A stretch of 64,000 nucleotides of DNA from NCBI GenBank assembly GCA_016748015.1, contig JAAOMT010000009.1:204459-268458 (forward strand), read 5' to 3'. Position 1 is the stretch's first letter; each line of letters opens with the position of its first letter. Source of the DNA: Geosiphon pyriformis uo1. Its lineage: Eukaryota; Fungi; Glomeromycota. The position numbers were made by a program, and so were the translations under genes. The notes under the pieces are model-generated. The model did not search any database and had not been told where the DNA came from. It was given only the letters and a program-made list of their open reading frames with translations. Below, piece after piece: positions 1 to 64,000 of the stretch.

Positions 1-1395
1 CGCAGAGTTTCAGCAATTGCTCAGGTAGTCATGGCTGTTGAGTACTCTAGTAAGCTTTAATGGATTTGTTCTCCAAGTTTTCTTGTATCAGTTGTGCGGC
101 CTAACAAGCAGTTAATTTTTGCATTGATATAATTACAAAAATTACTTTCTGCATAAGCAGTTTCTGCTAGTATTCCTAAGTTTTTTCGAAAGTATTGAAA
201 TAGTGCTTTTTTGTACAAGAAGTGGTCCTTTCTTATTGTTCCAATAGTTTCCATTTTTATGTATTTTTGGGGGTGCTCTGTCTCTGTGGATTTATAATCT
301 TACAAGAAGCACCAAATGTTACGAATAAACTTGGTAGGTATGGGAAATAGTAATGTTTAGTGCTCTCAATTATTGATGATACATCTTCCATGTAATTTTG
401 TTGGCTTAGTCTTGATTATCAGTCTCTGAAAGTCTATTCCTGGATGTGAATTTATCCATTGAGTTTTTTGGTTATAAGGCACAGAGTTTGTCTTTTGTCA
501 ATTGCAACATTTTTTGTAAATGTGAACTTTCTTTTCCAAGCTAACAAGCGCAGTTGTTAGGGTCTGGTGTTGTCTTTTCACCCTTCTGGTAAGCTAACAA
601 GATAATGTTAATATTCAAAACTTAGGGGGAGCTTCCCTCTTTTACCAGGCTATTACAAAGTTTATTCCCAGACAGTCGATTTTATTATATTGCTGCTCCA
701 CAAAAAATAAGACAGAAAAAGAAAGAAAAAGAAAAAGAAAAGAAAAGAGAGAAAAGATAAATTAGTATCATCAATTGCCGTAATCAAGAGCGATTAGTCC
801 AAATTGTTAATAGGTTTAAGGCGGTTATGCTAAGAGCATCTGTCCTAGAATGGAGGTACGAGACAAGGGTTAATTAACGTAAATTCCACGAAGTTTGAGA
901 ACATGAATTCGTGATTCTGATTTTTTTTAATAATTGGTTTTATTTCAGGAGCTAAAATAGGGAAGATAATAAAAGATGAAGGGGTATGGATATTTAATTC
1001 TTGTCTAGAGGTTTGTATCTATCTGTTTCCCTTTTCTCACTTCTACAACTACTTGCTTTTATACATTCTTTTGGTTTTACAGGATTGCTTTCAATTGTCT
1101 CACTATTGCTAGCTATTGCTTTGTTGTTTCTGTTATTACTTCGTTTTTCTACATTATTGCTAGTTATCCTATGTTATAATACGTTATCTGATATTATTAC
1201 ATGTTATTTTGTGTTATCTTGCATTATAACATGTTATCCTATGTTATTGCACACTATTCTGTGTTATCCTGCATTATAACACATTATCCTATATTATAAT
1301 GTGTTATTCAACATTATTGCACATTATTCTGTGTTATGTTACGTTTTGGTCACATTTCTTCATAACTTTGGATTAATTTTTCTACTCAGGTAACA
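1..1395 (-). mobile_element. 5' end of a Ty3/Gypsy LTR retrotransposon (element X: 5' LTR, PBS, start of gag), inserted into element A
   Basis: LTR 317..1395 has TGTTAC...GTAACA termini and is followed on the minus strand by PBS TGGTGCTTCTTGTAAG (299..314). ORF 57..254 (ALFQY...FCNYINAKINCLLG) resembles the gag N-terminus of element C (SLFQY...FNCYINKRITYLLG, ~11.1-11.2 kb). Element A coding sequence resumes at 1396. Confidence 0.8.
317..1395 (-). repeat. 5' LTR of element X (~1.08 kb) with degenerate ~20-bp tandem repeats at ~1150-1345
   Basis: Terminal inverted TGTTAC/GTAACA, adjacent PBS, repeated cacattattctgtgttat-like units. Confidence 0.75.
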
Positions 1396-1986
1396 ACGAG
1401 CATTGTGATGATTAGAAGAATATCCCCATGATGAAAATGAATTATGGAGAATGGTGTATGTGAAAGCAGAAGGTGCGACCACCAGTAAACTATTAAAGAT
1501 TAAAAACAACCTTCTATCTCTTCCTGAACCCGAATATGTCCAAACTTTTGACATCTTTAGCAACATTAAAGACAACCTAGAATAATTTTATGAACATTAC
1601 CAGCATTTGGCACCTACTAAGAAAGAACAGGAACAGTGTTTAGAGCAGTTAAACACTTGATTATGTCAATATTGCTTAATTCCCTGTGATTTTCAGTATT
1701 GTAATGAGTGTGACTTTATTTACAATCTACCACCATGCATAATCTACACAATCCCAGAAGAAGATAAACCAATAAGCAACTGTGCATCAGAATTGGAGTC
1801 AACTTTCAATCCTGATCAAACTCCAACAATGACAATAACAAAAACAACAGTTCCAGTTCTGCTCTGAATAGCAATGAAATTTACAATGATTCAAACTTCA
1901 ATTCAAACCCCGAAACATTTATCACACTTTCTGATCTCACTAAGAAACAGGAACTTAAATGGTTCAGCAATAATGGCAAAGGTATC

Positions 1987-2622
1987 ATGCCAAAGCATGT
2001 ACATAATACTGATGCAGAGTTTAATCTGAGGTATCCAGGGAAAGATGCTATCAAATTAGAGCCACATTCACGCACTTGCATTGATTTGAAAATAGCATTG
2101 GAAATACCAGCAACAACCATGGTTCAACTATCTTCCAGAAGTAGTTTAGCAAAAAAAGGGATTACTATAAGAGGAGGAATAATTGATGCCAAATATGTGG
2201 GAAATATTATGGCAATGCTACAAAATGACTCAGAAAAAATCTATATCATAGAACCCAATGAAAAGATAGCACAGGCAATATTCTTGTTTCTGGTTAGAGT
2301 AGCTCAGTTAATATTAGTGAGAAAAAGAGAAGAATTAGGAATAACAGCTGAAAGAATACAGGGATTCGAATTCATGGATAGAATAGATGTACCAGTCAAT
2401 ATGGCAGAAGAAGAAGTAATTGGCCAAAGAGAAATTATCTCAACTGGTCAAGTAATTTCTATTCCACCATATGACCAGTACATGGTAATTATAGAGAAAA
2501 AAGTGAAAGATAAGGATCAGATTTTTGAAGCAGAAACAAGCCTTTGTGAATTAGGAGAGATCAGACTCATCAATCTCTACATACCAGCCAAAAACCACAA
2601 CCATATCAAAATTCCCATTTAA
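1987..2622 (+). pseudogene. Retrotransposon-encoded dUTPase (element A) followed by a degenerate dUTPase-like spacer domain
   Basis: dUTPase motifs DAEFNL (AGxDL), SRSSLA, GGIIDAKYVGNI, EKIAQAI, RIQGFEF (RG..GFGS). Confidence 0.85.
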
Positions 2623-2741
2623 AACATTACAGAAGATGTTATCACAATACCAGAGGAAACCATTGTTGGATATATAAGCACTGAATTAAAAAATCAACCA
2701 CCAAGCATTATTCCAAACTTTCTACAGCTATGTGGATATGT

Positions 2742-3615
2742 TGTTACAGTTTAAGAATTTAGCAAAAGAATCATAAAAATAATACAAACTATTCAATCAT
2801 AATATAGCGCAGTAATAATCTTAGAAAGGTAATGATTAACATAGTAGCAAACACCATCTCGTGATAGTGGCAAGCACTAATTCACAATAGCAGCCAACAC
2901 CAATTGGTGATAGCAGCAAACACCAGATTGAAATATCAAAAAGAAAGTATTACAATGTGTTTTCTCATAGAACTACAAACATGTATATATACAGTAGCTT
3001 TAATATTGGGAAAAAACAATCAAGTAATAAAAATCATAACTTATCAAGCAATAGATCCAATTTTATCTAACAAACTCCACTTTAAATCGTACTTTCAAAT
3101 TAAATATCCCAAGAAACCTTTAAATCAAAAAAAAATGAAAAAGAATATTTAAAACTGAATTATCACAACCCAAAGTATTAAAAAACTTACTTGTATTATT
3201 TATTGAATGAAACTATCATTCATCAGCTGAATCTTTTGAAAGAATAATTCTTAATTAAGATTATTCACGTTGTTACTAATTGATAAAAGCCTTATTGTAA
3301 GAATTAGGAAAAGCATTAAAGGCCATTAACATTCTGTGTTTCTAGATTAGAGAAACACATCAGGCAATTGTAAGGATAGCCTCAGAAAAAACCTCAGACA
3401 GTGGGTAGATTTCAGTTTAGCCTCTGAGAAGGAATACATAAACACACACAACAATCAAGAATCAAGGAATAACTTACATTGTGACATTAAAAAAAAAGTC
3501 TTTAGTATAACAGTAACATTATCACACAAATAAAATTGAGGAATTCACAAAAGACTGATTGCAATTAAAACAGAATATCAGCAATTAAATATAACAAGAA
3601 GACCATTTTGTAACA
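2742..3615. mobile_element. Solo LTR (874 bp) inserted into pol of element A
   Basis: TGTTAC...GTAACA termini; flanks ATGT and ACAT (4-bp TSD, both derivable from ACGT). Removing it restores LCGYVNITLQTI, collinear with LCEYVDIILQTI in element C (~23.36 kb). Confidence 0.85.
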
Positions 3616-3619
3616 ACAT

Positions 3620-6500
3620 GAATATCACGTTACAAACAATCTACAGACGAAATAAATGTTATTTGCTCCAACCAAAACAATTAGAACAAATGAACATGGG
3701 AAATTTGGATCCACTCCAATGTATACAACTCAAGATATTATTCAACAACTTTAATGACATCTTTGCTAGTGAAAATAAATTTGGCAAAACAAACATTATT
3801 TAACATCAGATCAAAACTGAGGATGCTATGCCAATTAAACAATGAGCATACAGAGTACCACCAGCCAGCATGAGATTATCTATCAAGAGATCAACCGAAT
3901 GCTTGACAATGGGCTAATTCAGCCATCTATGAGCCCATGGTCATTACCAGTGGTACTTGTCTGGAAGAAGAATGGAAAGATCAGATTTTGTGTGGACTAC
4001 AAAAAACTCAATGGAGTCACCCATGGAGACAGCTATCTAACTTCACAAATCCAGGAGCTATTCAATGCTTTTGGAAAAAATAAATGGTTCTCAACACTGG
4101 ATCTGGACAGTGGATACTGGCAGATAGCCATGGATCTAGCAGACAAAGAAAAAACAGCTTTTATGATGAGAAAAGAGAATTTCGAATTTGAAGTCATGCC
4201 ATTCGGCTTGATGAATGCTCCAGTCACATTTTAACAGCTAATGAAAATAATATATACTGGCTTATTGTAGAAATCAGTAGTCATCTATTTAGATGACACC
4301 AATGTGTTCTCCAAAACATTCGATGATTATTTGCATTATCTACAGTAAGTGTTTGAAAGACTACAATGAGCAGAGCTAAAGTTAAATGCCAATAAGTGCT
4401 TCTTTGGCAAGACAGAATTAAACTTTTTAGGGCACATAGTAAGCAAAAACAGCATCAAAATGAATCCAGAAAAGATAGAGATAGTTAAGAACTTTCTAGT
4501 ACCAACCAATATAACAGAGTTGAAGTCATTCTTGGGATTTGCAGACTATTATTGATGCTTTATCAAAAATTTTTCTAAGATAGCCCAACCATTCAACCAT
4601 CTCCAAACCAAGAATGTGAAATATGAATGGACAGAAGCACAACAAAAAGCTTTTGATATTCTAAGAAAAAAGCTTATACAAGCTTCAGTACTGATTTATC
4701 CAGATCACAATAAACCATTCATTATTATCACTGATGCATTAGGCCAAGTATTGGGAGCAGTACTATCACAAAAAAGACCAGATGGAAGAGAACATCCAGT
4801 CACATATGTCAGCTAAGGTTTAACTCCAGCTGAAAGAAATTATAGAACACCAGAACTAGAACATTTAGCAAATTATTGAGCAGTTATGAAATAGGAAAAA
4901 TACTTGAGCCAGAAGTTTGAAGTGTATACAGATCACAAAAGACTGACATCACTCCAAAAACAAGAATTTGAAGATGGCAGACAATCCAGATAGAAAATGG
5001 CACTCTCATCATATACTTATACCATACATTATAAAAAAGGAAAAAACAACAAAAATGCAGACAGTTTGTCACAAATAAGACAAATCTAAGAACATTTCAA
5101 CCCAAAAAATATAACAAAACCAAACCAAATCCAACGAAAATATAACAAAAGATAAACACACAAAAATACCAACAACTCAACAGTTTAAGGAGAAATTATC
5201 TTAATTGGAATGAAATAGTATCAAATAACAATCAAAATACTTTATCACTCACCAAAACATACTTTATCAAAAAAATAGACAAAATTCAGATTAACCGATT
5301 AGAGTAGTTACAGAATCAGAAAAAGAAACAATACTGTTCAACATGCATTCAGATCCAACAGCAAAACATTTCCACAAAGAAGCAACCATAAAAAGAACCA
5401 GAAAAAGATACTATTGGTCATCAATATATTCAGATATCATCCAATATGTCCAAAATTGTGATTCTTGTCAAAGAAGAGGAGAAACAAAACCCAGTAAACT
5501 ATTAAAACCAATCAAAGTGAGACAACCATTTGATCACATTGGAATTGACTTAGTCAGACCATTAACAATTACCAGCAGAGAAAATAGATATATTGCAGTA
5601 GTCATGGACTATCTTACTAAATGGCCAAAAGCAAAAGCAATTTAAAAAGTGAATGCAGAATCTGTTGCTGAATTTGTTTATCAAGAACTGATTTGTTGAC
5701 ATGAATGTCCAAAAAAATTATTATCAGATCAAGGAACTCACTTTGTGAACAGAACACTAGCAGAATTGAGCCAAATATTCGAAATTAAAAGACCACTATC
5801 ATCACCATATTATCCACAAACAAATGGTTTAATTGAAAGATTTAATAGAACATTGTATGAAGCAATTGCCAAACTCAGCCAAGAAAACCAGGACAAATGA
5901 GATTTGTTTATACCATCAGTACTATTTGCTTATCGGACAATAAAGCAAGACACTACACAAGCAACACTATTTGAATTAGTATATGGTAGAACAGCAACAT
6001 TACCAGTCAAGATAGAAGTTAACACTTATCCAACAGAACCAATAACTGAAGACAATTTTCAGAAAACATTGCTAAGAAGAACATATGACTTGATAGAAAC
6101 TCTAGAAAACAAGTGACGAAGAGCAGCTGATAACATCCAAAAGTCACAAGAGAAACAAAAAGAGAAACATAATAACCAACTACCAGACAAACCAGTTGAA
6201 TTTAAGATTGGAAACAAAGTACTTCTACATCATACTAAAGCAGAAAAACAATGGAGTAGAAAATTTGATCCCAAATGGGACAGACCATTCCACATTGAAG
6301 AAATTCTTGGACATGGAGCTTATAAATTAAGATTGAACAACAAAATCTTGATCAAAGCAGCACATGGTGATTGACTGAAATTATATCACCAAATAACATT
6401 ATCATCTACCAATAACATTCCACAATTAGGAGTACAACAAATACTAGTTCAACCAGACAAAATTTCATGAGATCTAGAACCAATTATAATCATTGGACCA
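3620..6500 (+). pseudogene. pol (RT-RNase H-integrase) of element A
   Basis: ORF fragments 3842..4234, 4616..4816, 5343..5645 and 5904..6116 in Gypsy domain order. Confidence 0.9.
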
Positions 6501-7216
6501 AACACATAAAATCAAACAATAAAAAAGTATATAAAGACACAGTATATGTGACAAAAGCAACCAAAAAAAATGGAAATACCAGATCATATTCACATGATAG
6601 CTCAACAATTGTTTCAGGTCTTAAGTCAACAACAGTTAGATATAGAAATTATCATTAATAATCAAACTATTTGCTATCAAAACACCAGGAGAAAGACAAA
6701 GAATACACTATATTAGCGACCACCAAAGAATAATAAAAACTGGTCAGATAAGGTAGTAGAAAAAGTAAAGAACACTTTTGGAAAAATACTTACTATGGTA
6801 CCAACTAAAAAGCTTACAAAAAAAAATTGGAAGCAATGGACAAACAACTTCTAATATTATACTGTTACTACCAGTTAGGACAAAAGTTAAATATTCAAGA
6901 GTTGTATATTGACAAATCCAAGAGAGTATTTAACCAAAATATAATACAGCAAATTGAAGAATTTATTGAAAAAAAAACAAACTCGACACTACATGTAAGA
7001 ACAATTTATCAACTACACAACATATTTCAGAACTATCCAGAAATACTGTTACACTCTGACATAGAAACCATAACCATTAACCAATAGGAAAGAATGAACA
7101 ATACACAAGTAGAAGACATGAAGAACAGAGTCAAACAAACAATACTTGAAAAAGAAGTATTAGAATTAATTCAAAACGAAGATTTTGATGGAGCTCAATA
7201 TTAAAGAAGGAGATAA

Positions 7217-8084
7217 TATTACTCATAAAAAGAAAATAGATATGGAAAATAGCAGACCAATAAGAGAATAGTATTTAGCACATGAGCACATTGCTCAGCA
7301 ATGTAGAGCAATATCAAAAATCATGGCACATTGCTCAGCAATGTAGAGCAATGTCAAAAAACATGACACATTGCTTAGCAATGTGAAGCGATGTTAGAAA
7401 ATTAGAGCACATTGTTCAACAATGTGAGCATTGCTCAAAAAATCATAGCACATCACTCGGAAATGTGAGCAATCTCATAGAACATCAATTATGTATATAT
7501 AGCAGTAGCATTAGAAGTAGAAAAAAACAGAATCTTTTAGTTAGAAATCTCTCATTCACAAATATTGAATAAATAAATTATTTACCATCCAAATTCATTC
7601 TTTACTATCAAGACTTCATGTTGATAGCAATTAATACTTAACCACAATAGAACAATAGCTCTTGATCATGGCTATTGACAGATACTAACTTGTGCATTGT
7701 CTTGGCTTATTTCTTTATTTTATTTTTTTTTTCTTTTATTTTTGATTTTGTTATTACTAACTCTATTGAGGATTAACATGCGGGATACTGATGTCAGAAT
7801 ATAGTACTGGTAAAAAACCCAAGAATAAGAGTAGGACACTTGATTAAGGATAGCTTACCAGGAGGAATACCGGCCATCAAGCTGAAAAAGAAATTGACGA
7901 AACTGTAGTTTCAGGAAACTACAGATAAAATTATTACCACTGAATCTCTGTCTATTATACAAAAGACTCAACCAACACCTTCAGATAAACACACCTTCAG
8001 ATATTACCAACAACATTATATCAATTGAGCACCAAGTTACAGGTTTGTTATTTGCTTTGAGACCCCAATTAATTACCTGTAATA
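7217..8084 (+). repeat. 3' LTR of element A
   Basis: Follows the PPT; begins TATTAC (decayed TGTTAC) and ends CCTGTAATA; both ends are similar to the element C LTRs. Confidence 0.8.
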
Positions 8085-10093
8085 ACAATATGCAAAAAAC
8101 TATGAAGTAGTTATAAAAGAAGCAAACTGCACAAAGCTTATAAATCTTGCTATGAAAAAAACCAGCTTAGCAGCTAAAAAGAAAATAAACTAATTTACAA
8201 AAAAGGTTGAAAACTATTTTACTAATCAACAACAACAGCAACAACCACAAAAATATTAATCTCTACAACAATAAAACCAAAGTGGTTTTTCATTATCATT
8301 ATTTAACAACCAACTTTAGAATTGTCATTATTGTGGAATTTTAGAATATTGAAAACAAGATTACTGAAAAATACAAAGAAACCAACAGCAAAGAAATAAT
8401 TAATGCTATTCTTAATCTTAGCAATTCTATTACTAACTTCTACTATCAACTTATTACTCACAAAGATAACAAAATTAAAACAGTTACTATTAATCTATTT
8501 CACAACTAATACAGCAGCAATATCAGCAACCTCTACTAATTTAGCAAGATTAATTACCATTTACTCAACAATATCAAGTACTTGCTTGAAGATTGGTTTA
8601 ACAAAACCAATTTACATCTCAAAATTGTTTTTAGAATAACAACCACAGAATTAATTCAAACAACCAGTTGGTTCTCTGAAATTCTGTTTAGCAAAGATCT
8701 AATTATTATTATACACAATCCAGTTATTTAACAATGCCTGAAAATTTGAAGCAAATAAATCACCATTCTTGCTTAGTAATGCAGCAGTCAACAAACAGAA
8801 AGCAATTGCAGCAATATATACAAAAGCTAAAGTAGAAGAAAAACCAATTCAATTAATCTTAGACAATAAATCTGCTGATAGTATTATTACCTATCAATTA
8901 ATACAACAACTTCAATAAACTGTTAACAGGTCTGCCCAGACAATTATTGTCACAGCTAATGAAATAAAAAAAACTCCAGTAAAAAAAATCAACAACTTTC
9001 TTTTTACCATTGATAAAATTATTATTTCAATCAAGATTCTTATTATGGATGTACTTCAATATCAAGCTTTTATCAAAAATAATTGGTTTCTTAAGGCCAA
9101 TGCAAATCTAGATTAAAAAACTCAGGAATTAAAAATCTTATACCAAAGACAATACACTTAAGTATTTGCTACATGTAGTATTTTTAACAAACAATTGAAA
9201 AAAGTCCCAGTGTTCAAATTTTAAAAAAAAAAATGCCAATTACCAAAACATATATAGCTTTTAAATTAACATTTAATTGGACTAAGGAAATAAAACAAAA
9301 AATCTTTGAAAAAACCAGAAAATAAAACATTGTTCAATATTTTATACCAGAACCACAAAAACAACCAGCTTATATTTTACTTAAGTATAAAGATTGCAAT
9401 AAAAAACTTTTATTGATGGAAGCATACATATCCTCAAAAGAAAAATATAAAACACACCTGCTATTTTTGCAAAACATGCTATAAAGAATGATTCAGATAC
9501 TTCAGATACTCCAAACAAAATAGAAAATGGGACAATATCTTATGTTTTATGTGAAAAAATACTATCAGAAAAATGCAACTGAATTAATGTTGTAATGAGA
9601 AAAGAAGTCTGTAATCAAATCTGACAATATGTATTTTCAATTGCAGAGAAAATAAAAAAAGAAACTTTTTTTGATGCAGCATATAATAGTGCTTTTAATA
9701 AACTCTATTATTACTCACACAATACTAAAATAATCTATAAATTAATCATAGTTTTAATTAATAAAAAAACCCAAAAAGATGTATGCCAAATAAAAAAAGC
9801 AAAATACATTAAATATACAATAGAATTAGCTAAATTTAATTATAAAAATAAAGTAGAAATCTATGATCAAATCACAAGTCATATCTATCTAACCAAAAGA
9901 ACTTAAATTCAATAACTAAAGCAAATGAACATTCAGCTATGTAAAGAATGTACTATGTTTTGTAATGACCAATAATGTTTAGAATGTTATGCAATTAGCA
10001 TTTTTCTGCTCAGTGAAAATAATGAATACAAAATTGAATTTGGAAAACTTAAACCAAAAAAAAAATTGCAACAACTCCAATTTACTTCATCAA
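8085..10093 (+). mobile_element. Ty3/Gypsy element B, left segment (gag end with CCHC, protease, Cys-rich region); heavily decayed
   Basis: Decayed zinc knuckle CHYCGI (~8323), protease-like IQLILDNKSA (~8848), Cys pairs at 9.4-10.0 kb; frame continues at 27882 after element C. Confidence 0.7.
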
Positions 10094-11009
10094 TATTATT
10101 TATAAAGAAAATATATAAAAAAAAATAGTAAGAAAACAGATAGATCAATAGGAGAGTAATAGTTAACATGTAAGCATATTGTTTAACAATATGGAGCAAT
10201 GTCAGAAATTATAGCACATTGCTTAACAATGTAAAACAATATTAGAAAATTAGAACACATTGCTCGGAAATATAAATGATCTTATAGAACCTAAATTATA
10301 TATATATAACAAGAGTATTAGAAGCAAAAAAGACAGAATCAGTACCAAAACCTTTTAATTTCAGACTTTTTTTTCTATCTATTTACTAATCACTTTACAG
10401 ATAGTTTATATCTACTGAAATAAAATTATTAAATATTAATAAAATACTTATTCATATCTAATTTATGTTGCTATCACTTGATTGAGAAATCTTTATCAAA
10501 AACTCTGATTATTAACACTTCATATTAATAGCTGTTAATACTTAACCATACTGGAACAATAGCTCTTAATCATGGTTATTGATGAGATACTAACTTTAAT
10601 TGCTTTGGTTTATTTTTCTTTATTCTCTTTATTTTCTTTTCTTTCTTTTATTTTCTCTTTTATTGTTGTATACTAATTAATTAAAGATTAAGCACTGAGT
10701 TATTGATGTTAAGGATTGCCTGGTAAAAGACCCCTGCAAGTGGATAAAACATGTAAGAAATACAAATTGCATACCAGAAGATTGCCAACTACCAAGCCAA
10801 GAAAAAAATTGATAAAATTGTGATTCCAAGAGACTACTAAAACAACTATTGAATCTCTGTTCATTATATAAAAAACTCAACCAAAACCTTCAGACTATGG
10901 AAACCTTTAGATAACAAAACCTTCAGATATTACCAACATAATTTATCAATTGAGCACCAAGTTATGGGTTTGTTACTTAATTTAAGACTCCAAATAATCA
11001 CCTATAATA
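10094..11009 (+). repeat. 5' LTR of element C
   Basis: Direct repeat of 26946..27881, followed by the PBS. Confidence 0.9.
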
Positions 11010-14000
11010 TTTGGTGCTCCTTGTAAGGTATAATTTTACAGAAAACTAACACCAACAGCAATCATCTAAAAAAGTGGCAGAATTCAAAGAAACAGAGACA
11101 AACCATTTGGAATTTGCAAAATCCTTATTCCAATATTATCACATCTATCTCAAATTATCAAATAGTAATTGGCCAATGGAATTAGCTTTTAATTGTTACA
11201 TTAACAAAAGAATTACATACTACTTGGGAAGTTAAAGAAATTCAGAATCTGCTTTCAACAATTTTTTTAGTGAATTACTCCAAAGCACTACTCTTTCACA
11301 AAACTATTTATTTGCACCTCTAATCACAGAAATAAACAGAAAAATTGAAAAATATACCAAGCAAAAATTTCTTATCACTTTTGCCAACAAAGGAAAAAAA
11401 AAATTACAAACACCAGCAGAAACTCCAAAGCAAATCTAACTATCTACTTGGAAGAAACAAAGATTTGATTTATCTGTTAATCCATCATATTACCACACAC
11501 TTAAAAACACTATTAATATAATAGGTATGTCTATAGTAAGCATAACAACACCACTAAACAGAATTCCATTCCAGAATAAACAGAAAAAAGCAGAGTTATT
11601 AGAAACATATGGTGATTATTTTAAGGAATTTAAATTGTGACCCCAATACCATCAGAAATTTGATCACCACCATCACTACCAAATTTTGGAGCCACCAGTT
11701 TTTAAAAATTAACTGACTTTAAAGAAGAAAATAGCAATCAGGGAATTAATACAAAAAACCCAATTCCAGAAACCTGGAAATCCAAACTCTGAGTGTTCTA
11801 ACTCCGAAAAGTCAGAACAATCCCAATCCCAATATTATTAATCAGTAACACTTACCTTCAGTAATCATAATTAATTAGCCACCAATTGAACTGATTGCTA
11901 AACCAATTCAACAGTTGCAAGTATTATCTTAATAACAACTGCAACAATTACTTTTACAACCACCACAACAACAACCAATGGCATACACACCAATTGTCAA
12001 AATTGAAAAATTCACTGGTAAAGAAGATAACATGCAAGTGTGACTAAATGATATAAAAAAAGCCATTACAGTCAACAAATAGAATGATGCCAGAACATTT
12101 CAAGCCATTTCATATTTTCTCCAGAATACTGCCAACTTGTGGTATTAAAGCTTGGCCAACAAACCTCAAGATTTCAACACATTCAAGTTTGAGTTTCTAT
12201 GATATTTTAGCAACAATAATAGTATTAATTATTTAGCCAATATCTTTACTACTATCAAATAAGAAGAAACTGAAGCAGTCACTACTTACCTAGAACACTT
12301 TCACAGAAATCTGTAAAAAATTCAGACAATACAAGCCAATTATTTTACAGTGTCACAAATTTTAAATCAATTCATCAGAGGCCTGCACAGTAGCATTCTT
12401 TAATATGTACATTCATTACACTTAGCAGATCTTCAAGCAACAGTCACTTATGCCAGAAATTTTGAAGCAGCTAAATTAGAAGCCAATTACGTCTAAGCTG
12501 TGAATTTAGTAATGAATAGATTATCTAATCTGAATTCCAAATTAAAACAATTCAGTAACTTGATTAATCAGAAATTAGAGGAATACTTAGCTAACAATTA
12601 AACAATCTATCAACCTCTACAACAATATAATAATTCAGGAAACTCAAATTGTTTCCAAAATTAGACATGTCTCTTATTATCAACCAATCAATCATGACAA
12701 TTAAAAATGCATATTTACTACAATTGTGATAAACAAAGTCACATTAAAGCTAACTACAGAGTTTATAGTAATAACTCACAATCAGGAAATCAATATTAAA
12801 ACTCTGATTGCAGGTTTTAAACTTCAAGTTATTACTTAAATCAAGATCAGTACCAATATAATTACACCCAATGACACAACAACCAATATATATATCTTCA
12901 ATATATTAATTAGCAACACTTATAATATATCAACCACCATAGCCACAACTAATCTATTAATCTCAACTCATTCAAACACCACCACAAATGACTGTGCCCA
13001 ATGGAAATCAGAGGCTGAAAACCATTCAACAAAACTGAAGATTGGTAATAATTGTTCATCATCCAATCTCCAGCACATCCCAATAACCCTCAGAGCCATA
13101 TCCAAGAAATTTGGAAATTAGATACACCCAAAATCTGAGTTTCTAGAACTATTTAAGTCTCCTGATTATCCCAGAAGATGCTTCTCTCAACAACTTAGAA
13201 ACCAACCAGAAACTACTTACCAACAACATTCTATTAGTAATGGTCACCAATAACAAATTACTAACAGCCATCTTTCCTTTCAAAATTAAAGAACTCTTAA
13301 CAACACTTCTTTTTAGTGAAGCCACCCTTAATGCCAAGCTTATCATGACAATATACACTAATACTAAAGTCAATAGTCAGTCAATTAAACTGATCTTAGA
13401 CAGTAGTTCAACAGGCAGCATTATTACTAAGTGACTCATGGACTAATTAGGTTACCAAATTGACTGCACTGCTAGTGCTTAAATCATTACAGTAAATAGA
13501 GCCACTAAAACTCCAATTGGCAAAATTGATGACTTCTCTTTTGAAGTCAATGGCATCATAATGCCCATCAAAGTTCTTGTGATAAAAACAACCCAATATT
13601 AGGCATTAGTTGGCAATAATTGGTTATTCAAAACCAATACTGTACTTGACTGAACCATGCAAAAGCTCCAACTCAGTTAAAATGGTCAGCACACACATGT
13701 ACCAGCCATGTACGGCTACTTTTGAATGAATCTTATACCAATACCACTTATAGAATTGGAAGAAAAAGAGAACAAACCTATTTGGAAAGCTTATCAAGTG
13801 TCATGGACCAAAAACAACCACAATAAACTACTGCTAATTTTAAATTGGGAAAACAAAAGAAAAAAAAAAAAAAAAGAGAAAAAGAGCTCACTTAAGCCAC
13901 CATCTCTACTTATATTCTATACATTACACCTCAACTCAACTATTGTTGACCAAAGTTAGTATGTGTCAACTGTGGCAAGAAATTGTTATCAATGGGTGCA

Positions 14001-14781
14001 TACTATAACAATAACAAGAAATGGTCAATGGCAACAAAGTTTTATTGCCACCCATGTGTTCTAGAGTATTTTGGACAACCTAAATAACAAGAAAAATGGG
14101 ATAATGAACCATGCTTTGCATGTGAAGAAACTTTATTAGATAAAAAATGTGAAATGACATTTCAGGGCAAAGAGAAACATGTGCCAAATTGTGTCAATAC
14201 ATGATCCTAATAAGTAACTGGGTAAAAAAAAAGACATCAATAGAAACAGCATAGAAAAAAGCAGTAAGACATTTGGATGGATGTCCATATAATGATAACA
14301 AAATATAATACATAGCACTTGCCAAAATCAAAAAAACATCATCAGAAGAAATAAAATCAATTAAAAACAACTTACCAGAACTTATAGAACTTAATTAGAG
14401 CCCAAATCCAGATATTGTCCTAAACTCTATAAACTCAAAACAATTTCATAAACACTACTAAGAATTAGCACTCACTAGGGAAGAGCAAAAACAATGTTTA
14501 AAGCAGCTAAACATTTGATTATGTAACTACTGTTTGATCTTATATGACTTTCAATATTGTAATAAATGTGACCTCATTTACAAATTACTACCATGTATGA
14601 TTTACATAATCTCTGAAAAAGAAGAACCAATCAACAGCTGTGTATTGGAATTGGAATTGGCATTCAATTCCAATTCAAACTCTGACAATAATGATGACAA
14701 AAACAACAATTCCAGCTTTGTTTAAAATAACAATAATAATAACAACAGTTCGAATTCTGATTCAAACCCAGAACAATATAT

Positions 14782-15529
14782 TGTTATAGTTGAAACTTAT
14801 ACTTCTTATTAATTATCATATGTATTAGCCACTGATGTCATATAAATTAGCCACTTTATTTTTAGTAAGTGATCATTAACCTGATTAATGACCTGACCAT
14901 TGACCTGATTATTGACCTGATCAATAACCTGATCAATAACCTGATCATTGACTTAATTATTGACCTGATTATTGACCTAGTCATTGACCTGATCATTGAC
15001 CACTTTTGATAGCTATATAAGCAATGAATCTCTTAACTGTAGAAAAGCATGAAGAAATCAAAGAAATCAAATAAATAAAATAACAACTTTCATCTCAATC
15101 TCTCTTATCGCTAATTTCTCTTTCCCTACTTTCAAGTATCTGAACATCTTAAAGATAAAAGATTGCTTGTTGGTTATTCTTTCCCCTTTTTCTGAAATGT
15201 GTAATTGCAACATTTGAAGATTATTGAATAAAATGTAACTGAAAAGCACATCTGATACTTGATATTGAATTCTAAGAACATTGATGTGAAGCATAAAATT
15301 ATATCAAGTATGATTATTTGTTGACAGTACAGACTATTTCTCTACTTTCAGATTCTCCAGTTACTTTGAAAAGCATAGCAACTGAGATATTTTATAAAAC
15401 TGATCTCACATATTGAATCCATACTCATTCAATTCACTCTTTGAAGTTGAATTCTCTTTGATTATTTTTATCACCCTACAATCCTGTTCTTCCTTGCTAT
15501 CCATTAGCTTGTTACTCCAACCCATAACA
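14782..15529 (+). repeat. 5' LTR of element D (748 bp; 11 copies of a 12-bp GATCATTGACCT-like unit)
   Basis: TGTTAT...ATAACA termini; direct repeat of 21858..22545. Confidence 0.92.
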
Positions 15530-18500
15530 TAAAAGTGGTGCTTTCTGTGAGATTGTCAAAATCCACTTTGTTTCCTATTATATGGGTAATTATTTATACC
15601 TACCACAACAATCAGAAGAACACTTTGAAGCACACAACAAAAACAATCTAGACTTTATTGAACTCAATCCTTTGCCCTTCTACTTTATTTGCTTTTCCAT
15701 TAAAAAACAATTTAGCAGACAATTTTAAGACTTTTGGAACTGGTTCCTGAATGAGCATTTAGCTAAAACCTATACAGCTTTTACAATCTATTACTTTGAC
15801 CAAGCTTATCTTAAAGACAACTGTGAAAAAAGAAACAACAGCATTAATCAACTTTTATACTCAACAATCTTTGAACAACAGCCTCCTGATTTTAAATATC
15901 TGAATTATCAAATCCACATTTGAATTGCTGCCCATCAATCAACAAAAACTCCTCTTGAAACAGAAAAAGAAAGCTATCAAACTGCTTTTGTTTTTGATCT
16001 CTTTTTAAGTAAATTAGAACACTCCACACAAACAGTTACACTTGAACCAATGGCTTAAGACCCTCTGCAACAAAACATTCTGATTGCCCTCCAAGGTATA
16101 CAGACTGCTTTAAGACAAAGAAACAACATCCTATTACTATTATTCAGAAATGATGCCCAAGATCTAATTAAATGGTTGGATGATTTTGAAAAAGCTGCCA
16201 CAACAAACCAATATAATAATAAATACAAGTTCCAAATCATTGGTCACTACCTCCAAGGCTCTCCTGTTACTTGGTTCTTACAAGAAACCAATGCCAATGC
16301 TCAGCAAAAAATTATTAGATGGGCACCAGCAAATGCTAGAGAAGACAACATCTCTTTTACTACCTGGTTTGAAACTAAATTTAAAACTCCCATCTTAATC
16401 TCAAAATGGCATATGGGATTAGAAAAAAGAACTCAAGGCCCTGTTAAGGTTGTGACAAAATATGCCAAAGCAATAAGAAAACTCATTAAATAGATAGACT
16501 CTGAAAGAAATTGGACAGAAGAGCAGAAAATACATTTCTTTACAAAAGGACTGAGAACTGATCTATCATATGCTCTTTGGCTCCTTCTGGCCTTAAAAGA
16601 TAATCCCACAATGGACATGGCCATTGAACTTGCTTAGAGAATAGAAGACAATCAAAGGATGCACTTAGGATTCACACTTCCAGTTTTTGTTCCTGTTTCT
16701 ATTATGACTCCTGCTCTCCAAATGGCTGCTACCTCTTTTGCTGCCCAAACTCAAGACCCAAATAAACAGTTAATAGATAGACTTACAGTTAATCTTGCCC
16801 AGCTATTAGAATTATTGGCCCAAGCAGTTAGAGAGAATCAACAACCCCAAAGACCCAGATTTGAACTCCATTTCAATCAGTCCCAACAACCACCATATCA
16901 AAGACAGCAAAATCATGGCCCATCTGTGTGCTATCATTGTGAACTAACTGGACACTTCTCAAGAGACTGCAACAATCCTCCATTGCCTCCTCCAGCTCCT
17001 AGAAACAATGACAATCAAAACAACAAAACCATTAACAATAATGTTCCCAACCAAAAAACCAATCATGCCAACATTAATTTCTTTGGAAAGGATTCCCTAG
17101 TTGAAGCCACTGTTTATCAGTCTTTAAACTGATAGGTGCATTTCTAAAGGATAAGAGTGCAAGCCAACCAAAAGAAAACCCCTTTTATGCTTTTAACCTA
17201 ACTAATAATGATCATGATATGGATGAACTAGCAATCAACACCTCTGAACCAACCAGAAAAAAGAAAAAAGCCAAGGTTGATTTTGTCTTGGATCCAAACA
17301 AAGCATCCAAATCATCTGCTGATAACAATGAATTACCAAAGGCTAAGGTTTTTAAAAATCCATCAAAGTTGAAACTCCCAGAAATTGTACAAAAATCTGA
17401 ACCCTATTCTGTTGTTAAAAATCTCATAGAAACTCCAGCACACATTACATTTGGCCAACTGATGACCCATTTACAATTCAAAAAAGATCTTCACAAATCA
17501 TTAATACCAAAGAAAAAGACACCAAAAACTAATAAACACTTACGTCAAGCTGAACTCACTGACAACAGTAATGTTACTTCTTTTATTTGTAAAGCCCAAG
17601 TGGCTGGTTATTTTATTGATCTGATCCTGAACAGTGGATCATCTGTTAGTGTTATTGCCAAACACTTTTTAGAAGCAATTGACAGAAAGATTGATAACCA
17701 TCCACAAGACCAATGACCAATGTACATGGTGACAAGAAGAAAGGTCTGGGCATAGCCAAAGCTATTCTTGTCTGCATCAATGGTATCAGTATTGAAACTA
17801 ATATGGAAGTATCTGAAGCAAAAGAGTACATCATAATTGTTGGCAATGAGTGGCTTAAGAAAGCTAAAGCACTACTCGACTATAAGTTTTGTAAGCTAAC
17901 CATTAGATGTAGTGAAAAGCCCATTGTGGTTAAGTGCTATCATTGGACAACCCCTTTAGTACCCAAGCAAAACCAGAAAGAAAAACAATCAGATGAATCA
18001 GATAATGATGAAAGTGATAATGAAAATCAAGAAGAACAAAAAGAAACTGCTAAACTTGCCTATACTATCTTTACCAGCAATGGCAAGCTACTGGACAATG
18101 TTAAAGCTAACAAAGAAGAAATTATGGTAAATGGCAAGCTAATTTGCTGGCCCTATTATGATATCCTCAGAAAAATCTTTGACAGAAAACCTGGCAAGAA
18201 AGCAAAATACAGTTATTGGTGGTATGGCCCTTGTGCACAGTACTGGTATAATAAATCTTTGTATTTACCAAGTGATAAATACAAATTCTGTCTGATCTAT
18301 TACAAAGATTGGGAACCAATTAGCTTGATATCTTGAGAAGAACTTAAAGAAGTACAAAAGTTTTTTGAAAATAAACCACCTGAAATCCAATTATTAGTTG
18401 TAGAACAAAGAGAACCTTCTTCTGAAGAAAGAAAAGTAGACATTAAAAATCTGTTGGCTAGAAATAATCCAGTCATCTCAAAAGAAAATGATACTCCTAG

Positions 18501-21500
18501 ATGAACCCATGTGATACAATATACTATCACCACCAAAAAAACTTATCTCATCTATTTAAAGCCTTATCAATTCAATCGATACAATAATAAGTTTATCAAG
18601 AAAGAGATAAACCAAATAAAAAATCTTGGATTTATACAAGAAACCAAGAGCAAATGGGCTTTTTTAGTTGTAGTGGTATCCAAGAAAGGTGGAACCCTAT
18701 GCTTCTGTGTTGACTATCGCCAACTAAATGCCATCACTATAAGAGACATATACTCACTCCTCAAAATTAATGCAATGCTAAATAAATTCAATGGTGCTGC
18801 TTTTTTCTCAATTATTGATTTAACTGTTGGATTCTGGCAAGTAGAAATAGATCCAGAAAGCAGAAAAAAAACTGCCTTTATCACCAAGTATGGCACCTAT
18901 GAATTCACAGTCATGCTTTTTGGTCTCACCAATGCTCCTCCCATCTTTCAATGCTTAATGAATAAAGTGTTTGAATCAGTAAAAGAAAACTTTGTTCTGG
19001 TTTACTTGAACGACATAATGGTATATTCAAAAACCTGAGATGAACACCTTGAACATTTACAGAAGATTTTTGACTTGCTCAAAAATACTGGCCTTAAGAT
19101 CAACCCAATTAAATCTTTCTTTGAACACCAATCTACCCAATTTTTTGGTTATCTTGTTACAAAAGATGGAATCTTTTCTGACCCAGCTAAAGTTAAAAAA
19201 GTTCAAAACATTAGACAACCAATAAATATTCCTGAACTATGCTCTTTCCTTGGTTTGGCCTCTTACTATCACAAATTTATTAAGGATTTCTCTAAAATTG
19301 CCTTTTTTCTCAATCAGCTACTCAAAAAAAATGTCAATTATTACTGGGACACTTATTAACAAAAAGCTTTTGAATTTTTGAAGGAAAAACTTGTTACTGA
19401 ACCAATTCTCAAACAACCTAATCTGGACCAATCTTTTATCCTCCACACTGATACATCTGGCTATGGACTTGGTGCTGTCTTTTCACAGAAAAATGAAAAT
19501 GGCAGAGAATATACCATAGCATATGCCAGTAGATTTCTTATACCAGCAGAAAAGAACTATTCAGTTACTGAACAAGAATGTTTAACAGTAGTTTGGGCTA
19601 CCAACTACTGAGATCAATATTTTCTTGGTGCAAAATTCTTAGTGGTAATAGATCATCAAGCTTTGGTTTGGCTGCACAAGAAAAAGAAACTGGAACACAA
19701 AAGAATAACTCGCTGAATACTCCACTTGGATGAATTTGACTATAATATTCAACACTGCAAAGAAGCAAATCATCAAAACACCAATGCTCTATCTAGACTT
19801 ACTATCTAGTGACAGTACAATCTCTCAAACCAAACCAACTTAATTATTAGTAACTCCATCATAAACAAACATGATAATAGACTTGGACAACTACTTTGCC
19901 TTAATAGAATTTTTAGGTAAAAGACAATACCCACTTGAATACACTTGACAGCAAAGAAAACATTTGCACAAACAATCAAATTTTTATTTAATCTACCAGA
20001 ACCAATTATACAAAAGAAACAGAAAAGATTCTGACCATTCTCAGAGAGTCATCAGATTTGAAGAAAAAAAAATTGTAATATACAACATGCATACTGACCA
20101 ATTAACTGGACACTTTGGAAAAACAAAGACAATACAGAAAACTTTAGCTCACTATTATTGACCTACCTTGAGAAAAGACATTGCTGAATACATCAAAACC
20201 TGTAACATCTGCCAAAGAAGAGACAAACCCAATTGCAAAGAAGATATCCATCCAATTTCTGTTAGTCAACTATTTAACAGAATTGGTATAGATGTTGTTA
20301 GATCTTTAACAATTACTCTTAATGGCAACAGATATATTATAACAGCTACCGACTATCTTACAGAATGAGTAGAAACAAGAGCCACCCCAGACCAAACAGC
20401 AGTCTCAATAGCCAATTTTATTTATAAAAATATCATCTGCCATCATGGCTGCCCCAAAGAACTTTTATCTGATAGAGAAAGAGCTTTTCTCTGTACACTG
20501 GTTGAAGAACTTTGTAGAAAAATGGGAATATGTCATAAACTTTCCTTCTCTTATTACTCCCAAACAAATGGCCTAGTAGAACATTTTAATAGAACATTAT
20601 GTGAAACCCTAGCCAAAACCAGTGAAAAAACAAACTTATGAGACAAAGTACTGCCTTTAACTTTGTTTGCTTATAAAACTGTGAATCATGACATAACAAG
20701 TTATGAACCTTTTTATCTGTTCTATGAATACATGGCAACACTACCAATAGAAACTGATATTGAAACAATACTCTTTGAAGAGATCACAATAGGGAATTAC
20801 AAAAACATTTTGCAAAAAAGACTTGGTACCATTCTTGACTCCTTGGTAGAAGCACGAATAATTGCTTTTGAAAAAATAAAACAGTTCTAAGAAAAGCTTA
20901 AGAAAAAAAAAACCTATAAAACACTTTTTTTAAGTGTTGGTGACTTGGTATTGGAATATTGTTCAGACAGAGACAATGTCTATAGTAATAAATTTTCTAG
21001 CCGATAGAAAAAATCCTTTATAGTCAACAAAGTTTTAAACAATGGTTTTTATATTCTTCAAGATCAATCTGGAACAATCTTCAATAATTGTCTTGTTCAT
21101 GATACACAACTCAAGAAATACCATAAACGACCTGATTGGCTGCCTGTTGTGGTAATACTGACTCAAATGATCAGCAAAAATCAAGTATAAATAAATGTAC
21201 TATTTTCAAAACAGAAGTATCTTCAATTAATATGAACAATTATTTTCTGGATCAAAACATTCAAAATGCTTTCTATACTTTTTATGAGTATTGAATCAAA
21301 AACTATCCAAATGCTATTCTGACTATTGGAAAACAAACCATTATAACTGATAACAATGGAACACATACTGTTATTAGACCAAAGAAAACCACTACCAAAA
21401 GAAAAAAAATTGGTAGTAAAATGGATAAATATCTGTTAGAAAGTATAACAGCAGCTATACTCTCACCTTTTAACACAATTGAAAAAACACTTCAAGAAAT

Positions 21501-21857
21501 CTTACCCATAGACAAAAACTTGTTATATGGAAGGCAATTAGAACTTTATGGTTGCTTTGGTGAAATCATAAAGGATATGAAACTCATGAAAAAAACAACT
21601 TCAGAGATACAGGCAGAAATTTTGGGCATTATATGATTAGATGTCTTAAGAGTTTTAACTATTACTAAAAGAGCCAAAACTTTAATACAAAAATTTGGTC
21701 TCCTGAATACAAAACTCATTTTGTTTCAAGTATTATATATCTTATTGACAAAAAACTTCAACAAACTAGTTAGCTTTGAGTTAAATAAAACCCTTCCAAT
21801 AGATTACACCATAAATAGCTTAATTTTGCCAAAGCTCAATCTCTTTGGAGAGGATGA

Positions 21858-22545
21858 TATTATGGTTAAAACTTATACTTCTTATTAATTATCACATGTA
21901 TTAGCCATTGATGTCATATAAATTAGCCACTCTATTTTTAGTAAGTGATCATTGACCTGATCAATGACCTGACTATTGACCTAATTATTGACCTAGTCAT
22001 TGACTTGATCATTGACCACTTTTGATAGTTATATAAGCAATGAATCTCTTAACTGTAGAAAAGCATGAAGAAATCAAAGAAATTAAATAAATAAAATAAC
22101 AACTTTCATCTTAATCTCTCTTATCGCTAATTTTTCTTTCCCTACTTTCAAGTATCTGAATATCTTAAAGATAAAAGATTGCTTGTTGGTTATTCCTTCC
22201 TCTTTTTCTGAAATGTGTAATTGCAATATTTGAAGATTATTGAATAAAATGTAACTGAAAAGCACATCTGATACTTGATATTGAATTCTAAGAGCATTGA
22301 TGTGAAGCATAAAATTATACCAAGTATGATTATTTGTTGACAGTACAGACTATTTCTCTACCTTCAGATTCTCCAGTTACTTTGAAAAGCATAGCAACTG
22401 AGATATTTTATGAAACTGATCTCACACATTAAATCCATACTCATTCAATTCACTCTTTGAAGTTGAATTCTCTTTGATTATTTTTATTACTCTACAATCT
22501 TGTTCTTTCTTGCTATCTATTAGCTTATTACTCCAACCCATAACA
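21858..22545 (+). repeat. 3' LTR of element D (688 bp; 6 copies of the 12-bp unit)
   Basis: Direct repeat of the 5' LTR, preceded by the PPT. Confidence 0.92.
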
Positions 22546-22550
22546 ATATC

Positions 22551-23000
22551 ATGCTTTTTGATCTTATTAAGGAACAGGAACTTAAATGGTTCAGCAATAA
22601 TAATAAAAGTATTATGCCCAAACATGTACATGATACTAATGCAAGATTTGATCTAAAATATCCAGGAAAAGAAGCCATAAAATTAGAACCACAGTCATGC
22701 ACATGCATTGATCTGAAAGTAGCACTAGAAATTTTAGCAACAACAATAGTTCAACTAGCATCCAGAAATAGTTTAGTGAAAAAAGAAATCAATATCAGAA
22801 GAGAAATAATTGATACAGGATATATAGAAAATATTATTGCAATGCTACAAAATAACTCAGAGAAGGCCTATATTATAGAGCCAAATAAAAAGATAGTACA
22901 GGCAATATTTCTGCCTTTGGTTAAAATAGCTTAATTAGTATCAGTGGAAAACAAGAAAAAATTAGAGATTACAGCTAAAGGAATTAGTGAATTCAGATCC
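22551..23000 (+). pseudogene. dUTPase of element C
   Basis: NARFDL, ASRNSL, IIDTGYIENI, KIVQAIF; collinear with the element A dUTPase. Confidence 0.85.
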
Positions 23001-26000
23001 ACAGGTATAATAAATGTATCAGTCAATATAACAAAGAAAAAAATTATTGACAAAGAAAAAATTATCTCTACTTGTCAATCAATTTCCATTCTGCTATATA
23101 ACTAGTACATATTAGCCATAGAAAAAAAAGTAAAAGATCAAGCTCAAATTTTTGAAGTAGAAACTACCATGTATGAATCAGAAAAGATTGGACTTACTAA
23201 TCTTTACATACCAGCCAAAAGCCCAAAACATATCAAAATTTTTATCTACAACACAACAAGAAATGTTCTTAAAATACCAAAAGGAGCTATCATAAGATAT
23301 TTAAGCATGAAATTGAGAAACAACCACCAAATCTCATTCTAGACTTTCCACAACTATGTGAATATGTAGACATCATATTACAAACAATATATAAATAAAA
23401 AGAATATTATCTGCTCCAACCAAAACAATTGGAACAGATGAATTTAAAAAATCTAGACCCACTACAATATATGCAGCTTAAAATATTACTCAACAACTTT
23501 AACAACATCTTTGTCAGCAAAAACAAATTTGGCAGAACTGACTTAATTTAACATTAGATCAAGATTGAAGATGCGATGCCAATTAAATAGAAAGCATATT
23601 AAGTACTATCAACAAGCCATAAAATCATCCAACAAGAGATTAATCAGATGTTAGACAATGGATTAATTTAACTATCAATGAGTCCATGGTTATTACCAGT
23701 AGTACTAGTCCATAAGAAAAATAGAAAAATCCACTTTTGTGTAAATTACCAAAAACTTAATGAAGTAATAAAAGGGGATAGCTATCCAACTCCAAAAATC
23801 CAAGAACTTTTTGATGCTTTTGGAGGAAAGAAATGGTTCTCAACTTTAGACTTAGACAGTGGTTACTGGCAAATAGCCATAAAACCAGAAAATAAGGAAA
23901 AAACAGCTTTTACAACTTGAAAAAGAAATTTCGAATTTGAAGTTATGCCTTTTGGCTTAATAAATACACCAGTCATATTTTAATGGCTCATAAAAATTGT
24001 CTTTACTGGACTACTGTAAAAATTAGTAGTTGTTTACTTAGATAACACCAATGTGTTCTTTAAGACATTTAATAATCATTTATACTATCTTCAACAAGTA
24101 TTCAAAAGACTAAAACGAACTGGATTAAAGTTAAATGCCACCAAATGCTTCTTTAGCAAAACAAAATTAAAATTCTTGGGACATGTTGTGAGCAAAGATG
24201 GAATCAAGACAGATCCAGACAAAACTAAGATAGTTAAAAACTTTCTAGTACTTATCAACTTGACCAAATTATAAGCATTCTTGAGATTTGTGGATTACTA
24301 CTGCCACTTTATTAAAGACTTTTTCAAACTGGCTCAGCCATTATACTAGCTTCAAACAAAAAACACCAAATATGAATAGACAAAAAACCAGCAAGAAGTT
24401 TTTAATACATTAAAAAGAAAGCTTATTCAAGCTCTAATATTGATTTATTCAGACTATAGCAAGCCATTCATAATTACAACCAATGCATCAGGTCAAGCAT
24501 TGGGAGCTGTACTATCTCAGAAAAAACCAGATAGAAGAAAACACCTAGTAGCATATGCTAGTTACAGTTTAAGTCCAGCTGAAAAAAACTATGGAATTCC
24601 AGTGCTAAAACACTTAGCAATCTATTGGGCAGTCATAAAATAGAAGGAATACTTAAGCCAGAAATTTAACATATACACTGATCATAAAGAATTGACTTTA
24701 ATTCAAAAGCAAAAATTTGAAGATGATTGCCATACTAGATAGAAAATAAAACTTTCATTATTTAATTATATAGTATATTACAAAAAAGGAAAAGAAAACA
24801 GAAATGCTAATGGTTTGTTACAAATAAAACAAGTCTAAAACTATTCCAACCCAAAAATATAACAAAAGATAAATACACAAAAATATTAATAACTCCAACA
24901 CTATATTAATACCCAGCAGTTTAAGGAAAAATTATCTCTAAAAAAACAAAGCCATATCAAACAACAATCCAAATATTTTATTACTTACCAAGATATACTT
25001 TATTAGAAAAACAAAAAGAATCCAGATCAACCAACCAGAGTAATTACAGAACCAAAAAAAGAAACAATATTATTTAACATGTACTCTAATCTAACAACAG
25101 GATATTTTCACAAAGAAGCAACCATGAAAAAAACCAGAAAAAGATACTATTGGCTATTTATATATTCAGATATTATCTAATATGTTCAAGATTATGATAT
25201 TTGTCAAAAAAAAGAAGAAACAAAATCCAGTGAGCCATTAAAACCAATTAAAATAGGACAACCATTTGATCATATTAGAATTGACTTAATTGGATCATTA
25301 ACAATAACCAGTAAAAGAAACAGATATATTGCAGTAGTTATGAATTATCTTACTAAGTGGCCAAAAGTAAAAGCCATTCAAAAAGCAGATGCAGAATTCA
25401 TTGCCAAATTCATTTATCAAGATTTGATTTGTCAACACAGATGTCCAAAAAAATTACTATTTAACCAAGAAACTCACTTTGTAAACAGAACATTAGCAAA
25501 ATTAAGTCAAAGATTTAGAATAAAAAAACCATTATTATTATTATATCATCCATAAACCAATGGCTTAGTCGAAAAATTCAATAGAATATTGTGTAAAGCA
25601 ATTGCCAAAATCAGCCAAAAAAATCAAAATGAATAGAATTTGTTTATACCATCAGTATTATTTGTTTATCAAACAATGAAGCAAAATACTACACAAGCAA
25701 CACTATTTAAATTAGTATATTATAGAACAGCAACATTACCAGTGAAGATAAAAGTTAGTATATATTCAACTAAACCAATAACAGAAGACAATTTTCAAGA
25801 AACATTGTTGAAAAGAACATATGACTTAATAGAAACATTAGAAAACAAATGACAAAGAACAGCTGATAATATTCAAAAGTCACAAAAAAAACAAAAAAAA
25901 AGACATAATAACCAAATATTAAATAAACCAGTTGAATTTAAGATTGGAAACAAAGTACTTTTACATTATATCAAAGTGAAAAAACAATAGAGTGAAAAAT

Positions 26001-26945
26001 TTGATCTCAAATGGGATGAACCATTTCACATAGAAGAAATTCTAAAAAATAAAGCTTATAAATTAAAATAGAACAACAAAATCTTAGTCAAAACAGCACA
26101 TGGTAATCGACTGAAATCATATTACTATATAGTATTATTATCCACTAATAATATTTCACAACTGGAAGTACAACAAATACTAGTCCAATCAGATAAAATT
26201 TCATGAAATCTGGAACCAATTATAATCATTGAACCAAACATGTCAAATTAAACAACTAAAAGAATATATAAAGACATAGTATATGCAACAAAAACAAATA
26301 GAAATACCAGATCATATTCACACTTTAGCTCAACAATTGTTTTAGACCTTAAGTCAACAGCAATTAAACATGAAAATTGTCATCAATCACCAAACAATCT
26401 GTTATCAAAACACCAAACAAAAAAGAAAAAGTACATCATACCAACAACCACAAAAACAATCAAGAAACTAGTCAGATAAAATAGTAGAGAAAGTAAAAAA
26501 CACTTTTGAAAAAATACCCATTATGGTTTCAACAGAAGAATTTTCAAAAAAAATTAGAAACAATGAACAAAACAACTTCCAATACCATACTGCTACTATT
26601 AGTTGGAACAAAAGTTGAACATTCAGAAATTATATCTTAATAAAGCCAAAAAAATATTCAATCAAGAAATAATATAGAATATTGAAAATATTATTGAAAA
26701 AAAGACAAATCCAACACTGCATATTAGAACAATCTATTGACTACACATGATATTTCAAAATTATCCAGAAATATTGTTACACCTCAACATAGAAACAATT
26801 ACTATTAACCAATGAGAAAAAATAAACAATGTGCAAATCAAAGATATAAAAAACAAAGTTGAACAAACAGTATTGGAAAAAAAAGTATTAGACTTAATTC
26901 AAAGTGAAGATTTTAACAGAGCTCAATATTAAAAAAAGAAAATAA

Positions 26946-27881
26946 TATTACTTATAAAGAAAACATATAAAAAAAAATAGTAGGAAAACAGATAAACCAA
27001 TAGGAAAGTAGTAGTTAACACATAAATACATTGTTTAGCAATGTAGAGCAATGTCAAAAATTACAGCACATTGCTTAGTAATGTGAAGCAATATTAGAAA
27101 ATTAGGACATATTGCTCAAGAAATTATAGCACATTGCTCAGGAATGTGAGTGATCTTATAGAACCTAAATTATGTATATATAGCAAGAGCATTAGAAGCA
27201 AAAAAGACAGAATTAGTACCAAGACTTTTTAGTTTTGGACTTTCCTTCCTATCTATTTACTAATTACTTTATAAATAGTTTATATCTACTGAAGTAAAAT
27301 CATCAAATATTAATAAAATACTTATCTACATCCAATTCATGTTGCTATTACTTGATTGAGAAATCTTTATTAAAAACTCTGACTATCAACATTTCATGTT
27401 AATAGCTGCCAATACTTAATCATGCTGAAACAATAGCTCTTGATTATGGCTATTGATAGGATACTAACTTTAATTGTCTTGGTTTATTTCTTTTTATTCT
27501 TTTTATTTTCTTTTTTTATTTTCTTTTTTTTTTTATTGTTGTATACTAATTGATTAAAGATTAAGCACTGAGTTATTAACATCAAAGATTGTCTGGTAAA
27601 AGATTTTTGCAAGTGGATAAAACACATAAGAAATATAGATTGCTTACTAGAAAATTGCCAGCCACCAAGCCAAGAAAAGAATTAACAGAATTGTGATTCC
27701 AGGAGACTATTGAAACAACTATTAAATCTCTGTTAATATATAAAGAATGCAACCAAAACCTTCAAATTATGAAAACCTTCAGATAACAAAACCTTCAGAT
27801 ATTACCAACATAATTCATTAATTAAGCACCAAGTTACAGATTTGTTACTTGATTTGAGATTCCAAATAATCACTTATAATA
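26946..27881 (+). repeat. 3' LTR of element C
   Basis: Direct repeat of 10094..11009. Confidence 0.9.
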
Positions 27882-30800
27882 CTAAAAACCAACCAGCTTT
27901 ATAGCTTAAATATTTTGATAATAATGGCCAAGGAATCAAACCTAAAAAAGCTCATGAAATTGATGTAAGATATGATCTACAATATTTTGGCAAAGATATT
28001 TTGGTTGAAGAACCAAAATCTTTAACAAAAATCAACTTAAAAATTGCCCTTGAAATTTCACCAGAAGTAATAATTTAAATTGTTTCTTAATTATCTTTGG
28101 CCAGCAAAGAAATTAATGTCAAAAAAGAAATTATAAATACAAGATACATAGATAATATTACTATTATATTACTATTATATTACAAAATAAAACTAATAAA
28201 CTATTTAAAATTGAGCATACTAAAAAAATTTTTCAAGCTATTTATTTACTCTTAATTAATATTTTAGATCTATAGGCAATGAACAATTGAGAACAGTTAA
28301 GAAAAAATAACAGAAAAACCCAAGGTTTTGGTTTAACTAGATGATTTACAGTTTCAGTTAATATATCCTTTAATGCACAAAATAAATTTTATCAGATTCT
28401 TCAACTTTTTTAATCAATTATTATTTTATTTTTTGGAAAACATCATAAAATCTACATTTGTTTTAAGTTTATTACCACTCTACAAATTTTTGAATCCAAT
28501 AAACAAATCTGTTTAAAGCATAAAATCACAATTATAAATGTTTATATTCTAAAAAGAATAAAAAAATTTTAAGTTATTTTCTATAATCTCAACAACTATT
28601 TTATTGTTTTATTAAACAAATTAAAAATTAGAATTATACATAACAATATCTTTTAAGATAAAATCTCTTAGATTGTTTCTAACTTTATTGAAATTATGAA
28701 ACATATCCTATTCTCAAACCCAAACATCATTTCTACTGAAAACTATTACATTCTAGAAGAAAAACTTTCTTAAATCAACATAAGTTTCTTAGAACTCTAA
28801 CAACAAAGACAATTAAAACAGTTAATTCTTAAATACATTGATATATTTGCCAAAAATAATAATGATCTTAAAAAAACTGATATTTTATAGCATTAGATCC
28901 ATATAGAAAATGCTTTACTAAAACATTAACAAGCTTACTGAGTTTTATCTGCTAGCCACCAATTTATCAAAGAAGAGGTACAGCAAATGCTCAATAATAG
29001 TCTTATTTGACTATCAAGAAATTTTTGGGTCTTACCAGTAGTTTTTGTTAAAAAAAAATTAACAAAATCAGATTTTGTATAGACTATTGACAACTGAATA
29101 GTGTCACAATTAGAAATGCTTATTCACTATCTAAAATTGACAACATGCTAGATGCTCTGAGAAAAGCCAAGTTTTTTTTAACTTAAAAAGTAGATACTAA
29201 CAAGTCGAAATGGATTCCAAAAACTTTTACAAAACAACATTTACCACCCAAGAAAAAAACTACAAATTTAATATAATGCTGTTTAAACTTTGCAATACAC
29301 CAGCAATATTCCAATAACTCATGAATGTTGTTTATAAAAGACTTTTATAGTAATCAATAGTTGTCTATCTTGATAATACTAATGTGTATTTCCCAAGTTT
29401 TAAAGCTCATTTAATTTATCTGTGAGAAGTTTTTCAATGATTATGAAAAGCAAAATTAAAGTTAAACATTGAAAAATGTCACTTTGAAAAAACAAGTTTA
29501 ATTTTTCTTGAACACATTATTAGCAAAGATAAAGTTCAATCCAATCTAAAAACAATTAATGTTATTAAAAATTTCAAAATTTTCCAAAATACAACAAAAC
29601 TAAAAGAATTTGTAAGATTAGCCTCTTATTACCAGAAATTTATTAAAGAATTTTCTGAAATTACCAAATTATTCAACCACTTAACCAACAAGAATATAAA
29701 ATATTAATGGACACAAGCTCAACAAAAACCATTTAACACTCTTAAAAAAAAACTTACCACAGTTCTAATTTTTGCATATCTAAATTTCAGCAAAAAGTTT
29801 CAGCTAGCCATTGATACTTTACACATAGCTTTTGGTACTATCTTATTACAATTAGATAATAATGACAATAAAAAAGTAATTGTTTATGCTAGTAGAACTC
29901 TCAAACCAACTAAACTCAAATATGAATCTATTGAATTAAAACCAGCAGCTGTTATTTAGACTCTTAAACACTTTTAACAATATCTTAAAAATAGAAAAAA
30001 ATTTGATATTATTACTGACAATATTGGCCTCAAATGGTTTAATAAAAAAACTCTAAACTTAGTGCCAAACAATTTCAATGGTCTGATTTTTTAGCAGACT
30101 ACAAATATATTGTATATTACAAACCAGACAAATTACATACAAATATAGATAGTCTTTTCAGAATAAGACAAGATTAGAATTTACACTAACAAACCACTAA
30201 CTCAATACCAACCAACAAGAAAACAATGAATTCTAAAACCTATAACAATATCAAAAACTATTTGGAGATCCTTATTATATTAGAAAACTGGTTTTCAGCT
30301 GAAAAACACTGATTACAATACCAATTTAAACAATATTTTATTTACTACAACAGAATTTACTATTAAAATTACAGAAATTTATTTAATTTATTCAGATTAG
30401 TCCAATAAAACAAAAAAAAACAATTTTATATAACATGTATATAGATTTTTTATTAGAACATTTAGGAAAAAACAGCACAATACAAAGAACATTAAAACAT
30501 TATTTCTGGGCCTCACATGTACCAAAACATCTGACAGTATATAGAATTATGTAATAATTGTTAAAGAAAAGAAAGAACTCATCTTACTAAACCTTTAAAT
30601 CCAATCAAAGTTAAACAACTTTTTAACAGAATGAGAATCAATTTAGTTAGATCACTACCTATCACCATTCAAGAAAACCATTATATTGCAGTTGTTATAG
30701 ACTATCTTACCAAATGATCCAAAACTAGAGCTATTTAAAGAGTTTATGCAAAATCAGTAGCAAATTTTATCTATAAAGACATTATTTGTAAACATAAATG

Positions 30801-33240
30801 TCTAATTAAACTTTTATCTGATCAGAAAACACATTTTGTGAACAACTTGATACAAAAAATTTGTGAATAATTCAATATTAAACGACCTCTATTTTCACTA
30901 TATTATTTACAAACAAACAGATTAGTAGAATGTTTTAACAGAACATTATGTGAATTATTAGCCAAAGTCTTAACTAATTTTGAGCAAGAATAAGATATCT
31001 TTATTCTATTAATGTTACTAATATACAAAACACTAAAACAAGATACAACAAAGTACACACTATTTGATTTGACTTATAAAAGAACAGCAACATTACCAAT
31101 TAATTTTACAATGAAAACATACTTAGTACAACCAATTACTAAAAAAAACTTTCAAAAGACACTTTAATAAAGAGCTTACACTCTTTTTAGCACTTTGAAA
31201 AAAAAATAACAAATAGTAACAACTTATATTGAACACTTTCAAGCTCAACAAAAAAACAGCATGGCAACAAATTGCCATGCTGTTACCAATGAATTTAAAA
31301 TTGAAAACAAAGTTTTTTTACATAAAACTAAGACTAAAAAACAATGGAGTGGAAAATTTGAACATAAATAAAATAGATTATTTTATATTTACGAAATTCT
31401 AGACAATAGATCATATAAGTTAAAACTTGATGACAACATTTTAGCAAAAGTTGTACATAAAAATTGATTGAAACATTATTATTCCAAAAACAATCTTAAA
31501 CTATTGATTTCACAAATTGGTACATATTTCTTTTTAAATAATTCCAAAGATATTCTTTAAAATTTAGAACCAATAATTATAATAAAACAACCAAACCTAA
31601 ACATTTAATTTAATATAGACATAATAATACACAAATAAAATAAAAATAAAAATAGTAAAGAAAAACCCAAAACCAAAAATATTTTTTATTTTTCAAATTT
31701 TTTCAAATTTTATTTTTAGTTTATTAACTTTCATTATAATTTTTCTCTAAAACATTTAACAAATGTTTCAAAAATTAATGATAGGTTTGAAAACACTTTT
31801 TGACTTATTTATAATAATTAATAAAAGTCAAATTAATTATACTCAAAAAAAGATTATAACACTAGTAGTAAATAATTCTCAAAATTATTATCTTTATAGA
31901 AAAAACACAAAAAGTTATTTAAAATTTAATTACCAAAATTTTTGAAGCAAGCTTTAAAAGAAAACTTTTTATTTACTTTTATAAACATTTTACTGAATGT
32001 TATAATATAACAAAAACTTCAAATGTGTTTTGACAAAAGCAATGAATATACTTTTATCTATCAATATTTTCAAATTAAAAAAACACTATACCAATGAAAA
32101 CTAGAACTTAAAACAATCAATCTTACTTTAAAAACTATACAAAAACAATTATACAACAAATTCAAGACAATAACTGAACTAACAAATACTTATTACAGAC
32201 TTAAAACAACTTTTAAACTTTACAACTTATTCAATACTTGTAAAAATATTCTACAAAACTCAATACTTTAACCAATAAAGATTTAATACATTGGCAAGTT
32301 CACAAAACTGAAATTTCAACAATTTTTAAACCAAATTACTTCAATAATCTTGGACCACTATCTTAAAATCACAGATAGTATTTAAATTTTAACAAAGCTC
32401 AATCTTAAAAAAAAGATTATGTTATCAGTAAAATTTTAATTATTAATTAACATAAAATTATTTTTATAATTTTTATTATTAATTAGCATATAATAATAAT
32501 ATTTTAAGATCACTTATTAAATTAATCAAATTATTAAATATTATTATCCAATTAATAATCTAATTTGTATAATATACAATTATAATAATCAGATCATGTA
32601 ATACTCTAAACTCTGTAATATTTAAGAATTTGCCAAAATTTGTAAAAATTTGCAAAATATCTTAATAGTTTACTGAAATTCTTTATAGTTTATAAAAACA
32701 ACTTGTAGTTTATCAAAATATATCTTTAATTTGTTAAAATTATAGCAAAAAAAAAAGTGCAAGTTCATAGACTAGTATTACAACAAATTGTATAAAAGAA
32801 GAGCTTTTTTCTTTGAAAAAATGTATCTCATTCTAAAATCATCTTATTTAAAATTATCTTACTTTTGATATATTATTATTATTATTATTCAAATAAAAAC
32901 ATACTTTAAAAACCAATTTTTTAAATATTTATACTTGAAATTTTCTGAGACACAACTAATATTTTGAAATTAATTAGCTATCAATTTTAATAAACTGTTA
33001 ATAATTTTAGGCCTAGACCAAAAACAATTTTTTTAATGAAATTCTATTTCTTTTACATTTTTTTTATTTTTTTTTACTTTTTTTATTATAAATATTAGAG
33101 TAGTTTATAGATAAAATCTCTGTAAAAAAGTTGACTTTTATAGCAAAATAATTATACATTTTAGTGAGCTTTTAAACAAGCAATTTTTAAAAAAAAGTTG
33201 ACTTTTATTACAAAATAACTACATATAGTAACTGACACAA
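27882..33240 (+). mobile_element. Ty3/Gypsy element B, right segment (dUTPase, RT, RNase H, integrase, extra ORF, 3' LTR from 32420; right boundary approximate)
   Basis: KAHEIDVRYDL dUTPase start (~27950); RT relics (RFCIDY, VYLDN) at 29.0-29.4 kb; integrase relics at 30.4-31.5 kb; purine run then TGTTATCAG at 32420. Confidence 0.75.
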
Positions 33241-33339
33241 AATTGGTTATTCTACCTATAAATCCAAGAGTTCAAATTATAAAAAATAATTTGAAAATAA
33301 ATTCAGTTATCAGAGGTTCAACAACTTCTAGAAATGTAA

Positions 33340-34855
33340 ATTTACAGCAAACAAACACCAACAACATTTAAAAAAAAAGACCAAAAACCTCTAATAATAC
33401 CAAATATAACATTTTTTTAATGTACTAATTTTGACTATTATAACATTCAAATCAGTTTGAGATTCAAATATAACTAAAACAAACTGAGAACAATAACCAA
33501 AATTAAGAAAACAAAGAATAAAACACATCTAATCACCAATTTAAAAAATCATATTACTAATTTTAAAAACAGTACAACCAGAAGAAAAATTGATTAACAT
33601 GGTCTTAAATTTATTATAAAGCAAAATAGTCTTATTTTAATTTACCAAAAAGAGGATTTTAATATTATTTTTATTTACCAATACTAATCAATAATTTAAA
33701 ACAGATACAGTAATATTTAACTCTTTAAAATAAACAATAACCTATTATCAAATACTAACAAGTTTTAATATAACATAAGTAATCTTATCAAACTCACTAA
33801 GTACTATCTTAATATTAACAACAAATATATCCAAAAACATATTATATAGTGTAAAAACAACAAAAAAAAAACTAGTTTTAAAAACCACCAAAAACTTGGC
33901 AATTTTAAAAGTAGTCAAATAAACAAAGCTTAAGCTCAATTAAAAAAGCAGCTTCTAAAGACTTTTAAAAAGTGAACTCTATATAAAAAAGTTTTATATT
34001 GTCTTTTAATACTGATTTTGTATTCAAAAAACCATATACAAAGTGAAAAACAGCTTTAACATAAGCTAATTTAATCTTAAAAGTTGTATCAAACACCAAA
34101 GTGAAGACTATTTACTTAGCAAATCTTTGATAATTAGTAATAATTTCTTAAGTATCACTAGTGACAACACCAAAAACCAAAAAAAAACAATAATGAATCA
34201 ATTTTTTTTTGGTCAGACCAGTTTTTAAGAACAAATAATTCAATAAGAAACTATTGCTTTGTTTTTAAAACTAGTAAAAATTTGCCAAAAAATATTATAT
34301 TTGACAATATAGTTAACAATTAATTTTGGTTCATTTTAAACAATATGCTGGATAATATATTGGAAATTTCATTCAAAATCTTATCTGAAACTACAAAAAG
34401 ATTTAATATAACAATATTAAAAGCAAGTAACTGCTTTTATTTTTTGGAATTTTTGGTTTTTTTGTCTATTTTCAAAAAAATAGTGCTAATAGTACTAAGT
34501 ATAACAGCAATGGTTAAAAAAACCAGCTTGTTAATAAGCCTATTATTAAAAACTTTTAGGTTTTTGGTAAAAGTAAAGATAACATTAAAATTTACTTAAA
34601 TGTGTTTTTTTAAGAAAATTTTGACTGGTAAAAAACCAGCCAAAAATAAAAAAGATGTTTTAGCAGTTATTTAAGACAGTTTTTTACTATTATTATTTAA
34701 AAAAAAAGCTTCTAAAATGTTTTGTTTAGTTGTTTCCACAATAAAAAAAAATTTTTTAGTTGAAACTTTATTAGATATCTTATAAAAAATATCAAGTATA
34801 GCTTTTTATTTTTTGTTCTAATCATGATTATAAAATTAAGAAAACAAAGTGTTTT
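33340..34855 (-). mobile_element. Decayed copy of the ORF1-only non-LTR element (5' portion)
   Basis: Collinear nucleotide similarity with 59130..60655, e.g. 34261-34380 vs 60061-60180 and 34801-34850 vs 60601-60655. Confidence 0.7.
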
Positions 34856-35119
34856 TATATATTGTTACTATTACTTAAAATAATAATTAAATATTTAAAA
34901 TTTATATATTAATTAATTTAAGAAAGTATTTAACAAAATAATAGTATAACAAATAAAACATTTTATTAGAAAAAACAACTTAATAAAACCTCTTCTTCAT
35001 CCCGAATTCCCAAAAAAGAGTCTAAAAGTTTTTGAAAGAAGTTTTTTATCATTCAGTACAATATCTTTAAACCATTTCTGTTTGATTACAAGATCACCAT
35101 TGGCCCAAGTGCTGCTATT

Positions 35120-36912
35120 ATGAAGAAGACTGCTAAGAATTCTGGTACTGGTAATGGTTTCAAGACAGTTTTGTCGAGAAAGAAGAGGAGGTGAGGTGTT
35201 TTGGAAGATGGTTCTGGTGGCGAAAGAGCGGTTTCTAAAGTCCAGGAGAGCCATTCATGGGGTTCAGAGATTGGGGACACTACTGAATTTGAGAGTATTG
35301 ATATGGAAAAGGAATGTCTGGTAGAGGAAACCAGCTTTGATTATGGTAAAGGTGGTGCTCTGACTGGTGGGGATCTTAATCAAACACCCACAGGCTTGAA
35401 AGTTAAAACCAAGAAGACATTGGGCAAGCCATTAAGAAAGATCAATTTCTCACAGAATAGTAATGGTGATAGTGTTCTCTCGAATGCTCCTCTTGAGCTC
35501 CTCCTTTCTTTGAAAAACTTGGTCAATGTCTCAGTCAGGAAGTCATTCGCGTTGGATATTAGCTTGAATAAGGTGGCTGACAAATCTTCTCAGGAAAAGT
35601 TTGTGGTGGTGAGAAAATTATTTTCTGGAATCAATAGCTTTGGGGGGTGTCTACCCTCTCAAAATTTTCAGAGATTATTAGAGCAACATTCACTTCCAAA
35701 TCGAGTTTAATGAAAGCTACTGATAAGGCTGCAAGTGTGAAGATCTTAGTAAACACCGATTTCAAAAAATCATCTGAGCAATCAGATTGGGCTGTGGTCA
35801 TAAAAGAAATTCCAATTGGAACATCGGCTAAGGCTGTGCGCACTGTGCTATCTGAGTTTGGAGTTATTAAGGTGATCAAGATGCAGTTAATTGGGCTGTG
35901 GCAGAAGACAGTGGTAGAATTCGAGCAACCGGATCAGACTGATTTGGTCGCAGCTAAGTGGTCTATCCTAATTGGGAAAGATGCTGTATGTGTGGCCAAG
36001 ACTGATTCAAACAAAAAGGCATGGAATGCAAGGGATTGACATAGGGCGCTGCTTTATACATTGCCAATGGGAACTAATGTTTATGATATCTGGGACTTTG
36101 TCAAATCTGTGGGTGAGAAAACTTGCATTATTGATCGTTATTCTGTTACATATGCTCGGGCCAGGTGTGCTGTTGTTTGCTTCAACTCTGCTGAGTCATT
36201 AGATGCTGCTGTGGGAACCACGCCAGTGCTTAGGAACACCAATCTCTGCTGGTCTCACCTCATTTCTACTAAATGCGCCAAGTGTGAGAAATTGGATCAC
36301 ATGTCATTGGGTTGTGCAGTTGGTAAGAAATTTTCTTCTGGTGGTTTGCTGCGTAGAGTTTTCTCGGATACAAATAAAAGCAGGCTGGCAACCATCTATG
36401 CCAAATACTTGGCTCCAGTTGCTCGTCCGGTCTCTTTTGGTGGTCTTTCTTGAGAAAAAGTTGCTTGTGGGTCTTCTTCACTCCCCCTCTCTAGTCAAAA
36501 TGTTTTGGTGGATAATGGCTCCTCTTTGGAGATGAAGCCGTCCCTACTGGTTACAATGGAAGTCAACAATAGGTTCGTCACTCTTGAGCGCAGTCTTGCC
36601 AGCCTCACGGAGCAAGTTGGTAAGCTGGCTAAGAGGTTGGATGCACTCAGGCCAATGGTTCCCCAGCCTAGCCCTAGATGTCAGCCATTGGTGACTCCTT
36701 CATCACAGGATCGAGAGGCGGATGTAGTGATGAGTGAAGACTCAGGTGTATCTACTAATGGTAGAACTGTCATGGAAGCAGTATTTTTCAATATGTCTTC
36801 AGTGTTTAAGCTGGAAGACAGCATGAAGTGTCTAATGGAAACAGTTCTGGACCTTTCAGCCAAAGTGGATAGTATTGGTGCGTGTTTGGTGTTTCTACCC
36901 CTTACTCAATGA
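35120..36912 (+). pseudogene. LINE ORF1 (RRM-like region, decayed CCHC knuckle, coiled coil)
   Basis: VVIKEIPIGTS..., CAKCEKLDHMSLGC, LERSLASLTEQVGKLAKRLDAL; broken by stops and a frameshift. Confidence 0.8.
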
Positions 36913-39900
36913 GCAGTTTGGTCTGGAAAGTTGCTATGTGTAATTTTAGGGGCATGAACAATCCCGCTAAACAGAAGGATATTATTAGATGGCATAAGGA
37001 AATGAACAATTTGGTCTCTATCATTACTGAAACAAAATTAAGAAGTAAGGTTCATCCGTGGATTGCAGATAAGTTTGATGGTTTTTGAGTGTTCACTTCT
37101 GGTTTGGACTCTGGTCACTTAGGTGCAGGTGTTGCTGTTGTCATGGATGTTTCTTTGGCTCGTCATGTATACAAGGTTTCTAAGGTGCCTGGTCAGCTCC
37201 TGTTCATTAAATTACTTTTCAAGGGTAAACTTTCTGTGTTAATTCTGGGGCTTTATGCTGGTGCCTTTTTGGTGGTTCAGTTCTCTCAGGCCGGTAAAAT
37301 CAACTCTCTTATTGCGAAGGCTGTTAATGAATCTTCTTTTACTGTTCTTGGTGGTGATTTCAATAAAGATGGTTCTCGTAAGTGTGCAAGTTTTAGGAAA
37401 TGCCTTGATTTGGGTCTGGTAAATTCTTTGGTCGGAAGCCCAGCTGTAAAAATATCCACTTGGGCGAACTCTAGGGGTGTTAGAAAAACAATTGACTATG
37501 TTTTGGTTTCTTCGAATTTGGTTAATGTGATAGTACACCATGGTGTTTCAGATGTTGGTGCATATTTTGAAATGGATCATCAAGCTGTTTTTGTGTCTTT
37601 GGGCTTGGGTGGTTTGCTGGATGTGCAGTTGAACTCTCTTCACAAACAGGCGAATAGAGATTGTTGGAAGTTTGATTTTAAGGGTGCTGATGATGTGAAA
37701 TAGAACAAGTTCAAGGGTGCTATAGCAGCTAATACTGCCATGTTCTCTGATGATTTTATTGCCTCTCAGTGATTCTCAGATTTGGATGTGATATGAGATG
37801 TTGTTCGCAAGATAATGGTTTTTTCAGCTAATAAGGTGTTCAAAAAGAAATGATTTAAGGACTATGATGGTGTCTTCACTAAAGAATCATTCAAATTTCA
37901 TAAGTTAGAACTTTTGATATTGAAGCTAGTTAAAGCTTCTTGGTTGATTTGTCATGATGAATTTATTTTACTGTTAGATGTCTGGGGTTCTCTTGATGAT
38001 AATAAAGCCTTTGTGGTCAGATCTCTCTTTCTCTCCAGCTCTTCTCTTGATACTGTTCGGTCAGCTCTTTCCAAGGTCAGAAAAACTTATCACTCACTCA
38101 AAATGGTGAAGTCAAAGCACATAGAAGAATCTCAAATCAAGTTAGTAATCAATAAGAGAATGGAAAGTTTCAAGCTGAACAAGAGTCACACTATTCGGAG
38201 TGTCTTGGAGTGCCCTTTCATAAGGTTGTTTTGGACCACTTAGTTGTGGATAATGAGTTGATTTTGGAACCTGGTCCTGTGAGACTAAGCATAGATGAAA
38301 TCATGGAAGAGTGGACTAAAAAGCGTAGGGTGGTTCCCGATATCTCTGATGTGTGGCACCATCAGTATCGGCCATTGGATTACATTTTTGATGAGGCTTT
38401 TTCTGGTATAATACAGCCAATTGAGTTTTTGGAATTGTATGGCATGGTTTCTGATCTGCCTATTGGCAAGGCTGCTGGTCTTTTAGGTATTTCAAATGAG
38501 CTGTGGATGCATAGTGATAGGTCTGTTTTGGATATGCTCTTGGTGCTTCTGAATTCTTGTCTGTCTTGTGAGTCTGTGCCTGGTCCTTGGAGAGAAGCTT
38601 GGGTTTCGATAATCCCTAAGCCATACAAATGGGAAGATATCCTCACAAATACCCAACCTATAATCTTGATCAAGATGGCTCACAAGATCCTCTCTAAGAT
38701 TCTCTCTGACAGAATATCGCTGGCGTACAGTGCTCATGACATTCTTCATAAGGACAATTTTTCAGTTCTGAAGGGTACAACTACCCAAACTCCTATTTTT
38801 GCTATTGGTTCAGTTGTTAAAGATGCTTTGGAGAAAAATCGGGAGCTCTGGCTGGTGTTGCAGGACATGCGAAAGACATACGACTCTGTTGGATGGGAGC
38901 ATCTTGAGAAGTGTTTGGTCAGGATCAAAATGTGTGGCAAGTTTATTTGTTTTTTTGGTAGTATTCATAAAAATCGTATCAATTGGGTTATGACAGATTT
39001 TGGTTTAACTGATGGTTACAGTATACATGATGGGTTGAACCAAGGAGAAGTTTTTTCTCCTCTTCTTTGGCGCATATTTTATGATCCTCTTTTGTGTGAA
39101 GTCAAGTGTCAGGAGAGTGTGTGTGGGTATAGACTCAATTCTCATTTTGTCTTTAAGAGTGGTCATGCTGAATCTCAGGCTGGGTTTTCTACTTTTTTTG
39201 CTGCTGGGGCCTTTGTTGATAACACAATTTGGGTTGGCAGCAGTTAGGCTGCTACTCAACATATTCTCAATGTTGCTAGTGAATTTTTTCGAATTAATAA
39301 CATTTCAATCAATAATAACAAGACTGTGGCCATTCTTATTAATAGCAGGATCAGCAATCCATCTCTTTTTATCAGTGGTTTACCCATTTCTATAGCCAAA
39401 AAAGGTGAATCTTATCGGTATCTTGGTATCTTTCTCTTGACCAATGGTCTTTCTAAGCCTAGTTTGGCTAAGGCGCATTCAAACATTTGTTTTTTTAGTA
39501 ATTTGGTTCTGAAGAAAGCAGTTTCAGATAAGCAGTTCTTGTACTTGGTGTTAGCAGTTCTCTATCTTATAGTTAACTATAGGATGCAGTTCAGCTTTGT
39601 TTCTGTTAGTGTGTATGACAAGTGGGATGTTCTGATTTGCAAGAGTTTGAAACTTAAATCTGGTCTTCCTCTTGATTTTCCTAGTGACACAATTCACCAT
39701 TCTTCTTTTTATGGGTTGAAGTCCTTTTTACAATGTCAGTCTGAAAGCAAGATTGCTGCACTTATTAGTTTTGTGAACTTCTGCAGGGTTCTGGGTCAAT
39801 TGTTTGGTCACAGGTCTCACGACTTGCAAGTTCTGTGTTGGCACTCCATTCATCTATTGAGTTCACTGGCTCATATTCGTGTTAGTGTTTCCAATAATTT

Positions 39901-41587
39901 CTTGTCAAGTATCGTGCGCATTCTTCTTGGATGCAGATTGTCTTTAGGTAGTTCTTTGGCCAGCTTTTTTTGGTTTTGTGATGGAGTACCTATATCAGCT
40001 GTCCTGAACGAATTCTTGTTTTTTAAGTACTTGTCCTCTCTCCGGTGTTATGGTATTGCCTTTGTGGATCAGCTTCGGGATCATCATGAGGATATTTTTG
40101 ATTAGTACACCTTTAAGTGGTGGAAAAAACTGGATCCTCGTGGCCCAGTTCCTGAATGGTTTGGGCGCTCTGTTGCATTTCTCAGTAGTGCACCTCCCTC
40201 TCCTTTGGTTTTGAGTGGTGTTGGCCCTGTGAACATTCATGATTCTGATGATTTTGTGTCTGTATGTGATCGTCTTTCTTGGGTTGGCACTGATAGTTTG
40301 TCTGTATATATGGATGGGTCAGTAAAAAATTTGGGCTCGACTGGTTGTAGGGCCGGGGCTGCTGCCTTTTTTGAGGACATTAACTTGGGTTTAAGTGTCT
40401 GTATTCGGGGTTTGATGTCATCTACTTTGGCAGAGTTGCAGGCTGTAGTGTTGGCTCTGGAATGCATACCTGTGGATTGTTCTGTTCACCTGTTTTCAGA
40501 TAGCCAGACAGCCTTGGATGCTTGCAAGTTGGAGGTTAACTTGGTGTATCTTAACTTTCACAATCGGTGTTGGGTTGAGTGCTGGCATATTAAGAATATT
40601 ATACATAGAAAAAATTTGAGGGTCAGCTGGCACAAGGTTAAGAGCCACTTTGGTGTGTTGGGAAATGATTGCGCCAATAGCATTACTGATGTTGCAGCTC
40701 TCTCTGATTGGTTTCTCCCTCCTCGTGTTGCTGAACAGTTTTTGTTGGCAGATGGTGGTATTGTTTTTGGTAATTCTAGACACTTTGTTCGAGATGTTTT
40801 TTATGCTGTCTGTCAGGTGCACTGAGAGGTCGGTTCTGGTTCTGGGTTTCTAGCTGGTGTTTTGCGCTCAAATATCAATTGGCCTACCTCTTCCAGAGTT
40901 TGGCACTCTGATTTGCATATGACAACTGGTTTCACCAGCAAGCACACTGCTGATATTCGTACTTACCTTATGAAGGCTTTGCACCGTCAGCTTCCTGTGG
41001 CTGTTCGAAAGCACATTTATGATAAATGTTACTCTAGTGTTTTGTGTCTGTATTATAGTGAGGTGGAGGTATCTGATCATGTGTTTTCTTGTGTAATTGA
41101 TGATACGGCTCATTGTCAGGTTTTGGAATCCTGTATGTCTTCTTAGAAGGTGCTTTCTGGTCTCTTTCTCCCTGCTTCAGGCGTTTTACAGCTGCTGTCA
41201 ACTTGTGCTTCGGATTTCTTAGTATTTTCGACTCTTTGCAAGGGTTTTGTTTTCAAAGGATGGCTTCAGGAGGCTGTTTCTATCTTCCATGTTCCCAAAG
41301 TTGCTGGCATTAAAATTGCTGATTTTGTACACTCTATTTGTGCTGCTTTCAGGAATGACATTTGGTTGGTTCGTGCTAAGTATCGTGCATACATGGAAAA
41401 AAATGGCCTGATCTCAGTGAATGGCTCAGTTTCTGTCTCAGTTTCTGGTTTGGCTTCAAGATTCTCAAATGGTATGGTTAAGCTGCTTGGTGTTGCTGAA
41501 GCTTTTGGTGTCTGTTTTGGCTTTCACAAATCTTGCTTTTTTTTTTCAGGTATTGGTGACCTGGTTTCAGTTAATATAATTGTGTAG
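36909..41587 (+). pseudogene. LINE ORF2 (APE-RT-RNase H-zinc finger)
   Basis: CNFRGMN, ITETK, GGDFN, IDYVLVS, MDH (APE); QDMRKTYDSV, GLNQGEVFSP, AFVDNT (RT, DD>DN); YMDGS, AELQA, FSDSQ, KVKSH..GND (RNase H); CLYY..DHVFSC. Confidence 0.92.
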
Positions 41588-41729
41588 TGTTGTTCTGACT
41601 GGCTCAAGTGGCTGGTCACGTGTAGAAAGTGCATGATTCATGCCTAGTTTAGATCATTTCTTTGATGTATATTTCTAGGTAGTGTTTGGACCTTGTTCAT
41701 TAAATGGAAAAAAAAAAAAACTTAATAAT

Positions 41730-44700
41730 ATATTTAAAAACCATTATTATTCATAAAATAAAAGCAAAAAAAAATAAAAAACAAAATATAATATAAATAA
41801 CCAATAAAATAGTATAAATTACTAAAGCATATAATATTAAAAATTTTAAAAATATCAAAAAAAATTCTAAAAATACTAAAAATTTTAATAATAATTTAAA
41901 AAAAAATATAGAAATTATTAGAAATTTCAAAAATTTTATATTATAAAGATTTATGTATATATAATAATAATTATAAAAACAAGTTTAATTTAATTTTTTT
42001 AAATAACTTTTATAGTTAGCAATCTAATACTTAAAATAAATAAAAATTATTGATTAAATTATTTAAATATTCAATTTTATAAGTTTATGTTTATTTTGTT
42101 GAAATTTAAATACTTTTATTAATATTAATTATATTAATTATAGTAAAATAATAATTTTTAATCATAATTATTAATAAAATATCTTTTTATTTTTATTATT
42201 TTAATTTTTTTCATATTATTATTTTTTGTTATTGTTATTTATTTTTGAATTAATTGATTAAAAAAAATACTAAAATTATAATGTTAAAAATTATTTGATA
42301 AAAAATGCCAAAAAAAAACATAAAACATAATTAAAAAACTAGAATTGTTTATTAAAAAAGTATAAATATCAAAATAAATCAATTATTACATTAAAAAAAT
42401 AAGACATTAAATATTGTGAATTATTATTTATAAATTTTGTTTATTATATAAAGAACTTAATTATTAAAATCTTTAAAAAAACTTTTAGATTGTAAAATTA
42501 TTAACTGAAGTATCAAGTTATAAAAAACCAAATAATTTAAAAAAGCACTTATAATATTTAGTAATTTTTATAAAAAATAATTTACAGAAAACAAAAATAT
42601 TATTAAACCAATTAATAAAAATAGCAAAAGCAAAATTTACAAAAATTAATTATTTAAAGTTCATAAAATTATTAAATAAACACTTTTAAAAAGATTTAAG
42701 TTTAATTATTAATTACTTTTTAATAAAATTAGTTTTTAATTTTTATGTTAACAAAAAAATTAGTTTAATCAGAAATCACAAAAACAAAATTCTATAAAGA
42801 ATTCAAATAATACATTAATTATTATTAATCTTATAATTTTACAAAAACATTAACAAAAATTTACTTAAAAATATACAAATATTTTCAAATATTTTTTTAT
42901 TTATTATAAAAAACAACAGATCTAATTTATTAATCCAGACATTAATTACAATATTTAAAATAATAATTATATCTTTATAAAAAAACCAAAAGTTGTTTTG
43001 CTTCTAAAATTATTATATTATTATATCTTAGATAATATTATTCACGTTTTTTTTTATAATAATATTAATATTTATATGTAATTAAAAAATTTTAGACTTA
43101 TTTTTTAAAGTTATTTTAAAAGTAATAAACTATTAAAAAAATTTGAAAAATACTTCAAAGAAATATTAAATAAAAAAAAATCAAAATCAAAAAAAACTTA
43201 AAGAAAATCTGATTTTAAAACTTATTATAACTTAAACTTTAACAATTTAAACTTTAAAATCAATTTAAAATTTAATAATTACAAATTCAACTATATTAAT
43301 AAATCTATTACTAATATTACCAATAACAGAAATTTTATTAATTCCAATATTATTTTTAGTATATAATTCTTTAAAAATAAAATTCTATTTTTAAAAAGAC
43401 AGTTATAATATAATATATTAATAAAAAATTTTTCTTTTGTCAATATTATATTTTTAAAGTATAATAAAAAAAATATTAATAAATTTTTATCTTAACAATA
43501 GCTAAAAAATTATACCAAAATATGTTAATACTTTTTTAATATCAAAAAATATAAAAATACTTTCTGTTACTTATTTAAATAATATAAAAAAATAATAGGT
43601 TTTTTTATTTATAACAAAAAAAATGAATATTATTTAAATTTGCAATTATATTTATCTTTATTGTTCTATTTACAATATATATTTTTTGATATTTTTATTA
43701 ATTATATTATATAAAAAACCAATTTTAAGACAATATAAATAATTAATTAAGCAAAAATAACTTATTAATTCAATTAATAATTTTTTGTTAATTTTAAACA
43801 AATACTAGTTTTATAAAATTATAAAATATTCTTAAAAAAATCCAAATTTTTTATATCTAAAATCTTAAAAAGTTTTATAATTAAAAAATAAAAAAAACTA
43901 TAATGTAATATATAAATTAGACTGTATTTTTATATTTTAATTGGTTAATAAATTATTTATTATTTAAAGCTATAAGATTTTAATATTTCTATATTCTAAT
44001 TACTTAATAAAATCTTAAATTATATATTATCTAAATTTATATAAGATATAAAATTTTTCTTTTTTTTTCTTTTTTTTTTTTATAATAATATAATATATGG
44101 TTTTCTTACTAATATTATAATTAAAACAATTAAAAAACCAATAAGCTTAATAATTTTATTAATTAAAATTTCAAAAAAACTTATTTTAATTGAATTATAA
44201 AATTAATAATAATAATAAATTAAAAAATAAAAAATAACAACTTTTATATAAATTTTTATATTAATAAACAATTTTAAAAATTTCAAAAATTAAATAAAAA
44301 AATAAACTTAAAAGCCAAATTATTTAAATATTAATATCTAAAATTATATTAATAATTAGAATTGTTTTATTAAATTTAATATTTTTTTAAAATATTAATT
44401 TTAATAATATTATTATCTAAGTTTTTTTAAAAACCAAAAATAATAAGTGGTAAAACTGTACTTGTAAAGCTAGTAAAAATAATAATAATAATAAGAAATC
44501 TTAATTATTAAACAAAATTTGGTAATTAAAAAATAAAACAAATATAATTATTTATTTAAAAAATAATAATTTAATTTTAAAAACAATATAACCCAAAATA
44601 AAATTTACTAATTTAATTTTAAAAATGTTTTTAAAATAATAAATTTTTAAATAAAAAAATTTTTAATATTTTTTTTTAAAAAGATTAATCAACAAATCAA

Positions 44701-46000
44701 AATAATATTAAAAAACATATAAAATTTAAAATACATATAACATATTATTATTAATTAGTAAATTTCAACTTAATACCAAAAATTTACTAAAAACATTCAA
44801 ACTATTTTAATATTATTTACAATAGTTTTTAAAAAAATATTATAAAAAATAAAATAATAAAAATAATATTAAACTTAAATTCTATAAAAAACTTTATAAT
44901 TTTAAATATAATAAAAATAAATAAATTAATAAGCTTAATTAGAATAATAGCAATTAAAAAAACTTTAAATACAAAATTTATACAAAAAAATTTAAATAAT
45001 ACTTATAATTTAATAAAATTATATAAAAATTAAAATATGGTTTTAATATAAATTAATTTTATTTTAATAATTTTACTAAACATTAAAATAAAAACTATTT
45101 ACTAAACAAATTTTTAAAAATTTGTAATAGTTTTTTAATATTAATAAAATCAAAAAAAATGCTTTAATTTTTATTTTAGTAATTTAATTTTTAAGATTAA
45201 ATTACTTAATTAATTAGTTAATTAAAGTTATATATGAAAATATAATTTGTTTTGTTTTTAAAACTGATATAAATTAATTAAAATTTAATAAATATATTAT
45301 TATTATTATTATTTTAATTAAAAAAAAGTTATTTTTTACAATTAAATTAAAATTAAACACTATTTTAATATAATTATAATAAAATTAATAAAACTACCAA
45401 AAAAATTAAGCTTTAAATTAAACGTATTATTTTAAAAAATATAAAAAAGAAAACTTTTTTTTAACATTTTAAAAAAGTTAATTGCTCTAAATTTTAGAAA
45501 AAAAAATTAGTTTTTTGGTTTTTTATTAAAAATTCTAAAACTTTTTATCATAATAACAATTATATTAAATCTAGTTTTAATTAATTACTTGAAAAAAATT
45601 TTGGATAAAAAAAACTTTTACTTAAAGCTAAAAATAATATTTTTATTATTTAGCAAAAACACTTTAAAAAAATGCCGTTTAACTGTTTTAACTTTCAAAA
45701 AAACTTCTCAAGTATTAGAATTATAAAAACAATAAAAACAAAAGTTGTTTTTTTTTGCTTTGATTTAATCATAATAATATAAGAAAAAAAGTAATAATTA
45801 GATTAAATTAACATTTATAATGTAATTTAACTGCAAACTATTATTATATAATGTATATATTGTATATTAAATGTAAATTACATAAGAAATTACATGTATT
45901 TAGCCATTAATAAAAATGCTTAATGTTTTTTAAATTATATAGTTTAATAACAACAAACATTAAAATAATAAAAAATAATAAAATTTATTTTTTATTTTTG
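41730..46000. other. Extremely AT-rich decayed DNA (probable end-state TE relics)
   Basis: Almost no G/C and no ORFs; similar tracts at ~55.0-56.3, 57.6-58.4 and 60.7-64.0 kb. Confidence 0.6.
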
Positions 46001-46563
46001 TATATTTAATTGTATTGATTGAGCTACACTCGTGAATGCAATTAAAAAAAATTGCATAATAAATTACTAATTATTAATTATTGATTTCAGTATAATTTTT
46101 TGATTTTTATTGATGTTTATTATGTGACTGTTAATTTAATTTGGGTTATTTTTTTGTTTTTTGGTATTTGATGATCCAACAATATTTTTTAATAATATAT
46201 CTAATTGTATAACAGATATTGAATACAGTTTATTAAAACCATTAGTATTCTGTTATTTAACCAACATTAACATTCGGTATTATTATTACGATTCACAGAA
46301 CCATTTACATTACCAACGACTTTCCAATAACTTGATTTGTGTATTATTTCCGCTATAAATAATCTTTGTTTCACCTTTTTCCTTCTTGAGTAATTGATAT
46401 ACCGGGGCTCTGGAGAAACTAGGACTCTTTAATGATTAGTTTATTAGCCGATCAAACCCATTTTAATTGGATAAAACAATTGACCATTCACTATCTTGTA
46501 AATCTCATCAAAAAGTTTTTATTCTCTTCGTGTAAGCCAAAGAGAGAGAAATATTATCCCAAT

Positions 46564-47407
46564 ATGTCAAATTCACTCCATACAAATGGCCCCGTTTCCA
46601 CAAGTACTTCGCCGTCTATAGTTGAAGAAAGGGTGGTATTAAACGTGGGTGGTGTAAAGGTATTTTAAAAAGTTTATGAGAAAGGAGCTTTGCGATCTTT
46701 CTATTGAAATTTATTATCATAAAATATTACATATAAAATTTCAAACATAGTATGAAACTTATCGCGCGACCTTGACTGCCTACCCTCACACTCGTCTTGG
46801 AAGATTATTCAAGAATAAGAAAAAGACACCATCTAATCGTGATGAACATTTTTTTGATCGAAATGGTCATGCCTTTCACTATATTCTCGAATATTATCGT
46901 ACAGGACGTATTACATTTCCACGTGATGATGTTAACTCTGGTGGTAGAGGGGTTGCCTTAGATCGAGAAATTTTCAATGAGCTCGAATATTTTGAAATTT
47001 TGCCCGCTAACATTCCTCACCAGAACAAAGCATTGGCGATACGAATCGATCAACTGGTCAACTTCCTTAGACAAACTTATTTTGAAGCAGTTTCGAGGAT
47101 GCAATTGGAAACAGATATTCGATTTCATGTCGATGGCACTTACTTTGCACCAATAGATGTGAATTTTTGTATTGGGGCTTCTGGCTATGTCATCTTGGAG
47201 AGATTTGGAAAAGATATCGAGTCACATTTGAAGTCTACGATTCCGTTGTTGAAAGCAAACTTTACACACTATCCAAAGGGTAACACTTATCCTGAAAATA
47301 GGATAGTTTCAATGCCACATTATCAAATTCAATTCTTTGTCGAGACTGATAATTATGATTTTGATGCCGTCCGCAAAATCTCCTCTTTAAAATCAAGAGA
47401 TCCTTGA
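46564..47407 (+). CDS. BTB/POZ (KCTD/T1-type) domain protein, ~250 aa; exons 46564..46659 and 46751..47407
   Basis: A 91-nt GT..AG phase-0 intron joins ERVVLNVGGVK to YETYRATLTAYPHTRLG; FFDRNGHAFHYILEYYRTG and ELEYFEI are T1-BTB motifs. Confidence 0.9.
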
Positions 47408-47603
47408 GATTATCAAGGATGCATTAACAATAGTATTAATACTTCTAAAATTTTTCGTTGCAGATAGATTGTGAATCATTAATTGTAGAATCTTTATGCA
47501 AAATCTAAAACATAAATGGCCAAGATCTTAAAATTTACAAATCTGAGTAGAGATGATAATTATGAATCAAACAGACATTTATTTTTTACAATTCAGAGTA
47601 GCC

Positions 47604-47872
47604 ATGATACTTCGCCAACTCATGGTGGTTTTTGGTACATTTGCTCTCACTACTGCTCGACTAATTCCAGCACCTCAACCTAGAGTTGTTAGCAACAATG
47701 TTGTAACTATGTCGTAGAAATGGTATTCTTTATGCACAACTTTGGTTGTCATAAAGGGAATGTTAATGGCAACCAAAACTATGGTACTGGTTACAACAAC
47801 GGGAATATAAATAGTGATAATGAGAATGGAGCTTCCAAAGGCAACGTGAACTATGGAAATTTCAATAAGTGA
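47604..47872 (+). pseudogene. Decayed paralog of the secreted Asn/Gly-repeat protein
   Basis: Signal-peptide-like MILRQLMVVFGTFALTTARLIPAP, then after frameshifts HNFGCHKGNVNGNQNYGTGYNNGNIN...NGASKGNVNYGNFNK*, matching the NGxxNGNxN[YWF]G motif. Confidence 0.6.
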
Positions 47873-48293
47873 TAATGAAAAATCAAAAAACATGGATACT
47901 GAAAACCGCTATTACCCTGTCGAAGTATCACTTCTTTTAATTTCATGGCAATAAAACTTCGGTCCAGCAGAAGTCATTTAATATTAATATCATCCTGAAA
48001 ATTGGTAATATAATTCGCCTATTGGCTCGATTGAAAATTAAATTGCCAAATTTCAAACTTTGACCACATTTGAAATATTCAGGTCAGTAACAATAAAAGT
48101 GATTTTTTTCAAAGAGCTGTGGACATTAATGATTTGCAAGTAGAAAAGGTGCTCAGTAAATATGTTCAAAACCGAAACTTCTAACAAGTATAATGAGGAA
48201 TTGAAAAAGTAAAATATCTTGTTATCATAAAATAAAATAGACAATTCGAAGGCCAAGAGTTTAATACCCTTATGGAGGTATTTTCTTGAGTCT

Positions 48294-49910
48294 TCATTCT
48301 AATCCCACTTCAATTCCTACACAATAATGCTTGGGAGTTTCGGTGATATTGAAATAATTGATTTTTCTCCTTTGCTTTCTGGCAAAGTTTTGGACTAAAG
48401 TTTGGTGAATATCATTGCGACCATCACAAGCCCATGAGAGATAAGAAATAGAACTTGGAGCATTATCAAGAAATCCGCGCAGGTATTTTGCCAATAAGAT
48501 CCATCGATCCGCATTTAAAACCTTAAAACCAAATGGAAGGCATGTTGCTATTTGTGGAAAGTATTTATATAATTTAAATAACCGAGAATCATCAAGTAAT
48601 GGTCTTGGGATAGTCAGCGATTTCAACCGGGAAGTTTTTACCAAGCTTAAAAGGTCCTGAATTTGTTGGTCGGTACATATAAATGTCCCAAAATTTACAA
48701 GATTCGGACAATGAGATGCGATTGTTTTGAGAATAGTCGGGCAATATCTCAAATCTATGAAAAGGTTGAGGTCGGTCAAAATTACATTTGTATTTATCAG
48801 AATTGCTTCCAATTCCAAGGATGCTGCGTTTCGTGGATCATAATTCCAATTTTTTTCAATCCCATTAAATTCCAGATAGCGAAGGTTGGGATATTGTGCA
48901 ATAGCCAATGATTTCAAGCTAACTGAGGTTACTGAGAAATTTGAAAAACTCAATCTTTCCAAATTCTGACATTTTCCCAAACTTTTTAAATCGAAATTAT
49001 CTGGCACCATTCCTCCAAAAATTTCTATTTTTCGCAAAGAGCTTTTTATTTTACCAAGGCTTAGCACCTCCAGTTCGCGTGATAAATCGATTTGATCACC
49101 AACTGTAAGCTCCAAATTTTTTAAATTTCCTTGAACTTTTATCAAACGAGAAAAATCAAACTTTTTCTGATTCGAAAGACCGAACGCCACGATTAAATCC
49201 TCAAGACAATGGCATGAATCTGCTACAGCTTTAAAGAATTCGGCATCATTAAATTGATCATTGCAAGTCAATTTTCTTAGAGAGGAAAGCCAAATTTTCA
49301 TTGATGGGAAAGAGGCAATAGCAGATATGTATTTTTTTGCGCAGATTTCAAACCAGATTGATTTGTTCTTTAATGAAGAGGGTAAATCTGTGTTTAAATA
49401 TTCGAGCGTTCGATGTTCGAGGTCAATTTTGCTAAGGTTGATTAGAACTTTGCAGATCTCGTTTGTAATTTGAAAGCAGCGTTCCTCATGAGTATCCCCC
49501 GTATCGATTTCTGTACCATCGATATCGAACTCACATTGACCACGATAGAAAATATTATTCAATGATGACCATTTTAATACCAATCTGTACAAATTATAGT
49601 AATTCAATTCACGAAGAAATGCTGGATATTCAAAGGCAGGCTTTGGTTGTGATGGTATGTTGCCAAGCTTGAGTTTTAATTTATAATCTTCAATATTTAT
49701 AAAAGTTAGATAAACTGGGATTATCTTGAAGAGCTTTGATTCTGCGATCATGTCGCAATTAAAAGGTTTCCTCCAAAGCGTTGGCATGCCACTTTTGCAC
49801 CATTGTCTATTTACTAAAATTGCTGAATGTAAAGTTCGATAATCATCCGGGTTGATTGCCAAGAAAATTCTTACAAGGCATTCCATTGGTAAAAAGCTGG
49901 ATGTCTCCAT
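48294..49910 (-). CDS. F-box domain / RNI-like leucine-rich repeat protein, 538 aa
   Basis: N-terminal LPMECLVRIF...LHSAILVNRQWC..G.P.LWRKPF and PAFEYPAFLRELN; LRR-like units (LRKLTC, LEDLIV, LKNLEL, CQNLERLSF, CPNLVNF); intact single ORF. Confidence 0.88.
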   Translation of the reverse strand: METSSFLPMECLVRIFLAINPDDYRTLHSAILVNRQWCKSGMPTLWRKPFNCDMIAESKLFKIIPVYLTFINIEDYKLKLKLGNIPSQPKPAFEYPAFLRELNYYNLYRLVLKWSSLNNIFYRGQCEFDIDGTEIDTGDTHEERCFQITNEICKVLINLSKIDLEHRTLEYLNTDLPSSLKNKSIWFEICAKKYISAIASFPSMKIWLSSLRKLTCNDQFNDAEFFKAVADSCHCLEDLIVAFGLSNQKKFDFSRLIKVQGNLKNLELTVGDQIDLSRELEVLSLGKIKSSLRKIEIFGGMVPDNFDLKSLGKCQNLERLSFSNFSVTSVSLKSLAIAQYPNLRYLEFNGIEKNWNYDPRNAASLELEAILINTNVILTDLNLFIDLRYCPTILKTIASHCPNLVNFGTFICTDQQIQDLLSLVKTSRLKSLTIPRPLLDDSRLFKLYKYFPQIATCLPFGFKVLNADRWILLAKYLRGFLDNAPSSISYLSWACDGRNDIHQTLVQNFARKQRRKINYFNITETPKHYCVGIEVGLE

Positions 49911-50099
49911 TTTGCGAGGCTTTTATTCGATGTATTTCCAAAGATTCGTATCGTAAGTGGGCGCAGCTGTTGTTGAAAAATTCGAAGGAAAGCAAAATCG
50001 GATCAAGTAGTTGTAAAATTTAATGACTGATTGGTCAATTAATGTGATCTGCAACTTTAAATTAAATTGACAAACTGTAAAAGCGCTAATTAAGTGTGA

Positions 50100-50200
50100 T
50101 CAACCACTATCTACGATTACATAACAGAAATGATATAGTAGAAGTGGCTCACGCGTTGTCTACGTGTGACCAGCCATCCGAACCGGTCAAGTCTACACTA
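50100..50200 (-). mobile_element. ~100-bp LINE 3'-UTR fragment upstream of the F-box gene
   Basis: caaccactatctacgattacataacagaaatgat...tctacgtgtgaccagcca...acacta aligns with the reverse complement of LINE 41585..41690 (caaacactacctagaaatatacatcaaagaaatgat...tctacacgtgaccagcca...acacta). Confidence 0.65.
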
Positions 50201-50970
50201 ACCAGTCAGACTCTGCAGATCCGAGAAATTCATACCGGAGGCGATATGCGCCATTTTCTTTAAACCACTAAAGCTCTATAATATAGCCAAATTAAAAAAA
50301 TAAAACCAGTTAATAATTGTAAAAATATGTGATTTTTTAAATAAATTATATATATATATTAAAATTGCTACAATATGTAAAGATTTTTATAATTTTATAA
50401 TTTATTAAGATATCTATTTGTTCATCTTGAGATTTTTATTAAAATCTAAATAAACTTGAAATTTGTATGTTATTAATCTAATTAAATAACAAACTTTAAT
50501 GGCAGAAACAAATTACAAAGTCAAAAAACTATTTACAGCAAATAAAACAATTTCGTTTATCATTTTTTAGGCAATTGAAAATTTAAACAAAAACTGATGT
50601 AAAAGTAATGATACATAAATTTGCCCAATTCGCTTTATTTGAAAAGCAGAAGTGTATTTTAGATAATATTTTATAAACTAATTTTATTTATCATGATATT
50701 ATAAAATAAAGTATTATACACCAAGAAAATTTTTCCTCTTAAAGCTATTCTTCCAACACAATCAAGACACTTATAAAAATATTTAACCAGTGCGTAAACT
50801 ACTTAAATTTTGTATATAAAAGGATGTGATCGACTCATTAAGTAGATAATCAGGAATATTAATTACATGTAAATTCGGGTTTATTTTTTGAATATCCAAT
50901 CTTCGCACCCAAAAAAATTCAAATTGAAAAGTTACCTTGAACTAAAATTTAAAGAACTCACCGCTCTTTT

Positions 50971-51140
50971 TTCAATGGTAATACGGAGCATGGCAGTTAA
51001 AATTGAATTGACCAACGAAATGCGTGATGGGGCAATTATAATGACAACGGCAACCGAAATTTGAAACGTAAAGGTGCAGACAATGGCAGAAACCACAATT
51101 TTGGCAGTTTCCAATGATGATAACCATGGTAATCATAATC
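50971..51140 (+). pseudogene. Second decayed Asn/Gly-repeat paralog fragment
   Basis: Translation FNGNTEHGS*...WGNYNDNGNRNLKRKGADNGRNHNFGSF/NDDNHGNHN, including a KR site; TATATAAA upstream at ~50813. Confidence 0.45.
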
Positions 51141-51549
51141 CTTTGATTGAGCACGTGGCCCAAAGGCATAATCACAAAGAATCAAATAACACAGAAAGTA
51201 ACTTTTGAAACTAACAACTGTTTATCCTGTATCAAAAAAGTGAAGAGCTAAAAAATAATTTATTGCAAATCAAACTGTCGACTTTATTTTGTATTGTTAA
51301 TGAAAGCAGAAATCCACTTGTAAATAATTAAGCCGCTATGGCTAAACTTACCAATAAGACATGTTAAATGCATGTTTAACATTTTGGAAACAGAAACGTG
51401 TAGATAGGTATTTTTCATGTAGAAATTATTTATTTATATTCTTTACAAGCTAGACATTTATTTCAAAGATTTAGATTTTTACAAGTATATGTGGAATTCT
51501 TGAATCTATGTATTTTTTAGGTTGCACTTCACAAATTTTATTTGAGTAT

Positions 51550-53061
51550 CTAGTAGTTGAAATTACCGTTGTGGTAGCCGTTGTCATTTCCCCAGTTGTA
51601 ATTTCCATTAGAAAGACCATTATAACTTCCATAGTTGTTGTTTCCGTTTGCTACTCCATTGCCACTTCCCCAGTTGGAATTTCCATTGAATTGGCCATTG
51701 CCATTTCCCCAGTTGCCATTACCATTGCCGACACCATTATAAACAGCTTGACGTTTGTAGTTGTTATTACCGTTGTAGTAGCCGTTGCCATTTCCCCAGT
51801 TGTAATTTCCATTAGAAACACCATTATAACTTCCATAGTTGCCATTTCCATTAGAAACACCATTATAACTACCCCAGTTGGAATTTCCATTGAATTGGCC
51901 ATTGCCATTTCCCCAGTTGCCATTACCATTGCCTACACCGTTACCAATAGCTTGACGTTTGTAGTTGTTATTACCGTTCCAGTAGCCGTTGCCATTTCCC
52001 CAGTTGTAATTTCCATTAGAAAGACCATTCAAACTTCCATAGTTGTTGTTTCCATTAGAATCACCATTAGAACTTCCCCAGTTGACATTTCCATTGAATT
52101 GGCCATTGCCATTTCCCCAGTTGCCATTACCATTGCCGACACCATTATAATAAGCTTGACGTTTGTAGTTGTTATTACCGTTCCAGTAGCCGTTGCCATT
52201 TCCCCAGTTGTAATTTCCATTAGAAAGACCATTCAAACTTCCATAGTTGTTGTTTCCATTAGAATCACCATTAGAACTTCCCCAGTTGACATTTCCATTG
52301 AATTGGCCATTGCCATTTCCCCAGTTGCCATTACCATTGCCGACACCATTATAATAAGCTTGACGTTTGTAGTTGTTATTACCGTTCCAGTAGCCGTTGC
52401 CATTTCCCCAGTTGTAATTTCCATTAGAAAGACCATTCAAACTTCCATAGTTGTTGTTTCCATTAGAATCACCATTAGAACTTCCCCAGTTGACATTTCC
52501 ATTGAATTGGCCATTGCCATTTCCCCAGTTGCCATTACCATTGCCGACACCATTATAATAAGCTTGACGTTTGTAGTTGTTATTACCGTTCCAGTAGCCG
52601 TTGCCATTTCCCCAGTTGTAATTTCCATTAGAAAGACCATTCAAACTTCCATAGTTGTTGTTTCCATTAGAATTACCATTGCCACTTCCCCAGTTGACAT
52701 TTCCATTGAATTGGCCATTGCCATCTCCCCAGTTGCCATTACCATTGCCGACACCATTATAAACAGCTTGACGTTTGTAGTTGTTATTACCGTTCCAGTA
52801 GCCGTTGCCATTTCCCCAGTTGTAATTTCCATTAGAAAGACCATTCAAACTTCCATAGTTGTTGTTTCCATTAGAATCACCATTAGAACTTCCCCAGTTG
52901 ACATTTCCATTGAATTGGCCATTGCCATTTCCCCAGTTGCCATTACCATTGCCGACACCATTATAATAAGCTTGACGTTTCTCCGAGGGAGCGGCGGAAG
53001 TAGCAAGAGAGAGAAGGGCAACACATGCCATCACAGATAGGGAAACCGATTTAATTGCCAT
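51550..53061 (-). CDS. Secreted Kex2-processed repeat protein (KEP-type precursor): signal peptide plus seven 66-aa Asn/Gly/aromatic-rich peptides separated by KR
   Basis: Intact 503-aa ORF: MAIKSVSLSVMACVALLSLATSA/APSEKR, then 7 x 68-aa (204-bp) units starting Q-A, each preceded by KR (29 + 7x68 - 2 = 503). Confidence 0.9.
   Translation of the reverse strand: MAIKSVSLSVMACVALLSLATSAAPSEKRQAYYNGVGNGNGNWGNGNGQFNGNVNWGSSNGDSNGNNNYGSLNGLSNGNYNWGNGNGYWNGNNNYKRQAVYNGVGNGNGNWGDGNGQFNGNVNWGSGNGNSNGNNNYGSLNGLSNGNYNWGNGNGYWNGNNNYKRQAYYNGVGNGNGNWGNGNGQFNGNVNWGSSNGDSNGNNNYGSLNGLSNGNYNWGNGNGYWNGNNNYKRQAYYNGVGNGNGNWGNGNGQFNGNVNWGSSNGDSNGNNNYGSLNGLSNGNYNWGNGNGYWNGNNNYKRQAYYNGVGNGNGNWGNGNGQFNGNVNWGSSNGDSNGNNNYGSLNGLSNGNYNWGNGNGYWNGNNNYKRQAIGNGVGNGNGNWGNGNGQFNGNSNWGSYNGVSNGNGNYGSYNGVSNGNYNWGNGNGYYNGNNNYKRQAVYNGVGNGNGNWGNGNGQFNGNSNWGSGNGVANGNNNYGSYNGLSNGNYNWGNDNGYHNGNFNY
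51553..52974 (-). repeat. Seven-copy 204-bp coding tandem repeat with a 39-bp (13-codon) sub-period
   Basis: Units 1, 3, 4 and 5 are identical in protein sequence; internal NGxxNGNxN[W/Y]Gxx motif. Confidence 0.95.
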
Positions 53062-53210
53062 TTTATTAAGTATCAGAAGAATGTTAAGGTTTAATTCGTT
53101 AGAGGAATATAGAAACAGAGGAGAGATTACAACCTAATTATTGGACAGATATGTAATTTTATCGAGAAGAACAATTCGATGAAGAAAGATAAAGGTTGAT
53201 TGATAGGGTC

Positions 53211-53218
53211 TTTATATA
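53211..53218 (-). promoter_or_regulatory. Putative TATA box of the repeat-peptide gene
   Basis: TATATAAA on the minus strand ~150 bp upstream of the ATG, followed by a pyrimidine-rich leader. Confidence 0.45.
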
Positions 53219-56200
53219 CTTGCGTTTTGAATTAAAATTAAAATTTTCATTTTTTGAACGAAAGATCGTTTTTGGAATATTAGAATATTAGATACCTGTA
53301 TTCTCCTAAAAAAAACCATGTAATCTTCCTTGATGCACATCTTATTGAAAGTGATCAGGGTTTAACAATAATGATCGATCGGAATTAAAAATTTTATTTT
53401 TCATTGTGGAAATAAAGGTCGGTAAGGGTGCATGCGTGTAGATTTGTAAGACCTCCCCAGATCAGGGGTAAATCAACAGAGATCGACTTCATTCTACAAT
53501 GAATTTTTATCAGAGTAAAAATTGTTACCAGTTACCCCCTAGAAAAATAAAAAGTAAATATGTTCTGTAATCGATTCCTCAGGAGCAAAAGAAAATGCGT
53601 CTTTGTGTATGTTCTTGGTTACTTCTGCCACCATTTTTCGATTTAACTGATGTTAAAAATTCTGATCAGAATATTAGTATAGATAGTGGAATGACCTCAC
53701 TTTGTTATAGCAAAAAAATATATATATATATATATACAATGTAATTTTTAATTAGAATTGAAAAATATATTATAAATTAATAAAAACACCTTACAAAAAT
53801 AATATTAAATGATTAAAAAATAAATCATAGTTTTAATAAATATTTTTTTTCATTTTTAAAAACACAATTGCAATTTTAATTGAAAATGTCGTTTTGTATT
53901 TAATGACATTTGTATTATCAAATATAATAATATAAAATTACAGTTTTGTTTAAATTTTAAATTTTAAATTATTATGTACAGGAAATGTTGTTACAAATAA
54001 TTTAAAATTTTTAACTTTTCACTTATTTCTTATCAATCTTTGGTTATCCAAACCTAATTGTTTTTTTTTTCAGAATGTGAAGGAGTTAGAGATTAGGTTA
54101 CTCATAATATTGATTCTTGCACAATTTCATTGTACAAATTATTTCTTAAAAATTAGAGATTCATGCCTATGCATAAAAATTGAAATTCTCGAAAGTGCGA
54201 TTGCACCAAAATTTTAATTATTCGGAATCTCCATTTTAAGAACAATCCAATATCGATATCTTTGTTAGCTACATGAATATGGAAATATAAATATTTGAGC
54301 CTGAATTTGATCTAAAGTCTAAAAACGAAAGAATTGTTAATTTTTTTACAAAGCCGGGTAGACCTAAATCAAGAATAAATGCATAAAATTGAATTCGAAA
54401 TGTGTCCATAATTAGACAAATGAGCCCAAGCCTGATCGGGAACCCTTGTCATTTATTCCCAACGTGTTCCTCAATAATAGATTCTATTTGAAATCAAAAC
54501 CTGATTTTTTCTTCCCGAAACTATAATCATAAATTACTTTTTGCCTATCTTAGTAAAAGGAATTTTACCCCAACAAGTAACTTGACCTCGTTTAAACAAT
54601 CTGAAAAGGTAAGTCAAAGTTTATGATCAAAAAGGGGTTGGGCTAATATCCGTGAAAATAAATAAGGTTATCCAACAAACCCCGCCTCAAAACCGACAGA
54701 TAATCAAAAAGTTCGATAAACAAAGAGTTATACAACAAAGATTTCTTTTGCTGTCTTATTTTTTTTGACATAAATTTGATTGCTAGGGTTATAAAGTTCG
54801 TGGCGTGATAATTCTGGTGTAAAAGAATAGCATCGAAAGCTTTGGATCATTATAATAGCTTATCAAGGGTACCCATTTTAAAGATCTAATTACAAATTTT
54901 ATCTGCAGAAGATAAGCTGAAAAATTACGCAATTCTTTGTTCTGATAACAACTTACAATTACAAAAAAGCTCGAAATTTTAAAAATTCATTTTTACAAAT
55001 AAGTTAATCGTAAGTTTGACATGTAAAAAACAATTGACCAAAGAAAAATTGTGCATGTTACTTAACATTAATTAATAAAAAACACGATTCACTATTAATT
55101 ATGTATGAATTTACTTTTTTTTAATAATAATATTTTTATCAATAAAAATGAATTAACAAACTTTTATTTTATTTAGCTTTTATCATTGATTAAAAAAATA
55201 AACAATTATAAGATGCTTTGTCAAAATATTAAAATAAATTTAATCAAAAAAAATTTTATAATTCATAAAATGCTTTTAATTAATTACGTAATATAACAAA
55301 TAATTGTGCAAGCAAATATTAATAAATTACTATATATTAAATTCAAAAATATAAAAAACTGCTCCAAAATTTTTTTACTAATATAAAAATTTGTATAATT
55401 GGTTTTTTTATAACAAACTTTTTTTTAAAAATATTATTTTGTAATAATTTTAACTTTACAAAAACAAATAAAACTATTTTTAAATAAATATTTATTATTA
55501 ATTAATATTTATTATTATTTTAACATTATTTAAAATTTTACAAATTACATTAATTATTCAATTTATTATTAATATAACATTTCAAATTTTACCTTAATTT
55601 ATAAATATAATTAAATATTAAAATTAAATTATTTATTATTTTAAAATAATACAATAAAAATTTTTTAAGTAATTTAAACTAAATTTTAATTAATTTTAAA
55701 CAGTTTAAATAAAAGTTTATTAAAATTTTTATAAAACCAAAAGTATTAAAACTTAGAATATTATTATATAAAAGTTGTATAAAAAATTTTTTTTTTTTCA
55801 AAAAAAAAATTTTTTGTTATTTAAAATAAATACGATTTATTAAGCCAATTTTTTTAATTTAATTATAATTAATAATAATTTTTTTTATTTTAGATTATTG
55901 GGCTTAAAATAAATAAATATTATAATTATTTTATAAAATTAATTTTTAAAACTCAAAAATAATAGTATAAAATTTGGAATTAAATTAATTAATTAATACC
56001 AATAGTATATAATTATTTAATTTAAAAAACAATGTATTGTTAATTAGTTTAAGTCTGCATTTTAATTGTCATGTATAATAAAAACTGTTTTGGTTTTAAA
56101 AATTTTAAAAAGTCAATTTCTTTCAAATAATAACAATTAAACTAATGTGTTTACAGTTGATAATTAAACAATTGTAAAATTATTAATTTTCAACAATAAA

Positions 56201-56682
56201 AAATAAAAGAAAATTCTTTTAATTAATTCTTGATAAAAAAAAAATTGTTAAAGTATAATAACAAATTTAAGCATGCTAATTTCTAATTAAACCTCAGTTT
56301 AAACCGGGAATTTTTATTTTTTAAAATCTTCGGATTTTGAGAACCTAAAACCTCTTTCTTTTAATTACGAGAACGTCTGTGTCAAATCACTCTATAGTAC
56401 TTGCTGCTTAATACTATTGACTAAACCAGCTTTTAAAAACCCAACACACTTTAAGTGTTTTTCAGTTTGTGAACGTTGTGAAACAGAATATAAACAGGTA
56501 AAGTCGTTTGTCACAGCAGATACCCAGGACGTTGTATTCGAGAGGTTCTTTATTAATTTGAGTGTCGTTAAAACATTAAGAGTTTCTGGGTTTGATAACG
56601 TCAGAGACAAAAGAAAGTTTTAGAGAAAGTAAATGCTGCTCGGCGTGTGGAATTGCGCCGTTCGTTCTTAGCATAGAATCCA

Positions 56683-57452
56683 ATGTCGAACAAACCAGTT
56701 GTGATGTTCCAAAAACCCAAAAATGTGAAGCACACTCTACCTGTTGTCGATCATATAAAATTCTCACCTGTACCTAAAGTTTCTGGTCTGGGTTTCCGGA
56801 CCAGCGATAACACCAATGTCACGGTCACAAAGTCACCGTTGTTGTGTGAATCGTGATTCAATGATTGGAAATTTCGTAGTGGATACGTTTAATTTGCATC
56901 CTAGGATGGTACCTTAGGTCCGGGATCTAGCTGACATGTAGGATAGATATGCAGTTGTAAGGGCTGCCGTTCTTTATGCGCCTGCCATCAACAAGTAATG
57001 ATAGCGTTTTCGTATGTTTTGACTACGAGGATCATGGAGGTCTTCCAACAGATATCATCGAAGCTCAGTCTATGAATCGTTTTATGTTGTGCCCGATTTG
57101 GTCTCACTCTCAGTGGTGCTCAGTACCTTCTGGACTGTTCAAAGGGAAAGTGTAAACGCAACAGTAATGTCGACTTCAATCTGTTCGTAGACGAGCAATG
57201 TATTGACCTCAGGCTGATCAAAGATATCATTCCAAACACCACTTTTACGGGAAAGACATCATTAAAGTTATCATTTACCCGTCACTGCAACATTAGAACT
57301 TTGTAATTTACCGATACCCACGACCCTCCAGGAGAGTAACTCACGAAGCGAAATCAACCAAATCGAAAAGAGTTGATCTTGATGAGTTTAGTCAATATAA
57401 AGATAAAGTTGACGATTTAATACGTCGTATGGGTGAAGTCAGTGATCAGTGA
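56683..57452 (+). pseudogene. Endogenous viral element: degraded jelly-roll capsid protein (S-domain, sobemo/tombus/barna-like)
   Basis: Manual translation across frameshifts: MSNKPVVMFQKPKNVK...FRTSDNTNVTVTKSPLLCE / FVVDTFNLHPRMVP*VRDLADM*DRYAVVRAAVLYAPAI / TSNDSVFVCFDYEDHGGLPTDIIEAQSMNRFMLCPIWSHSQ / SNVDFNLFV / VTATLELCNLPIPTTLQ. Motif order matches the S-domain as recalled. GC/CpG-rich island within AT-rich DNA. Confidence 0.65.
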
Positions 57453-58395
57453 CCTTAGAAAGAATTCCTGGTATGAAAATTACGTCTAAACGGATATTCT
57501 GAATTAAAATATTTTTGTAATGCATTTGAAATCTAATTTTTCACTGGTAAAACTGGTTTAAGTAATTAATCATGTGTTATATATAATGTGATTTGCATTT
57601 AATATATAATAATTACATTATACGAAATTAAGTAATATTTGTAAAACGATAAAAGAAAAACCTAATTAGTTTTTAATTATACAATTTTTTATTGTTTAAA
57701 AAGTTTGATTAATAATTTTTTAAAGAAATATCAAATTCTTATTATAAAAATAATAACTTAATTTAATTAATGAATTTACAAAAAAATATTAAACCAATTT
57801 AAAATATTTTAAATAATTAATTAATAAAAATTTAAAATAATTATCATAAAATTAATACATATATTTTTTTATTAGCTTTAAGAAATATAATAACTATTTT
57901 TTATACATGTAGAATTAAGTAATTTTACAAATAAGTACAATTTATGTAGTTTTAGCATAAAGCCAGTTTTTATTTTACTAAAGTAATTTACAAATGCATT
58001 GTTAATAATTGTAGATATTTATTTTTCTGTTATATTTTACAAATCTTATATATAATACAATTTTTTATAATTAATTATAATTGATTTAAAATTTTTAAGC
58101 ATTATTAATATGAGTAATATATATTTTTTTTTAACTGGTTAAAACTTTTAAGCAAATTAATTATATTATAAAATAAAACTTAATATTTATAACAAAATTT
58201 ATATTAATAACCAAAAAAAAAGTAATAAAATTTAATTTTTTAACCAAAAATCTCACAAAATTTGACAAATTTTACAACTTTAAATTTAATAATTCTAATT
58301 TTAATTTATATATTTTAATAAAAAAACTATCATAAAACTATATAATATTAAAAAATAATAATTTTAATATAAAATTTTTATTATTATTGTTAAAG

Positions 58396-60655
58396 TTTAA
58401 TGAACAAGACCCAACTACTATCTAATACAATATGACTATATAAAGTCTTAAATTAGATGTGACTTATGCATTTTTTATATGTAACCAGCTACTCGAGCCA
58501 GTTCAGACTATACTACATTAATGCACTAAAAGAAAACTTATCCAAAAACAATATCTTTTAAATAACAAGAAACAAAGTTACACTGCAAGAAACCAATCCA
58601 ACCAATCATTTGGCTGTTTTTAAAATATTAACTTTAACATCAATAGATTTATGTTCTCAAAGAGACATCAAGTTAGAAAACACTTTATCATCCAAACCAA
58701 TTGGGTGCTCTGAATTACCAGACATATTAATATTTTTCATACACCACTTTTTTTTTAAAGAAACCACTTCTTTTCCCAACTACCAACAATTTTACTAAAA
58801 GAATCCAAATATATCATAATCTCATTAACCTTAAGACCAAGTTTACTGCTTGAAACCAAATCTTCATTAATAAAATGTTTGAACAATTTGACCAAAGTAC
58901 TAACTGGTTTAACAATAGATTCAACCAAAGCAGAAAGCTTGACCAAATCAGACTTCAAAGAAGCCAACCAAGAAGACATCAAGAGATTATCAACAACTAT
59001 AGAAGGGGAAATAGGAGCTTTTAAGAAAAAAAACTCAGAAGAATCTAAAAAAACAAAAGCTTTTGCATAAGAAACACTATTTATAAAATGTGTTTTAAAC
59101 ATTTTGGGAGCCTTAGGAGGGGGAAGCAGAAAAACTTTGCAGTCAACAGTCAAATAGTCCACTTTTTGATACTTAAAACAGTGCTAACAACCAGGAATTT
59201 TTTATTAAATATGGCATTTTCTTAAGGTACCAGTTTTGATAACTGCAGAGTACAAATTAACTTGAAAACCAAATATAACCAGAGCAAACCAGGAATAATG
59301 ACCAGAATCAAACAAACAAGGAATGAAACAAGTCTGATCACTAATTTGAGAGATCATATCATTAATCTTAAAGACAGTACAGCCAAAAGGAAGATTAATC
59401 AACTTGGCCTTAAACCAATCACAAAACAAAATTGTCTTATTTTGATTGATAAGAAGAAGAATATAAACACTATTTTTGCCTACCAAAATTAACCAGTAAA
59501 TAAAAGCAGAAGCAGCAACATCCAATTTTTCAAAGTAAACAATCACATATTGCCAAATATTAGCAGATTTCAGCATAACATGAAAAACTTCACCAAAAAC
59601 ATTAAGAGCTGACTTAATATTAGCAGTAGACATACTCAAAGGCACATTACATAGCACAATAGCAGCAGGAGAAGAACTAAACTTAGAAACCACCAAAAAC
59701 TAGGCAACTTTAAGAAAAGCAAGATGAACAGAGCTTGTAAGCTCAACTAGAAATACAGTATTCAGAGAACTTAGAAAAGCAAACTCCATACAGAAGAGTT
59801 TCATATTGTCTTTAGAAACAGATTTTACACCCAAAAAACCATGTATAAACTGAAAAACAGCCTTAATATAAGCCAATTTGATCTTAAATAGCATCAAATA
59901 CTAGAATAAAAACCATTCACTTAGCAAATTTTTGATAATTAGCAATAGTTTCACAAGCACCACCAGCAACAGCACCAGAAACCAGAGGAGGAGATGATTC
60001 AATTTCTATTTGGTTAGTTCAGTTCTCAAAAACAGTAATATCACAGGAAATGATTGTTTTGCTTCTAAAACTAGTAAAAATATACCAAAAGACTCCATAT
60101 TTGGCAATACAGCCAGTAGTTAATCTTGGCCCATCTTAGATGATATGCTGGATAATGCTATAGAAATCTTATCTAAAATCTCATTGGGAACTACAAAAGA
60201 GTTTGGTGTAATAATAGCAGAGGCAAACAATTGCCTTTACTTTTCTGAACTTTTGGTCTTTTTGACCATTTTTTTGAAGAGAATGTACTAGCAGCACCAG
60301 ATGTTAAAGCTATGAAGGGAAATACTAGCTTGTTAACTGGTCTATTATTAAACACTTTTGGGCTCTTAATAGGAGTGGAGACAATACTAAAACTAATTCA
60401 AGTGTGTTTCTTTGAAAGAACTTTGACTGGTGAAAAACCAACTAAAGATGTAAAAGTTGCTTCAGTAACTATCAAAGGCAGCTTTTCACAATTACTAGGT
60501 AAAGAAAAGATTTCTAAAATATTCTGCTTAGTTGCTTCTACTACAGAAAGAGCTCCTCTGGTTGAAATTTTATTAGATATCTTAGGAAAGATATCAAATA
60601 CAGCTTTTTTATTCTTTGCTCTAATCATGGTTATTAAATTAAAGAGACAAAGAGC
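58396..60655 (-). mobile_element. Non-autonomous ORF1-only non-LTR element (~2.3 kb) carrying a LINE-like 3' tail
   Basis: ORF fragments 60398..60628, 59700..59897, 59205..59696 (AIVLCNVPLSMSTANIKSALNVFGEV...WQYVIVYFEK, homologous to LINE ORF1 VVIKEIPIGTSAKAVRTVLSEFGVI...WQKTVVEFEQ) and 58755..59162; 58396-58520 matches the LINE 3' UTR ending CTTGTTCATTAAA; no ORF2. Confidence 0.75.
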
Positions 60656-63600
60656 CTATATAAAATATTAAATTAACAAAAATTTTTAAATATAATAAAA
60701 AACATAAAAAATAGTATAATTAAAAAAAAATTAATTAATAAACTTTAAATTAATATTAAAGATTTTACAAAATATTAATATTCTTAATTATTATAAAAAA
60801 ATATTATAAAAACAAAAACAAAAACCACAAAAAATTTTATTAGTAATAAAAATTTAATAAATTTAATTTTAGTAATAAAACTTAAAATGAAAATCTTATA
60901 TAAAAAAATTTATTATTATTTTTAATATTTAATTTTATATTAATAAATTCATATAAAAACTAAAATAAAAACTATTTATTCAAAAAATTTTTAATAATTA
61001 TTAATTATTTTTATGTATTTTTAAAATTAATAGTATTTTTAAAGAATAAATAAAAAAATATATTTTAATTTTTATTTAATTAGCTTTTAATAAATAATCT
61101 AATTATTATTTATTATAATACAATTATAAAATTTTTTAAAATAAACATAATTTATGTTTTTTTTATATAACTAATTATTTAAACCAATTAAAATTATATT
61201 AAATACTTATAAAACCAGAAACTTTAAAAAAATTTACAAAAATTAACAAAAAACAATTATAAATTAAAATTTATATTAAAACAAACTAAGTAATTTTAAA
61301 TAAAATCAAAATTATAAATTAAATTTTACAAGTTAAATATTACCAAATTATGTATATTAACTAAAATAAAATAATTAAATATTTATTTGTAATATATAAT
61401 CAAACTTTAAATAATTTACAACACAAAAACCAGTCTTATTTGTATTTTTAATATTAATAGTAATTCAATTTTTTAAAATAAAGTTTTTAATAATAATATT
61501 ATATAACAACTAAAAAATTAATAATATATATAATTTATTTACTTAATATAATAATTAATAATAATTATTGTTTTTATAATAAAATTAAAAAACACAAAAA
61601 AATATAATCAGAATTTTTTATTAAATTATAATAAATACAATTTACACTAAAATATTTAAAAAAAATTGGAAATCTCTTTTTTTTCTTAAATTTTATAACT
61701 ATAACCAAAATAAAAAATAAAAAAGTTTTGCACATTATTTTTTATAATAATTAATAAAGTTTTAATAAAAAAAAATATTTTTGTTATTAAAGCAGTTAAA
61801 CAAAATATTTTAATAATATTTTTTAAAATATTAATAATAAAAAACTGTTTTTGGTAATATTTAAAACAATCTTTTTTATTTTTGGTTAATAGCTTTTTTT
61901 CAGTTAAAATTTTTTTTAAAAAGCACATTAAAATTAGTTTTAGTATTATTTTTATCTTCTTTAAAAATTTTAAAGTCTTTAATAATAAGTTAGTTAACAA
62001 ATTAATTTTTTTTATTCTTATTATTATCATTATTATTATTACTTTATAAATAGTCAAAAAAACTTAAAACTTTAAAAAACAACAACAATTGCTTATATTT
62101 GCTATTGTTATACTGAATTTTTTTGTGGTTTTAAATAAAATCTTAAATAAATTTTTTTAATAATATCTAATTTTTTTTCTAATATAAACAACAACAACAA
62201 TAATATATATTCTAAAAAAAAATTAAGATTAATTACTAATTGTATTATTAAATATAATATTTTTTAGCAGATTATTACTAATTGTAAAAACAAAATAAAA
62301 TATGTTTTTAAATATGTTTTTACTTAATTAATCTATTAAGTTATTTAATCTTAAAATTAAAGATTAAATAAAAACAAAATCAATATTTTTTCTTTGTTTT
62401 TTAATATTGTTTTTAATAATATTTGAAAAACAATTTTTAATCATTAAAAATTCTTTGGATAAATAATTTTTGTTTTAATATTTAGTATTATTTTTAAGAT
62501 TAAATTGGCTTTGGTTAATTTTTTTCATTTGCTGTTTGGTTTTGTTGAATTTAAGTCTGTTTTAAAGAACAATATAAAATTTTTTATAAAAATTTTGTTT
62601 TTGATGTTTTTTAATTACTATTATCAAAATTTTTATTAATAATTTTTTTTTAATTATACTTAAAATTCTAAAATTTTTTGTAATAATCTCTGTCTTTTTT
62701 TTATTTGCTATTATATTTTATAATGTTTTTTTAAATATATTTTTTAATAATATTAAAAATACTTTAAATGTTTTTGATATTATTTCTTTAATTAAATTAA
62801 AATCTGCTGGTTTGTAATAATATATAATTGTTTATTTTAAAAACTTTTTTTTTGCTATTGTTTTTGCTTATTAGTTTATTTTAATTAAAAAAACAATATT
62901 AAAATCTTTTTTTAATTAATCAAAAAGAAATTATTATTTTAAAAGATATTTTTAAGACCAAATTAGTTAATTTTTTTTTGGTTATATTGTTTTTAAAATT
63001 AAAAATTTAATTTTTTAAATTAGTAGTTATACTTGTTTTATTTTTTATTTTTCTGATTTTTATTATTATTAATGTTTTACTATTATTACTTTTAAGTTTT
63101 TAGAAATTTTAAATTTTATTATTCTATAAATTAATATTTTATATAAAAATTGCAATTAATAAAAAACTGTCAAATATTATTACTGCTATAAGTATTAAAA
63201 TTTAAGTTATTTAACTGTAAATTATAATATGTTTTTATTTTTTTTTCTTAAATTTGTTTTTAAGTCTATTAATAATTTTATTGTTTTTATTTTATTTTTT
63301 GTTAATACAAAATTTTATTTTAAGGTTGTTGTTTTTTTGGCTCTTTTTTTGGTTGTTTTTTTGGCTGTTTTTGTTGTTAATTCTTTAATTAAATCTAAAT
63401 TAAATTTTTTGAAATTTGAAATTTTTGATTTAATTTATTTGATTAATATTAATTATTATTTTTTTGAATAATTTTTTTGTTTTATATATAGAACTTAATA
63501 ATATGATTAATATTATTTAAAATAAAGTTTTTATTTTTGGTAAGACTAAAACTGAATATGGTTTTAATAATAATTATATAAATAAATATGATAATAATTT

Positions 63601-64000
63601 CTTAAATAATAAAGTTTATACTAGATTAATTACTCTTTAAAAGTATTAATTTAATAGTATTAAGTTTAATATAAATAAAATTTCTAAATATTTAAGTAGT
63701 ATTATTATGAAAAATAATATTTCAAATACTATTTTACATAAAATATCTTTTTAAGGTAAGTTTTTTTCTTTAATTTTAATATAATTTAATTTAAATTAAG
63801 TTTGTATATAAAAAGTACATAAATTATATTTAATTTAAGTTATTTAATTTAATATATTGTATTAAAATAAAAAAATTATACTTAAAATTATTAAGTTTTT
63901 TTTATAATAATTAATAAATATTCATATAAAATTCTTATAAAATACATATAAAAACTAATTAAATAATAATTTAATAATTCAGTTTTTAAATAATTATTTA

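What the first reader, a model, noticed from the sequence alone, without database searches (positions are those of the whole stretch)
51550..53061. Secreted precursor of seven 66-aa Asn/Gly peptides with a strict 13-residue repeat: candidate functional amyloid or beta-solenoid surface protein
Seen: signal peptide, short propeptide and seven KR-delimited units. Each mature peptide starts with Gln, has no Cys and almost no charge, and is 24/66 Asn, 18/66 Gly and 11/66 aromatic (unit 1). It is built of five sub-repeats: NGVGNGNGNWGNG / NGQFNGNVNWGSS / NGDSNGNNNYGSL / NGLSNGNYNWGNG / NGYWNGNNNY, consensus NGxxNGNxN[W/Y]Gxx. Known: Kex2 cleaves after KR and Kex1 trims it; N-terminal Gln tends to cyclise to pyroglutamate; Ustilago Rep1 is a Kex2-processed repeat precursor whose peptides form amyloid-like hyphal coats; curli subunits are five-repeat N/Q/G-rich beta-solenoids. 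Inference: each peptide may be a five-rung solenoid with Asn and aromatic ladders that polymerises outside the cell (wall coat, adhesin, symbiotic interface, or ice/mineral templating), in a lineage where hydrophobins are not well established. No DUF3328/UstYa gene is visible in the window, which argues against a dikaritin RiPP.
Basis: partly seen in the sequence, partly recalled or inferred. Interest (0 to 1): 0.85.

Follow-up and report, generated by a model that had tools for sequence, protein, structure and literature searches.

The report
Geosiphon RIC-family Asn/Gly peptide precursor
This is a real, very highly expressed gene of the cyanobacterium-hosting fungus Geosiphon pyriformis for a secreted precursor probably cut into seven asparagine/glycine repeat peptides; it belongs to the already named RIC family (it may be RIC1 itself), and its strict 13-residue repeat points to a folded, stackable coil rather than the disordered protein the literature assumes, but nothing about its function has been tested.

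Summary
In detail: a 503-aa intronless ORF (51550-53061, minus strand) with a hydrophobic leader and seven KR-delimited 66-aa units of five 13-residue repeats. The genome is Geosiphon pyriformis. The gene is transcribed and polyadenylated, and it carries 15% of all contigs of one run. It is one of at least 35 secreted paralogues sharing the 13-mer. The family is published as GpRIC1-3 / 'GN-rich IDPs', with Kex2 cleavage and amyloid character already suggested (PMC8786786). One paralogue matches RIC2's 456 aa; this gene is probably RIC1 (~65%, not provable here). Added here: the seven framework Asn/Gly positions show 77 synonymous and 0 replacement differences; an MSA-based AlphaFold model is a 13-residue-per-coil beta-solenoid (low confidence, pLDDT 49); and the same repeat occurs in secreted bacterial and ascomycete proteins and resembles the Pentapeptide_2 repeat. 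Best reading: cut peptides fold into short uncapped coils that stack into fibres in the wall or extracellular matrix (0.5). Ice nucleation, curli membership and a RiPP role are unsupported. The scan found this family before on several other pieces of this genome.

The parts
51550..53061 (-). Intronless ORF, 503 aa, Asn/Gly-rich Kex2-type repeat precursor (RIC family; probably GpRIC1)
52993..53061 (-). Predicted signal peptide, residues 1-23 (cleavage after Ala23 inferred from the -1/-3 rule)
   Evidence: hydropathy; SignalP not run
52975..52992 (-). Four-residue propeptide plus first Lys-Arg site (residues 24-29)
52777..52974 (-). Unit 1, 66 aa: 4-residue cap, four 13-mers and one 10-residue partial repeat; followed by KR
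52573..52770 (-). Unit 2 (4 aa different from unit 1)
52369..52566 (-). Unit 3 (identical to unit 1 in DNA)
52165..52362 (-). Unit 4 (identical to unit 1 in DNA)
51961..52158 (-). Unit 5 (identical to unit 1 in DNA)
51757..51954 (-). Unit 6 (9 aa different from unit 1)
51553..51750 (-). Unit 7, C-terminal, ends at the stop with no GPI tail (9 aa different from unit 1)
53211..53218 (-). TATA-box-like octamer, about 55-80 nt upstream of the furthest 5' RNA contig ends (53131-53155)
   Evidence: function inferred
51513..51549 (-). Short 3' UTR; non-genomic poly(A) joins at 51536 and 51513
   Evidence: poly-T loose ends in run X1; flanking genomic bases are not T-runs

Best explanation
A massively expressed structural-peptide precursor. 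SHOWN: intact ORF, transcription with poly(A), hydrophobic leader, KR between units, a kexin gene in the genome, and a 13-residue framework under purifying selection. INFERRED: the leader sends the chain into the ER. Kex2 cuts after each KR and Kex1 removes the basic pair, releasing six or seven ~7 kDa peptides whose Gln-Ala start is either cyclised or trimmed. Each 13-mer (4+4+5 residues: NGxx, NGNx, N[W/Y]Gxx) makes one turn of a very narrow three-sided parallel beta-solenoid held by Asn ladders with Gly corners, and the variable positions and the W/Y ladder face outward. A five-coil peptide has almost no cap, so peptides stack end to end into amyloid-like filaments and bundle, or grip wall polysaccharide, through the aromatic ladder. 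The product would be a bulk protein material in the wall or extracellular matrix, plausibly of the Nostoc-containing bladder. It would work like Ustilago Rep1 (Kex2 polyprotein giving a fibrillar coat) but with a hydrophilic, unrelated repeat.
For: Among sub-repeats within a unit, framework codon pairs show 77 synonymous and 0 replacement differences (n=198), while variable positions show 6 and 126 (n=156); all unit-to-unit substitutions avoid the framework and position 10. The same framework holds in 282 distinct repeats from paralogues and 113 repeats from 24 other proteins. Paralogues carry the repeat as unbroken runs of up to 50 copies or as KR-cut pieces of 2-11 copies, as expected for a rod that can be made whole or in stackable pieces. 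The AF2 model with a 38-row MSA has bridges at repeat positions 1, 7, 10 and 13 in most coils, continuing across the KR junction. Its top 50 structural neighbours are essentially all beta-helices or solenoids (best Z 9.8, rmsd 3.7; Atlas TM up to 0.80). In bacterial P0020 and P0057 the 13-mer block sits among RTX-like repeats. There is no Pro in the mature part. Abundance: 24,063 of 157,637 contigs of run X1 lie on this gene, and unique-end depth is about 23-25,000 in X3; RIC1-3 were 22.3, 5.0 and 3.0% of cDNA reads (PMC8786786 Table S9).
Against: The model is low-confidence (pLDDT 48.8, pTM 0.38; single-sequence model 41.8 and unstructured), and Foldseek gave nothing significant. Z 8-10 is common for repeats. 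No experiment shows cleavage, folding, polymerisation or localisation. The family occurs in root-symbiotic Ambispora and Paraglomus and in bacteria, so it is not specific to the cyanobacterial symbiosis. Framework positions were defined partly from the same data. Contig depth is a poor measure of expression, and the life stage of the runs is unknown.
Confidence: 0.5

Rival explanations
1. Folded solenoid peptides that do not polymerise but act as soluble or wall-bound adhesins or polysaccharide binders (chitin/glucan, or Nostoc exopolysaccharide) through the outward W/Y ladder.
For: The nearest folds include adhesin beta-helices (TibA, Ag43, YadA-like heads). Aromatic ladders bind sugars (established knowledge). 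The repeat is used as a module in surface-sorted bacterial proteins with VPLPA/PEP-CTERM-like tails and in Thr-rich or GPI-tailed paralogues.
Against: Five coils without caps are unlikely to be stable alone (inference). Extreme abundance and polyprotein amplification fit a bulk material better. A shared fold shows no function.
Confidence: 0.2
2. Intrinsically disordered Gly/Asn-rich peptides forming a hydrated gel or a non-specific cross-beta aggregate, as the literature classes them (PMC8786786).
For: Low complexity, GRAVY -1.46; single-sequence AF2 gives no fold; no Pfam or PDB sequence match.
Against: A strict 13-residue register with 0 replacements against 77 silent changes at framework sites, conserved across fungi and bacteria, is not what a composition-only function predicts.
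Confidence: 0.12
3. Nitrogen store or sink: a condensed Asn/Gly polymer that banks nitrogen fixed by Nostoc.
For: Huge expression in a fungus housing an N2-fixer. Unit 1 is about 19% nitrogen by mass (96 N atoms in 6957 Da; hand count) against about 16% for average protein.
Against: The nitrogen gain is modest; Trp and Tyr are costly and conserved; the family exists in fungi and bacteria without N-fixing partners.
Confidence: 0.07
4. Signalling peptides or RiPP precursor (pheromone-like KEP, dikaritin).
For: KEP architecture; possible Ste13-type X-Ala dipeptide after each KR; Tyr-rich.
Against: The units are 66 aa, far above the 9-24 aa pheromone class (PMC6339444). No UstYa hit in the genome (control blank). 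Neighbours are an F-box/LRR gene, a BTB gene and transposons. Signal peptides do not need this abundance.
Confidence: 0.05
5. Ice-binding/nucleating or mineral-templating solenoid.
For: The model resembles LpIBP (Z 8.0, rmsd 8.1) and Tenebrio AFP (Z 5.9, rmsd 2.7 over 82 residues) in overall fold.
Against: No Thr at all, hence no TxT/SLT ice-binding motif; fungal INpros are 16-residue InaZ orthologues (PMC12978214); almost no acidic residues for mineral binding.
Confidence: 0.06

Closest known systems
GpRIC1-3 of Geosiphon pyriformis (MH580277-9; Hoffrichter 2018 thesis as cited in PMC8786786) and the GN-rich 'IDPs' Pabra_AGL2 and Amlep_AGL4/5
   Same: Same species; GN-rich, ER signal, KR sites, extreme transcript abundance. 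Pabra_AGL2 and Amlep_AGL4/5 show the same 13-mer, and Pabra_AGL2 the same signal-KR-unit-KR layout. Paralogue L032 gives 23 + 3x143 + 2x2 = 456 aa, the length of RIC2 (the middle of that locus is a gap).
   Different: 503 aa matches neither RIC2 (456) nor RIC3 (470). RIC1's sequence and length were not available, so identity with RIC1 is inferred from abundance only. The paper treats the family as disordered and does not report the 13-residue period in the parts read.
KEX2-processed repeat proteins (KEPs; PMC6339444), especially Ustilago maydis Rep1 repellents (PMC3133707)
   Same: Signal peptide plus repeats separated by KR; Rep1 peptides form amyloid fibrils in the wall, the functional analogy favoured here.
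   Different: Rep1 peptides are 34-53 aa and amphipathic; these are 66 aa, strongly hydrophilic, with an internal 13-mer. No homology seen.
Pentapeptide_2 (PF01469, XNXGX) repeats of mycobacterial PPE-MPTR proteins
   Same: Asn-x-Gly side. Bacterial relatives carry XNXGX runs directly adjoining 13-mers. The Atlas model of the bacterial 13-mer region has PF01469/PPE clusters as four of its five listed neighbours (TM 0.43-0.48). Proposed to be beta-helical (PMC4858275).
   Different: Period 13 (5+4+4), not 5; no PF01469 hit for any family member tested; TM below 0.5.
Curli CsgA/CsgB
   Same: Secreted, N/G-rich, five coils per subunit, probable end-to-end stacking.
   Different: Curli repeats are about 22 residues and two-sided with Gln/Asn ladders (own knowledge); no Pfam hit; weak structural match (Z 5.8, rmsd 7.9).

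Membership tests
GN-rich RIC family (Glomeromycotina) | Secreted, Gly+Asn-rich, Pro-poor, from G. pyriformis, with KR sites | tested here: met
   against the description in PMC8786786
GN-rich RIC family (Glomeromycotina) | Shares its repeat with published members (Pabra_AGL2, Amlep_AGL4/5, RIC2-length locus) | tested here: met
   A. leptoticha CAG8643519 has six in-register repeats
GpRIC1 (gene identity) | Sequence identity with MH580277.1 | not testable with these tools
   Record not retrievable. Abundance fits (15% of contigs in run X1 against 22.3% of reads); length excludes RIC2 and RIC3.
KEP (Kex2-processed repeat protein) | N-terminal signal peptide | tested here: met
   hydropathy only; same leader type in paralogues
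KEP (Kex2-processed repeat protein) | Near-identical motifs separated by [KR]R, with kexin in the genome | tested here: met
KEP (Kex2-processed repeat protein) | Cleavage occurs in vivo | not testable with these tools
   needs proteomics
Intrinsically disordered protein (literature label) | Composition, not position, is conserved; no fixed fold | tested here: not met
   position-specific purifying selection; periodic though low-confidence model
Ustilago Rep1 repellents | Amphipathic 34-53-aa peptides | tested here: not met
   66 aa, GRAVY -1.46; definition from PMC3133707
Functional amyloid | Forms cross-beta or stacked-solenoid fibrils | not testable with these tools
   only Pro-free composition and the solenoid model
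Curli (CsgA/B) | Curlin repeat of about 22 residues, Pfam match | tested here: not met
   period 13, no Pfam hit; Z 5.8, rmsd 7.9
Pentapeptide_2 (PF01469) | Tandem XNXGX with period 5, Pfam match | tested here: not met
   lag-5 identity 0.21 against 0.57 at lag 13; no hit; structural likeness only borderline
Ice-nucleating / ice-binding solenoids | TxT/SLT motifs, 16-residue InaZ coil | tested here: not met
   0 Thr; PMC12978214
Dikaritin RiPP precursor | UstYa/DUF3328 gene in the cluster | tested here: inconclusive
   no PF11807 hit in the whole genome, but the control set was blank too; nearest neighbours are F-box/LRR and BTB genes

The most novel reading that the evidence does not exclude
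The 13-mer NGxxNGNxNxGxx is an uncatalogued, very narrow three-sided Asn-ladder beta-solenoid, a compact cousin of the Pentapeptide_2 repeat, shared by early-diverging Glomeromycotina, an ascomycete, Alphaproteobacteria and Streptomyces. The Kex2-released peptides of this gene self-assemble into a new class of functional filament that is the major protein of the Geosiphon bladder wall or symbiotic interface.
Probability: 0.3. Interest if true: 0.75.

Novelty: already known. Interest (0 to 1): 0.42.

Why it matters
RIC transcripts make up about 30% of cDNA reads in the only known fungus-cyanobacterium endosymbiosis, yet no function is shown in the literature I could read. If the peptides are stackable solenoids, this gives a concrete, cheap test (one 66-mer) for what the dominant secreted product of Geosiphon does. 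It would also overturn the 'disordered' label for GN-rich proteins of early-diverging mycorrhizal fungi and define a repeat fold with no Pfam model that also occurs in bacteria. The gene family, the Kex2 idea and the amyloid idea are not new.

Tried and rejected
Pfam, PDB sequence search and Atlas feature search: no hits. The search for homologous proteins, whole protein and residues 1-100: nothing scored. This probably reflects low-complexity scoring or absence from the index, not novelty; exact look-ups were also blank, so RIC1 could not be compared directly. Single-sequence AF2: uninformative. Foldseek PDB: nothing under E 2. The search for related loci with alignment A1 failed for lack of a conserved stretch; it was repeated by reference with a bacterial member. 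An N/G-looking decayed stretch at about 50,970-51,140 (+) gave no blastn hit to the paralogues, so it is not counted as a family remnant. The antisense 510-aa ORF was rejected as a shadow. Paper searches found no functional study of RIC proteins; the Hoffrichter thesis is not in the library.

Full report
OBSERVATION. The ORF at 51550-53061 (minus) is intact, 503 aa. It consists of a 27-residue leader with a hydrophobic core, then KR and seven 66-residue units separated by KR. Each unit is a 4-residue cap, four 13-mers and a 10-residue partial repeat. The 13-periodicity is far beyond chance (30/53 identities at lag 13; 0 of 100,000 shuffles). Units 1, 3, 4 and 5 are identical in DNA. DNA-run depth over the repeat is 3.1-3.6x the flanks where the assembly predicts 4.6-4.8x, so six units is as likely as seven.

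EXPRESSION. Two runs (X1, X3), though labelled uncertain or DNA, cover essentially only about 51,500-53,155, that is the ORF plus short UTRs. X1 has non-genomic poly-T ends at 51513 and 51536, 14-37 nt past the stop. I read them as RNA or cDNA runs showing an unspliced, polyadenylated minus-strand transcript. A TATA-like octamer lies at 53211-53218. 24,063 of the 157,637 contigs of X1 (15%) lie on this gene, and X3's unique end contigs have depth of about 23-25,000. Contig depth cannot rank genes precisely, but this is an extremely abundant transcript.

ORGANISM AND FAMILY. The assembly has 128.3 Mb in 792 contigs. Protein KAG9291474.1 of Geosiphon pyriformis has the length, N-terminus and KR count of a 178-aa paralogue (L032, minus strand) and lies on a contig of identical length, so the genome is G. 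pyriformis. A profile of the repeat gives 104 matches in the genome. Reading them out gave at least 35 other loci, nearly all with a signal peptide. Some are unbroken runs of up to 50 repeats, some are KR-cut polyproteins of 2-11 repeats per unit, and some are fused to Thr-rich, acidic or GPI-like tails. Four paralogues lie within about 130 kb on the same contig. Across 282 distinct repeats, N1, G2, N5, G6, N7, N9 and G11 are 93-100% conserved (the scan pattern itself required most of these), while positions 4, 8, 10, 12 and 13 accept charged residues.

WHAT IS PUBLISHED. Schultz et al. 2022 (PMC8786786) describe GN-rich secreted 'IDPs' in Ambispora, Paraglomus and Geosiphon. They name GpRIC1-3 (MH580277-9, from Hoffrichter's 2018 thesis), note that all three carry KR as possible Kex2 sites, and link GN-richness to amyloid. 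RIC1-3 were 22.3, 5.0 and 3.0% of cDNA library reads; RIC2 is 456 aa and RIC3 470 aa. Their Paraglomus and Ambispora sequences show the same 13-mer, and Pabra_AGL2 has the same signal-KR-unit-KR layout. Paralogue L032 (23-aa leader, 143-aa units) gives 456 aa with three units, which fits RIC2 (inference across an assembly gap). The present gene is neither 456 nor 470 aa at any whole unit count, and it dominates a 2019 run, so it is probably RIC1 (about 65%). I could not fetch MH580277 to test this. The scan's earlier agents reached the same family on other pieces of this genome; I had found the paper before that look-up.

IS IT FOLDED? Among sub-repeats within a unit, the seven framework positions differ silently in 77 of 198 codon pairs and never by replacement, whereas the other positions differ by replacement in 126 of 156. 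That is positional purifying selection and argues against the disordered label. A single-sequence AlphaFold2 run was uninformative (pLDDT 42). With a 38-row in-register alignment, two units gave pLDDT 48.8 and pTM 0.38, with beta-bridges at repeat positions 1, 7, 10 and 13 in most coils, running through the KR junction. Foldseek found nothing significant. VIA-align ranked almost only beta-helices (TibA Z 9.8, Ag43 8.9, LpIBP 8.0, Tenebrio AFP 5.9, CsgA 5.8), with lower rmsd to right-handed ones, and the Atlas gave TM up to 0.80 to bacterial models. This supports 'narrow solenoid' in general and no particular relative; the model is weak. The Asn spacing of 4+4+5 suggests three sides with inward Asn ladders (inference). 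Position 10 tolerates Lys in paralogues, so the W/Y ladder of this gene likely lies on the surface.

BEYOND GLOMEROMYCOTINA. The profile search of 1.84 billion representatives gave 155 hits. Twenty-four proteins not named as Geosiphon have 4-7 strictly in-register 13-mers, none reproduced in 2,000 shuffles each, with the same positional profile; they were found with the profile, so the match is partly by selection. Named sources are Ambispora leptoticha, Microdochium bolleyi (labelled hydrophobin by UniRef), Mesorhizobium sp. B1-1-8 (5.7-Mb record), Rhodopila, Streptomyces and a Flavobacteriales MAG, plus Paracoccaceae and Alphaproteobacteria MAGs. Contig contexts are bacterial. Several have signal peptides and VPLPA/PEP-CTERM-like tails and carry XNXGX pentapeptides next to the 13-mers. 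The Atlas model of one such region is nearest to Pentapeptide_2/PPE clusters (TM 0.43-0.48), a repeat proposed to be beta-helical (PMC4858275). This goes against the paper's view that such proteins are confined to Glomeromycotina. Homology versus convergence is untested.

PROCESSING. A kexin gene (P-domain, Ser/Thr stretch, membrane tail) is present, as is a DPP-IV/Ste13-type gene. Every unit starts Gln-Ala, so pyroglutamate formation and dipeptide trimming are both possible; N-terminal Gln is rare among paralogous units. No UstYa or class I hydrophobin was found, but the controls were blank. The neighbours are an F-box/LRR gene, a BTB gene and decayed retroelements, with no biosynthetic cluster.

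MECHANISM AND VERDICT. Most likely (0.5), Kex2 releases short, uncapped solenoid peptides that stack into amyloid-like filaments forming wall or matrix material. This works like Rep1 (PMC3133707) but is not a member of that family. The rivals are non-polymerising adhesin or polysaccharide binder (0.2), disordered gel (0.12), nitrogen store (0.07), ice or mineral templating (0.06; no Thr) and signal or RiPP (0.05). The family and the core idea are already published, and the gene is probably already named, so I class it as already known. What remains of value is a sharp structural hypothesis for what is probably the most abundant transcript of this symbiosis, and the wider spread of an unmodelled repeat. 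Interest 0.42.

LEFT OUT. The putative viral capsid fossil noted elsewhere in the window was not examined.

Noticed in passing
G000:C773:379,070-380,470 (L032:772-2171 +): Paralogue with a 23-aa leader and 143-aa (11 x 13) units, across an assembly gap; three units give 456 aa, the published length of GpRIC2.
   Followed up: partly
L060 (JACJZT010000028.1, 'Flavobacteriales' MAG, 8 kb contig): Neighbouring ORFs with 15 and 52 in-register 13-mers; the contig could be a eukaryotic contaminant of the bin.
   Followed up: no
L057, L059, L061 (bacterial contigs): Small clusters of secreted bacterial proteins with XNXGX pentapeptides plus 13-mers, some with VPLPA/PEP-CTERM-like C-terminal tails; L057 has three such genes around a two-component system.
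   Followed up: partly
P0012 (KXJ90418.1, Microdochium bolleyi): Seven 13-mers fused to a Cys-rich C-terminal part that UniRef labels hydrophobin (no Pfam hit).
   Followed up: partly
L034, L038, L041, L051 (G000 C580, C773): Family polyproteins that interleave 13-mer units with very short KR-delimited peptides (3-5 aa, acidic or aromatic).
   Followed up: no
window 50,970-51,140 (+): Stop-ridden Asn/Gly-like stretch just downstream of the gene; no blastn match to the paralogues, so probably not a family remnant.
   Followed up: yes
window ~1-25,000 and 35,200-41,600 (+): Decayed Ty3/Gypsy-like retroelement pieces (dUTPase-like, RT) and a decayed non-LTR-like RT/RNase H element, flanked by very AT-rich (8-11% GC) tracts.
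   Followed up: no
window 46,772-47,407 (+) and 48,294-49,910 (-): BTB/POZ-domain gene and F-box/LRR gene, both typical expanded Glomeromycotina families.
   Followed up: partly
window 56,683-57,452: An earlier scan note reports a fossil viral capsid gene here; not examined.
   Followed up: no

Follow-up and report, generated by a model that had tools for sequence, protein, structure and literature searches.

Genes and mobile elements of the window

The window, by which we mean the whole 64-kb stretch analysed here, is AT-rich eukaryotic DNA and contains both host genes and decayed mobile elements. Two of the genes are convergent: a BTB_2 gene on the + strand (46,751-47,407), which we take to be KCTD-like, and a single-exon F-box/LRR gene on the - strand (48,294-49,910), recognised by Pfam and by its relatives. 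The best named relative of the F-box/LRR protein comes from Ambispora leptoticha (43%), a member of the order Archaeosporales, and all of its named relatives (4/4) belong to the Glomeromycota. These relatives place the host as a Glomeromycotina fungus, in agreement with the fungal chromosome proposed in a preliminary description of this DNA. The F-box protein is recorded on a 2.36-Mb contig. Note that BTB_2 and F-box/LRR genes are typical expanded families of the Glomeromycota.

The mobile elements lie on both sides of these genes. A block of decayed LTR-type elements, presumably Ty3-like, occupies 1,816-34,900 on the + strand, with a dUTPase (PF00692, E 2.5e-16) ahead of the reverse transcriptase (RT); the dUTPase and RT domains of these elements are found at 1.8 and 18.5 kb, and dUTPase-like frames repeat at 1.8 and 22.5 kb. 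The same strand next carries, at 35,195-41,587, a LINE-like element that is disrupted chiefly by stops and comprises endonuclease, RT and RNase H. An older LINE-like remnant is present on the - strand (58,380-60,700), and its first ORF is related to the element at 35 kb (27% identity, E 2e-18).

The window also contains an ORF of 502 residues (51,550-53,058, - strand) that begins like a signal peptide and has seven units, delimited by KRQA and spaced exactly 68 residues; it is rich in Asn (166), Gly (129), Tyr (42) and Trp (26). We take it to resemble a Kex2-processed repeat precursor, which would release Asn/Gly-rich, perhaps amyloid-like peptides. Neither a Pfam family nor an Atlas match was found for this ORF, and its exact sequence is absent from the protein collection.

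A compositional island between AT deserts

Between two AT deserts with a GC content of 0.12, a change-point fit placed an island of ~1.23 kb and an overall GC of 0.40 at 56,271-57,501, the likely extent of an insert. The ranges for its edges are 56,262-56,331 on the left and 57,492-57,557 on the right, and it starts ~400 nt ahead of the ATG at 56,683 that opens a capsid-like gene. The island reported in the preliminary description is thus real, but longer than the ~1.1 kb given there. It had also been called GC- and CpG-rich. This is correct with respect to the flanks (GC 0.116 and 0.121) and to the transposons of the window (CpG o/e 0.08, 0.32 and 0.02), but the values are within the range of the host genes nearby (GC 0.35-0.41, CpG o/e 0.54-1.06): the capsid-like part has a GC of 0.416 and a CpG o/e of 0.96, and the 400 nt preceding it have 0.35 and 1.22, respectively. 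Since GC and CpG of the island are ordinary for local host genes, the composition is no mark of foreignness. It does set the island apart from the transposons; the LINE-like remnant located just 0.9 kb away has 1 CpG in 2,321 nt (o/e 0.02). No second copy of the island was detected within the window (best blastn E 0.23), and Rfam gave 0 matches.

The CpG domains of the window are sharp. The o/e is ~0.5-1.2 over 46,000-57,500 and 0.02-0.3 over 1,800-41,600 and 58,400-60,700, and the switch between the gene block and the transposon blocks occurs within 1 kb. These domains are likely the footprint of lasting CG methylation on repeats.

Upstream of the capsid-like ATG, the island contains a stop-free frame of 106 codons (56,303-56,623, + strand), which has no in-frame ATG and ends 59 nt ahead of that ATG. 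Its length exceeds chance, as a frame this long was obtained in 22/3000 dinucleotide shuffles, and its GC is flat by codon position (0.35/0.33/0.33). The frame had no credible match in Pfam, Atlas or PDB, nor in any of 41 protein candidates, and the viral contig scan was equally negative (0/7). In the metagenome contig scan a single match (1/151) was obtained inside a 485-residue ORF, which we take to be a leucyl aminopeptidase, and was judged to be chance. No related match was found in the six frames of the ~400 nt of island upstream of the ATG. The 106-codon frame may be either the tail of an upstream viral gene, since it is placed where such a gene would end, or non-coding.

The capsid-like gene is broken by frame changes and stops

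The preliminary description had proposed a capsid-like gene that starts at ATG 56,683 and gives the expected motifs in order. In support of this, all nine motifs (9/9) were found on the + strand, in the expected order and within 56,818-57,410. The ATG starts a frame of 57 codons, the last frame ends at 57,452, and the whole span comprises ~256 codons. Instead of about four frameshifts, we found five zones of frame change (56,835-56,867; 56,983-56,991; 57,134-57,169; 57,189-57,281; and 57,331-57,372). There are in addition two in-frame stops, at 56,915 and 56,939, and both are in the second piece.

Piece 1 (56,683-56,856) contains the start codon, a Lys/Pro-containing N-arm and a proposed first strand, which was assigned by its motif in the preliminary description and found no support in the searches. 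The arm, previously described as Lys/Pro-rich, has 6 Lys and 5 Pro, together with 1 Arg and 2 acidic residues, among 45 residues, and is therefore only mildly basic. Piece 2 (56,867-56,983), with the two stops, and piece 3 (56,991-57,134) represent the first and second halves of an S-domain-like core. Piece 4 (57,154-57,280, with a motif at 57,169) would encode later strands, and piece 5 (57,281-57,360, with a motif at 57,281) the proposed last strand and a linker; the limits of both are approximate. The first and last strands of the eight-stranded jelly roll were proposed from motifs picked by eye, and had no search match. Finally, piece 6 (57,361-57,452) is a charged C-terminal tail (15/31 residues charged), predicted to be helical, followed by the stop. 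All six are on the + strand.

GC by codon position over the proposed pieces is coding-like (0.48/0.37/0.41). The stop-free tiling is at chance level, being equalled in 643/2000 shuffles of the capsid part and in 243/2000 of the island. Introns were considered as an explanation for the changes of frame and rejected: GT-AG candidates, at chance level and with island-like GC, occur at four zones and would delete matched residues, the fifth zone has no fitting GTR-donor candidate, and the contigs described below showed no joints. The five changes of frame, together with the two stops, rule out that a protein is made.

The core resembles the S domain of sobemovirus coats

We next compared the core with known proteins, using pieces 2 and 3 joined, with X at the breaks, as a query of ~100 residues (about 56,867-57,134). 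Against Pfam, PF00729 was the best of 2 matches, with E 0.033 and 14.5 bits, below the curated cut-off of 23 bits. Residues 6-86 of the core aligned to positions 52-137 of the 207 in the profile, which leaves room for an arm before and ~70 positions after, and so fits the span. Against PDB, three of the four matches were coats of sobemoviruses: SBMV (4sbv, E 0.13), RYMV (1f2n, E 0.62) and SeMV (1smv, E 1.1). The only gap in these alignments is at the frame break; note that the core break was placed with the SBMV alignment in view, and that the three coats are mutually homologous. Piece 3 on its own, unjoined, also found the SBMV coat (4sbv, E 1.7), as 1 of 2 matches among 177,635 PDB sequences. 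The S-domain capsid of the preliminary description has support, although short of formal significance, in PF00729 as the top Pfam match and in sobemoviruses as 3/4 of the PDB matches.

Two spacing motifs, A (56,927, in piece 2) and B (57,018, in piece 3), fit all three solved coats. They are 91 nt apart and in the right order, each occurs once when the window is read in all six frames, and among 3000 shuffles of the island they turned up in 1 and 0, respectively, although the motifs were picked post hoc. Judged by these post hoc motifs from the three solved coats, the core motifs of PF00729 are present in order and spacing. Both in-frame stops fall on motif columns that are common to SBMV and SeMV, and RYMV differs at both.

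How much weight can these matches bear? The per-family chance is ~1.3e-6 (0.033/24,736) for a family that was named before any search, though by resemblance. By itself the E-value is no better than noise: 5/7 natural pieces matched unrelated families at E 0.045-0.24 and 1/10 other reads matched an unrelated family at E 0.009, and none of the seven natural pieces matched PF00729 alone. No cellular family was found over the core in Pfam or PDB, except for a stretch of 22-27 residues of myosin VI.

Outside the core, neither Pfam nor PDB gave a related match for pieces 1, 4, 5 and 6 (arm, late strands and tail), and a search of 1.84 billion proteins with the frame that contains pieces 1 and 4 yielded 0 matches at E 0.001. 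Piece 3 gave 0/2 candidates among longer proteins. Contig scans gave 0/33 (viral) and 0/595 (metagenome) matches. One viral contig (1/62) matched over 21 residues, which was taken as chance, and another obtained with piece 6 (1/35) matched residues outside the proposed frame and was likewise judged to be chance. The searches made with the pieces revealed no relative and no intact homologue. With all this considered, we think it likely that the core is homologous to the S domain. The capsid reading as a whole is probable on the sequence evidence, below formal significance, and the core is the part that the searches back.

The island is joined to host DNA

A short-read contig of 5,126 nt (X1) covers 56,020-57,700 and bridges both junctions of the island with 0 differences and 0 gaps, so the junctions of the insert proposed in the preliminary description have support, from a contig that may have been a source of the assembly itself. 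In addition, contigs from a run (X2) of the same sample match exactly at 56,334-56,851 and 56,913-57,321, 927 nt that include three of the break zones. These X2 contigs are confined to the island, with the adapter on the same side in both, and cover neither the flanks nor 56,852-56,912 nor anything from 57,322 onward. X2, labelled as DNA by a guess, could come from stranded RNA or from DNA of patchy coverage. The contigs exclude long-read error better than they show independence. As judged from these contigs of one sample, the island is physically joined to host DNA.

Nature of the proposed donor

Sobemovirus coats are proteins of 26-34 kDa that consist of R and S domains and are related to the coats of necroviruses; they are encoded by the 3'-most ORF, made from a subgenomic RNA, and carry an arginine-rich motif within their first 30-35 residues (PMC4488728). 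The island has in common with them the collinear core and the gap-free motif spacing, a similar size (238-266 residues for the coats, ~256 codons here) and a Lys/Pro-containing arm ahead of the shell domain (PMC4488728). In contrast to these coats, the sequence in the island is broken and scores under the family cut-off. It also continues past the proposed last strand with a charged tail of ~45 residues; for sobemovirus coats, only the R and S domains are described (PMC4488728). The arginine-rich motif is absent from the arm, of which the first 45 residues include 1 Arg and 6 Lys, and no match to a polymerase, protease or VPg gene was obtained in the ~400 nt of island ahead of the coat-like gene. 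Since the arginine-rich motif is missing and ~45 charged residues follow the last strand, the gene should not be filed as a sobemovirus.

The preliminary description had named sobemo-, barna-, tombus- and crucivirus-like donors. A sobemo-like donor is favoured over a tombus- or crucivirus-like one by the matches and by the absence of space for a P domain, since ~45 residues are left up to the stop and match no family. As would be the case for the island, S-domain capsids occur outside plants in the crucivirus-type BSL RDHV, whose tombus-like capsid has S and P domains in 542 residues, and in the oomycete viruses SmV-A and PhV-A (PMC3372434). However, all of these capsids have a P domain in addition to the S domain (PMC3372434), for which the island has no room.

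Proposed integration, decay and alternative explanations

The explanation that we favour, with confidence a little better than even, is that the broken gene in this fungal chromosome likely goes back to the coat gene of a small T=3-type (+)ssRNA virus from the sobemo/necrovirus capsid lineage, that reverse transcription probably brought it in, and that it is likely to be inert today. The whole 256-codon span would once have been a single coat protein with an arm, an S domain and a short charged tail, and the donor would have been an RNA virus. A LINE or Ty3 reverse transcriptase may have copied the viral 3' end or a subgenomic RNA, bringing in the insert with ~400 nt of upstream sequence, and the insert would then have decayed neutrally, without methylation.

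Integration by a LINE or LTR reverse transcriptase had been suggested in the preliminary description, and the presence of RT-bearing LINE-like and Ty3-like elements in the window makes it plausible. At the island itself, however, no target-site duplication above chance was found (the longest is 8 nt, and at least 8 nt was reached in 292/300 shuffles), and there is no poly(A) tail, so we can only infer the integration route. Old or LTR-mediated inserts may be without both a target-site duplication and a poly(A) tail. The preliminary description had further suggested that the insert could be a source of small RNAs, for which we found no evidence. In Rhizophagus, transposons are CG-methylated and give rise to half of the small-RNA loci, most genes are unmethylated, and methylation is low in short, old transposon copies (PMC8647823). 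Since CpG is not depleted in the island, a long-term methylated small-RNA locus is argued against, and the simplest reading of the kept CpGs is that a short insert was never recognised as a repeat.

Could the resemblance to a capsid have arisen by chance, in a decayed host gene or some other sequence whose motifs are noise across frames? It is true that every E-value is sub-threshold, while a junk read reached E 0.009, that the tiling is not significant, that GC and CpG are host-gene-like and that nothing matched outside the core. But Pfam and PDB agree on a family named in advance, the two spacing motifs are collinear and unique in the window, the stops are on conserved columns and no cellular family covers the core beyond the short myosin VI stretch, and we consider chance unlikely. 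Less probable again is that a gene of the same viral origin was retained and expressed by the host, or remains transcribed and unmethylated today, and was broken only in this lineage. The five frame changes, the two stops and the failure to find an intact homologue for the pieces searched speak against such a history, which would otherwise suit the start and stop codons still present, the contrast in CpG o/e between the island (0.96-1.22) and the LINE-like remnant, the unmethylated state of most Rhizophagus genes next to CG-methylated transposons (PMC8647823) and the domestication of totivirus genes in other fungi (PMC2805616). The CpG argument is itself weakened, because short, old transposon copies are low in methylation (PMC8647823) and a short single insert may be so too.

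Lower still we place a donor of the crucivirus type, a virus with circular ssDNA and a capsid like those of RNA viruses, whose gene would have been inserted directly as DNA with no reverse transcription step. The missing duplication and poly(A) tail fit DNA capture, ssDNA virus genes have been reported from eukaryotic genomes (PMC3198968) and crucivirus-type viruses do have tombus-like capsids. Yet the capsid described has both S and P domains in its 542 residues (PMC3372434), while the island offers ~45 residues past the last strand; the PDB matches are sobemoviruses, with no tombusvirus up to E 10; and of 43 nonanucleotide-like origin matches in the window none is inside the island, nor was Rep matched in the six upstream frames, although both may have been lost after insertion. 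We also regard as improbable that the island goes back to encapsidated (+)ssRNA viruses of an undescribed lineage that infect Glomeromycotina and combine a sobemo-like shell with a Lys-rich arm and a charged C-terminal tail, and that the host has kept the broken copy unmethylated and transcribes it as a non-coding antiviral RNA. Finally, the locus could be an artefact or a contaminant, either a viral sequence joined into the contig or a gene whose frame breaks are long-read errors. The sequence comes from one sample, X1 may have fed the assembly, and all five frame changes are in the same direction (chance about 1 in 16). Against this, a short-read contig crosses both junctions free of differences and gaps, X2, although from the same sample, is identical over three break zones, and the neighbouring gene is recorded on a contig of megabase size; an artefact is very improbable.

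Relation to known viral insertions and significance

The insertion of viral genes into fungal chromosomes is already known. Totivirus-derived genes are integrated in fungal genomes (PMC2805616), endogenous RdRp-like genes occur in Mucoromycota (PMC7482067) and host proteins resembling curvulavirus coats are present in fungi (bioRxiv 10.1101/2023.07.20.549826). The totivirus and RdRp-like inserts share with the island, as we read it, an RNA-virus gene in a chromosome and a presumed copying by host RT. The sources of those inserts are dsRNA or unassigned viruses, and intact, transcribed copies exist among them (PMC2805616, PMC7482067), whereas the island would be a broken single-jelly-roll coat gene in Glomeromycotina. 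In Rhizophagus irregularis, an endogenous region of 1.5 Mb from Nucleocytoviricota (dsDNA) lacks a major capsid gene (PMC10640383). Both that region and the island would be viral fossils in Glomeromycotina chromosomes, but the island is of 1.2 kb and its putative capsid belongs to another fold class.

Among viruses of these fungi, tombus-like ones have been described in Mortierella, Syncephalis and Anaeromyces, and Virgaviridae-like and tymo-like ones in Glomeromycotina; no occurrence of the words 'sobemo' and 'capsid' was found in this source (PMC7482067). For an S-domain coat fossil, and thus for this class of donor, in Glomeromycotina we found no report, although supplements or closed journals may list one.

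The dead gene is real, and its origin is probably viral. Being one broken gene whose matches stay under the threshold, it does not by itself alter any mechanism. It is, at the same time, a decayed insert that was spared the CpG loss undergone by transposons 1 kb away. S-domain capsids are known mainly in plant viruses and in metagenomes of unknown host, and a chromosomal fossil is a record of the host. If confirmed, the island would mean that a virus with an S-domain capsid entered a Glomeromycotina fungus, either as the fungus's own virus or as the cargo of a partner, and the locus provides a concrete probe for a living virus in fungal transcriptomes.
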